Assembly: GCA_035221665.1 (NCBI GenBank) | Contig: JAVHYY010000896.1 | Coordinates: forward strand, 62,001-123,551 | Length of the DNA stretch: 61,551 nt | DNA from: Okamejei kenojei | Lineage: Eukaryota | Reading direction: 5' to 3' | Shown: piece by piece, positions 1 to 61,551 of the stretch | How the letters are laid out: every line of letters starts with the position of its first letter | How positions within the stretch are numbered: the first letter of the stretch is position 1 | The notes under the pieces: generated by a model | Told to the model about the DNA's origin: nothing | The model's input: the letters and a program-made list of their open reading frames with translations, nothing else | Database searches by the model: none | Program-made: the position numbers and the translations under genes

Positions 1-3
1 GAT

Positions 4-26
4 CAAAGATCCTACAGCGATCTTTG
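4..26. mobile_element. 23-bp hAT-type micro-element (TIR CAAAGATC)
   Basis: caaagatc-ctacagc-gatctttg followed by cctgtgat. The left flank visible at 1-3 (gat) matches the end of that 8-mer, consistent with an 8-bp TSD. Confidence 0.55.
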
Positions 27-139
27 CCTGTGATCTCCCTGACGCCTTTTCCGCGGTGGGGCTGGGCCCGAGGGAGGATACTGGTGCCCTGCCCCCGTCG
101 CTGCCTGCCTGCTACAACGTGGAGCTCCATCTTCCAGGT

Positions 140-419
140 GAGCGATTCGTTTCCCAGGTTGCACGTGTCCAAACCGCCGCTCGTGTCCCGTTCCCGCCCT
201 TCCCGCTGCACGTGTCCAACCGCCCGCTCGTTCCCGCCCCTTTCCGCTGCACGTGTCCAACCGCCGCTCGTTCCCGCTCCGCCCTTCCCGTTTATTGTTT
301 TTGATTATTTTTCGTTCCCGCCCTTCTCCGTAACGACATGTTTGGCTGCCGGAACAACCGTAATATAAGTTATTTCGCCGGGACAAAATACGGCGAATCC
401 GGGACACTTGGCATCTCTG
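140..419 (-). mobile_element. End of a non-autonomous hAT-like element (TIR CAGAGATGCCAAG) with an internal ~39-bp tandem repeat
   Basis: About 330-419 is the reverse complement of the left end of the element at 48112. GC-rich tandem units lie at about 140-290. Confidence 0.7.
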
Positions 420-1178
420 CATGATGGCATTACATTGAAAACTGGTCGGTGAATCCTAGAAACACACTAATCCAGCTTTCCCACTCCAAACATTTCCCTA
501 ATGGGAATTATGAAGAAATTGGTAAAGGGGAATTGTACGCTGTAAATTCTACATATTGATAGCGGCACGAATCAGCCATGATCATATGAATGGCGGTGCT
601 GCTCGAAGGGCCGAATGGCCTCCTCCTGCACCTATTTTCTATGTTTCTATGTTTCCATGTTTCTAAATGACTTCCCCTTTATTCTAAGACCGTGGCCCCT
701 GGTTCTGGACTCGCCCAACATTGGGAACATTTTTCCTGCATCTAGCTTGTCCAGTCCTTTTATAATTTTTATCATAAAGGCCATTTATATTTTGGTTTCA
801 CCATGTAGAATTTACAGCGTACAATTCCCCTTTACCAATTTCTTCATACTTCCCATTAGGGAAAGTTTGGAGTGGGGAAGCTAGATTAGTGTGAGTTGGC
901 CCTCTCTCGAAAGGCACAGACCAGTGAATCCCACCTCCTCCATCAGATCATCACGGAGGCGCCACGACGAGCCGTGTGCCTCGAGTCGCGGCAAACCTTT
1001 GCCAGGCCAGCCCAAGAGCTGCTCTGCACAACACTGGCTGACGCTTCTTTTTTTTTTTATTTTTATTTTTTTTATTATAGAAACAAAGTAATTACAAAGT
1101 ACACTCTTATACGACGATAAAAAATATATAATATTAATGATAAATTGATACTGTTTATATTATTTGTAATATTAATAG

Positions 1179-1830
1179 AATATTGACTGGCCTTGAGGGG
1201 GATACGACATATATTGCCTGAAGTAGATTCATATTGCCCGAGTCGAAGACGAGGGCAATATGGATCTAGTGAGGGCAATATATGTCGTATCTCCCGAAAG
1301 AGGACAGTCAATATTGTTATTATTACCCATTATCAGACATCTAGAGAAAATCTGAAAATCTCATATGATATGAAAATGTATCTATACATTTTGCAATATG
1401 CATTGGCAACATTGTAAATAAGGTACTAAAACCATTCCAACATTGTAATAAGGGTACTAAAAGAATGTAACATTTATGTTTCATTTATGTAATTTATGTA
1501 ATTCATTTATGTGACAATGTGAAGGTCGAACTTTTAAATCGCGAACCTCTTCTCGCAACCGGCTGCCATTTTTTTTTTTTTTAATGATAAATTTTAAATT
1601 TCGCACGCAGCGTCACGTTGCCGTCACGCAGCGTCACGTTGCCAAGTTCCCGGATGTGAGACCAGGGGAATATAAGACTATATTCCCCGCTGTTTAAACA
1701 GGTAAAGTCCATAGGCGTTGGCTAGACAGGGGAATATAAGAAAATATTCCCCTGTTAGCGCTGCTGGCAGTAAAAAGGAAGGGAATATAATTTCGTAAAA
1801 GCATACCTCAGATGGATGATATGGGTAATA
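1179..1830. mobile_element. Palindromic AT-rich non-autonomous DNA element (hairpin 1179-1316; inverted ends tattacccat/atgggtaata)
   Basis: Long imperfect hairpin aatattgactg...cgaag...cagtcaatatt. A further inverted repeat links about 1321 and 1830. Confidence 0.5.
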
Positions 1831-2099
1831 TCAATTATACATATCAAGGTTATTTATTTTGTATAATTGGGAGTGTGTATAGTACATTCCTAATATTAGC
1901 AATATACTCATACTACAATAAGTCATAATATCCATATTTCCTCTGATTTCCAAATACAAGTCCCCCATGTTATAATTGTATAATACACAATATTAACCAA
2001 TACTTCTATAATATTCATTATAATTTTCATAATAATAAGAGTGTATTATAATATTATTGACTTTTATATTTCTTAATTTATTAATATAGATTGAAACTA

Positions 2100-2842
2100 C
2101 ACAATTTTATGTAATTAAAAATACAAGACATTAATAATATTTTTTCATACAACTAATGATATCTATATTCGCACTAATATTAAGAATTTATTATAATGTG
2201 TTTCTATACTTTTTTCTAATTAAAGGATAAGAAAAATAAAAATAGAAAATAGAAAAGAGAGTGTTGAAAGTTTGATGGAGATGGAATGTGATTTACTCAT
2301 TAATCCATCCTTGAAGATATATTCATGATTTATTATATATGTTTCTTCATCCATTCAGATATTCAGTCAGGCCTCAGTTCAAGTCTTCGCGCATCCGAAC
2401 AACCGCCGACCGAACCATTATACCCTGTAAATATGTTAATATATGGAGACCAAATCCCTCTGAGAGATCTAACTATCCTAAGGACAAGCCTCAATCTCTC
2501 CAAGTGAAGAGTCTCACCCGACATTTCTGTATTTCACATTTTAATTGTTGGGGATGCAGGTGCCTTTCCAAAATTTTAGTATTAATTTTTTCCCAATTAT
2601 TAGACAATAGTCGATAAAAATTCTTTGGTTCATTGTAATTAGTTGGTCCGTTTCAAGTATTCCAAGTATTATTAACTTTGGATCAGAAATCATAGTAATA
2701 TTAATAACATTCGAAATTATCTTAAATATTTCGTTCCAATATTCTACAATCTTTATACAATTAGTGAATGAATGTGACAAATTTGCTTCTGAGATTTGAC
2801 ATTTATCACATATAGGCGATAATTTTGGAAATATACGCTTCT
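2100..2842 (-). mobile_element. L1-clade LINE 3' fragment (ORF2 C-terminal CCHC region)
   Basis: Minus-strand translation KRIFPKLSPICDKCQISEANLSHSFTNCIKIVEYWNEIF...IILG...KKLILKFWK, followed by an AT-rich 3' UTR. Confidence 0.75.
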
Positions 2843-3230
2843 AAGGCCACCTGAGTCAGGACAAGATGGAGAGACCAGTGGAAGTCAGCGGAACCATCTA
2901 GGCGACACCCAGTACATCAATGACCCCATGGACGTCCCTGGCCAGGACCTGCCCCGAAAGCAGTGGACAACCCTCAACCGCTTTGAGGACATGCCGTCGG
3001 AAGCTATGGCTGTAGCAGATGAAGGGGGTGGGGGAGCCTGTGGACCAGCGTAGCGCCTCCTCTGCGAGTGTGGGGGGACCCAACACAGACAGTGGAGCAC
3101 ACAGTCACCAGTTGCCCCAAACACCGGCCACCAAATGGTGAACGAGGTCTGATTGACCTGGACGATGACACGTTGGCCTGGCTCGCCTCAACGGAGCTGC
3201 AGGTCTCAAAGACACACGACAGAAGAAGAA
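2843..3230 (+). mobile_element. RTE-X/RTE-like LINE 3' fragment
   Basis: PGQDLPRKQWTTLNRF...CEC...QTVEHTVTSCP zinc-knuckle-like segment, ending in an (AGA)n tail. Confidence 0.6.
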
Positions 3231-3439
3231 TGTTTTATGTGTCATTCCTAACTGTCACTGTGTGTCATGTTGTCACTTGCGGGCGGAGCACCAAGGCAAA
3301 TTCCTTGTATGTGAATACTTGGCCAAATAAACGTATTCATTCAGTAGACAAAATTGCTGGAGACACTCAGCGGGTCTAAACTCTAAAGTCTTCAGACTGA
3401 AGAGCTACATTGGCTGCAACATAGCTCCAGGTCGTGATC

Positions 3440-3860
3440 GATCCCTGGGATGGCGGGACTGTCATATGAGGAGAGATTGAAAAGTCTAGGCTTTTAGAAG
3501 GATGAGGGGGGATCGTATAGAAACAAATAAAATTATAAATGGACTGACAAGTTATTTTCTAAACCATGCAAGGAAAAAATGTTCCCAATGTTGGGTGAGT
3601 CCAGAACCAGGGGCCACAGTCTAAGAATAAAGAGGAGGTCATTTAAGACTGTGGTGAGAAAAAACGTTTTCACCCAGAGAATTGTGAATTTATGGAATTC
3701 CCTGCCACAGAGGGCAGTGGAGGCCAAGTCACTGGATGGATTTAAGAGAGAGTTAGATAGAGTCTCTAGGGGCAAGTGGAGTCAAGGGATATGGGGAGAA
3801 GGCAGGCACGGGTTATTGATAGGGGACAATCAGCCATGATCACAATGAATGGCGGTGCCG
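3440..3860 (+). mobile_element. CR1/HER1 LINE 3' fragment
   Basis: SRTRGHSLRI...FTQRIVNLWNSLPQ, the CR1 ORF2 C-terminus, plus tail. Confidence 0.85.
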
Positions 3861-3869
3861 GTTCAGTTT

Positions 3870-4310
3870 GTGTAAATTGAACTGCCCAGTCCATCATCAG
3901 CTCTGACCTCCCTTCCATCGAGGGGATCTATCGCAGTCGCTGCCTCAAAAAGGCTGGCAGCATCATCAAAGACCCACACACCATCCTGGCCGCTCACTCA
4001 TCTCCCCGCCACCTTCCGGTAGAAGGTACAGGACCCTGAAGACTGCAACGACCAGGTTCAGGAATAGCTACTTCCCCACAGCCATCAGGCTATTAAACCT
4101 GGCTCGGACAAAACTCTGAACATTAATAACCCATTATCTGTTATTTGCACTTTATCAGTTTATTTATTCATGTGTGTATATATTATATAATGGTATATGG
4201 ACACACTGATCTGTTCTGTAGTCAATGCCTACTGTGTTCTGTTGTGCTGAAGCAAAGTAAGAATTTCATTGTCCTATCAGGGACACACGACAATAAACCC
4301 TCTTGAACTT
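3870..4310 (+). mobile_element. Rex/Babar-like LINE 3' fragment
   Basis: RCLKKAGSIIKDP...SGRRYRTL...RFRNSYFPTAIRLLN. Related copies at 27720-28125 (+) and 37255-37830 (-). Confidence 0.7.
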
Positions 4311-5469
4311 GAACATTCCTTCTCTCCAGAGATGCTGCCTGTCCCGCTGAGTTACTCCAGCTTTTTTTGTGTCTGAGATTGTCTTGGTTCTTGGTTACTT
4401 GGTCCTCCAAAATATTCCAACTGGAATTTAAACTGGAGGTGGTGAAGGGAGGGGTTCAGCCAGAGAGGGTTATTGGGAAGAAAGTGCCACTTTACATTTA
4501 GTTGCATCTGGCTGGGCAACCGTGGTTTGGTGGAGATTATTCCATGCTTTAATAATGCGTGGGAAGAACGAACTGTTGTACGCATCTGTCTTTGTGGCTT
4601 GGACCACAATTTGGATCGAATGCCCTCGTCTGTGCCTAATTGGTTTGGGGTTGGTGTAGGTCTTGTGATCTACGTCTAGCTGACCATTTAACATTTTGTA
4701 AAAACAGGTCAAACACGTCTGTCTTGGAGAGGGTTCCACCCCAGAGAATTCAGAAGTTTGGTGACACTCGCTTCTCTCTCGTAGGTGTTAGTAAAAAAAT
4801 CGAGCGGCCTGTCTTTGGACACGTTCGACGGATGAAATCTGTGAATGGGTCCCAAGCCGCAACAGCGTAGTCCAATCTGCGTGGTCTTCAGATTGTCTTT
4901 CAGCTGATTAGATAGCGCGCAACAAAAAAAAGCTTTTCACTATACCTCGGTAGTGGTGTAGTGAAAAGCTTTTTTCACTACAGTAAAGCTAAACTGGAGA
5001 AAAGGAATAGGAGACCCTTCTTCAGATTGAAGATCTAAAGTCTTAAAGAATGGAAAATCGAGGGTACACAAAATACTGGAGAAACTCAGCGAAGGAGATA
5101 GGCAACGTTTCGCGGCCGAAAACCCTTCTTCAGACTGATGGGGGGGGTGGAGGAGGGGGGTTAAGAAAGGAAAAAGGAGGAGGAGCCCGAGGGCTGAGGG
5201 AGAGGTAGGAAGGGGAGGAGACAATAAGGGTTAACAAAACTTGAGAAAATTCGATGACAAGAGTAATCAGAAATGCAAGGGTTAACAGAAATACAAGATC
5301 CCAAGGGTTAAACATAATTGAGAGATTTCTGTTAATCCTTGTTGTCTCCCCTCGCCTTCCTACCTCTCCCTCCAGCCATCCTTCTTTTTTCTCTTTCTTC
5401 GCTCCATAGATGCCTGCTGCACCGCTGAGTTTCATCCAGCATTTTGTTTTGGCACCCCCCTGAAGTCTG

Positions 5470-6100
5470 TTGGGGAGGTCCAGAACAAGGGGTCACAATA
5501 CAGTTTAAGGATAAGGGGAAGTCTTTTAGGAACCGAGATGAGAAAATCATTTTTCACACAGAGAGTGGTGAGTCTGTGGAATTCCCTGTCATAGAAGGTA
5601 GTTGAGGCCAGTTAATTGGCTATATTTTTTTTTTTTTGTTAAGAGGGAGTTAGATGTGGCCCTTGTGGCTTAAGGGATCAGGGGGTATGGAGAGAAGGCA
5701 GGTACAGGATACTGAGTTGGATGATCAGCCATGATCGTATTGAATGGCGGTGCAAAGGTTCGAAGGGCCGAATGGCCTGCTCCTGCACCTATTTTCTATG
5801 TTTCTAAGGGAGAATTGGATAGAGCTCAAGGGGCTAGTGGAGCCAAGGGATATGGAGAGAAGGCAGGTACGGGATACTGAGTTGGATGGTCAGCCATGAT
5901 CATATTGAATGGCGGTGCAGGCTCGAAGGGCCGAATGGCCCACTCCTGCACCTATTGTCTATGTTTCTATGTTTCTAAGAGAGAGTTGGTTAGAGCTCTA
6001 GGGGCTAGTGAAGCCAAGGGCTATGGAGAGAAGGCAGGTACAGGATACTGAGCTGGATGATCAGCCATGATCATATTGAATGGCGGTGCAGGCTCGAAGT
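5470..6100 (+). mobile_element. CR1/HER1 3' end with triplicated tail
   Basis: Three consecutive copies of the ggatatggagagaaggcagg...gaatggcggtgcagg tail. Confidence 0.8.
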
Positions 6101-6274
6101 CAAATATGGCAGCCATAGTAAATGTTTACCTGCAGTTCATGGCGTGTACTCCAGTTGGCGTTGCATAACAACAATATGGTTCACGGGTCGTTACCTCGAT
6201 AGCGTGCAACCTCCTTATATTTTGAATAATTACACTCAGGCAACATCACATTTAATCCAGTCTTTTAATAGTGG

Positions 6275-6890
6275 CATGCATTGCACTTGTCCGTACTGAC
6301 CAAGATGTCCCACCTACCCATATCCCTCTGGGGAGTGGTGGAATCTTGCTTTGGGGAACGGGTTGCGTTGGGGGAATGGGTGAGTGGTGGAATATTGCGT
6401 TGGTGGGTAACGGGGTTGCATTGGGGGTCCAAGCCTCCGTGCGAGGGTGGGGGGGGCTATCGTTTGAGAATATTGCGTTGGGGGAAGGGTGCGTGGGGGG
6501 ACCAGATCTCCCGTCTGACAGGACCCAATGGGTCCCACTTGGTCTAGTATCCCTCTAAACCTTTCCTATCCATGTACGTCTAAATGTATTTTTAATGTTG
6601 CTATAGCCCATTCTATAACCCATTGCACTTGTCCATGCTGACCAAGATGTCCCATCTATGCTTGTCCCACCTACCCATATCCCTCTGGGGAAGGCAGGGG
6701 AGTGGTGGAATCTTACGTTGGGGAACGGGTTGCGTTGGGGGGGGAATGGGTGAGTGGTGGAATATTGAGTTGGGGGACCAGGTCTCCTATCTGACAGGAC
6801 CCAACGGGTCCCACTTGGTCTAGCATTCCTCTAAACCTTTCCTATCCATGTACCGGTCTAAATGTATTTTTAATATTGTTGTAGTCCCTG
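6275..6890 (+). repeat. Local tandem duplication (about 6275-6600 and 6620-6890)
   Basis: cattgcacttgtcc..ctgaccaagatgtccca...ggtcccacttggtctag..ctctaaacctttcctatccatgtac occurs twice. Confidence 0.75.
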
Positions 6891-7039
6891 CCCCCCCCCC
6901 CCTTTTATTTTTTATAAAACCTCTCCTCTGGCAGCTGGTTCCATGCACCCACCACCCTCTGTGTGGAATAAAGTGCCCCTCAGGTTCGTATCATATCTTG
7001 CCTTTCTCACTTTAAACCTGTCCTCATGTTTTTGGCAAT

Positions 7040-10000
7040 GAGGGGGGCTGAGAGGGAGAGAGGGGGAGAGGGAAGGATAGTGAGCAGATGGAGGTTGGGA
7101 GTGGAGGGAGTGAGAGAAAGAGAGGGGACGGAGGGAGGGTGAGAATTGAGGATGGACAGGAGGGTGGAGGTGGTGGGTAGGTAATGATGGGAGGGAGATG
7201 TGAGTGAGGTGGAGGAGGATGAGAGGGCAGGGAGAGTGAGGGGTGAAGGGATGTGGAGGGTTTAGAGGATAAGAGGGGAAGGGGAAGGAGGGTGAGAGGG
7301 GAAGCAGAGTTAGAGAGAGGGGCAAAGTGCGAGGATGAGAAGGGTAGGTATGATGATGGACGAGGTTTGGAGGTAGCGAGAGAAAGAGGGAGAGGAGGGG
7401 AGGGGATGGTGGGTGTTGAAAGGGGAGAGTGGGGATAGACAACGAGGGTGGGAGGGAAGGAGGATGAGAGGATGGAGAGGAGAGTGAGGGAGAGAGGAGA
7501 GTGGAGTTGTGGGTAGGAGGCGGAAGGGAGATGGAGGAGGGTGTGTGGAGAAAGGGGTATTGGGTGGAGGATTGAGATTGGGAGGGGAAGGAGAGATGGA
7601 GGATGAGAGGAGAGGGGTGGACGTGTGTGTGGGGAGTGAGGGGAGGAGGAAGGGTGATTGGAGAAGGATGAGGGAAGGAGAGGTGTGGAAAGGGTAGCGG
7701 GGGAAGGAGGGTGAGAGTAGAGGGATTGAGGTGAGGGGACGGAGGGGGGGGGGAGTGAGGGTTGAGGGAATAAATGGAGGGTGAGAAAGGAAGGTAGGTG
7801 AGAAGGGAAGGGGAAGGAGAGAATAGGTGGTGAGAGGGGTAGTGGAAATAGGAGGGAGAGTGTGAGGGGTATGGGAGAGGGAGAGGGGGGAATAAGGAAG
7901 GAGTGAGAGGATGAGGATGGTATTGATGGATGAGGAGAGGGTGAGGGTGAAAGGAGATTGGGATTGGAGGCTGAGTAGGGGGAAGTATTTCCCGTCAAAA
8001 CTCCCGCCTCATGGAAAGCGATCGTCGTCGTAGGACCTCCTCACTCACTCCTTTCGCTATTCCCTCCCTCACTCACACCTCCGCTCCTCACTCCCTCACT
8101 CCAATCCCTCACTCACTCACTTCCCCTCCCGTCACTTCCCTCACTCCCTCCCTCCTCCTTCATCACTCCCTCACTCACTCATTCACTCCCTCACTCACTC
8201 CCCTCACTCTCTCCCTCCCTCACTTGCCTGAACATATCACTCCCTCACTCAGTACTCTTCTAACCTTAACCCTCACTCACTCACTTCCCCCCCTCCTCTT
8301 CATTCACTACCACACTCCCCTCCACCCTCACGTCTCTCCCTTCCTCATTCACTCCCTCACTCACTGACTCTCTCCCTCCCATCCCTCACTCATTCCCTCA
8401 GACTCATTCACCTCCCTCACTCACACCCTCCCTCCCTCCCTCATTCACTCCCCACTCACTCCCTCCCTCCACTCATTTTCACGTCCCTCACTCACTCCTC
8501 ACTCTCTCCCTACCTCACTCACATCATTCACTCCTCACTCACGCACCTCTCCTCCCTCCTCACTCCATTCCCTCACTCACTCATTCACATCCCTCACTCC
8601 CCTTCCTTCCTTCATTCACATCCTCACCCCCTCCCACACTCTCTCCCTCCCTCCATTCACATCCCTCACTCACTGACTCTCTCCTCCTCCCTCACTCATT
8701 CACCGTCCCTCACTCACTCCTCCCCTCACACTCACTTCCCCACTTTCTCACTCACCCATACACCCTCCCACTCACAATGACCCCATCCCTCACGTCACAC
8801 ACTACTCACAATCCTTTCCCTCACATATCCATCCCCTCACTCACCCACTCCCTTACTCACATCCCCTCACTCACACCCTCACTCCTCCATCACTTCACTC
8901 CCTCACACTCACTTCCTTTCCCTCACTCCCTCCCTCACTCACACCACACCCTTACTCACTCCCCCTCACTCACACCCTCACTCACTCCCGTCACACTCAC
9001 TCCCTCACCATCGCACACAAACCCCATTCACTCCCCTCACTCACATCCTTCCCTCCCTCCCCTACCCTCCCTCCCTCCTTACTCACTCTCTCCCTCACTC
9101 ACTCACTTCCCTCCCTCACTCCCTCCCTCACTCACTCTCTCCCTCACTCTCTCCCTCCCTCACTCACTCGCCTCCCCTCCACTCACTCCCTCCCCTCACT
9201 CACCTCCCTCCCTCACTCCCCTCACGCACTCCCTCCCTCACTCTCTCCCGTCCCTCTCTCCACATCACTATCATGTCACAATCCCTCACTCAACTCCCTT
9301 CATTCCACATATCCCTCACTTCAGGCCATACTCACTCTCTCCCGTCACTCACTCCCATCCCTCCCTCACTCACCCCTTCCCTCACTCCCTCCCTCACTCT
9401 CCCTCACTCTCTTCCTCTCCTCCTCCCCCTCCCCTCCCTCACCTCACTCCTCCCTCCCTCACTCACTCCCTCACTCCACTCTCTCCCTCACTCTCTCCTC
9501 ACTCACTGAAACCCTCTCTCCCTCACTCACAATTTCATATTCAACATAGTTCCCTCACTCACCTCCCTCCCTCACTCCCTCAATCACTTCAATCAAAGCT
9601 CCCATCCCTTCCCTCCCTCACACTCTCCCTCCCTCACGTCCCTCACTTCTCTCCTCCCTCCCACCCTCACTCACTCTCCTCCCTCCCTCACTCACTCAAT
9701 CACTCCCTCTCCTCCCTCACTCACTCCCTCCCTCACCTCATCCTCACATATTCCCTCACTCCCTCCCTCACTCACTCACATCTCACTCCTCCCTCACATC
9801 ACTCACTCCCTCACTCTAACACTCCCCTCACTAATCCCTCCCTCAACTCTCTTCCCTCCCGCCTCACTCACTCCCTCCCTCCTCACTTCACTCTCTCCCA
9901 TCACTCCACTCACTCCCTAAAACTACCCTCCCTCTATCCCATCCCTTCACCATCCCTCCCTCACTCACTTCCCTCACTCACTACTCACTCACATCACACA

Positions 10001-10880
10001 CTCCCTCCCCCCTCACGCACGTCCCTCGCTCCTTCTCCCCTCCCTCCCCTCACTCCACTGCACATCACTCCCTCCCTCCCCTCCCTCACTCCCACCCTCC
10101 CTCCCCTCCCTCACTCCCTCCCATCCCTCCTTCCCTCACTCACCACTCCCGCCCTCACTCCCTCCCTCACTCCTCTCTCCCGGTCCCTCCCTCACTCACT
10201 CACTCTCTCCCTCACCTCTCACTCACTCTCCATCACTCACATCACTCACTCACTCCCCTCCCTCACTCCCTCCCTCACAAGCCCTCGACTCACTCTCATC
10301 CCTCACTCACTCACTCACTCACTCACTCACCATCATCCCTCCCTCGCCTTCCATTTCCCCTTCCTCCCTCCCTCCCTCCCTCCCTCACATCCCCTCCCCC
10401 CTCACTCACATCCCTCCCCCCCGGCGGGTTTAAAAAGAATGAGAAGTGAAACGGAGAGCGGAGCTGGAGGCGGGGACGATTGGTGTGCGACACTTCTCCC
10501 TCCCTCCCTCCCTCCCTCACTCCCTCCCTTCTCCCTCCCTCCTCCCTCACGTTCACTCACTTTCCCCTTCCCTCCACATTCCCTCCCTCACTCCTCTCAT
10601 CCCTCCCTCCCTCCCCACTCCACTCATCTCCCTCCACATCACTCACATCTCTCAACTCACATTCACTCACTCACTCCTCCCTCACTCCCTCCCTCACTCC
10701 CCTCACTCACAACTCATATCCCTCCACTACACTCACTCACTTCTCTCCGTCACTCACATCCCCTCCCTCCCCTCCTCACTATCACTACGCCCTCCCGCCC
10801 GGGCGGTTTAAAAAAATGAGAAGTGAAACGGGAGAGCGGAGCTGGAGTCGGGACTGATGTGGCGACACTTCTCCCTCCCT
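7040..10880. repeat. Large low-complexity purine tract (7040-7980) followed by a degenerate (CCCTCACT)n pyrimidine tract (8035-10880)
   Basis: Strand-asymmetric GA-rich then CT/CA-rich sequence. It generates spurious P/S/L/H/T ORFs. Confidence 0.9.
10420..10880 (+). promoter_or_regulatory. Two copies of a ~80-bp unique cassette with ISRE-like AGAAGTGAAAC (10442-10452, 10819-10829) and, in the first copy, a GC box + Y-box-like GATTGG (10478-10483)
   Basis: The reverse complement GTTTCACTTCT matches the MHC class I ISRE core (AGTTTCACTTCT). The sites lie 230-620 bp upstream of the putative leader ATG. Confidence 0.35.
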
Positions 10881-11060
10881 CACGTCCGACTCGCATTCAT
10901 CGCCGGAGCCGCCAATGTTGCACACGGTCCCCCCTCGTCGATCCTCCTCCCCCTCTTCCTCCTCTTCCTACCACCCATCTCCCCCTCCTGTTGCATTGCT
11001 CCAGCCCGGCCGCAGCTCGGCTCCAGGTCAGGTTAAAAGCCTTTAAAGTACCGTCGTATT

Positions 11061-11093
11061 ATGGTTTTGCTGCTTCTGTGGGATGTGTGCTGC
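11061..11093 (+). CDS. Putative leader (signal peptide) exon start of the MHC W-category alpha-like gene, truncated by an assembly gap
   Basis: ATG at 11061 gives MVLLLLWDVCC, which is hydrophobic, and then runs into the N gap 11094-11264. It lies about 750 bp upstream of the phase-1 alpha1 exon. The donor site is not visible. Confidence 0.45.
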
Positions 11094-11264
11094 NNNNNNN
11101 NNNNNNNNNNNNNNNNNNNNNNNNNNNNNNNNNNNNNNNNNNNNNNNNNNNNNNNNNNNNNNNNNNNNNNNNNNNNNNNNNNNNNNNNNNNNNNNNNNNN
11201 NNNNNNNNNNNNNNNNNNNNNNNNNNNNNNNNNNNNNNNNNNNNNNNNNNNNNNNNNNNNNNNN
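11094..11264. other. Assembly gap (N), flanked by degenerate (TG/TA)n to about 11690
   Basis: Run of N. Confidence 0.99.
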
Positions 11265-11805
11265 ATATATGTGTGTGTGTGAGATATATGTGTGTGTGTA
11301 TTGTGTGTGGGTGTAATATATGTGTGTGGTGATATGTGTGTACATATATGTTGGTTTTTTGATATATATGTGTTGTGTATGTTTATATATTGTGTGTGTG
11401 TGTGTAAATATATGTGTGTGTATATGTGGTGTTGTGTATTGTTTGTGTATCTATGTGGTGTGCGTATATATGTACTCTGGTTGGTGTTTAATGCGTGTGC
11501 GCGAGTGTAGGTGTATTTGTGTTGCTATATATGTACGTGTGCGTGTGTGCGTTGTGCGTGTGTGTATAGGTGTGCGTTGTGTGTGTATATTGTACGATGG
11601 TGGTGCGTGTGTTGTGTAATGTACGTGTGTGCGTGTGTGTGTGTGTGTATATATGGTTATTAGTGTAAACGTGCCAAGCCCGTGCGCTTGGTCTCGCCAA
11701 TGTAGAAGAAATCTCTGAGAGAAGGAATGGGTGACCGTTTTCGGTCGAGAAACCCTTCACAATGCCTTTTATTCTCCTGATGTTCTCTCCGCCTTCCCCT
11801 TTCAG

Positions 11806-12069
11806 ATAAAGCAACGTTGGCGCTCACCTTGTTCACCACAGATGACCCCAGCCTACCAGAGGGAGTGTTGGAGTTTAAGACAGACGACAGGAGCATTGTT
11901 TACTATGACACCACACTATCAAAAGCTCAGTTCCATCTAAGCAACTTGCAGCCATTGCATACACTTGTCGAAGAATTGATAGAAATAAACAAGGACAATG
12001 CGTTGGCATTAATACAGAGCCTGCAAAAGCAAGTTATAGCATTAACCAACAATTCTCTTCCCTCAAATG
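11806..12069 (+). CDS. WA: MHC W-category/class II-like alpha chain, alpha1 domain exon
   Basis: Polypyrimidine tract + ttcag acceptor at 11805, donor G|gtgagt at 12070. 264 bp, phase 1-1. xKATLALTLFTTDDPSLPEGVLEFKTDDRSIVYYDTTLSKAQFHLSNLQPLHTLVEELIEINKDNALALIQSLQKQVIALTNNSLPSN reads as beta strands followed by an amphipathic helix, the size and layout of an MHC alpha1 domain. Confidence 0.8.
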
Positions 12070-12115
12070 GTGAGTCTGAGTGGGAAAGTGACTGAATTAG
12101 CTTACTCAAATTAGG

Positions 12116-13380
12116 CAATAGACAATAGGTGCAGGAGTACACCTTCCAGCCAGCACCGCCATTCACTGTGATCACGGCTGATCATCCTCAATCAGTACCC
12201 CGTTCCTGCCTTCTCCCTATATCCCTAGACTCCACTTCTTTCCTTAAAGGAAGAGCTCTAATCTAACTCTCTCTTGAAAGCATCCAGAGAACCGGCCTCC
12301 ACTGCCTCCCGAGGCGTAGAATTCCACAGATTCACAACTCTCTGGCTGAAAAGGTTTTTCCTCATCTCCATTCTAAATGCCCTCCCCCTTATTCTTAAAT
12401 GCGGCACCTGGTTCTGGACTCCCCCAACATTGGGAGCATGTTTCCTGCCTCTAGTGTGTCCTTACTAATCTTACATGTTTCAACAAGATCCCGGGGTGGG
12501 AGATTGCAACCTTCTCGTGGTCCGCCCTGTTTCGACAAATGCAAGTAGCCCGGCGCGCACAATCAAATAAAATCAAATAGAACAAGTTGTCCGACAACTT
12601 TAGGCTGTGCACGCCATACGCTGCATCATGCACGCAAGACGATGAATAACAAGATCCCCTCTCATCCTTCTAAATTCCATTGTATACAAGCTCAGCCGCT
12701 CCATTCTATTAACAGATGACAGTCCAGCCATTCCGGGAATTAACCTGGTGAACCTACGCTGCACTCCCTCAAAAGCAAGAATGCCCTTCCTCAAATCTGG
12801 AGACCACAATACCCCAGTAACGGAAATGAGGAAGTACTTTTTCACACAGAGGGTTCTGAATCTGTGGAATGTCCTGCCTCAAAAGGCAGTGGAGGCCAAT
12901 TCTCTGGGATGCTTTCAAGAGAAAGATCTTAAAGATAGCGGAGTCAGGGGATATGGGGAGCAGGCAGAAACGGGGTACTGATTGTGGATGATCAGCCATG
13001 ATCACAGTGAATGGCGGTGCTGGCTCAAAAGGCCAAATGGCCTCTTCTCCTGCACCTATTGTGTATTGTGGATGATCAGCCATGATCACAGTGAATCACA
13101 GAATAAAGGGTCGGCCATTTAGGACCGAGATGTGGAAAAACTTTCTCACCCAGAGATAGGAGAATCTGTGGAATTCTCTGCCTCATAGGGCAGTGGAGGC
13201 CAATTCACTGGACGTTTTCAAGAGGGTTAGATTTAGCTCTGAGGGCTAACGGAATCAAGGGATATGGGGAGAAAGCAGGAACGGGGTACTGATTGTGGAT
13301 GATCAGCCATGATCACAGTGAATGGCGGTGCTGGCTCGAAGGGCCGAATGGCCTACTCCTGCACCTATTGTCTATTGTGA
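12116..13380. mobile_element. Cluster of CR1/HER1 3' fragments in both orientations (WA intron)
   Basis: Repeated FFTQRVLNLWN / [27 protein letters not shown] translations and tails. Confidence 0.85.
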
Positions 13381-13407
13381 CAATACTAAACGAAGTGACC
13401 TCAAGTG

Positions 13408-14086
13408 TTAAAGAAGGAACTGCAGATGCTGGAAAATCGAGGGTACACAAAAGACTGGAGAAACTCAGCGGGTGCAGCAGCATCTATGGAGCGAAGGAGA
13501 CAGGCAACGTTTCGGGCCAAAACCCTTCTTCAGACTGATGGGAGGTTGGGGAGGCGGGGAGAAGAAAGGAAAAAGGAGGAGGAGGGGGCTGAGGGAGAGG
13601 TGGGAAGGGGAGGAGACAGCAAGGGTTAACAGAATTGAGAAAATTAAATGTTCAAGCCAAGAGGATGCAGACTCCCCAAGTGGAATATGAGGTGCTGTTC
13701 CTCCAATTAGCGGTGTTGCTCACTCTGGCTGTGGAGCAGGCCCAGGACTGAGAGGTCGGATACGGAATGGGAGGGGGAGTTGAAGTGCTGAGCCACCGGG
13801 AGGTCGGGTTGGTTATTGCGGACCGAGCGGAGGTGTTGGACGAAACGATCGCCAAGCCTCCGCTTGGTCTCACCGATGCAGATCAGCCGGCATCTGGAGC
13901 AGCGGATGCGGTAGATGAGGTTGGAGGAGGCGCAGGTGGACCTCTGTCGGACCTGGAAGGACTGCTTGGGTCCCTGAAAGGAGTGGAGGGGGGAGGTGAA
14001 GGGACAAGTGTGGCATCTCTTGCGGTTGCAAGGGAAAGTGCCCGGGGAAGGGGTGGAGCGGGAGGGGAGGGAAGAATTGACAAGGG
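13408..14086 (-). mobile_element. Penelope-like element 3' part (GIY-YIG endonuclease)
   Basis: CNRKRCHTCPFT...NLIYRIRCSRCRLICIGETKRRLGDRFVQHLRSVRNNQPDLPVAQHFNSPSH. Confidence 0.9.
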
Positions 14087-14116
14087 ACATCAATAGTTTT
14101 TCATTTGCTCTCTTAG

Positions 14117-14398
14117 AAATTGGTGAGGCGCTTCTGTACTCGGAGAAACCCGATGTCCTCGGCGAGGAAAATACTCTGATCTGTTTTATCAGCGGCTTTT
14201 TCCCTCCGGCGCTCAGCGTGACGTTGCAGAAAAACGGCAGGCCCATCGGCGGTGACGTCAACTCCTCCCACCTCTCTTTCAATGAAGACTGGCGGTTTTA
14301 CATGCTCCAGTACACACACATCCAGCCCACTGAGGGTGACATATACTCCTGTAAAGTCGTCCACAACATCAGCAAAGAGGAGAAAGTAACATACTGGG
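14117..14398 (+). CDS. WA: MHC W-category alpha chain, alpha2 Ig C1-set domain exon (beta2m-like)
   Basis: ctcttag acceptor, G|gtaaga donor. 282 bp, phase 1-1. EIGEALLYSEKPDVLGEENTLICFISGFFPPALSVTLQKNGRPIGGDVNSSHLSFNEDWRFYMLQYTHIQPTEGDIYSCKVVHNISKEEKVTYW contains NTLIC, GFFP and YxCxVxH, plus the beta2m-like LSFxxDWxFY. Confidence 0.93.
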
Positions 14399-14968
14399 GT
14401 AAGAGATATTAAAATACTCGGGCAAATTACTTAAGGCGGTCACGGCGACACAGCGGTAGAGTCAATAGACGATAGAGGCAGAGATTTCCACAGACTCGCC
14501 ACTCTCTGTGAGAAGAAGTGTTTCCTCGTCTCCGTTCAAAATGGCCGACCCCTTGTTCTTAAACTGTGTGTGTGTGTGGCCCCTGGTTCTGGACTCCCCC
14601 CAACATCGGGAACATGTTTCCTGCCTCTAGCGTGTCCAAGCCCTTAATAATCTTTCAATAAGATATCCTCTCATCCTTCTAAACTCCAGAGTACAAGCCC
14701 AGCCGCTCCATTCTCTCAGCGTATGACAGTCCCGCCATCCCGGGAATTAACCTGGTGAACCTACGCTGGGCTCCCTCAATGGCAAGAATGTCCTTCCTCA
14801 AATTAGGGGACCAAAACTGCGCACAATACTCCAGGTTTGGTCTCACTAGGGCTCTGTACAACTGCAGAAGGACCTCTTTGCTCCTACATTCGATTCCTCT
14901 TGTTATAAAGGCCAACTTCACTGCCTACTTACCGGCATGCATACTTTAAGCATGCCGTCGCTGCCTTA

Positions 14969-16238
14969 AGGGGCTGTCCCACTTCGGCGACCTATTTGAG
15001 GAGTTGCGGAGAGGTTGAAAAAATGACATGTAGAAGACCTCCTTCGAATATGTTGAAGACTAGCTTCGACTAGCTACGACTAACTTTGGGAAAATTGGAC
15101 ACCGAATAGTGGAGAGTTTTGATCTCCTTCGACCTCCCTTCCACTAAGACAAAGACCATCTACGACTACCTTCGATTACCTTCGCCTACCCCTGATTACT
15201 TACGAATGACGACCTTATTTTATGTGCGGGCATTTTTCAACATGTTAGAAACATAGACAATAGGTGCAGGAGTACGCCATTCGGCCCTTCGAGCCTGCAC
15301 CGCCATTCAATATGATCACGGCTGATCATCCAACTCAGTATCCCGTACCTGCCTTCTATCCAGACCCCCTGATCCCTTTAGCCACAAGGGCCACATCTAA
15401 CTCCCTCTTAAATATAACCAATGAACTGGCCTCAACTACCTTCTGTGGCAGAGAATTCCAGAGGCTCGTCACTCTCTATGTGAAAAATGTTTTCCTCATC
15501 TCGGTCTTAAAGGAATTCCCCCTTATCCTTAGACTGTGACCCCTTGTTCTGGACCTCCCCAACATCGAGAACAATCTTCCTGCATCTAGCCTGTCCAACC
15601 CCATAAGGATTTTGTAAGTTTCTATAAGATCCCCCCTCAATCTTCTAAATTCTAGCGAGTACAAGCCAAGTCTATCCAGTCTTTCCTCATATGAAAGTCC
15701 TGACATCCCAGGAATCAGTCTGGTGAACCTTCTCTGTACTCCCTCTATGGCAAGAATGTATTTTCTCAGACTTGGAGACCAAAACTGTACGCAATACTCC
15801 AGGTGTGGTCTCACCAAAACCCTGTACAACTGCAGTAGAACCTCCCTGCTCCTATACTCAAATCCTTTCGCTATGAATGCTAACATACCATTTGCTTTCT
15901 TCACTGCCTGCTGCACCTGCATGCCTACTTTCAATGACTGGTGTACCATGACGCCCAGGTCTCGTTGCATCTCCCCTTTTCTTAATTTGCCACCATTAAG
16001 ATAATAGTCTACCCTCCTGTTTTTGCCGCCAAAGTGGATAACCTCACATTTATCCACATTATACTGCTAGCTGTCTAATGTGGATACAAGATTATAATGT
16101 TGAGTTAGCTGAGGCCTCGAGTACGCGGAGACCACCCTCGAGCATGAAGGAGAGTTACTACGACCTCGTATCGACCATGCTGCGAGTGTGAGTCGAGGGC
16201 AAACTCGCGGATTAGGTCGCCCAAGTGGGACAGCTCCT
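14969..16238. mobile_element. PIF/Harbinger-like MITE (TIR AGGGGCTGTCCCACTT) interrupted by a CR1 fragment
   Basis: tta|aggggctgtcccactt ... aagtgggacagctcct, with CR1 at 15247-16066 inside. Confidence 0.7.
15247..16066 (-). mobile_element. CR1/HER1 LINE 3' fragment (RT C-terminus)
   Basis: ORF 15476-16057: KCEVIHFGGKN...RDLGVMVH...[10 protein letters not shown]...[15 protein letters not shown]. Confidence 0.92.
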
Positions 16239-16456
16239 GTAGAGCGAATAACGTTGTCACATAAAAGGGTGGTGGGTGTACGGAGCGAGCAGCCAGAGGA
16301 GGTGGTTAAGGCTGGGACTATCCCAACGTTTAGGAATGGACAGGTTTGGAGGGATATGGATCAAACGCAGGCTGGTGGGACTGGTGTAGCTGGGACATGT
16401 TGGCCGGGGTGGGCAAGTTGGGCTGAAGGGCCTGTTTCCGCGCTGTATCTCTCTAT

Positions 16457-16830
16457 GACACGGTGGCGCAGCCAATGCACCGCCGGGGACCCGGGTTCCA
16501 TCCCGACCACGGGTGCTGTCTGTGCGGAGTTTGCACGTTCTCCCCGAGATCTTCAGATTCCTCCCAACGCGGCAGAGACGGTCTCAGGTTTGGAGTGAAT
16601 TGGCTTAGTAAATGTAAAAATTGCCCGCCCCTAGTGGTGTAGGATAGTGTTAGTGTAGCGGGGATCACTGGTCAGCGCGGGCCCAGTGGGCCGAAGGGCC
16701 TGTTTCCGCGCTGCATCTCTACACTAAATTGCTGCCTCGACAGCGCCAGGTTCGTTCCCGACTACGCGTGCTGTCTAAAAACGGAGTTTGCACGTTCTCA
16801 ACCCCGTGGCCCTGCGTGGGGATTTTCTCC
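16457..16830 (+). mobile_element. tRNA-derived V-SINE (HE1-like) fragments
   Basis: ggtggcgcag A-box, gggttccatccc B-box-like, and the V-domain gtgcggagtttgcacgttctcccc. Further copies lie at 43790-44000, 50840-50956 and 51715-51790. Confidence 0.7.
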
Positions 16831-17229
16831 GGGATGTGATAAGTGACACAGCCATAAGTGATCGGGGTAGAATTTAGGCCGTTCGGCCCATCAAGTCTAT
16901 TCCGCTATTCAATCATGGCTGATCTATCTCTCCCTCCTAACCCCATTCTCCTGCCTTCTCCCCATAACCCCTGACACCCGCACTCATCAAGAATCTATCT
17001 ATCTCTGCTTTAAAAATATCCACTGACTTGAGGCCTCCACCGCCGTCTGTGGCAACGACTCCCACAGATTCACCGCCCTCTGGCTAAAGAAATTCCTCCT
17101 CATCACCTTCCTAAATGTACGTCCTTTTTATTCTGAGGGTGTGACCTCTGGTCCTAGAATCTCCCACTAGTGGAAACATCCTCTCCACATCCACTCTATC
17201 CAGGCCCTGTGGGAGTAATCCATCTTTGT

Positions 17230-18775
17230 TCAATAGACAATAGACAATAGGTGCAGGAGGAGGCCATTCGGCCCTTCGGCCCTTCGCGCCAGCACCGCCA
17301 TTCAATGTGATCACGGCTGATCATCCCCAATCAGTATCCCGTTCCTGCAGTCTCCATACCCCCTGATCCCCAATCAGTACCACCCAGTTCCTACGCCTTC
17401 ACCATATCCCCCGACTCAGCTATCTTTAAGAGATCTAACTGCCTTGAAAGTATCCGGAGATCCGGCCTCTGAAGCAGAGAATTCCACAGACACACAATTC
17501 TCTGTGAAAAAAAGTGTTCCCTCGTCTCCGTTCTAAATGGCTTACACCTTATTCTTAAACTGCGGCCCTGGTTCTGGACTCCCCCAACATCGGGAACATG
17601 TTTCTAGCGTGTCCAAAGCCTTAATAATCTTATATGTTTCAATAAGATCACCTCTCATCCTTCTAAATTCCAGTGTATACAAGCCCAGCTGCTCCATTCT
17701 CTCAGCATATGACAGTCGTGCCATCCTGGGAATTAACCTGATGAACCTACATTGCATTCCCTCAATAGCAAGAATGTCCTTCCTCAAATTAGGGGACCAA
17801 AACTGCACACAGTACTCCAGGTGTGGTCTCACCAGGGCCCTGTACAACTGCAGAAGGACCTCCTTGCTCCTACACTCAACTCCTCTTGTTATGAAGGCCA
17901 ACAGGCCAAACCTGCACACAATACTCCAGGTGTGGTCTGCAATTGTATAGGGCTCTGGTGAGACCACATCTGGAGTATTGTGTACAGTTTTGGTCTCCTA
18001 ATTTGAGGAAGGACATCCTTGTGATTGAGGCAGTGCAGCGTAGGTTCACGAGATTGATCCCTGGGATGGCGGGTCTGTCATATGAGGAAAGATTGAAAAG
18101 ACTAGGCTTGTATTCACTGGAGTTTAGAAGGGTGACGGGGGATCTTATAGAAACATATAAAATTATAAAAGGACTGGACAAGCTAGATGCAGGAAAAATG
18201 TTCACAATGTTTGGGCGAGTCCAGAACCAGTCTTAGAATAAAGGAGAGGGCATTTAAGACTGAGGTGAGAAAAAACTTTTTCACCCAGAGAGTTGTGAAT
18301 TTGTGGAATTCCCTGCCACAGAGGGCAGTGGAGGCCAAGTCACTGGATGGATTTAAGGGAGAGTTGGATAGAGCTCTAGGGGCTGGTGGAGTCGAGGGAT
18401 ATGGGGAGAAGGCAGGCGCGGGTTATTGATAGGGGAAAGAGCGGAACTCGCTATAAAAACATGGAGGGGACGGGGGACACATTTTTGGCGACCGCGCGCG
18501 CACTCACCCACATCGTGTCCCACCCCCATTGCCTGCTGACCGACGTCTCTCTCGTCCAATCGGCGCCCTCGATCAGCAGTCCCACCTCCACTGTCTCGCG
18601 GAAAGTGGAGATGACAAAAACATGGAGGGGACGTGTCCCCCCTTTGCCCCCCCCCCCCCCGCCGGGGTTTCCGCCCCCTGCATAGGGGACGATCAGCCAT
18701 GATCACAATGAATGGCGGTGCTGGCTCGAAGGGCCGAATGGCCTCCTCCTGCACCTATTGTCTATGTTTCTATGG
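17230..18775. mobile_element. Divergently joined CR1 fragments (- 17230-17940; + 17943-18775)
   Basis: ORFs 17542-17967 (-) and 17943-18236 (+) both encode [23 protein letters not shown]. Confidence 0.88.
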
Positions 18776-19020
18776 TCTCACCAGGGCCCTGTACATCAAC
18801 GTCAAATGGTCAAACAAACTTTATTGCCATTCAGAAATATAGCGATAGATGCAATTCCAAACAAAATTGCATTTGGCTCCCCGTGCCACACGATAATAAA
18901 CAGAAGGATAAAATGGATAAAAGGATAAATGGACAATGGTGGCAGCCCGTTACATGGCATTCAGGAGTCTGATGGCTCGTGGGAAGAAGCTGTCGCAGAA
19001 CCTTGATGTTCTGCTCCTTA

Positions 19021-20053
19021 AGGGCCTGTCCCACCAGCGTGCGGCTCCATGCGGCGAGCGCGACTCCCTCAGCGCGATTTAATAATTTGACCAAACCGGC
19101 AGCGGGGGGCCGCGCGGACATATATATATAGGGGGGGGGGACATTTAGTCGGGTGAGTGGCGGGACGTGGCGCGAAGTTGGGGCAAAGTTGGGGCGAAGT
19201 CTGCTGTAAGTTCGCAAGGACAGAGAGGGACACACAGAGAGGGTCACGGAGGCACAGAGAGAGAGGGTCACGGAGGCACACAGAGAGAGGGACACGGAGG
19301 CCACACAGAGAGGGGTCACGGAGGCACACAGAGAGGGTCACGGAGCCACACAGAGAGGGTCACGTAGGCACAGAGAGAGAGAGGGCCACGGAGGCACACA
19401 CAGAGAGGGTCACGGAGGCACACAGAGAGGGTCACGGAGGCACACAGAGAGGGTCACGGAGGCACACAGAGAGGGTACACGGAGGCACATATAGAGAGGG
19501 ACACGGAGCCACACAGAGAGGGTCACATTGAGCCACACAGAGAGGTCACGGAGGGGACCACACATAGAGAGGGACACGGAGTCCACACAGAGAGGGTACA
19601 CGGAGGGTCACACACTGAGAGGGTTCACGGAGCCACACAGAGAGGGTCACGGAGCACACAGAGAGGGTCACGGAGACACACAGAGAGGGTCACGGAGGCA
19701 CACAGAGAGGGACACGGAGGCACACAGAGAGGGTCACGGAGGCACATACAGAGAGGGACACGGAGGCACACAGAGAGGGTCACGGAGGCACATACAGAGA
19801 GGGTCACGGAGGCACGGCGTCGAGGTGTTGCGTACGGCGTCGAGGCGGCTGCAGGCCGACAGGCCGTTGCCGCGCGGAATTTTTGAACGCGGTCAGTTTT
19901 TCAGAGCCCCGCGCGATGTCGGGACCAGCTCCGCACAACTCCATACGGCTCCGGCGGTCGAAGTGGGACCGGCCCCACGAGGCCTTACGGCTCAAGCGAC
20001 CCACGTTAGGTCGCGCTCGCCGCATGGTGTCGCGTGCTGGTGGGACAGGCCCT
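19021..20053. mobile_element. PIF/Harbinger MITE (TIR AGGGCCTGTCCCACCAGC, TSD TTA) carrying a ~22-24-bp minisatellite (19219-19815)
   Basis: tta|agggcctgtcccaccagc...gctggtgggacaggccct|tta. Internal (cacacagagagggtcacggagg)n. Inserted into a Rex/Babar-like LINE. Confidence 0.85.
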
Positions 20054-20459
20054 TTATGGTACGATATCTTTTGCCCGAGGGCAGCAGAGTGAACAGTCCG
20101 TGACGGAGATGCGTGGGGTCTTTCATAATACCGCTGGCCTTAGACACGCAACGTTTGGTCGCAATATCCCCGACTGAGGGGAGAGAAGTCCCGATGATTT
20201 CTTTCAGCCGCCCTCACCACTCTCTGCACGGACTTCCAGTCGGAGGCTTTGCAGTCCCCAAACCAGACAGAGATACAGCTGGTCAAAATACAACTGTCCA
20301 ACTGCAGAAGGACCTCTTTGCTCCTATACTCAGCTCCTCTTGTTATGAAGGCCGACATGCCATTGGCTTTCTTCACTGCCTGCTGTACCTGCATGCTCAC
20401 ATTACCAATTTAAACACTAGTTTCCTCGTTCAAACAATTAGCCTGTGCTTTGTTCACAG

Positions 20460-20650
20460 AACCAGAAGTGCAAGATCGCAGCGAAGCTGAACTGGATACA
20501 AGCCAGCGTATTGTATTGGTCTGTGGTGTGATCGTCGGAATTCTCGGCACTGCAGTGGGATTCTGCCTGTGTTCCTGGTTGCGTTTCACCAGACGGGACT
20601 CTTGGATTCTCCGGATCAACCCTTTCACGAGGGTATCAGATTCGTCATAA
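20460..20650 (+). CDS. WA: MHC W-category alpha chain, connecting peptide/TM/cytoplasmic exon
   Basis: ttcacag acceptor, phase 1. EPEVQDRSEAELDTSQRIVLVCGVIVGILGTAVGFCLCSWLRFTRRDSWILRINPFTRVSDSS*. The TM has the class II alpha C..GxxxGxxGxxxG pattern. Stop TAA at 20648-20650. Confidence 0.88.
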
Positions 20651-20734
20651 GAAATGGATCCGCTGTCTTTGTCTCTGGGAACTGTTTCCGGCTGCCTTGG
20701 TTCCAGAGCCTGTCCAATCCCTTGGGAATCTTTC

Positions 20735-20985
20735 CAGTGGTGAGGCAGAGGTTCACCTGCACCTCCTCCGACCTCATCTGTTGCATCCGCCGCTCTAGGT
20801 GTCGGCTGCTCGACCTCGGAGAGACGATCGCTTCTGCCCAACCCCTCCGCTCGGTTCTCAATAACCAACCCGATCTCCCGGTGGCTCCGCACTTCAACTC
20901 CCCCCCCCAATCCCAATCTGACCTTTCTGTCCTGGGCCTCCTCCATTGCCAGAGTGAATCCCACCGCAAAATTGGAGGAGCAGTT
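20735..20985 (+). mobile_element. Penelope GIY-YIG fragment just downstream of the WA stop codon
   Basis: VRQRFTCTSSDLICCIRRSRC...LRSVLNNQPDLPVAPHFNSP. Confidence 0.8.
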
Positions 20986-21719
20986 TTAAAAGCGGTATGA
21001 ACATCCCCAGTAAGTCCCTTATCCTTAAACTGTGTGACCCCTTCGGATTGGACTTCCCTCAAAATCCATGAACACAATCTTTCGGGATCTAGCTTTCTTA
21101 AATATAGCCAATTAACTGCCCAACTACCTTGTCCAACCCCTTAAGAATTTTGTAAGTTTCTATAAGATCCCCCCTCAGTCTTCTAAATTCTAGCGAGTAC
21201 ATAGAAAATAGGTGCAGGAGCAGGCCATTCGGCACTTCGAGCCTGCACGAACCAGCACAAGCCGAGTCTATCCAGTCTTTCCTCATATGAAAGTCCTGAC
21301 ATCCCAGGAATCAGTGTAGTGAACCTTCACCTTCTATGGCAAGAATGCCTTTCCTCAGATTTGGAGACCAAAACTGTGCGCAATACTCCAGGTGTGGCCT
21401 CGCCAAGACCCTGTACAACTGCAGTAGAACCTCCCTGCTCCTATACTCAAATCCTGTTGCTGTGAATGCCAACATACCATTCGCCAATCAACCCTCCACA
21501 GTGCCCAGCGGTCCCGGAAATGCCCCAGGGTGCCCGTGGACAGAGTGTAGTCCCTTTCTAACCCCACCCGGACGCGGACGTAACCCCGGTCAGGGGGCAG
21601 GCAGCCGGCTCGGGCAAACCTGCCGCAGTCTACCAGGCCAGTGTCTTGAAAGTCACCCAAGCAGAAGCAGAAATGTCCTTCCTCAAATGTTTAAGCTGCT
21701 GGAATAATCCAAGTCGCAT

Positions 21720-22115
21720 CAAGTCACTTTTATTTCAATAACACATTTAAAAAACAACTCTCGTTGATCACAGTGCTTTACATTGGTGGAGGTACTAACG
21801 TTATACAACAGCGGTTCATAGATTAAGTACGTACATAAATACACACATATAGCCCTCGCTCAGAGGATGCCAAGAAAGGCTTGAGAGTAAAGATGAGTTT
21901 TAAGTCTCGACTTTTGAGTGGATGGAGGGGGCAGTTCCGATGGGAAGAGGGATGCTGTTCCACAGTCTAGGAGCTGCAACCGCAAAGGGGCGGTCGTTCG
22001 CCCCTGAGCTTATGCCTTGATGTCCAGTAACCCCAAGTCGGCTGATCTGAGGGACCTGGAGGTGGTGTGGCGGGTGAGACGACTTCTGAAGTAGTTGGGG
22101 GCAAGCCCGTTGAGG
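21720..22115 (-). mobile_element. L2-clade LINE 3' fragment
   Basis: Minus strand ...RSADLGLL...FAVAAPRLWNSIPLPIGTAPSIHSKVET*NSSLLSSL-type degenerate L2 C-terminus, with an aataaa/(tgact) tail. Confidence 0.6.
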
Positions 22116-22659
22116 TGGACAAAAATGCTGGAAAAACTCAGCAGGTGAGGCAGCGTCTGTGGGGCGACGTTTCGGTTCGAAACCCTTCTTCAGATCGAGA
22201 CCCTTCTTCCTAAAACACCTTTGTTACAAATGTCACTATTTTTACTTCTTGTGCATCAGCCGACGTGTCTTCAGATATGTGAGCCATTAAAACTACTGTG
22301 AATTAAAACCGCTCGTCTCGGGATATCACAAAATTCCACTGATGCTCGAAATACCCAAAGCAGCAAAACACATTTTCGGAGAGTGTGAGATCGGCTTCAT
22401 ATTAAAAATGCCCGCACTTCCTCTTCTCACTGCCACTACCGAGGTGTTAACCAGCATGTCATACATGGCATGAACATAAGACATGCCAAATGGCCTACTC
22501 CTGCACCTATTTTCGATGTTTCTATGTTTCCAAAGGCTTCAGACTGAAGAGTTACATTGGCTGCAACCTAGCTCCAGGTCCTCCCTTGTAGGCTCGAAGG
22601 GCCGAATGGCCTACTCCTGCACCTGTTTTCTATGTTTCTAAAGTCTTCAGACTGAAGAG

Positions 22660-23816
22660 TTAAAGAAGGAACTGCAGATGCTGGAAAATCGAGGGTACAC
22701 AAAATGCTGGAGAAACTCAGCGGGTGCAGCAGCATCTGTGGAGCGAAGGAGATAGGCAACGTTTCGGGCCGAAACCCTTCTTCAGACTGATGGGAGTGGG
22801 GGGAAGAAAGGAAAAAGGAGGAGAAGGAGGCTGAGGGAGAGTAGGAAGGGGAGGAGACAGCAAGGATTAACAGAATTGAGAGAATTCAATGTTCATGCCA
22901 AGAGGATGCAGACTCCCAAGCAGAATATGAGGTGCTGTTCCTCCAACTTGTGGTGTTGCTCACTCTGGTCATGGAGGAGGCACAGGACAGAGAGGTCGGA
23001 TACGGAATGGGAGGGGGAGTTTAAGTGCTGAGCCACCGGGAGGTCGGGTTGGTTATTGCGGACCGAGCGGAGGTGTTCGGCGACAGGAGCGCCAAGCCTC
23101 CGCTTGGTCTCACTGATATAGATCATCTGGCATCTGGAGCAGCGGATGCAGTAGATGAGGTTGGAGGAGATGCAGGTGAACCTCTGTCGGACCTGGAAAG
23201 ACTTTTTGGGTCCTTCAAAGGAGTGGAGGGAGGAGGTAAAGGGACAAGTGTAGCATCTCTTGCGGTTGCAAGAGAAAGTGCCCGGGGAAGGGGTGGAGCG
23301 GGAGGGAAGGGAAGAATTGACAAGGGAGTTGCGGAGGGAGCAGTCTTTGCGGAAGGCAGACGGGGGGAGATGGGAAGATGTGACGAGTAGTGGGGTCACG
23401 TTGGAGGTGGCGAAACTGGCGGAGGACTATGTGTTGTATGTGCCGGCTGGTGGGGTGAAAGGTGAGGACCAGGGGGACTCTGCCCTGGTTGCGAGTGGGG
23501 GGGATGGGGAGAGAGGGCAGTGTTGCGGGGTACGGAGGAGACCCTGGTGCGAGCCTCAACTATAGTGGGGGAGGGGAATCCCCGTTCTCTGAAGAATGAG
23601 GACATTTGTGATGCCCTGGTGTGGAACACCTCATCCTGGGAGCAGATGTGGCGTAGGCAGTGGAATTGGGAATAGGGGATGGAGTCCTTACAGGAAGCAG
23701 GGTGGGGGGAAGAGTAGTCCAGGTAGCTGTGGGAGTCAGTGGGTTTATAGTGGATGTCGGTCAGGAGTGTATCCCCTGCAATGGAGATGGTGAGGTCAAG
23801 GAATGGTAGGGAAGGT
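22660..23816 (-). mobile_element. Penelope-like element (RT C-terminus + GIY-YIG)
   Basis: LPFLDLTISIAGDTLLTDIHYKPTDSHSYLDYSSPHPASCKDSIPYSQF...; LIYCIRCSRCQMIYISETKRRLG. Confidence 0.92.
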
Positions 23817-24387
23817 CTATGTTTCGATCTTCTCTCCTCCCTCTTCACTTCTCTCCTCTCCTCCTTTCTCCTCTCCCCCTTCACCTCCTCTCACCTCTCC
23901 CCTACACTGCCTCCCTCACCTCTGCTCTCACCCCGCCCCCCCTCCACTCCTACACTTTCCAATCTTCTCTCCCCTACTCTTCTCTCCTCTCTTCCCCTCA
24001 TCTCCCCTTCCTTCTCCACCCCTCTCCTCACCTCCCCCTCCCTTCTCCACCCTCTCCTCCCCTCCCTCCTTTCTCCTCTCAACTCTCCTCCCCTCTCCCC
24101 ATCCTTATTTCTCCTGTCCTTTACTTTCCACTCCTCTCTCCCCTCCCGAGGGGGGGGGGGGGGGGAAGGGTGCGGTTGACAGCAACTTATGTTTTATTTT
24201 ACTCCAGAGGCTTTCGTGGTTCGAATGGCCTACTCCTCCACCTATTTTATATGTTTTTATGTTTCTAAAGTCTTCAGACTGAAGAGTGACATTGGCTGCA
24301 ACATAGCTCCAGGTCCTCCCTTGCAGGCTCGAAGGGCCGAATGGCCTACTTGTGCACCTATTTTCAATGTTTCTAAAGTCTTCAGAC

Positions 24388-24418
24388 CAAAGATCCTATA
24401 GCAGATATAGGATCTTTG
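24388..24418. mobile_element. 31-bp hAT-type micro-MITE, 13-bp TIRs, 8-bp TSD CTTCAGAC
   Basis: cttcagac|caaagatcctata-gcaga-tataggatctttg|cttcagac. Empty sites aaagtcttcagactgaag occur at about 3385, 22640 and 24267. Confidence 0.85.
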
Positions 24419-24574
24419 CTTCAGACTGAAGAGTGACATTGGCTGAAACAGCTAGCTCCCTTTCAGTTGCTCCTCCACAGAGCCAGATGGCAGCAGAATC
24501 CGGTCCTCCCAACCAGCCGCGGTGCGACCCATGAGCTCCAGTGCGCATGCTCACCCGAGGGGAGAGGGAGGGAC

Positions 24575-25030
24575 CAAAGATCCTATAGCGGAGCAAGATA
24601 GGCCACTTCTGCGAAATGCAATGGGCTGACGTCGGAGCGGAACGTGGGCATTTATTTCGTCCATTTCAGTAACCTGAACCCACCCAACCCGACCCGACTT
24701 GCAGTGTAATCAACGTTGCCGGGGGGGGGGGGGGGTGGTGCAGTGTGTGTGTGATATAGGGCTAGATTCATAATTCTGTTAATTCTTGTTAAAGAATAAA
24801 ATGTTTATCAATTTTGATTCTGGCAATTTTCTTTTTCAATGTTTTTTTAAATCATTTCTTTTTTTAAATGGCTCCTATGCTGTGTTTGAGTTGATTTTGT
24901 TGAGTTGACACTTGCTCTCTGCAATTCATTCATCTAATCACACTGTTCACAACTGCAGCAATGGCAGGGGTTATCTAAATGAAGTATTTCACAAAATTAA
25001 ATGCGTTTAAGCAAGAATTACTTGTTTATT
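24575..25030 (+). mobile_element. Longer member of the CAAAGATCCTATAG hAT family (only the left TIR is seen)
   Basis: Starts caaagatcctatagc, the same as the micro-MITE TIR. The right end was not found. Confidence 0.5.
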
Positions 25031-25211
25031 CGTAAGTTCGCCCTTCGGAGATACCAACTGCATTTCGTTGCCTCTGTATTGTACACTGCACAATGACAAT
25101 TAAAGATTGAATTGAATTGAAGAAGTGACCGACTTTGGTGCCTTCCCTCACAGTGGGAAACTTTGATCCTGCTGTGTGGGGATGTTTTATGTTGAATTCT
25201 ATCTATGTTGT

Positions 25212-25749
25212 TGCGAGAAAAGGGGTTAACAGACATAGTTGATTTAAACTAGGAATAGAAAAATATAGCTTAGAAAGAAAGGTGTCAGCAGACACCAAGA
25301 CTGTTAGTAGAATAGAAAGCAACGATATATAGAACGGAGAGAAATTCGAGATAAAAAGTAACAAACTCACCAGATACTAGCTTTTCAATTAAAATAACAA
25401 GAAACTAGGCCAGGTCAATTGCAACAGAGCATGCTTAATGAAATAAATGAATATTTCTTACTCGCCCCAGGTCGAGAAACTGCTCATTACCATGAACATG
25501 CGATGTATGATGTGGGAGGTACTGGGGGACGTACCTATAGACTGCGCACCTCAGTGCTCTGATTGGGAAGCCAGGGGGGAGGTTAAGCGAGCAGAATTGT
25601 GTGTATAAAGGGGCCTTACTTTCTGGACTTTGGTGTGCCTCTAGGGGACAGCAAAGGAGAGGCACCTATTCTGCAGAATATTATCTTAATAAAAGCTTCT
25701 TTGCTGACCTTGTCTCAAACAGCGTTTGTGATTTTTTTCATATCTCACA
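25212..25749 (+). mobile_element. Solo LTR (TG...CA, 5-bp TSD GTTGT)
   Basis: gttgt|tgcgaga...tctcaca|gttgt. Internal ctgattgg (25559), TATAAA (25604) and AATAAA (25688). It splits a LINE tail whose uninterrupted copy is at about 35860-35920. Confidence 0.8.
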
Positions 25750-26429
25750 GTTGTGTTCTTTATGTTTTTACTGTATGGCGATTTCATTTCACTGTGCCCA
25801 ACATAAAATGTATCTGCATCTGTAAGATTTACAAATGATGTATAACTTAAGGATGGTTTTATTCAGCGAGCCTACAAATGATTAGATTGTGCTGGAAAGA
25901 ACACACATACATGAATGTGATATAGATGTATATAATAATAATAATAACAACTTTATTACGGACTCAAGGTCCAGATAAGGGGCAACATTACATTAAAAAT
26001 GCATTGCATATCAAATATCATAAATATATATAAAATCTTGGTAAATCACATAAAAAACATCATAATTTATATATTTAAAAAAAAACCCCACAATATTTAA
26101 GTTAAAAATCCAGAGTAAAAAATGATCAATGTCGTACAACGAGACAACGATACCAGTGTCTCCACAACTGGGATTCGTAGCGTGTAGTGCTAACCCTTAT
26201 GTTTGTCAAGGCCACAATAAGCACATTTTTAGTCATTTATCCTGCAAATGAATTTATACATGTGGTGTCTTAGGATAGCTTCTAAAGTACTGACTCCTGC
26301 AGCCACAAACATATTACTGGCACTACACCATCTTGGTTGCCTTAGCAGTGTTCTCATGGCATCGTTATATGCAACCTTTAGTCTCTGCATATAATAATAA
26401 TAACTTTTTTATATGCACAGTACCTTTTG

Positions 26430-26850
26430 ACTGTGCAACATCGCTCCAGCTCCTCCCTTGCAGTTGCTCCTCCGCGGCGCCAGGTGGCAGCAGAGTCCGG
26501 TCCTCCCAACCGGCCCGTGAGCTGCAGTGCGCATGCTCACCCGAGGAGGAGCGGGAGGGGAGAGAGACGAGCCGTCATGGCGGCGCCGGCAGCCGGCGGG
26601 ATGTTCGCCGAGGGCGTCGCGGCTGCTCTGGAGTCGTGGCCGGCCTTGCAGGTGAAGCGGGGGGGGGCTGCGGGCGCCCGTTCGCGGGTGGGCCGGCGGG
26701 CCGGCGGGCGGAGGAGGGAAAGAGGTGACGAGGAGAAAAAAGGGAAGATCCGCCGCCGAGCGAGAGGCGGACAACATGGCGGGCAGGAGGAGGAGGAGGA
26801 GGCGTTGCCAGGAAGTGACGCAGAGGAGGGGCGGAAGTGACGCGCGGGGT
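26430..26850 (+). promoter_or_regulatory. TSR2 CpG-island promoter/first exon region
   Basis: CpG-rich. CTCF-like GCGCCAGGTGGCAGC (about 26478), NRF1-like TGCGCATGC (about 26528), ETS-CRE composite GGAAGTGACG twice (about 26811, 26833), and YY1-like AACATGGCG (about 26773). Confidence 0.7.
26577..26651 (+). CDS. TSR2: Pre-rRNA-processing protein TSR2, coding exon 1
   Basis: Kozak gccgtcATGG in a CpG island. MAAPAAGGMFAEGVAAALESWPALQ matches the TSR2 N-terminus (human ...GVCAALEAWPALQ). Donor cag|gtgaag. Confidence 0.95.
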
Positions 26851-27652
26851 GCGGGGCAAACTGACCAGGAAGTGGCCTCATCCCCGCTGTCCTGCATCAG
26901 TCTAGAGTGTGTGGGGGGGGGCAAAACTGACCAGGAAGTGGCCTCAACCCCGCTGTCCTGCATCAAGAGTGGGGGGGGGGGAGCGGGGCAAACTGACCAG
27001 GAAGTGGCCTCATCCCCTCTGTCCTGCATCAGTCTAGAGTGTGGTGGTGTGGGGGGGGGGGGGGCAAACTGACCAGGAGGTGGCCTCAACCCCGCTGTCC
27101 TGCATCAGTCTAGAGTGTGGGGGGGGGAGCGGGGCAAACTGACCAGGAAGTGGCCTCATCTCCGCTGTCCTGCATCAGTCAGAGTGGGTGGGGGGGGGGG
27201 GGGAGTGTGGGGCAAACTGACCAGGAAGTGCCCTCAACCCCGCTGTCCTGCATCAGTCAGAGTGGGTGGGGGGGGGGGGGGTGCGGGGCAAACTGACCAG
27301 GAAGTGGCCTCAACCCCGCTGTCCTGCATCAGTCAGAGTGGGTGGGGGGGGGGGTGGCGGGGCAAACTGACCAGGAAGTGGCCTCAACCCCGCTGTCCTG
27401 CATCAGTCTAGAGTGTGGGGGGGGGGCAAAGTGGGGCAAACTGACCAGGAAGTGGCCTCAACCCCGCTGTCCTGCATCAGTCAGAGTGGGTGGGGGGGGG
27501 GGGGGGAGTGTGGGGCAAACTGACCAGGAAGTGCCCTCAACCCCGCTGTCCTGCATCAGTCAGAGTGGGTGGGGGGGGGGGGTGCGGGGCAAACTGACCA
27601 GGAAGTGGCCTCAACCCCGCTGTCCTGCATCAGTCAGAGTGGGGGGGGGGGC
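26851..27652 (+). repeat. Minisatellite in TSR2 intron 1: 11 units of ~65-80 bp with an ETS core and G tracts
   Basis: ggggcaaactgaccaggaagtggcctcaaccccgctgtcctgcatcagtc(t)agagtg(G)n. Confidence 0.92.
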
Positions 27653-28169
27653 AAGAATTAGCTTTCTCTTCCCCCTTCCTAGTTCTCTCATAGAGACATG
27701 GAAACATAGAAAATCTGCACCGTAGCAGATAGGAAGGCACTACAACGGGTGGTGAAAACCGCCCAGTACATCATCGGTGCCCCGCTCCCTGCCACGGATG
27801 CCCTTCACCAAAAACGGTGTCTGAGAAGGGCCGGGAAGATCATCAAAGACCCCTCCCACCCTAACCATGGACTGCTTGCCCTCCTACCATCAGGGAGGCG
27901 GTACAGGAGCCTCAGGTCCCGCACTAGTAGGACGAGGAACGGCTTCTATAACAACACCATCACACTGCTGAACTCGGAGTTCCGCCGATAATTTCTCCAG
28001 TCTCTCCGTCCACATTGTCTGCATTCTGTATCTATTTATATATTGCTATTACTACGAACTGACGCTAAACTGCATTTCGTTGCACCCATACTTGTATCTG
28101 TGCAATGACATTAAAGTTGAATTGAATTGAGGTGCAAGAGTAGGCCATTTTCACACAGGGAGTGTGAGA

Positions 28170-28740
28170 AGAAGGGACTGCAGATGCTGGAAAATCGAGG
28201 GTACACAAAAGGCTGGAGAAACTTATTCATTCATTCATTTTGTTTAAGTCCAACCGCCGCCACCTCCAGTTTAAATTCCATTTGGAATATTTTGGAGGAC
28301 CAAGAACCAAGAGACAAAATGTGATCAAGTGGGCAGTCAGACAGACTGGTGAGAGAGCACACAAAAATGCTGGAGAAACTCAGCGGGTGCAGCAGCATCT
28401 ATGGAGCGAAGGAGATAGGCAACATTTTTGGGCAAAACCATTCTTCAGACTGATGGGAGGTGGTGGTTGGGGGAAGCAGGGAGAAGAAAGGAAAAAGGAG
28501 GAGGAGGAGCCCGAGGGCTGAGGGAGAGGTGGGAAGGGGAGGAGACAGCAAGGTTTAACAGAATTGAGAAAATTCAATGTTCAAGCCCAGAGGATGCAGA
28601 CTACCCAAGCGGAATATGAGGTGCTGTTCCTCCAATTTGCGGTGTTTTCCCATTTCTGTTAACCCTTGCTGTCTCCTCCCCTTCCCACCTCTCCCTCAGA
28701 CCTCAGGCTCCTCCTCCTCCTTTTTCCTTTCTTCTCCCCG

Positions 28741-28786
<46 letters not shown>

Positions 28787-30250
28787 CCTCCCATCAGTCT
28801 GAAGAAGGGTTGCCTATCTCCTTCGCTCCTTAGATGCTGCTGCACCCGCTGAGTTTCTCCAGCCTTTTGTGTACCTTCACACAGAGAGTGGTGAGTCTCT
28901 GGATTTCTCTGCCACAGAAGGGTTAACAGAATTGGGAGAATTCGATGCAAGGGTTAACAGAATTGAGAGATTCAAGGGTTAACAGAATTGAGAGATTCAA
29001 GGGTTAACAGAATTGTGAGATTCAAGGGTTAACAGAATTGAGAGATTCTGTTAACCCTTGTTGTCTCCTCCCCTTCCGACCTCTGCCTCAGCCCTCCTTT
29101 TTCCTTTCTTCCGCCTCCCCCCACCCCCCATCAGTCTGAAGAAGGGTTTCGGCCCGAAACGTTGCCTGACTTCCCATCCTCTAAACCGCAAGAGATGCTA
29201 CACTTGTCGCTTTACCTCCCCCCTCGACACCATTCAAGGTCCCAAGCAGTCGTTCCAGGTGCGGTAGAGGTTCACCTGCATCTCCTCCAACCTCATCTAT
29301 TGCATCCGCTGCTCTAGATGTCATCTGATCTATATCGGTGAGACCAAGCGGAGGCTTGCCGATCGTTTCGGCCAACATCTCCGCAATAACCAACCCGACC
29401 TTCCGGTGGCTCAGCACTTCAACTCCCCCTCCCATTCTGTGTCCGACCTCTCTGTCCTGGGCCTCCTCCACAGTCAGAGTGAGCAACACCGCAAATTGGA
29501 GGAACAGCGTCTCTAAACCGCAAGAGATGCTACACTTATCGCTTTACCTCCCCCTTCCACTCCATTCAAGGACCCAAGCAGTCGTTCCAGGTCCGACAGA
29601 GGTTCACCTGCACCTCCTCCAACCACATCTATTGCATCCGCTGCTCTAGAGATGTCAACTGATCTATATCGGTGAGACCAAGCGGAGGCTTGGCGATCGT
29701 TTCGCCGAACACCTCCGCTCGGTCCACAATAACCAACCCGACCCCCGGTGGCTCAGCACTTCAACTCCCCCTCCCATTCCGTATCCGACCTCTCTGTCCT
29801 GGGCCTCCTCCACGATCAGAGTGAGCAACACCGCAAGTTGGAGGAACAGCACCTCATATTCCGCTTGGGGAGTCTGCATCCTCGTGGCATGAACATCGAA
29901 TTCTCTCAATTCTGTTAACCCTTGCTGTCTCCTCCATTTCCTACCTCTCCCTCAGCCCTCGGGCTCCTCCTCCTCCTTTTTCCTTCCCCCCCCCCCCCCG
30001 CCTCCTCCCACCACCCATCAGTCTAAAGAAGGGTTTTGGCCCGAAACGTTGCCTATCTCCTTCGCTCCATAGATGCTGCTGCACCCGCTGAGTTTCTCCA
30101 GCATTTTTGTGTACTCTCTCACCAGTCTGTCTGACTGCCCACTTGATCACATTTTGTCTCTTGGTTCTTGGTCCTCCAAAATATTCCAAATGGAATTTAA
30201 ACTGGAGGTGGCAGTGGTTGGACAAACAAAATGAATGAATGAATAAGTTT
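28170..30250. mobile_element. Tangle of Penelope fragments in inverted orientations with a 25-bp tandem (caagggttaacagaattgagagatt)n at 28918-29057
   Basis: GIY-YIG translations at 29180-29900, and inverted terminal segments. Confidence 0.85.
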
Positions 30251-30799
30251 ATTGGCCAAGTATTCACATACAAGGAATTTGCCTTGGTGCTCCGCCCGCA
30301 CGTGACATACAGTGACAGTTAGGAATGACACATAAAACATTAAACATTAATAATAAAACATATAATGTGAATGACATGTGAATGAAACAAAATACCGGAG
30401 CAAAAGGAGGCTACAGATTTTTGGTTATCGAGTAGAGCTACTACTCGTGGATTAAAAGCTGTGTTTATGTCTGGCTGTGGCAGCTTTGACAGTACAGAGT
30501 CGCCTTCCAGGCGGAAGTGATTCAAAGAGTTTGTGGCCAGGGTGAGAGGGGTCAGAGATGATCTTGCCCACTTGCTTCCTGGCCTTTGCAGTGTACAGTT
30601 CATCAATTGTGTGGGGGGGGGGGGGGGGAGGTTGCAGCCAACAACCTTCTCAGCTGATCGGACGATTCGGATGCCGTGCTACGTCATGCTGTTTACTTGT
30701 GTTGTTACTTGCGAGCGGAGCACCCAGGCAAATTCCTTGTATGTGTACATATTTGGCCAGTAAAATCTATTCAATTATTCAATTGTTCTCGACCCGCAG

Positions 30800-30890
30800 A
30801 TCGCACTGGAGAACGGGTTTGGGGGCGTCTACGGGCAGCAGAAGGCGGACTGGATGGTGACGGCGGTGGAGCGGTACTTTCTCGACAACG
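30800..30890 (+). CDS. TSR2: TSR2 exon 2
   Basis: cgcag| [30 protein letters not shown] |gtgaga. 91 bp, phase 0-1. Carries the conserved WGG-domain segment ENGFGG. Confidence 0.96.
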
Positions 30891-31371
30891 GTGAGAAATG
30901 TCTGAGAAACAGCGGGAGTAGGCCCTTCGGCCCACAATACCCATGCCAAACCTAATGTCAAGCCGACCTCGTGGATATACATTCAAGCTGAAGAAGGGGG
31001 TACTGTCCGATTCACCTCAACCCCAATGCGGATGTTGGTCTTTGTCTCTACGGCGCTGAGAATTATATTCTGGAGGGAGGGGGGGGGGCGTTACAGAGAC
31101 GGGGGGGGGGGGGGGGGGGGGGGGGGGGAGACGGGGGGGGGGAGACTTAACACCATGGTGGGAGAAGGCACAGAAACCTGAGATTACCGTGGAACGCTCG
31201 GACACCTGCTACTGCCCTCTCAAGGAATACACGGAAGTACGGGCAATATTTATACAGCTTAAAGCAGCTCAAGGTACATCAGGGCTCGAAATTAGCGGTT
31301 GCCCGGATGCCAATGGCAACCTAAAGTGCCGTCGGGCAACCTAACAGCCGTCCCATTTTGCCCGGCTTGGC

Positions 31372-31668
31372 NNNNNNNNNNNNNNNNNNNNNNNNNNNNN
31401 NNNNNNNNNNNNNNNNNNNNNNNNNNNNNNNNNNNNNNNNNNNNNNNNNNNNNNNNNNNNNNNNNNNNNNNNNNNNNNNNNNNNNNNNNNNNNNNNNNNN
31501 NNNNNNNNNNNNNNNNNNNNNNNNNNNNNNNNNNNNNNNNNNNNNNNNNNNNNNNNNNNNNNNNNNNNNNNNNNNNNNNNNNNNNNNNNNNNNNNNNNNN
31601 NNNNNNNNNNNNNNNNNNNNNNNNNNNNNNNNNNNNNNNNNNNNNNNNNNNNNNNNNNNNNNNNNNNN
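31372..31668. other. Assembly gap (N)
   Basis: Run of N in TSR2 intron 2. Confidence 0.99.
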
Positions 31669-31887
31669 CGGGCCGCCGGATCTCCGCTCTCCGCTCGCTC
31701 CTCATCCGCCACGGTAACTGGTCGGCGCCTCCCTGGAGTTACTCTTGCTTCGGGTTTCCTGGTCCTCCAAAAATATTCCAAATGGAATTTAACCCTCCAC
31801 CACCAAACTCAAAACTGTGAAAAATAATAGCCTATTGCACTTTATCTGTTTGTTTATTGTGTGTCTATGGTGTATATATGGTCTGGT

Positions 31888-31934
<47 letters not shown>

Positions 31935-32337
31935 TATTTTGACACACTTAACTTTTATCCCCTGTTCTGTATTACGTTTACATATTCTGTTGAGCTGCAG
32001 CAAGCAAGAATTTCATTGTCCTATCTGGGACACATGACAATAAAACTCTCTTGACTCTTGACTTGGAAGTAAGCAAAAAAAAGGGTTCTTGGGGGGAAAA
32101 ATGAATTACCTTAAATTTAGTTGCGTCTGGTTGGGTAACTATGGTAGGGTGAAGACTATTTAATTGTGCGGGAGAAGTCCTTGGAGTGTGGAAACAGGCC
32201 TTTCGGCCCACTGAGTACATGCCGACCACTGATCACCTGTACACTAGTTCTATCCCACACCTTAGCGACGCAGGTCAAGAGTGTTTTATTCTCTCACGTC
32301 CCAGTTAGAACAATGAAATCCTCGCGGCAGCACAACA

Positions 32338-33010
32338 GCAGGCAGTGAAGAAAGCTAATGGCATGTTGGCCTTCATAACAAGAGGATTTCAGTACAGGAG
32401 TAAAGAGGTTCTTCTGCAGTTGTACAGGGCTCTGGTGAGACCACATCTGGAGTATTGTGCGCAGTTTTGGTCTCCTAATTTGAGGAAGGACGGCCTTGTG
32501 ATTGAGGCAGTGCAGCGTAGGTTCACCAGATTGATCCCTGGGATGGCGGGACTGTCATATGAGGAAAGATTGAAAAGACTAGGCTTGTATTCACTGGAGT
32601 TTAGAAGGATGAGGGGGGATCTTATAGAAACATATAAAATTATAAAAGGACTGGACAAGCTAGATGCGGGAAAAATGTTCCCAATGTTGGGTGAGTCCAG
32701 AACCAGGGGCCACAGACTTAGAATAAAGGGGAGGTCATTTAAGACTGAGGTGAGAAAAAACTTTTTTACCCAGAGAGTTGTGAATTTATGGAATTCCCTG
32801 CCACAGAGGGCAGTGGAGGCCATGTCACTGGATGGATTTAAGAGAGAGTTGGATAGAGCTCTAGGGGCGAGTGGAGTAGAGGGATACGGGGAGAAGGCAG
32901 GCACGGGTTATTGATAGGGGACGATCAGCCTTGATCACAATGAATGGCGGTGCTGGCTCGAAGGGCCGAATGGCCTCCTCCTGCACTTATTTTCTATGTT
33001 TCTATGTTTC
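32338..33010 (+). mobile_element. Young CR1/HER1 3' fragment with an uninterrupted 189-aa ORF2 C-terminus
   Basis: ORF 32345-32914 [13 protein letters not shown]...GYGEKAGTGY*, followed by a (tttctatg)n tail. Confidence 0.93.
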
Positions 33011-33611
33011 TCGAATATGTAAACATAGTACTCTGTGAACAATGTTATAAACGAGAAAGCAAAACAGTGTATATTTATATATGAATATAAGTATATAAAT
33101 ATATATATAGAATTTACCTCCTGGGATTAATAAAGTTCTATCGTATAGTATAGTGTGTGCTGGAAGGAACTGCAGATGCTGGTTTAAACTGAAGATAGAC
33201 ACAAAACGCTGGAGTAACTCAACAGGTCAGACAGAATCTCTGGACCAAAGGAAAATATTACATTATGGGCAGTGACTCCAACTCTCCCGCTTTCGGCGGG
33301 AGATCGCCCGCTGAAAGGGCATTTTCGCAAAATCTCCCGCTCTCCCGCTTGAGATATAATTTCTCCCGCCCGGTTTAAATGACCGCCTAAACTGTAATTT
33401 GGCAACCTAAAAAGCTGCCAAGGTTGCCCGGCTGGCAACAGCGAAAAAAAGTTAAGCGAGAGCCCTGTACATCCACTAATTTTCCGCTGTTCACATGAAC
33501 GAAGCCTGTCTTTAACAAAGACGTGATGAGATTCCTTTGAATCTTCTCAATTCTGTTAACCCTTGCTGTCTCCTCCCCTTCCCACCTCTCCCTCAGCCCT
33601 CGGGGCCCTGG

Positions 33612-33670
<59 letters not shown>

Positions 33671-34256
33671 CCTCCCCCACCCTAGTCGCACTAGCTTCTC
33701 ATTTTCACACCACAAACAGCTTACAATGGCTTGTTCCCTTTATCATCGATACTTTTTTGCACATCTTTCATTCATTGTTCTTTATCTCTCCGCATCACCG
33801 TCTATATCTCTCGTTTCCCTGATCCCTGACCAGTCTGAAGAAGGGTCTCGACCCGAAACGTCGCCTATCTCCTTCGCTCCTTAGATGCTGCTGCACCCGC
33901 TGAGTTTCTCCAGCCTTTTGTGTACACCCCATAAGATTCCTTTAATTGTGTTATGGGAGTTAAAGCAGGACATGCACATTGTGTTGGGGAGTAAAACAGC
34001 TGCTATGATGAGAAGGTACCATTGTCTCACACGGAGGCACCACAGGATATGAGCTCCGAACACTGGTATGTCTATTCTTTGATAAAAAACTGAAAAACAA
34101 GTTCTTATCTGTGTTTCTCTAGTATCATAAAGGTCGATCTGCAAAGCCTGTTTTTAATAGCGCATTCTGCATTAAGATGTCTGCTATGGGCAAAATAAGA
34201 TGTCTCCGACAGCAGGGGGGAAGTGTAGGAGCCAGAGGGGGCAACAGAGACAATAG

Positions 34257-35320
34257 TCAATAGGTGCAGGAGTAGCACATTCGGCCCTTCGAGCCAGCAC
34301 CGCCATTCAATGTGATCACGGCTGATCATCCCCAATCAGTAGCCCGCTCCTGCCTTCTCCCCATATCCCCTGACTCCGCTATCTTTAAGAGCCCTATCTA
34401 GCTCTCTCTTGAAAGCATCCAGAGAACCGGCCTCCAACGCCCTCTGAGGCAGAGAATTCCACAGACTCACCACTCTCTGTGAGAAAACGTGTTTCCTCGT
34501 CTCCGTTCTAAATGGCTTACCCCTTATTCTTAAACTGTGTGTGGCCCCTGGTTCTGGACTCCCCTAACATCGGGAACATGTTTCCTGCCTCTAGCGTGTC
34601 CAAACCCTTAACAATCTTATATGTTTCAATAAGATCACCTCTCATCCTTCTAAACTCCAGAGTATACAAGCCCAGCCGCTCCATTCTCTCAGCATATGAC
34701 AGTCCCGCCATCACGGGAATTAACCTGGTGAACCTACACTGCACTCCCTCAATAGCAAGAATGCCCTTCCTCAAATTAGGGGACACAATACTCCAGATGT
34801 GGTCTCACTAGGGCTCTGTACAACTGCAGAAGGACCTCTTTGCTCCTATACTCAACTCCTCTTATTATGAAGGCCAACAGGCCAAAACTGCACACAATAC
34901 TCCAGGTGTGGTCTCACCAGGGCCCTGTACAACTGCAGAAGGACCTCTTTGCTCTTATACCCAACTCCTCTTGTTATAAAGGCCAACAGGCCAAAACTGC
35001 ACACAATACTCCAGGTATGGTCTCACCCGGGCCCTGTACAACTGCAGAAGGACCTCTTTGCTCCTATACTCAACTCCTCTTGTTATGAAGGCCAACAGGC
35101 CAAAACTGCACACAATACTCCAGGTGTGGTCTCACCAGGGCCCTGTACAACTGCAGAAGAACCTCTTTGCTCCTACACTCAACTCCTCTTGTTATAAAGG
35201 CCAACATGCCATTCGCTTTCTTCACTACCTCCTGTACCTGCGTGCTTACTTACATAGACTGATGAACAAGGACCCCCAGATCCCGTTGTACTTCCACTTT
35301 TCCCAACTTGACGCCATTTA
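34257..35320 (-). mobile_element. CR1 fragment containing a 109-bp internal tandem amplification (about 34780-35205)
   Basis: Repeating ORFs start at 34840, 34949 and 35058, a period of 109 bp. Confidence 0.88.
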
Positions 35321-35425
35321 GACTGGGAGGGGTGTGGTAATGGCGCACTCCCTCCCGCCGAGCCAGTCCCCGCCCGACCACGCTCCTGCCGCGCTCACCC
35401 TCTGACTGTCCTCTCCTCCCCGCAG

Positions 35426-35517
35426 CTGACCTGGACAGAGAGGAGGTGGAGGAGCTGCTGGCCGAGCTGTTGGACAACGAGTTTGACACGGTGGTCGAGG
35501 ATGGCAGCGTGTCGGAG
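35426..35517 (+). CDS. TSR2: TSR2 exon 3
   Basis: ccccgcag| (A)DLDREEVEELLAELLDNEFDTVVEDGSVSE |gtacga. 92 bp, phase 1-0. NEFDTVVEDGS is a TSR2 signature. Confidence 0.96.
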
Positions 35518-35729
35518 GTACGAGGGGGTCTCCTGTCACCGCCGGCGGTGCATGGATGGAGGGGGTCATTGAGACGGGGGGGGAGGTAGGTGCCCGAGGG
35601 AGGTGGGCTGCAGACGGGGAGGGGTGTGCGGGGGCCAGTGGGAGAGGAGGGGGGTTGTTGAGATGGATCGGGGCCAGAGAGGAGGGCGTTACAGAGACTG
35701 GGAGAGGTATAGGGGCCGATGGAGCCTTA

Positions 35730-37229
35730 AGGGCCTGTCCAACTTTCACGACCTTTTTTACCCGTGGACATTAGTCATCATGCTAGAAAAAAACGCCGCG
35801 ATCTACTTGATGCCAAGATACAAGATACATTTATTTGTCACATGTGCCAGGTGGCACAGTAAAATGCCATCACAATACAAAATAAAGAACACAACACACG
35901 ATAGAATTCAACATAAAACATCCCCTCACAGTAGCAGTGTTACAAAATTTTGAGATTTTAAAAATCAAGTCTGCAATTTATCCCATCAGATAAAGCATTA
36001 AAAAAAATTTGACACCTAATTCACTTTCACATCTTCAGTATTAAAAAAGGTATGGCCATTTTCATACTCGGAAATTAGCAACTTGTTCCCCATTGCCTTT
36101 CCATTGACTTAACTCAAAAGCTGCGATCGAGGGCAGTCAAAAGCCCATAACTTTCTTAAAAATTAAGAGAACTCAATGAAATTTTCAGTTATTATAGATT
36201 GAAGCATTCTGAAACAAATATGAAACAATCTTACTTGGATGACCTGAAATTAAAGCATATAATTAGTTAGTTACCTAATTGTAGCTAATTACAAAATTCA
36301 ATTACTAGATCTAAACATCTCTCCATTTCTTAAGAAAAGATTTTAAATTGCCTAAGTGTCCAAATAACATTCACACAATAATTCACAATATAACATGATT
36401 TTTAAATCTCATTTTCATGAATTTATAGGCCAAATGGAAGGAATTTAGTGTTTAATTCCTGTAAATTAATGGCCATTTAAATCAACTTGCGAGTGGGTTT
36501 TAGTGGAGTGCGATGGATTGGAACGTTGCGGCTTGCGGTGAAGTCGGCAGGAATAAAACTGCCGGTTCGTGTATATTATTTGTCCCCATTTCGCAACATG
36601 AAAATGTGATTAAATGTTTCCTAAGAACCGCGCTTTTATGTAAAAATAAACTCTGTACCTTTTTTTCTCCCCTATGTGAAATCCTTCCCGTTGTCGGCGC
36701 TCACGGCTTTAGAAGATGATTTTTAAATTACTTTAGCTAATAAATAATCTAGCGTAATTTAAACATACCTTCATAAATCAAATGTCGGAGCGATTTTTCT
36801 TCAGCAACGTAGAAAAACGGCGCTTTAAACACGCCCCCCTCTGAAAGACGCCAAAGTCACACACACGGGGAGCGGCAGAATTACAGCGCTGCTCGAGGTA
36901 CGTTTTGTAACATACCTACTCACAGCAGAAACAAAGGTTTCCCACTGTGAGGGAAGGCACCAAAGTCAGTCCTCTTCCTCCAATGTTCACCCGTGGTCGG
37001 GGCCTCCGCGATGTTCAGGCCGGGGCGATGTAAGTCCGACGCCGGGGCTGGTGGACCTCCTCACGCTGCTGCAGCTCCGGACCGTGTCCCCGGCAGCAAA
37101 GGCCGCTCCGATCCAGGTGACGAGTGACTACGACTGGCGTCACGGCCTGCTACCACCCTCGTGACGACCATGCTGCGAGTATGAGTCAAGCGCAAACTCG
37201 GCAGAGGTCGTGAAAGTGGGACAGGCCCT
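35730..37229. mobile_element. Harbinger MITE (TIR AGGGCCTGTCC) containing a LINE tail and a nested DNA element
   Basis: agggcctgtccaactttcacgacc ... ggtcgtgaaagtgggacaggccct. Confidence 0.8.
35930..36920. mobile_element. AT-rich non-autonomous DNA transposon, TIR AGTAG..TGTTACAAAA, 3-bp TSD CAC
   Basis: cac|agtagcagtgttacaaaa ... ttttgtaacatacctact|cac. Confidence 0.75.
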
Positions 37230-37934
37230 TATTACAGGCGGTGAGGGGTTGTCAAGTCAAGAGAGTTTTATTGTCATATGTCTCAGATAGGACAATGAAA
37301 TTCTTGCTTGCTGCAGCTCAACAGAATATATAAACGTAATATAGAACAGGAGATGGAAGTTCAGTGTGTCTATATACCATGGACCATATATATACACAAT
37401 AAATAAAGAGATAAAGTGCAATAGGCTGCTATAGTTCAGAGTTTGTTTGATGGCGAGTTTAGTAGCCTGATGGCTGTGGGGAAGAAGCTGTTCCTGAACC
37501 TGGATGTTGCAGATTTCAGGCTCCTGTACCTTCTACCTGATGGCAGCGGGGAGATGGGTGAGTGGCCAGGAAGGTGTGTGGGTCCTCGATGATGTTAGCC
37601 AGCCTTTTTGAGGCAGCGACTGCGATGGTGGGGAGGTGAGAGCCGGTGATGGAGTGGGCAGTGGTCACAACCTTCTGCGTTCCTTTCCGCTCCTGGGCGC
37701 TCAAGTTTCCGAACCAGGCAATGGTGCAGCCGGTCAGCATGCTCTACCGTGCACCTGTAGAAGTTCGAGAGAGTCCTCCTTGACATACCGACTCTCCGTA
37801 ATTTTCTCAGGAAGTAGAGGCGCTGAGATGTGCTATCTTTATGGTTTGCAAGGAAGGCCTTTGGGGGTAGGGTGAGGGGGGGGGGGGGGGGGTGTAGGTA
37901 GTGGCCGTCGTGACCCGTTCTTTGCCGTTGCCAG

Positions 37935-38114
37935 GTGGCGGAGGAGATCTGGACGACGTTTGCCCTGTGCCGGAGGGGTCAGGAGGCGGAGGTGAGAGGT
38001 CGCATCCAGAGGCTGGCCCAGAAGAGGTTCAGCGCCAGGGCGGAGGCGGTGAAGAGCAGGGCGGAGGGAGCCGGGGGTGAGGACAGCGAGGAGGAGGAAG
38101 ATGGCGGAGCGGAG
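37935..38114 (+). CDS. TSR2: TSR2 exon 4
   Basis: ttgccag| VAEEIWTTFALCRRGQEAEVRGRIQRLAQKRFSARAEAVKSRAEGAGGEDSEEEEDGGAE |gtgagg. 180 bp, phase 0-0, with an acidic tract. Confidence 0.92.
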
Positions 38115-38239
38115 GTGAGGCCTTGGAGTCAGAGAACTACCAACTTCCTACCAACAGGAAGGGCCTGTTTCCACGCTGAGTCATAGAGAGATACAGCGTG
38201 GAAACAGGCCCTTCGGCCCAACTTGCCCACACCGGCCAA

Positions 38240-38720
38240 CATATAACCATATAACAATTACAGCACGGAAACAGGCCATCTCGGCCCTTCTAGTCCGTGC
38301 CGAGCACTTTCCCTCACCTAGTCCCATCTACCTGCTCTCAGACCATCACCCTCCATTCCTTTCCCGTCCATATACCCATCCAATTTATTTTTAAACGATA
38401 AAATCGAACCTGCCTCCACCACTTCCACTGGAAGCTCATTCCACACAGCCACCACTCTCTGAGTAAAGACGTTCCCCCTCATGTTACCCCTAAACTTTTG
38501 TCCCTTAATTCTCAAATCATGTCCTCTTGTTTGAATCTTCCCTACTCTCAATGGAAAAAGCTTAACTCTGTCTATCCCTCTCATCAATTTAAAGACCTCT
38601 ATCAAGTCCCCCCCTTAACCTTCTGCGCTCCAAAGAATAAAGACCTATCTTGTTCAACCTTTCGCTGTAACTTAGGTCCTGAAGCCCAGGCAACATTCTA
38701 GTAAATCTCCTCTTGTTGAC
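38240..38720 (-). mobile_element. Second CR1 subfamily 3' fragment
   Basis: IEVFKLMRGIDRV...QTRGHDLRIKGQKFRGNMRGNVFTQRVVAVWNELP. Confidence 0.85.
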
Positions 38721-39159
38721 AAAATAGAGAGAGTACAGAGTACAGACTTGCCCCAGCTACACTAGTCCCACCTGCGCTCGTTTGGCCCATATCCAAACCT
38801 GTCCCATCCGTGTACCTGTCTAACGTTGGGATGGTCCCATCCTCAACTACCTCCTCCGGCAGCTCGTTCCGTACACCCACCATCCTCGGTGTGGAGAAAG
38901 TTACCCCTCAGATTCCTACTAAATGGTTTCCCCTTCACCTTGAACCTACGTCCTCTGGCCCTCGATTCCCCTACCCTGGGCAAGAGGCTCTCTGCGTCTA
39001 TTTCTCTCGTGAGTTTAGCCCTACGACAAAGGACAAAGGACATTTAATGTCACACACACCAATTGGTGCCGTGAAATTTGAGTTACCATTCAGCACACAG
39101 ATAAGATAAACACAACGCTATATAATTTAACGTCAAACATAAAGAACATTTTGTGACGC

Positions 39160-39194
<35 letters not shown>

Positions 39195-39228
39195 CTTTCT
39201 CTTTCTCTATCCCTCTGTGTGTGGACAG

Positions 39229-39357
39229 GCCATGGACTGCGAGAGCCAGCCCTCCCCCGATCCAGCCGCCCGCTGCCCCGCTGCCGTCCAGGGCCCGAGC
39301 GAGGAGACGGGCGAGTCTCCGGACGAGTGGACAGTGGTGCGGCGCAAGAGGAAGTAG
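39229..39357 (+). CDS. TSR2: TSR2 exon 5 (terminal coding exon)
   Basis: (CT)n tract + gacag| AMDCESQPSPDPAARCPAAVQGPSEETGESPDEWTVVRRKRK*. The C-terminal DEWTVVRRKRK matches the conserved TSR2 DGWTIVRRKK. Confidence 0.95.
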   Translation, partial: AMDCESQPSPDPAARCPAAVQGPSEETGESPDEWTVVRRKRK

Positions 39358-39479
39358 GCGAGGGCGGGGGCCAAGGGTTCTGGGCACCTCCCTCGGCAAG
39401 GCATGACCCGTCCTGACGGGGCTTGAAACCAGGCTGGGATCTCTCACCGCTAAAGGGACAGAATGGAACGCACACACTC

Positions 39480-40018
39480 TTTCCCCTCTTATCTCCCCCT
39501 CCCTCTCTGCTCCTGCCCCCTCCCCTTTCCTCCCCTTTCCCTCTTTGTCCTCCTCTGCTCTCCTCCCCTCCCCTCTCTTCCCCCCTTCCTCCCCTCTTCC
39601 TCCCTTCCTCCTCCTCTGTCATCCTATCCTCTCTTCCTTCCTCCCTTCCATCCTCCTCTGCTCTCTCCCCTCTCTCCCTCCTCCCCTCTTCCCCCTTCCT
39701 CCTCCCTGTCGTTCCTCCTCCTCCTCCCCTCCTCTCTCCTCCCCTCTGCCCCCTTCCTCCTCCTCTTCTCCCCTTCCTCCTCCTTTCTCCCTCCTCCTCC
39801 ATCCTCTCCCTATCCCTCTCCTCCTCCCTCTCCTCCTCCTCCTACCCCTCTCCTCTCCTCCCCCTTCCCCCCCCTTTCTTCCTCCCTTCCTCCTCCTCCT
39901 CCTCCTCCACTCTCTCCCTCCTTCCCCCCCTTCCTCCTCTGCTCTCTCCTCTCTCTTCCCCCTCCTCCTCCCCCCTCTTCCCCCCCCCTCTTCTCTCCTC
40001 CCCTCTCTCCCTCCTCAG
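39480..40018 (+). repeat. (CCT/CT)n pyrimidine tract in the TSR2 3' region
   Basis: Low complexity. Confidence 0.9.
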
Positions 40019-41714
40019 CTAAACGGAGTTTGGCATTAGCTTTATCGTGTGGACAGCAGTAGTCATCAGAAGGACACAAAGTGCTGGAGTAACTCAGCGG
40101 GTCGGGCAGCATCTCTGGAGGAGGTGGAGGGGAAGGTCCTTCTTCCGACTGGTCATGTCCCGATTGCCGGCACGCTCTCCGGTGACGGTGCGGTGAAATG
40201 GATCGAGCCGCCTCGGGGAATCTGCCCGTTCGGACACTCTGAGGGGTGTGTGTGTGTGTGTGTGTGTGTTCGGCGAGAGAATTACCCGCAAACGGACAAA
40301 GGAGAGACCACAGTCGCCTCCAGGGCTAGTGATTTTCATCGTCCCAACCGTTCCCTGTTGGACATTTGCAGCCTGGAAGTCGACTTTTTGGTCAATGACG
40401 GAAGCAGAAAAAGACAAATTAAAGGCAGTTTTATGCCTCGGGTTGATGGATCAAGACTCTTGCGAGTATACTTGTTTGCGGGATAAATCTTGGAACGATT
40501 TGCTCGATTTGTCAATGAGGAATTTTTTTTTTTAATTAGCCGGGCTGTCGCCCGACATCGCACGCGTCCGCCCCTCTCCTGCCTTCTCCCCGTAACTACT
40601 GACGCCCGACCAGCGATCGCCCGTTCCCACGCTCGTTTAGAGATGCAACTCGGAAACTTTCCTTCAGGCCCACTAAATCCGCGCCCACCGGCGATGGCCC
40701 AGTACACCAGCGCTACCTTACACACTGGGGACAATTTTACAATTGCAGTTGAATTGTTGAATCTGTTCAAACGAATGTTGAACCTGTTGAGGGTACACAA
40801 AAAGCTGGAGAAACTCAGCGGGTGCAGCAGCATCTAAGGAGCGAAGGAGATAGGCGACGTTTCGGGTCGAGATCCTTCTTCAGACTGGTCAGGATCAGGG
40901 AAACGAGAGATATAGACGGTGATGTGGAGAGATAAGGAACAATGAATGAAAGATATGCAAAAAAGTATCGATGATAAAGGGAACGAGCCATTGTAAGCTG
41001 TTTGTGGTGTGAAAATGAGAAGCTGGTGCGACTGGGGTGGGGGAGGGAGATAGAGATAGAGGGAATGCCAGGGCCCGAGGGCTGAGGGAGAGGTGGGAAG
41101 GGGAGGAGACAGCAAGGGTTAACAGAATTGAGAAAATTCAATGTTCTAGGTTCAGTGAAAATTCAGGTTCATTGAACCTGTTGAAACTTGCCCTGGAAAT
41201 GGGCAGCCAGCAACAGTCCCAACAGTAGCTGACCCAAGGGAGACATAAGCTGCTGGAGTAACTCAGCGGGGCAGGCAGCATCTGTGGAGGGAAGGAACGG
41301 GCGACGTTTCGGGTCGAGACCCTTCTTCAGACTTCAGGTCTCAACCCAGTCCCCTCGACCCGAGTAGAAGCAGTCAGATACGGGGCAAACCAATTTAGCC
41401 CAAAAAAATGGGATGCCCTGGCTAATTTGCCACAGGAAAGGATTAGTATAAGAAAGGCAATAACAGGTTAAGAATTAAGATTTGTTTTGCTAGTATTTTA
41501 TTAAAAAGTCTGATAAAATTGTATAAAATGGAATTTACAAGATACACTATTATCCTGGTGTAACATTATGGGGAGAAAACATATACAAAATTGTGTAAAA
41601 TATCGTCCCACCAAGTCTGCGCTGGCCAGCGTTCCACACACACTGGGGACAATTTAGAATTTATTGCCAAAGTCAATTAGCCTACAAACCTGAGGCAGAC
41701 ACAAGATTTACAAG

Positions 41715-44690
41715 GATGAGAGGTGATCTCATTGCAGCATATAAGATTATTAAGGGTTTGGACACGCTGGAGGCAGGAGACATGTTCCCGATGTTGGGGG
41801 AGTCCAGAACCAGGGATGGCGGGACTGTCGTATGCTGGAAGAATGGAGCGGCTGGGCTTGTACACACTGGAATTTGGAAGGATGAAAGGGGATCTTGTTG
41901 AAACATCTAAGATTATGAAGGGTTTGGACACGCTAGAGGCAGGAAACATGCTCCCAATGTTGGGGGAGTCCAGAACCAGGGGCCACACACACAGTTTAAA
42001 AATAAGGGGTCGGCCATTTAGAACAGAGACGAGGAAACACCTTTTCACCCAGAGAGTTGTGAGTCTGAGGAGTTCTCTGCCTCAGAGGGCGGTGGAGGTC
42101 GGTTCTCTGGATATTTTCAAGAGAGAGATAGATAGGGCTCTTAAAGATAGCGGAGTCAGGGGATATGGGGAGAAGGCGGGAATGGGGTACTGATTGGGGA
42201 TGACCAGCCATGATCACATTGAATGGCAGTGCTGGCTCGAACGGCCTACTCCTGCACCCATTATCTTTTGCTCGTTTTGTTTCTGCCGTTCTCCGACTCA
42301 AGAGTGTGCAGTGCCCAGCAGATCATTGGACACAGCCCGGCCCAGATCTTGTGTTAACGTTGCAAGCAAAGGTTAAATCGAGCGAAACCACACAAAATGG
42401 CAGCCTGGTTTGTCGTTGATTCGTTTAGAAACATAGAAAATAGGTGCAGGAGTAGGCCATTCAGCCCTTCGAGCCTGCACCGCCATTCAATATGATCATG
42501 GCTGATCATCCAACTCAGTATCCTGTACCTGCCTTCTCTCCATACCCCCCCTGATCCCTTCAGCCACGAGGGCCACATCTAACTCCCTCTTAAATATAGC
42601 CAATGAACTGGCCTCAACTACCTTCTGTGGCAGAGAATTCCACAGATTCACCAGTCTCTGTGTGAAAAATGTTTTTCTCATCTCAGTCCTATAAGATTTC
42701 CCCCTTATCCTTAAACTGTGTGACCCCTTGTCCTGGACTTCCCCAACATCGGGGACAATCTTCCTGCATCTAGCCTGTCCAACCCCTTAAGAATTTTGTA
42801 CGTTTCTATAAGATCCCCCCTCAATCTTCTAAATTCTAGCGAGTACAAGCCGAGTCTATCCAGTCTTTCTTCATATGAAAGTCCTGCCATCCCAGGATCA
42901 GTCTGGTGAACCTTCTCTGTACTCCCTCTATCAGGAAGCAACTGCAGATGCTGGTTCACAGCCAAGATAGACACACAATGCTGGAGTACCCCAGCGCGAC
43001 AGGCAGCAATCTCAGGAGAGATGGAATGGCACACATTTTGGCTCGTGAGACAGCCAGGGGAGAGGCAGACTAGAGATATGGAAGGGTAAGGTGTGAAAAT
43101 GACCGATGATCGCTGGATTAGTGCCTTGCGGCATCGGGAAGCTTTGAATGGAGAATTTTGCGGCCCGCGTTTGTGTCTTGGCCCCAGGTTCCAGAGAGGA
43201 CAATCCCACAGCGTGCTGGACGGTATCTTGGAAATGTTGGTATGTTGGGCTGAAATAAAAATAGTGGCAACAATATTAAAAGAATAGCAACAGTAGAAGC
43301 ATGCAGTGAAGAAAGCTAGCAGCATGTAAGGCAGTGCAGCGTAGGTTCACCAGATTGATCCCTGGGATGGCGGGACTGTCATATGAGGAATGATTGAAAA
43401 GACTAGGCTTGTATTCACAGAGTTTAGAAGGATGAGGGGGGATCTTATAGAAACATATCAAATTATAAAAGGACTGGACAAGCTAGAGGCAGGAAAAATG
43501 TTCCCAATGTGGGGCGAGTCCAGAACCAGGGGCCACACACAGTCTAAGAATAAAGGGGAGGCCATTTAAGACAGAGGTGAGAAAAAAACGTTTTCACCCA
43601 GAGAGTTGTGAATTTGCGGAATTCCCTGCCACAGAGGGCAGTGGAGGCCAAGTCACTGGATGGATTTAAGAGAGAGTTGGATGGAGCTCTATGGGCTGGT
43701 GGAGTCAACGGATACGGGGAGAAGGCAGGCACGGGTTATTGATAGCGGACGATCAGCCATGATCACAATGAATCCCCCCCCCCTCAACCTTGGACAATTT
43801 TTACATTTACACCCAAGCCAATTAACCTACAAACCTGCACGTCTTTGGAGTGTGGGAGGAAACAGAAGGTCTCGGAGAAAACCCACGCCGGTCACGGGGA
43901 GAGCGTGCAAACTCCGTACAGGCAGTGCCCGGAGTCGGGATCGAAACCAGAACTCTGGCTCTGCATTCGCTGTAAGGCAGCAAATCTATCGCTGTGCCAC
44001 TGTTGACTGCACCTGGAGTATTGTGTGCAGTTTTGGTCCCCTAATTTGAGGGAGGACATCCTTGCTATTGAGGGAACCCAGCGTAGGTTCACCGGGTTAA
44101 TTCCCGGGATGGCGGGACTGTCATTTGCTGAGAGAATGGAGCGGCTGGGGCTTGTACACTCTGGAGTTTAGAACGATGAGAGGGGATCTTAATGAAACGA
44201 ATAAGATTATTAAGGGTTTGGACACACCAGAGGCAGGAAACATGTTCCCGATGTTGGGGGAGTCCAGAACCAGGGGCCACAGTTTAAGAATAAGGGGTCG
44301 GCCATTTAGAACAGAGACGAGGAAACACTTTTTCTCACAGAGAGTTGTGAGTCTGTGGAATTCTCTGTCTCAGAGGGCGGTGAGACAGAGAATTCCACAA
44401 ACCCACCACTCTCTTGTAGAAAAAGTGTTTCCTCGTCTCCGTTCTAAATGGCTTACCCCTTATTCTTAAACTGTGTGTGTGTGGCCCCTGGCTCTGGACT
44501 CCCCCAACATCGGGAACATGTTTAATGCCTCCAAACCCTTAATAATCTTATATGTTTCAATGAGATCCCCTCTCATCCTTCTAAACTCCAGAGTGTACAA
44601 GCCCAGCTGCTCCATTCTCTCAGCGTATGACAGTCCCGCCATCCCGGGAATTAACCTGGTGAACCTACGCTGGGCTCCCTCGATAGCGAG
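41715..44690. mobile_element. Dense CR1/HER1, SINE and Penelope fragments between the convergent TSR2 and SIT1-like 3' ends
   Basis: Multiple ORF2 C-terminal translations on both strands. Confidence 0.85.
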
Positions 44691-44795
44691 AAGTGGTTCT
44701 TGTTATGAAGGCAGGAGAATGGCGTTGAGAGGGAAAGATAGATCAGCATTAGATTCACTCACCAGAGTGTGGGTTTGCAACGCTAGATTTCAACG

Positions 44796-45077
44796 CTAGA
44801 TTTTGAGGCTGTCTTTGTTGGCGTAGTCCTCCCTCCAGCCCCTCTCCTCCCGCCTGCCGAGCCTCACCGAGGCGTAGAGGTCAGACGAGCCCAGATCCAG
44901 GAGCTGGGTGTTTGAGGTTGGCGAGGGAACGTCGCTGTGGCTGCCCTCCGATGCTCCGTGCCCTGCCTGCCCGACGGCCAGCATGTTCAAGATGTCGGTG
45001 TACTGCGTGCTGGTTAGCTTTCTGCCCCGTCGATCCCGGGACGCGGGCAACTCCAGCTTGGCATAGCAGACCTGTCG
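44796..45077 (-). CDS. SIT1: SIT1-like adaptor, terminal exon with tyrosine signalling motifs
   Basis: ccccttttgtcccgtcgatcag| RQVCYAKLELPASRDRRGRKLTSTQYTDILNMLAVGQAGHGASEGSHSDVPSPTSNTQLLDLGSSDLYASVRLGRREERGWREDYANKDSLKI*. The motif order matches human SIT1 (CYTSL, VKYSEV, ELYASV, AYAN). Confidence 0.85.
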   Translation of the reverse strand, partial: RQVCYAKLELPASRDRRGRKLTSTQYTDILNMLAVGQAGHGASEGSHSDVPSPTSNTQLLDLGSSDLYASVRLGRREERGWREDYANKDSLKI

Positions 45078-45578
45078 CTGATCGACGGGACAAAAGGGGA
45101 ACGTAAATAATGTTCCCATCTCCGCCCCTTCAGAAGCATAGGTGCAGGAGTAGAGGCCATTCGGCCCTCCGAACCAGCACCGCCATTCACTGTGATCACG
45201 GCTGATCATCCCCAATCTGTATCCCCGCTCCTGCCTTCTCCCCATATCCCCTGACTCTGCTATCTTTAAGAGCTCTATCTAACGCTCTTGAAAGTATCCA
45301 GAGAACCGGCCTCCACCGCCCTCTGAGGCAGAGAATTCCACAGACTCACAACTCTCTGGGTGAAAAGGTTTTTCCTCGTCTCCGTTCTAAATGGCTGACC
45401 TCTTATTCTTAAACTGTGTTCTGAACTCCCCCAACATTGAGAACATGTTTCCTGCCTCTAAACTGTCCAATCCCTTAATTATCTTCTGTTTCAATAAGAT
45501 CCCCTCTCATCCTAAATTCCAGTGTATACAATCCCCTCCGCTCCTCCCCTCCCCCTCCCCTCACCTCCCCTTTCCTCC

Positions 45579-45774
45579 NNNNNNNNNNNNNNNNNNNNNN
45601 NNNNNNNNNNNNNNNNNNNNNNNNNNNNNNNNNNNNNNNNNNNNNNNNNNNNNNNNNNNNNNNNNNNNNNNNNNNNNNNNNNNNNNNNNNNNNNNNNNNN
45701 NNNNNNNNNNNNNNNNNNNNNNNNNNNNNNNNNNNNNNNNNNNNNNNNNNNNNNNNNNNNNNNNNNNNNNNNNN
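45579..45774. other. Assembly gap (N) inside the SIT1-like gene
   Basis: Run of N. Confidence 0.99.
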
Positions 45775-45840
45775 TGACGTTAAACACACCTTTTACGTCC
45801 CGCATTGCCGTAGACTGCGGTATGCTCCCTCTTTCCACAT
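45775..45840 (-). CDS. SIT1/TRAT1-like adaptor, exon 5 (partial; 3' end uncertain, probably in the gap)
   Basis: caccctgtag| (D)VERGSIPQSTAMRDVKGVFNV continues open into the N gap. Its phase-1 start matches exon 4, and a phase-0 end is needed to join the last exon. Confidence 0.6.
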
Positions 45841-46319
45841 CTACAGGGTGAATGAGAGTGTTTCCGGTATTAAACACACTGTGACTTGTTCAAAGAGTCT
45901 CTATCTCATACATGTTACTGGGAAATAATCTCAGTGGCACAACTGGTACATGTCTCCGAGCTCCGGAGACCTGATCCGTAGACATGGAAACATAGAAATT
46001 AGGTGCAGCAGGAGGCCATTTGGCCCTTCGAGCCAGCACCACCAAGCATGGTGGAATTGCCTGCGTTTCAGCACCTAAGTTGACATGGGGAAGCTTTTTC
46101 CACTGAGAATAGGGCTTTTTTTTTTATTCACAGAATTTTGTAAGGTCAAACTGACTTGTGGGGGGGGGGGGGGGAAAGCCCTTCCGTGTGCCGTCATACA
46201 CGTGACCGGCCCTATTTGACCGATGACCCTTGAGAAATGTTTTAGCTTTGGTAAACTTAAAAAAAAAAGAGAATCGTGTATGCAGCACAAAACAATATGC
46301 CTGCAATGCTGTCGAAATT

Positions 46320-47310
46320 AGAAGAGATGTATTTGGAGGTTAATGCTGATAAGTGTGAGGTGCTACATCTTGGCAGGATAAATCAAAATAGGACGTACAT
46401 GGTAAATGTGAGCAAATTGAGGAATGCTGTGGAACAGAGGGATCTAGGAATAACTGCGCATAGTTTCAGCACCTAAGTTACAGAGAAAGGTTGAACTTTT
46501 GGATAATGAAGTAGATTTTCAAAGTCTACAGAGAGATTTGGGCCATTTGGAAAAGTGGGCTGAAAGATGGCAGATGGAGTTTAATGCTGTTAAGTGTGAA
46601 GTGCTACATCTTGGCAGGACAAATCAAAATAGGACGTACATGGTAAATGGTAGGGAATTGAGGAATGCTGTGGAACAGAGGGATCTAGGAATAACTGTGC
46701 ATAATTCCCTGAAGGTGGAATCGCATGTAGATAGGGTGATAAAGACAGCCTTTGGTGTGCTGGCCTTTATAAATCAGAGCATTGAATATAGGAGTAGGGA
46801 AGTTATGTTAAAATTGTACAAGGCATTGGTAAGACCAATTCTGGAGTATGTGTACAGTTTTGGTCGCCTAATTATAAGAAGGATGTCAACAAAATAGAGA
46901 GAGTACAGAGAGATTTACTAGAATGTTGCCAGGGTTCCAGCAACTATTACAGAGAAAGGTTGAACAAGTTAGGTCTTTATTCTTTGGAGCGCAGAAGGTT
47001 AAGGGGGGACTTGATTTGAGGTCTTTAAAATGATGAAAGGGATAGACAAGTTGACGTGGATACGTTTTTCCCATTGAGGGTAGGGAAGATTCAAACAAGA
47101 GGGCATGACATGAGAATTAAGGGACAGAGGTTTCGGGGTAACGTGAGGGGGAACTTCTTTACTCAGAGGGTGGTGGCTGTGTGGAATGAGCTTCCAGTGG
47201 AAGTGGTGGAGGCAGGATCGATTTTAACATTTAAAAGTAAAGTGGATAGGTATATGGATGGGAAAGGAATGGAGAGTTATGGTCTGAGTGCAGGTAGATG
47301 GGACTAAGTG
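46320..47310 (+). mobile_element. CR1 (second subfamily) 3' fragment; degenerate copies at 51975-52870 and 60655-61050
   Basis: LQRDLGHLEKWAERWQMEFNAVKCEVLHLGRTN...LVRPILEY. Confidence 0.9.
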
Positions 47311-47320
47311 AGAGTAAAAA

Positions 47321-47606
47321 ATGCCCCTGTCCCACTTAGCAAACCTGAACGGAAACCTCTGGAGACTTTGCGCCCCACCCAAGGTTTCCGTGCGGTTCCC
47401 GGAGGTTTTTGTCCTCCGGCAACCACCCTCAACTAGTATCGCAACCGGCTTCGACTAAAAAAATGACCGATTTCTAAAACGGAAACCACTTTCGACCATG
47501 AGGGAGACTGACAAAGACCTCCGGGGACCGCACGGAGGAGACCTGGGGTGGGGGCGCAAAGCCTCCAGAGGTTTCCGTTCGGGTTTCCTAAGTGGGACGG
47601 GGGCGT
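47321..47606. mobile_element. Harbinger-like MITE (TIR GCCCCTGTCCCACTTAG) inserted in a CR1 tail
   Basis: atgcccctgtcccacttag ... ctaagtgggacgggggcgt. Confidence 0.7.
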
Positions 47607-47875
47607 TAGTGTTCGGCACGGACGAGAAGGGCCGAGATGGCCTGTTTCCGTGCTGTAATTGTTATGTGGTTATATGTGTGGGCACTGTAAGGGCAGCAAC
47701 TGTACCGCTATGCGACTGCGTGGTGTGTGTGTGTGTGTGTGTACGTGTGTGTGAAGGGCTGAATGGCCTGCTCCTGCACCTATTTTCCATGTCGCTAAGT
47801 TCTCCGTTGCCCCACGGATGCGGGTGAGACGAGGGTGTGCGTGTCTGCTGTGCCCGATGCTCACAAAATGCTCAC

Positions 47876-47943
47876 CCGTGTAAAAGTAGTTTATGTTGCC
47901 ATAGACCGGATTCTCCTCCACCTCCTCCGACTTGAAGTTAAGG
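47876..47943 (-). CDS. SIT1/TRAT1-like adaptor, exon 4 (YGNI motif)
   Basis: ttccttcgtag| (S)LNFKSEEVEENPVYGNINYFYT |gtgagc. 68 bp, phase 2-1. Aligns to human SIT1 VEEVPLYGNLHYLQT and TRAT1 IEDTPIYGNL. Confidence 0.88.
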
Positions 47944-48111
47944 CTACGAAGGAAAGATATGATGCAAGTCGTGTAAGTCCAGTCATAGAAATATAGAGAA
48001 TAGGTGCATGCGGCCCTTCGCGCCAGCACCGCCATTCGATACGATCACGGCTGATCACCCACAATCAGCGCCCCGTTCCGGCCTTCTCCCCACATCCCTT
48101 GACTACATTAG

Positions 48112-48720
48112 CAGAGATGCCAAGTGTCCCGGATTCGCCGTATTTTGTCCCGGCGAAATAACCTTTTTACGGTGTTCCGGCAGCCAAACATGCTGTTACG
48201 GAACGCCGGTGTTCCTCCCGTGGTGAACGCCGGCGCCATGTGCCCCCGGTTTGCCGGCCCGCGCGATCAGCGGCACTTTGCCGGGCCCTAGTGTCCGCGC
48301 CTGCGCAGTTGGGGAGGGTTGCCGGGCCCCAGTGGCCGCGCGTGCGCAGTGGGGGAGGGTTGCCGGGCCTGGCGCCATTTCGAGCCACGCCACGCACGGC
48401 CCAGAGCCCGGGCGGCGCCGGCCCGCGCGATCAGCGGCACTTTCTTGCCGCCAGCCGGCCGCTCGCGGCAGCCCCATCACCGGGCCTCCCCCCCCACCCC
48501 CACCCAGTGCGCAGGCGCAGACCCGCCGGCAACCTTGCCAAGTGCGCATGTGCCGCACCCGCCCGCCGGCAGCCCGCTGATCTGCACCAGTGCGCAGGCG
48601 CATAGCCGCCGGCAACAACTCCAAGTGAGTATGTTACGGAGAGAAATGCATTTAACCCCATTTGTTACGGACAAATGGGTTGAATGTTACTGTGAACTAA
48701 ATTTAGGGTTGGCATCTCTG
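48112..48720 (+). mobile_element. Non-autonomous hAT-like element, TIR CAGAGATGCCAA, 6-bp TSD CATTAG
   Basis: cattag|cagagatgccaa ... ttggcatctctg|cattag, with a GC-rich interior containing internal repeats. Confidence 0.85.
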
Positions 48721-49164
48721 CATTAGCCCCAGGAGCTCGATCTAACTCTCCCTTGAAAACATCCAGTGAATTGGCCTCCACTGCCTTGAGTGGCAGAGAA
48801 TTCCGCAGATTCACATCTCGCTGGGTAAAAAAGTGTTTCCTCATCTCAGTCCTAAATGGCCGACCCCTTATTCTTAAACTGTGTGTGTGAACTGGTTCTG
48901 GACTCCCCGAACATGGGGAACATGTTTCCTGCCTCTAAACTGTCCAATCCTTTAATAATCTTACATGTTTCAATAAGATCCCCTCTCATCCTTCTGAATT
49001 CCAGTGTATGCAAGCCCAGTCGCTCCATTCTCCAACATCGGGAACATGTTTCCTGCCTCTAGCATGTCCAAACCCTTAATGATCTTATATGTTTCAATAA
49101 GATCCCCGCACATTAACACGCATTGGGGACAAATTACACTTATACCAAGCTAATTAACCTGTAA

Positions 49165-50020
49165 ACAATAGACAATAGGTGCAGGAGTAGGCCATTAGGC
49201 CCTTCGAGCCAGCACCGCCATTCAATATGATCATGGCTGATCATCCAACTCAGTATCCTGTACCTGCCTTCTCTCCATACCCCCTGATCCCTTTAGCCAC
49301 AAGGGCCACATCTAACTCCCTCTTAAATATAGCCAATGAACTGGCCTCAACTACCTTCTGTGGCAGAGAATTCCACAGATTCACCACTCTCTGTGTGAAA
49401 AATGATTTTCTCATCTCGGTCCTAAAAGACTTCCCCCTTATCCTTAACTGTGTGACCCCTTGTTCCGGACTTCCCCAACATGGGAACAATCTTCCTGCAT
49501 CTAGCCTGTTCAACCCCTTAAGAATTTTGTAAGTCTCTATGAGATCCCCCCTCAATCTTCTAAGTTCCAGCGAGTACAAGCCGAGTCTATCCAGTCTTTC
49601 TTCATATGGAAGTCCTGCCATCCCAGGAATCAGTCTGGTGAACCTTCTCTGTACTCCCTCTATGGCAAGAATGTCTTTCCTCAGATTAGGAGACCAAAAC
49701 TGTACGCAATACTCCAGCCTCACCAAGACCCTGTACAACTGCAGTAGAACCTCCCTGCTCTTGTACTCAAATCCTTTTGCTATGAATGCCAACATACCAT
49801 TTTTACGCTTTCTTTCACTGCCTGCTGCGCCTGCATGCCCTACTTTTCAATGACTGGTGTACTTAAGGAAATGGCTCTAGAAATCGTGGATGCATTTGGC
49901 GATCGTTTTCCAATGCTCCATGGCTTCAGGAATCACTTCCTGTGGATTGGAGGGTAGCTAATGTTATCCCACTTTTTAAAGAAGGGAGGGAGAGAGAAAA
50001 CAGGGAATTATAGACAAGCT
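49165..50020 (-). mobile_element. CR1/HER1 fragment (similar copy at 50957-51700)
   Basis: ORF 49250-49795. Confidence 0.9.
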
Positions 50021-50051
50021 TCTGAATGCTCGCAGACATCAGGGGTCTTAC

Positions 50052-50088
50052 CTTCTCCTGAAGTGCGGGAGGAACTTGCTGGTGTTAC
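50052..50088 (-). CDS. SIT1/TRAT1-like adaptor, exon 3
   Basis: tttcacag| (G)NTSKFLPHFRR(S) |gtaag. 37 bp, phase 1-2. It exactly bridges the phases of the flanking exons. Confidence 0.8.
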
Positions 50089-50206
50089 CTGTGAAAAAGG
50101 CGACAGGTAGATCGGGCAGTCAAAAAGGCTTTGGCCACATTTGTTTTGGTTGAGTTTAGTTTATTGTCAGGTGAAAAGCTTTCATTGCGTGCTAACGGCA
50201 CTCTAA

Positions 50207-50833
50207 AGGGCCTGCCCCACTTGGCTGTTATTTACGCGACAGGCCGGTAGTGACTGACGCGCGATGGTCGCGCACGAATCGCGCGTCCGCACAGCCGTGT
50301 GGAGCGCGAGACGTCATTTGAAGATAGACGCGACATTCAGGAGCAACTCAGCGTGGCCGGCAGCGTCTCTGGAGAGAAGGAATGTGTGACGTTTCGGGGT
50401 CGAGACTCTTCCTCAGTCTGAAAGAAGGGTCTCGGCCCGAAATGTCGCCCATTGCTTCCCTCCAGAGACGCTGCCGGCCCCGCTGAGTTACTCCCGCATT
50501 TTGTGTCTAATCTCCAATCGTCTTGGACCCATCTCTGGGAAGAGGAGTGGGGGCAGATCCGGATCCGCAACGACCGCGAGCCCCCGGGCCGAGCGCGGCG
50601 ATCGTTTGCCCGCTTCTGCTGCCGTCGGAGGTGAGACGTCGCGCCGCGCCAGGGTCTTGGGCCTGGTCCCACTTTGGCCGCCAGTTACGTGGCAGGCCGG
50701 TGGCGCGCGAAGATTTTGCCCGGGACGAGGTCCACACTCCTCCGCGCCACCCCACACGCCTGTCCCCGCGCTACCCACACGCCAGCAGGGCGGGTACATG
50801 GCGCGCGAATGGCGGCCAAGTGAGACAGCCCCT
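50207..50833. mobile_element. Harbinger MITE (TSD TAA) with an inserted SINE-like fragment
   Basis: taa|agggcctgccccacttggc ... gccaagtgagacagcccct|taa. Confidence 0.75.
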
Positions 50834-53250
50834 TAACGCTATCCTACGCACACTCGTGACAATTTACATCCACACCCAAGCCAAATATCCGACAAACCTG
50901 CGCGTCTTTGGAGTGTGGGAGGAAACCGAAGATCTCGGAGAAAACCCACGCAGGTCATAGAAACATAGACAATAGGTGCAGGAGTAGAGGCCAGTCGGCC
51001 CTTCGAGCCTGCGCCGCCATTCAATATGATCACGGCTGATCATCCAACTCAGTATCCCGTACCTGCCTTCTCTCCATACCCCCTGATCCCTTTAGCCACA
51101 TCTAACTCCCTCTTAAATACAGCCAATGAACTGGCCTCAACTACCTTCTGTGGCAGAGAAATTTCACAGACTCACCACTACTTTCTGTGTGAAAAAAAAC
51201 ATTCTTCTCATCTCGGTCCCTAAAGATTTCCCCCTTATCCTTAAACTGGTGAACCCCTTGTTCTGGACTTCCCCAACATCGGAACAATCCTTCCTGCAAT
51301 CTAGCCTGTCCAACCCCGTAAGAATTTTTGTAAGTCTCTATAAGATCCCCCCTCAATCTTCTAAATTCTAGTGAGTACAAGTCCGAGTCTTTCTTCACAT
51401 GGAAGTCATTGCCATCCCAGGAATCAGTCCTGGTGAGCCTTCTCTATACTGCCTTCTATGGCAAGAATGTCCTTCCTCAGATTTGGAGACCAAAACTGTA
51501 CGCAATACTCCAGGGGTGGCCTCACCAAGACCCTGAACAAAAACTACAGTAAACCACCCCTGCTCCTACACTCAAATCATTTTTGCTACGAATGCCAACA
51601 TACCATTCGCTTTCCTCACTGCCTGCTGCACCTGCATGCCTACTTTCAATGACTGGTGTACCATGACACCCAGGTCTCGCTGCATCTCCCCTTTTCCTAA
51701 TCGGCCGCCGTTCGGTCACAGGGAGAGCTTGCAAACTCCGTACAGACGGCACCCGTAGTCGGGATCGAACCCGGGTCTCCGGCGCTGCACTCTACCCCTG
51801 CACTACTGAGCTGCCAGTGTGGGCAGGTTGGGTCGAAGGGCCTGTTTCCACTATGTGTAACTACAACTGGAGAGACTGAGCAAACGGGGACTTTATTCCT
51901 TTTGTGTTTTGAGGCTGGGGGATAATCCGATCCTCTTTTTGTGACTTGTCAAGTGACAATAAAGGCGCCATATGAAGTAGATGGATAATTTAGTAGATTT
52001 TCAAAGTCTACAGAGAGATTTGGGCCATTTGGAAAAGTGGGCTGAAAGATGGCAGATGGAGTTTAATGCTGTTAAGTGTGAAGTGCTACATCTTGGCAGG
52101 ACAAATCAAAATAGGACTACATGGGTAACTGTAGGTATTGAGGAATGCTGTGAACAGAGGATCTAGGAAAACTTGCATAGTTCCCTAAGGTGGAATCGAA
52201 TTAGATAGGTGGTAAAGAACCATTGTGTGCTGGCCTTTATAAATCAGAGACATTTGAATATAGGAGTAGGGAATAACTGTTAAAATCTGTTACAAGGCAT
52301 TGGTAAGAACCAATTCTGAGTATGGTGTACAATTTTGGTCGCCAAGTTATAGGAAGGATGTAACAAAATAGAGAGAGTACAGAGGAGATTTACTGAATGT
52401 AGTCCAGGATTCCAAGCAACTAAGAGACAGGAAAGGTTAACAAGTTGGTCTTTATTTTCTTTGAGCGCAGAGGTTATGGGGGGACTTGATTGAGGTCTTT
52501 TTAAAATGATACAGGGATAGACAGAGTTAAACGTGATATAACGTTTTTTCCCATTGAGGTAGGGAAGATTCTAAACAAAGGCATGACATGAGAATTAAGG
52601 GACAGAAGTTTCGGGTAACGTGAGGGGGAACTTCTTTACTCAGAGGGTGGTGGCGTGTGGAATCAGCTTCCAGCAGAAGTGGTGGAGGCAGGATCGATTT
52701 TAACATTTAAGAGTAAAGTGGATAGGTATATGGACGTGAAGGGAATGGAGGGGTATGGTCTGAGTGCAGGTAGATGGGACTAGGGGAAAACAAATGGTCG
52801 GCACGGACTGGAAGGGCCGAGAGGGCCTGTTTCCGTGCTGTAATTGTTATATGGTTATATGGTTATAAAGTCCATAGGAAATCTTTCCCTCCACCGTTGA
52901 ACATTTGGTGGCATTTCCTTTCTCCATAGCCCTGTTATCATCTTTTTAGCATCAACAGCATTACCCCAAGCAAATATTTCTGATTTTGGATATCTGTCGC
53001 TGCTGGAGTATCTCCTAATATAAAACGAGCCGGTTCCAGAGGATCCTCTCCAAGAATTAATTTAATCTCCGCCTGGATGCCTCTCCAGTATTGGTACAAT
53101 TTGGGACAATTCCAAAAATATGTGTGTGATCACCTATCTTGCCAACATCTTGCTCACTGCTTTAAAACAGCCAACTCGCAAAAACCGTTAGGTAGACCAA
53201 CTCAAGCTTTACTGATCATCAGCCGGCGGAAGTGATCCCGTTGTACCTAC

Positions 53251-53367
53251 CTCTCCGGTAACTCTGGGCACAGAAGACAATGTTGCACGAGAGAGAGAGA
53301 AGCAGCAGGACTCCGGCAGCTCCGCAAACTACCCACATCAGGGAACTGCAGCACAGACCATGGAGAC
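53251..53367 (-). CDS. SIT1/TRAT1-like adaptor, TM exon
   Basis: ctctttcag| (G)LHGLCCSSLMWVVCGAAGVLLLLSLSCNIVFCAQSYRR(G) |gtaggt. 117 bp, phase 1-1. Confidence 0.85.
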
Positions 53368-53499
53368 CTGAAAGAGGGAGACATCAGAGGCGGTGAGATG
53401 TCCTTCCTCGCTAAGGAGTCGTAGAGTCACTCAGCACGCACACAGAGGCGATCGTTATTAGGCTTTGCCAACTTTCCGTCACTCCCAAATAACAAAAGA

Positions 53500-56400
53500 C
53501 ATAGTTGCAGGAGTAGAGGCCATTCGGCCCTTCCAGCCAGCACCGCCCATTCAATGTGATCACGGCTGTCCATCCCCAATCTGGTATCCCGTTCCTGCTT
53601 CTTTCACGCATATCCCCTGACTCCCAATCTTCAGACCCTATCTTGAAAGTATCCAGAGAAACGGCCGCCACCGCTCTCCGAGGCAGAGAATTCCACAGAC
53701 TTCACCACTCTCTGTGTGTGAAAAAGTGTTTCCAGTCTCCTTTCTAAATGGCTCCTCCTATTCTTCAACTGTGTGGCCCTGTTCTGGACTCAACCAACAA
53801 TCGGAACATGCCTCTACGTGTCCAAACCCTTAAATCGTATATGTTTCCATAAGATCCCCTCTCATCCTTGTAAATTCCAGAGTATACAAGCCCAGTCGCT
53901 CCATTCTTTCAAACATATAACAGTCCTCCATCCACGTGGATAACCTTGAAAGCCTACTTTGCAGTCTTCCCACAATAACAAGAAGGGTCTCAACTCGAAA
54001 CGTCACCTATTCCTTCGCTACATAGATGCTGCCTCACCCGCTGAGTTTCTCCAGCATTTTTGTCTACCCTCAATAGCAAGAATGTCCTTCCTCAAATTAG
54101 GAGACCAATACTTGGCACACAAATACTCCCGTGTGGTCTCACCAGGCCCTGTACAACCGCAGAAGGACCTCCCTCCTTGCTCCTTTACTCAACTTCTCTC
54201 GCACCGAAGGCCAACAGGCCAAAATCGGGGCTCACAATACTCCAGGTGTTCTCACCAGTGGTCCACCAGGGGCCGTGTACAACTGCCAAGGACCTCTTTG
54301 CTCCTATACTCAAATCCACTTATTATAAGGCCAACGGCCAAAAACGGCGCACAATACCCAGGTGTGGGGCCTCACTAGGAGCCTGTACAAACTGGCAGAC
54401 CGGACGCTCTTTGATCCTTACTCACTCCTCATATTATGAAGGCCAACCGGCCAAAACTTGCATATAAAACTCCAGGTGTTTGTCTCACCAGGGCCTGTAA
54501 CACTGCAGACGGACCCTCTTTGCTCTATACTCAAATCTCCTATTATGAAGGCCAACAAGCCAAAACTGCACACAATACTCCAGGTGTGGTCTCACTAGGT
54601 CCTGTACAACTGCAGAAGGACCTCTTTGCTCCTATACTCAACTTCAATGGCTTCTATGTTACTTGGTGCTGTTTGAATTTTCAAGTCGGCATCTCCATTT
54701 AAAAACAAACATCCGTTTGGTTCAGGACGTAAATGCCTAAAGCAGACAGCCGGCAGGTTGCAATTTTAAAATAGGTGCACGCCCTCCCTGCATACAGCAG
54801 CGTCACTTTTGTTTGTCAGGTTAGATTAGTTTTAGTTTAGAGATACAGCGCGGAAACAGGCCCTTTGGCCCACCGGGTCCTTGCCGACCAGCGGCCCCCG
54901 TACACTAACACTATCCTTCACCCGCCAGGGACAATTTTACACTTACACCAAGCCAATTAACTTCCTGTGCGAGGAAACCAAAGATCGGAAGAAAACCCAC
55001 GCAGGTCACGGCGAGAACAGTAGACAATAGACAACAGGTGCAGGCGTAGAGGCCATTCGGCCCTTCCAGCCAGCACCGCCGTTTACTGTGATCACGGCTG
55101 ATCATCCCCAATCAGTACCCCGTTCCTTGCTTCTTCCTCCCCATATCCCCTGATTCCGCTATCTTTAAGAGCCCTATCTAGCTCTCTCTTGAAAGCATCC
55201 AGACAACCGGCCTCCACCGCCCTCTGAGGCAGAGAATTCCACAGATTCACAACTCTCTGGGTGATGACGTTTTTCCTCATCTCCGTTCTAAATGGCCGAC
55301 CCCTTATTCCAAAACTGTTTGTGGCCCCCGGTTCTGGACTCCCCCAACATCGGGAACATGTTTCCTGCCTCTAGCGTGTCCAAACCTTTAATAATCTCAT
55401 ATGTTTCAATAAGATACCCTCTCACCCTTGTAAATTCTAGAGTCCACAAGCCCAGCTGCTCCATTCCTTCAACATATGACAGTCCTGCCATCCCGGGAAT
55501 TAACCTGGTGAACCTATGCTGCACTCCCTCAATAGCAAGAAGGATCTGAAGAAGGGTCTTGACTCGAAACGTCACATATTCCTTCGCTCCATAGATGCTG
55601 CCTCACCCGCTGAGTTTCTCCAGCATTTATGTCTACCCTCAATAGCAAGAATGTCCTTCCTCAAATTAGGAGACCAATACTGCACACAATACTCCAGGTT
55701 GTGGTTCCTCCATCAGAGCCCGTACAACTGCGAAGTACCTCTTGGCTCCTGTACTTAACTCTCTTTATAAGGCCCAACAGCAAAACTACAGCACACAATA
55801 CTCGTGTGGGGTCTCCCAGGCCCTGTACAACTGCAGAAGGACCTCTTTGCTCCTATACTCAACTCCTCTTATTATGAAGGCCAACAGGCCAAAACTGCAC
55901 ACAATACTCCAGGTGTGGTCTCACCAGGTCCCTGTACAACTGCAGAAGGACCTCTTTGCTCCTATACTCAAATCCTCTTATTATGAAGGCCAACAGGCCA
56001 AAACTGCACACAATACTCCAGGTGTGGTCTCACCAGGGACCTGTACAACTGCAGAAGGACCTCTTTGCTCCTGTACTCAACTTCAATGGCTTCTATGTTA
56101 CTTGGTGCTGTTTGAATTTTCAAGTCGGCATCTCCATTTAAAAACAAACATCCGTTTGGTTCAGGACGTAAATGCCTAAAGCAGACAGCCGGCAGGTTGC
56201 AATCTTAAAATAGGTGCACGCCCTCCCTGATTACAGCAGCGTCACTTTTGTTTGTCAGGTTAGATTAGTTTTAGTTTAGAGATACAGCACGGAAACAGGC
56301 CCTTTGGCCCAACCGGGTCCTGCGACCATCGCCCCCGTACACTATCACTATCCTTCACCCGCCAGGGACTAATTTTACACAAACACCAACCAATTAACCT

Positions 56401-57360
56401 CCAACATGCGCGAGAAACCGCAGATCTAATGAAAAACCCGCGACGTCAGGTCACGGGAGCACAATAGACGATAGACAACAGAGCTAGATTAGACCATTCG
56501 GTCCCTATCCCCCGAAATGTCACCTATCCCTTCGCCTCCACAGATGCTGCCTCACCTCACACCGCTGAGTTTCGCCAGCATTTTTGTCTAAAAAAATAAT
56601 AAAAACAAAACCCTCAAAGTGAGTAGCAGATGTCCTTCCTCAAATTAGGAGACCAATACTGCACAAAGTACTCCAGGTGTGGTCTCACCAGGGCCCTGTA
56701 CAACTGCAGAAGGACCTCTTTGCTCCAGTACTCAACTCCTCTTATTAGGAGCCACAGGCCAAAACTGCAACACAATAACGCCAGGTGTGGGTTCTCACCA
56801 GGCCTGTTACAACTGCAGAAGGACCGCTTTGCTCCTATACTCTTCTCCTCATGTTAAGAAGGCCAGACAGCCAAAACTGCACACATACGCCAGGTGTGGT
56901 CTCACCAGGGCCCTGTACAACTGCAGAGGACCTCTTTGCTCCAGTACTCAACTCCTCTTATTATGAAGGCCAACAGGCCAAAACTGCACAAAATACGCCA
57001 GGTGTGGTCTCACCAGGGCCCTGTACAACTGCAGACGGACCTCCTTGCCCCTTTACTCAACTCCTCTCGAACTGAAGGCCAACAGGCGTCAAAACTGCAC
57101 ACAATACGCCAGGTGTGGACCCACCAGGGCCCTGTACAACTGCAGAAGGACCTCCTTTGCTCCGGGAACTCAAACTCCACTTGTTATGAATGGCCAACTT
57201 GCCATTTGCTTTCTTTCACTGGCCTGCTGCGCCTCATGCCTACTTTCATTACTGATGAACAAGGACCCCCAGATTTCCCGATGACTTCCCCTTTTTCCCA
57301 ACTGACACCATTTAGATAATTGATTGTCTTACTGTTTTTTGCGCCAAAGTGGATAACCTT
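53500..57360 (-). repeat. Tandemly duplicated ~1.44-kb CR1/SINE/unique block with 109-bp CR1-derived arrays (SIT1-like intron 1)
   Basis: The unique segment ttcaatggcttctatgttacttggtgctg... occurs at about 54643 and 56082. A third partial unit starts at about 56480. Confidence 0.8.
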
Positions 57361-57469
57361 ATAACAAGTTGATAATTGAACATGTTTCAATTCCTCCCCT
57401 GATTTTATCCACCTCTATATATTTATTATATTCTAACGCCAATTTTTATATTCTAAAGTATTCGCTTAC

Positions 57470-57509
57470 CATAGCAGTCCTGAGTTTCGTTGCTTCCTGC
57501 TGTGTACAT
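57470..57509 (-). CDS. SIT1/TRAT1-like transmembrane adaptor, coding exon 1
   Basis: Minus strand agaATG...CTATG|gtaagc gives MYTAGSNETQDCY(G). 40 bp, phase 1, in frame with the TM exon. Has an N-glycosylation sequon (NET) and a Cys. Confidence 0.7.
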
Positions 57510-58574
57510 TCTTTCTCTCCTCACTTGTCCTCTCTTCACCCGATGACCCAGAGAGAGAGAGAGAGAGAGAGAGAGGGCTGATTTCCAGGCTCCACGAGCT
57601 AAACTCCACTGGGAATCTGGCTATTCCTGGCGATCAACAGTGCGTCGTGTGGGGCTTCTCCCATTCCCGGCCCAGTCGGAACACTCGGGATAACTTTGTA
57701 ACTCTTTTACGGGAAGGTACTCCAGACAAACCTAAATCTTCCGGAGGACAAGACTTAGGATCTGAATGCTGGATATTTAGACAATAGACAATAGACAACA
57801 GGTGCAGGAGTAGAGGCCATTCGGCCCTTCGAGCCAGCACCGCCATTCAATGTGATCACGGCTGATCATCCCCAATCAGTTCCCCGTTCCTGCCTTCTCC
57901 CCATATCCCCTGACTCTGCTATCTTTAAGAGCCCTATCTAGCTCTCTCTTGAAAGCATCCGGAGAACCGGCCTCCACCGCCCTCTGAGGCAGAGAATTCC
58001 ACAGACTCACCACTCTCTGTGAGAAAAAGTGTTTTCCTCGACTCCGTTCTAAATGGCCGACCCCTTATTTCTTAAACTGTGTGTGTGGCCCCTGGTTCTG
58101 ACTCCCCAACATCCGGGACATGTTTCTCCTGCCTCCAAGCGTGTCCCAAACCCTTAATAATGTTATATTTTTCAATTGATTCCCCCTCTCATCCTTCTAA
58201 ACTCCCAGATGTACAAGCCCAGCCGCTCCGTTCTCTCAGTTGATGCGTATGACAGTCCCGCCATCCCTATCTTTTTCTTCTCTGCCTTTCAATTCTGCCC
58301 ACCCCCTCCCCCCCCCCCCCCCATCAGTTTCTCCGGATCTGTTTAGTTCGGAGAGTCAACGCAGAATGGAGGCCTTTGGCCTTTACAACCAACAATCGCT
58401 CCGTATGCGACTTCATGTATCCAACCTTCGTATCCTTCGCACTCAGGACATTACAGAATCCCAATCGACCTACAAAACCTTACGTCCTTGAAATGTGGAA
58501 GAAACCCGGAGAGAAGCCACGCAACACGGGAGAGCGCGCAAACTCCGTGCAGAAGCACCCGTGGTCAGGATCTG

Positions 58575-59070
58575 GGAGAGGGGGGGGAGGAGGATGAGAG
58601 GAGTAGGAGAGGGGAGGAGGAATAGGAGAGGGAGGAGAGGGGAGAAGGGAGGGAGGAGAGGACGGGGAGGAGGTGGAGAGAGGAGTAGGATGATAGGGGA
58701 GGAGAGGAAGGAGACGGGAGGAGAAGGGACAGGGGATGGGAGGGGAGACGAGAGGAGAAGAAAAGAGAAGGGGAGGAGGGAGTAGAGGAGGGGGGAGGAG
58801 GTGGAGGGAGGAGAGGATGAGAGGGGAGGATAGAGAGAAGGAGCAGGGGACGGGCGGATGAGGAGCAGGGATGGGGAGGGGAGAGGAGAGGAGAGAGAAA
58901 AGAGGGAGGGGAGTAGAGGAGGGGGCGGAGGAATGAAGGGGAGGAGATGAAGTAGAGTAAAGGGGACTGAGGAGAGGGGAGGGGAGTGGAGGGAGGGAGA
59001 GGGAGGATGCGGAGATGAGAGGGGTGATGGGGGGGAGGGGAGATGAGAAGAAGCAAGAGAAGGGAGGGGT
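58575..59070 (+). repeat. Purine-rich (GGA/GA)n tract followed by noisy low-complexity sequence to about 60600
   Basis: Low complexity. Confidence 0.85.
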
Positions 59071-61551
59071 CGGTGCTCCGTGCCCTGGGGGGGGCCTGCT
59101 CACAGCCGGTTTAGGATCTAACCTGTTCTCGCGTTTCTTCTCGTTTCGCCTAGGTGTGCTGGCTTCTCTGCGCGGCGTGTTTCCATGGCCTGTTGCTCGT
59201 CTCTTTTCTTTCGATTTGCTCTTCTCTCTTTTTCATTTCTGTTCTCATCTCCCCTCCCGCGCCTTCTCTATTCTTTTTTTCATTCTTATCTCCCTTTCTC
59301 TTTGTTTCCCTGCGCGCACATCTTTTCCTTTGTTTCTCTCGACACTCTTCTTCTCCCATTCGCGTTCCTTTTCTCGTTCTCCCCCCCCCCCTTGCTTCAT
59401 TTCTCTTCTATTCCAACTTGACTTCTCTTTTCTGGCGCCTGCGCTTTTCTGCCATTTTTCGCTATTCTTCTCCCCCCCTGAATACATTTCAATTTCTTTG
59501 CGTTCCCCCCCCACCCCTGTTTCTTCTCTATTTGTTTTCCCTCTGGCTGCGCTGTTGCTTCTCCCCCTAACTAATTCCCTCCACCCCGTCTCGCACACCC
59601 ACACACCGCCAGATACCCGCCAGTATCTGTCCAACCCTACACATACCCCCCCTGCCTGCCGGAGGGTCCACGACCCCGAAACATCGCCCATCCATATCCC
59701 CCCCCCCCCGCCCCCGCGAGAAAGCTGCCCGACCCGCTTGCGTTACATCCCAGGCACTATGCGTCTATCTCTGGTTTAAGCACCAGCCCACTCCGCTGTT
59801 CCCTTCCCGCGGTTTAGGAATGCGTATCAAGTTCCCGCCACAATTCCACCTCTCTCTGTCTGTCTGCCCTCCCCGTGCTCTTTCTCTCTCTCTCTCTCCT
59901 CGCCCCCCTCCCCCACCCCCCCGCCGCCAAAGTCTCAGTCTTCTCTGGGGCGATTTGCTGTGGTCGTCCCCATGACCCTAAAACGGGTCACTGGAACGGT
60001 GAAAACCTACACGGCCACCACCCTAATACCCCACACCCGACCAGACGCCCGGATCCGGCCCGTGATCCCCTTCAGTCGCTTCCAAAACAGCTCGCAGCAG
60101 CTTCAAGGGCGGCTACAAGAAGCAAAGAAGACACACGAAAACACACACATCACAAACCACTAAAACACCATAACGTCCCTTGCTTCCTCCTGAGACTGCG
60201 AAGCAAAGCGAACCAAAGCCACAAACCGGGCGCAAAAACCAAAACCCCCAATCCCCCCACCCAACACCCCTCCTCCCCCTCCGCAGAGCGAGGCAAGAGA
60301 AAAACAACCGTCGGGCATCGGTTCAGAGTCCTGCCTTCCCGCGTGTTTGCGGAGAGCTTGAAAGGGTTCGAGACGGTTACGAGCTGTTTGCCAGGGGCTG
60401 GGGGGTGGGAGAGGGGGGCACTAGACAACGGGTGCACAGGAGTAATAGGGGGGCTCTCGGCCCCCTCCAGCCAGCACGTAAGGTTTCGCATTAGTCGGAA
60501 CGTGAAAGGTTGCAATACTTCCACCCCGTCATGGCTGGGGGGGGGGGGACGGGACGGAGGGACGGGGGGGGGGGACAATAACAACAGTTAGAGGAGGAGG
60601 CAAGCTCTGCACAAACGCAGGCCCATCGCTTGGGACAATGTATTTTAGGCTTACATCTTGAGCGCAGAAAGGTTAAGGGTGACTTGATTGAGGGTCTTTA
60701 AAATGATGAAATGGAGGACCGAGTTCACGTGGATAAGCTTTTCCCATTGAGGTAGGGAAGATTCAAACAAGAGGGCCATGACGATGAGAAATTACGGACA
60801 GAAGTTCAGGGTAACGTTAGGGGGAATTTTCTTAAACTCAGGGGTGGTGGCAGTGTGGAATGAGCTTCCAGCAGAATTGAGGGCAAGGACGATCTTTAAA
60901 ACATTTAAAAGTAAGTGGATATGTATAATGGAACGGGAAGGGAATGGAGGGGTATGGGCTGAGTGCAGGAAGATGGGACAATGGTAAAACAAACGGACGG
61001 AAGGACCGAGAGCCAGTATTCCGTGCTGTAATTGTTATATGGTTTATATGGGTAAATTTTACATTTACACACCGAGCCACTCAACCCTAACACGCCTGGC
61101 ACCGTCCTTCGGAGTGGTGGGAGGAAACCGAAGATCTCGGAGAAGATCGTGGGAGAACGTGCAACTCCAACGACAGCACCCCGGGTCTCCGGCGCTGTTA
61201 AGGCGGGAACTCTCTCCCGCTTCTCCACGTGGACATAATGGAATTACCGCTCTACATACTGATAGATTATACCCAATGCAGAAAACCGACATACAATATC
61301 ATATGGTATTAGATCAGGTCTCTTGCCCAGACTAAGGGGTATCGCGGACCAGAGTACATTGGTTTAGATTAAGGGAAAAGATTTAATAGGAATGTGAGGG
61401 TCATTATTTAACACAAAGAGCGGGTGGTGTATGGAACGAGCTTGCTCACCTGGCCAGGCTGTCCCTGGGCCGATAGAGGTAGTTGAGGATTGGGACTCTC
61501 TCATCTTCCCCCTAACAATATGAGTATACAGCACACAGCTCCAATGGTTAG

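What the first reader, a model, noticed from the sequence alone, without database searches (positions are those of the whole stretch)
44796..57509. Hand-assembled SIT1/TRAT1-family lymphocyte adaptor with mosaic features
Six exons give MYTAGSNETQDCYGLHGLCCSSLMWVVCGAAGVLLLLSLSCNIVFCAQSYRRGNTSKFLPHFRRSLNFKSEEVEENPVYGNINYFYTDVERGSIPQSTAMRDVKGVFNV[gap]RQVCYAKL...TQYTDI...DLYASV...EDYANKDSLKI. The five cytoplasmic tyrosine motifs follow the human SIT1 order: YGN (Grb2-type YxN), CYxxL, YxxI/V, LYASV and YAN. The apparently signal-less, short Cys-rich ectodomain and the TM ending LSLSCNI resemble TRAT1/TRIM (ISLIFNI). VCYAKL fits an ITIM and TQYTDI an ITSM consensus. Inference: an ancestral-type or third paralogue of the SIT1/TRIM family, implying antigen-receptor threshold tuning in cartilaginous fish. 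Exons 1-3 are not represented in the ORF track.
Basis: partly seen in the sequence, partly recalled or inferred. Interest (0 to 1): 0.7.

Follow-up and report, generated by a model that had tools for sequence, protein, structure and literature searches.

The report
Ordinary SIT1 adaptor of a skate
This is a real six-exon gene of a skate-like fish that is most likely its ordinary copy of SIT1, a known lymphocyte membrane adaptor that would dampen antigen-receptor signalling as it does in mammals; it is not a SIT1/TRAT1 mosaic, and only its place next to W-category MHC genes is unusual.

Summary
The gene is real: six minus-strand exons with GT/AG ends, four junctions in frame, 84% identity to a Rhinoraja model. 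Only the exon-5 donor is unsettled. Two in-frame donors lie before the N-run, so no gap is needed. In a 36-protein tree the protein sits with bony-vertebrate SIT1 against TRAT1 (100/100), and both groups hold cartilaginous fish, ray-finned fish and tetrapods. A separate TRAT1 lies on contig C12 of the same genome. Every segment, ectodomain and TM included, scores about twice as high or more on a SIT1 profile as on a TRAT1 profile. The 'TRAT1-like' traits are not diagnostic: the TM-end motif is family-wide, and mouse SIT1 also lacks a leader. Three of nine cartilaginous-fish homologues are already named SIT1-like at NCBI. What remains of interest is small. The tail carries an ITIM plus ITSM pair typical of cartilaginous fish, and the gene lies in a WNK3-like / W-category MHC alpha / TSR2 block, probably shared with great white shark. 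No mammalian SIT1 was in the tree and bony-vertebrate synteny was not testable, so hidden paralogy keeps about 8%.

The parts
57470..57509 (-). Exon 1 (coding part, 40 nt): start codon, N-glycosylation sequon NET at N7, Cys12; no leader peptide
   Evidence: GT donor; homologues start at the same place
53251..53367 (-). Exon 2 (117 nt): Cys19-Cys20, single transmembrane helix (about 53341-53276), juxtamembrane cysteines
   Evidence: bony-SIT1 profile 35 bits against TRAT1 profile 20 bits
50052..50088 (-). Exon 3 (37 nt): basic juxtamembrane stretch
   Evidence: AG/GT ends and phase; conserved in homologues
47876..47943 (-). Exon 4 (68 nt): acidic YGN motif (47906-47889), predicted Grb2-type site
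   Evidence: motif role from human SIT Y90 (PMC2193021 passages)
45779..45840 (-). Exon 5: acceptor fixed at 45840; 3' end unsettled (after 45797 or 45779 in frame; after 45790 out of frame)
   Evidence: homologues have a 16-17 aa (rays) or 21 aa (sharks) segment here
44796..45077 (-). Exon 6 (282 nt): VCYAKL ITIM match (45071-45054), TQYTDI ITSM match (45008-44991), LYASV (44882-44865), YAN (44831-44814), stop
   Evidence: X4 contig ends at this acceptor

Best explanation
The six exons encode a roughly 195-201 aa single-pass membrane adaptor that is most likely the one-to-one SIT1 orthologue of a skate-like fish and is predicted to act as a brake on antigen-receptor signalling in lymphocytes. 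Shown here: gene structure, a 22-residue leaderless ectodomain with a sequon and three cysteines, one TM helix, five conserved tyrosine motifs, and placement in the SIT1 group. Inferred from mammalian SIT: it forms a glycosylated disulfide-linked dimer; Src/Syk kinases phosphorylate the tail after receptor triggering; the third tyrosine (here TQYTDI, human Y148) recruits SHP2; the two YxN motifs are candidate Grb2 sites; LYASV is a candidate Src-family site; the net effect is a raised activation threshold. Inferred and specific to cartilaginous fish: the ITIM 21 residues before the ITSM may let both SH2 domains of SHP2 bind, as proposed for PD-1.
For: Tree of 36 proteins: SIT1 group against TRAT1 group 100/100; window sister to Rhinoraja, then rays 99/100, cartilaginous fish 98/99; tetrapods 94/94 and ray-finned fish 99/99. 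AU test rejects a clade of cartilaginous SIT1-like plus cartilaginous TRAT1, p 3e-26. Profiles without any cartilaginous SIT1: full protein 134.7 bits (bony SIT1) against 57.1 (TRAT1); exons 1-2 38.1/17.9; exons 3-4 32.9/17.9; exon 6 41.1/10.8. LYASV-type motif in 10 of 10 cartilaginous and 15 of 16 bony SIT rows, 0 of 10 TRAT1 rows; YExM in 9 of 10 TRAT1 rows, 0 of 26 SIT rows. Separate TRAT1 at G000:C12, E 8e-33. One locus only with the Rhinoraja query, and the gar query ranks it first. PF15330 hit in 8 of 8 aligned homologues. Human SIT features and the mouse protein's lack of a leader: PMC2193021 passages. Inhibitory role: PMC3177817 part 1 of 4.
Against: No mammalian SIT1 sequence was retrieved, so the link to human SIT1 runs through NCBI names of alligator, caecilian, axolotl and fish proteins. 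The tree has no outgroup, and bony SIT1 monophyly is weak (87/59). The neighbours (WNK3-like, W-category alpha, TSR2) differ from the recalled human 9p13 setting. Searches for a second SIT1 locus are insensitive: alligator and caecilian queries missed even the known locus and PF15330 found neither SIT1 nor TRAT1. The best PF15330 score, 26.3 bits, is under the 27.6 cut-off. No function, expression site or junction was observed. In human cells SHP2 binding was not needed for NF-AT inhibition.
Confidence: 0.88

Rival explanations
1. Hidden paralogy: the cartilaginous-fish gene and mammalian SIT1 are differentially retained duplicates, one in the WNK3/TSR2 block and one in the 9p13-type block.
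For: Neighbours are a WNK3-like kinase, a W-category alpha gene and TSR2, not the recalled human SIT1 neighbours. No mammal in the tree. Motifs 2 and 3 differ consistently between cartilaginous and bony rows.
Against: The SIT1 group follows the species tree with one lineage per taxon. No SIT1-like exon in 200 kb around the RNase MRP gene on C3 (best 7.7 bits; controls 26-41 bits), a weak test because that region was not shown to match 9p13. A simple translocation explains the synteny as well.
Confidence: 0.08
2. One reading: an ancestral-type or third SIT1/TRAT1 paralogue with a TRAT1-like ectodomain and TM and a SIT1-like tail.
For: Leaderless Cys-bearing ectodomain and the S-L-x-x-N-I TM end are present. 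An unrooted tree cannot formally exclude a root on this branch.
Against: The TM-end motif is in 15 of 16 bony SIT and 9 of 10 TRAT1 rows. Mouse SIT lacks a leader. Ectodomain+TM identity is 30% to SIT1 and 20% to TRAT1 rows. The N-terminal-only tree keeps it with SIT1 (88/93). Cartilaginous fish have their own TRAT1. A root on this branch needs two extra gene losses.
Confidence: 0.02
3. In this species the gene is damaged or mis-assembled at exon 5, so the main transcript is frameshifted and loses four of the five tyrosine motifs.
For: The most consensus-like donor (after 45790) matches the ray exon boundary but is out of frame; exon-5 skipping also frameshifts. The region shows many small indels against public contigs, mostly in repeats.
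Against: Two in-frame donors exist. Exon 6 is intact and 77% identical to Rhinoraja with all motifs kept. An assembly slip would be likelier than a true lesion.
Confidence: 0.02

Closest known systems
SIT1 (SHP2-interacting transmembrane adaptor; Pfam PF15330)
   Same: Short ectodomain with one N-glycosylation sequon and cysteine; one TM; five tyrosine motifs in the same order; 21-residue spacing of tyrosines 2 and 3 as in human Y127/Y148; same tree group.
   Different: No leader (human has one, mouse does not). Three ectodomain cysteines against one in human. Motif 2 fits an ITIM in 9 of 10 cartilaginous rows but 2 of 16 bony rows. Motif 3 has Thr at -2 in 10 of 10 cartilaginous rows, where bony rows have an Ile-led ITIM (11 of 16 by script). 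Different gene neighbours from human (human side recalled).
NCBI 'SIT1-like' and uncharacterized models of sharks and rays (P0001-P0009)
   Same: Direct orthologues: 84% identity to Rhinoraja; same length, layout and motifs.
   Different: Only small indels in exon 5 and exon 6; exon-5 end unsettled here.
TRAT1/TRIM
   Same: Same family; shares the leaderless start, TM-end motif, acidic YGN motif and CYxxL motif.
   Different: The window protein lacks YExM and the IHxDP motif and has LYASV and terminal YAN, which TRAT1 rows lack. TRAT1 is a separate gene on C12.
PD-1 tandem ITIM-ITSM tail (works-like comparison only)
   Same: ITIM then ITSM by the consensus in PMC12151841; 21 residues apart here, 25 in PD-1.
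   Different: No Ig ectodomain, not homologous. SHP2 binding untested. Gln at -1 of the ITSM makes an SH2D1A switch unlikely by that paper's argument.

Membership tests
SIT family (PF15330) | Profile match over TM to YGN region | tested here: inconclusive
   8 of 8 homologues hit PF15330, best E 1.1e-5, 26.3 bits, under the 27.6 cut-off; single window exons gave 0 hits; Atlas top three clusters for P0002 are PF15330, SIT1-like 0.94, TRAT1 0.94, SIT1 0.93
SIT1 | Groups with named SIT1 proteins against TRAT1 | tested here: met
   100/100 full length; 88/93 on ectodomain+TM alone; no mammal included
SIT1 | Short ectodomain with one N-glycosylation site and cysteine | tested here: met
   About 22 aa, NET at N7, Cys12/19/20; human definition
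SIT1 | Five tail tyrosine motifs: YGN, YxxL, ITIM-type, YASV, YAN | tested here: met
   Y79, Y107, Y128, Y170, Y187 in the 195-aa form; motif 3 is ITSM-type here
SIT1 | Single copy beside a separate TRAT1 | tested here: met
   searches for distant copies are insensitive
SIT1 | Synteny with mammalian SIT1 | tested here: inconclusive
   Neighbours are WNK3-like, W-category alpha, TSR2; the contig ends 4 kb upstream of the gene; bony-vertebrate loci not available
SIT1 | Disulfide-linked glycosylated dimer, lymphocyte expression, SHP2 binding, inhibition of TCR signalling | not testable with these tools
   Known for mammalian SIT; inferred here
TRAT1/TRIM | YxxM (PI3K p85) motif | tested here: not met
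   YExM absent from window protein and all 26 SIT rows, present in 9 of 10 TRAT1 rows; role
TRAT1/TRIM | Groups with TRAT1 in tree or profile score, in any segment | tested here: not met

The most novel reading that the evidence does not exclude
Shark and ray SIT1 sits inside the W-category MHC block because both came from one ancient MHC-related region; it is a duplicate retained separately from mammalian SIT1, and its tandem ITIM-ITSM tail makes it a ligand-independent, PD-1-like SHP2 activator in cartilaginous-fish lymphocytes.
Probability: 0.08. Interest if true: 0.5.

Novelty: new member of a known kind. Interest (0 to 1): 0.15.

Why it matters
Little as a gene discovery: orthologues are already in public annotation. 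It does show that SIT1 and TRAT1 had split before sharks and bony vertebrates diverged, and that the leaderless ectodomain is the usual SIT1 state. I found no paper stating this (Creative Commons library only). The linkage to W-category MHC genes and the ITIM-ITSM pair are testable leads for comparative immunologists.

Tried and rejected
Pfam on single exons: 0 families for the 4 SIT1 exons scanned, too short. PF15330 over the own genome: one weak match on C18 with a stop inside, 10 bits on the SIT1 profile; rejected as chance. Alligator and caecilian SIT1 as genome queries: only weak, unrelated matches, known locus missed. RGP1 family as a 9p13 marker: no match, control silent. 200 kb around RNase MRP on C3: no SIT1-like exon, but the region was not shown to match 9p13. 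Sequencing runs: no RNA holder listed on record; laying 4 runs on the gene was swamped by repeats and showed no splice joint among 15 of about 1600 listed joints; a second attempt returned no result, so the exon-5 end stays open. Papers: 5 searches for SIT1 in sharks, fish evolution or next to TSR2/WNK3 gave no relevant paper (listings only). The W-category paper's main text and 3 held supplement sheets do not mention SIT1 or TSR2; its SI Appendix with the synteny figures was not seen and may bear on the linkage. Earlier findings of this scan: none. No structure or complex prediction was run, since the protein is one helix plus a likely disordered tail. Rows left out of the tree: P0010 (other isoform), P0013 (chimeric model), P0018, P0021, P0030, P0033 (partial), P0032 (unrelated repeat protein), P0034 (replaced by cluster mate P0058).
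Full report
Observation. All 15 motifs checked from the finding are on the minus strand at the stated places. Exon 1 (coding 57509-57470, 40 nt), exon 2 (53367-53251, 117 nt), exon 3 (50088-50052, 37 nt) and exon 4 (47943-47876, 68 nt) end in GT. Exons 2-6 begin after pyrimidine-rich AG acceptors. The phases chain without a stop into exon 5, which starts at 45840. Exon 6 runs 45077-44796 and ends in TAG. The one flaw is exon 5's end. Donors after 45797 and after 45779 both give an open frame, of 195 and 201 aa. A more consensus-like donor after 45790 falls where ray homologues appear to end this segment, but is out of frame as the window reads. I could not decide between them. One 867-nt contig from run X4, whose kind is not on record, matches 45078-44763 and stops at the exon-6 acceptor with several hundred unmatched letters. 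This fits a spliced transcript but shows no junction.

Homologues. Exon 6 alone found 4 of 102 candidates, all sharks and rays. The Pristis protein found 8 of 70, and a profile of 8 found 13 of 3072, adding paddlefish and gar. Of nine full-length cartilaginous-fish homologues, three are named SIT1-like by NCBI (Pristis, Heterodontus, Heptranchias) and six uncharacterized. All 8 aligned members hit PF15330, best E 1.1e-5 but just under the curated cut-off. A full HMMER scan gave 33 proteins at E 0.001 or better. I looked up names for 20 of them. They include SIT1 of Astyanax, Xiphophorus, caecilian, axolotl, newt and alligator, and TRAT1 of elephant shark, stingrays, paddlefish, mormyrid, caecilian and frogs. 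No mammalian protein was retrieved.

Phylogeny. A 36-row maximum-likelihood tree splits SIT1 from TRAT1 at 100/100. The window protein is sister to Rhinoraja (84% over 193 columns), inside rays (99/100) and cartilaginous fish (98/99), beside tetrapod (94/94) and ray-finned (99/99) SIT1. The TRAT1 side also holds cartilaginous, ray-finned and tetrapod groups. Bony SIT1 monophyly is weak (87/59) and the root is midpoint only. A clade of cartilaginous SIT1-like plus cartilaginous TRAT1 is rejected (p-AU 3e-26). The own genome has a TRAT1 on C12 (four exon matches, best E 8e-33) and one locus matching the Rhinoraja protein. Searches for more distant copies are weak: the gar query ranked the known locus first at E 0.25, while alligator and caecilian queries missed it.

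Mosaic test. Profiles built without any cartilaginous SIT1 score the protein 134.7 bits (16 bony SIT rows) against 57.1 (10 TRAT1 rows). Exons 1-2 score 38.1 against 17.9, exons 3-4 32.9 against 17.9, exon 6 41.1 against 10.8. A tetrapod-only profile of 6 rows gives 100.4, 32.2, 19.4 and 30.2. Mean identity over ectodomain plus TM is 30% to SIT rows and 20% to TRAT1 rows. A tree of the first 52 residues still separates all SIT rows from TRAT1 (88/93, 56 columns). Ten of 15 assessable bony SIT rows have 18-26 residues before the TM, like the 22 here. An N-glycosylation sequon is in 8 of 10 cartilaginous and 12 of 16 bony SIT rows (one row of each not assessed) but 1 of 10 TRAT1 rows. The original SIT paper states that mouse SIT lacks the leader of human SIT, that SIT differs from TRIM by its glycosylation site, and that it lacks TRIM's YxxM motif (PMC2193021, passages). 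YExM is in 9 of 10 TRAT1 rows and 0 of 26 SIT rows. The LYASV-type motif is in 25 of 26 SIT rows and 0 of 10 TRAT1 rows. Nothing in the protein is specifically TRAT1.

Mechanism. Shown: leaderless ectodomain with sequon and three cysteines, one TM, five conserved tyrosines. Inferred from mammalian SIT: a glycosylated disulfide-linked dimer in lymphocytes, phosphorylated by Src/Syk kinases, binding SHP2 through tyrosine 3, with candidate Grb2 and Src-family sites elsewhere, lowering proximal TCR signalling (PMC3177817, first quarter read). One lineage trait is real. Motif 2 fits the ITIM consensus in 9 of 10 cartilaginous rows against 2 of 16 bony rows. Motif 3 has Thr at -2 in 10 of 10 and a full ITSM in 7 of 10; Cetorhinus, Mustelus and Hemiscyllium lack the +3 hydrophobic residue (consensus from PMC12151841 passages). 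The two tyrosines are 21 residues apart, against 25 in PD-1, so two-site SHP2 binding is possible but untested. That paper also warns that such labels need not imply the named function.

Neighbourhood. The contig is 123,551 bp and ends 4 kb upstream of the start codon. Downstream lie TSR2 (PF10273 hits in three exons), a class II-type MHC alpha gene, and a WNK kinase whose best solved-structure match is WNK3 (160 against 151 bits for WNK1; no WNK2 among the 15 hits, so WNK2 was not compared). The alpha gene has a beta-2-microglobulin-like alpha-2 exon. By eye, its alpha-1, alpha-2 and TM exons match the WA DS10-like rows in the datasets of PMC8713811, so it is a W-category gene. An NCBI great white shark model (P0013) joins SIT1 exons 1-2 to a domain identical by eye to that paper's great white shark WB DS1L, which suggests the same linkage there. 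That WNK3 and TSR2 are neighbours on human Xp11 and SIT1 lies on 9p13 is recalled, not tested. No SIT1-like exon lies within 100 kb either side of RNase MRP on C3, a weak test. Translocation is the simplest reading; hidden paralogy stays at about 8%.

Verdict. A real gene and most likely an ordinary SIT1 orthologue, already represented in public annotation. The mosaic and third-paralogue reading is not supported. Interest 0.15, carried by the W-category linkage and the ITIM-ITSM pair.

Noticed in passing
window 11806-12069, 14117-14398, about 20460-20590 (+): [quoted passage not shown] No WB partner was found on this contig with a WB DS1L query.
   Followed up: partly
window 26577-38200 (+): TSR2 gene: exons start at 26577, 30800, about 35427 and 37935; PF10273 hits in the first three.
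   Followed up: partly
L020 (G000:C1028, about 11600-16600, -): WNK kinase exons, best match WNK3; gives the order WNK3-like, WA, TSR2, SIT1 on the contig.
   Followed up: partly
L029 (G000:C1003:19141-19398, -): W-category beta (WB DS1-like) beta-1 exon on another small contig; further weak MHC-like matches on C30.
   Followed up: partly
P0013 (great white shark NCBI model): Probably a chimeric model joining SIT1 exons 1-2 to W-category WB DS1L; suggests SIT1 and W-category genes are adjacent in that shark too.
   Followed up: partly
window exon 2, 53290-53265: Juxtamembrane cysteines (C41, C46) recur across non-mammalian SIT rows; possible palmitoylation sites, whereas mammalian SIT is described as non-raft. 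Untested.
   Followed up: no
P0007, P0008, P0009: Cetorhinus, Mustelus and Hemiscyllium have Thr at +3 of the third tyrosine, losing the ITSM match; the predicted SHP2 site may be weakened in these sharks.
   Followed up: no
L006-L009 (G000:C12, 6.91-6.93 Mb, -): The genome's TRAT1 gene, with YEAM motif.
   Followed up: partly
L047:8419-8763 (G000:C3, +): An open frame that looks by eye like part of a retroviral envelope gene; observed only.
   Followed up: no
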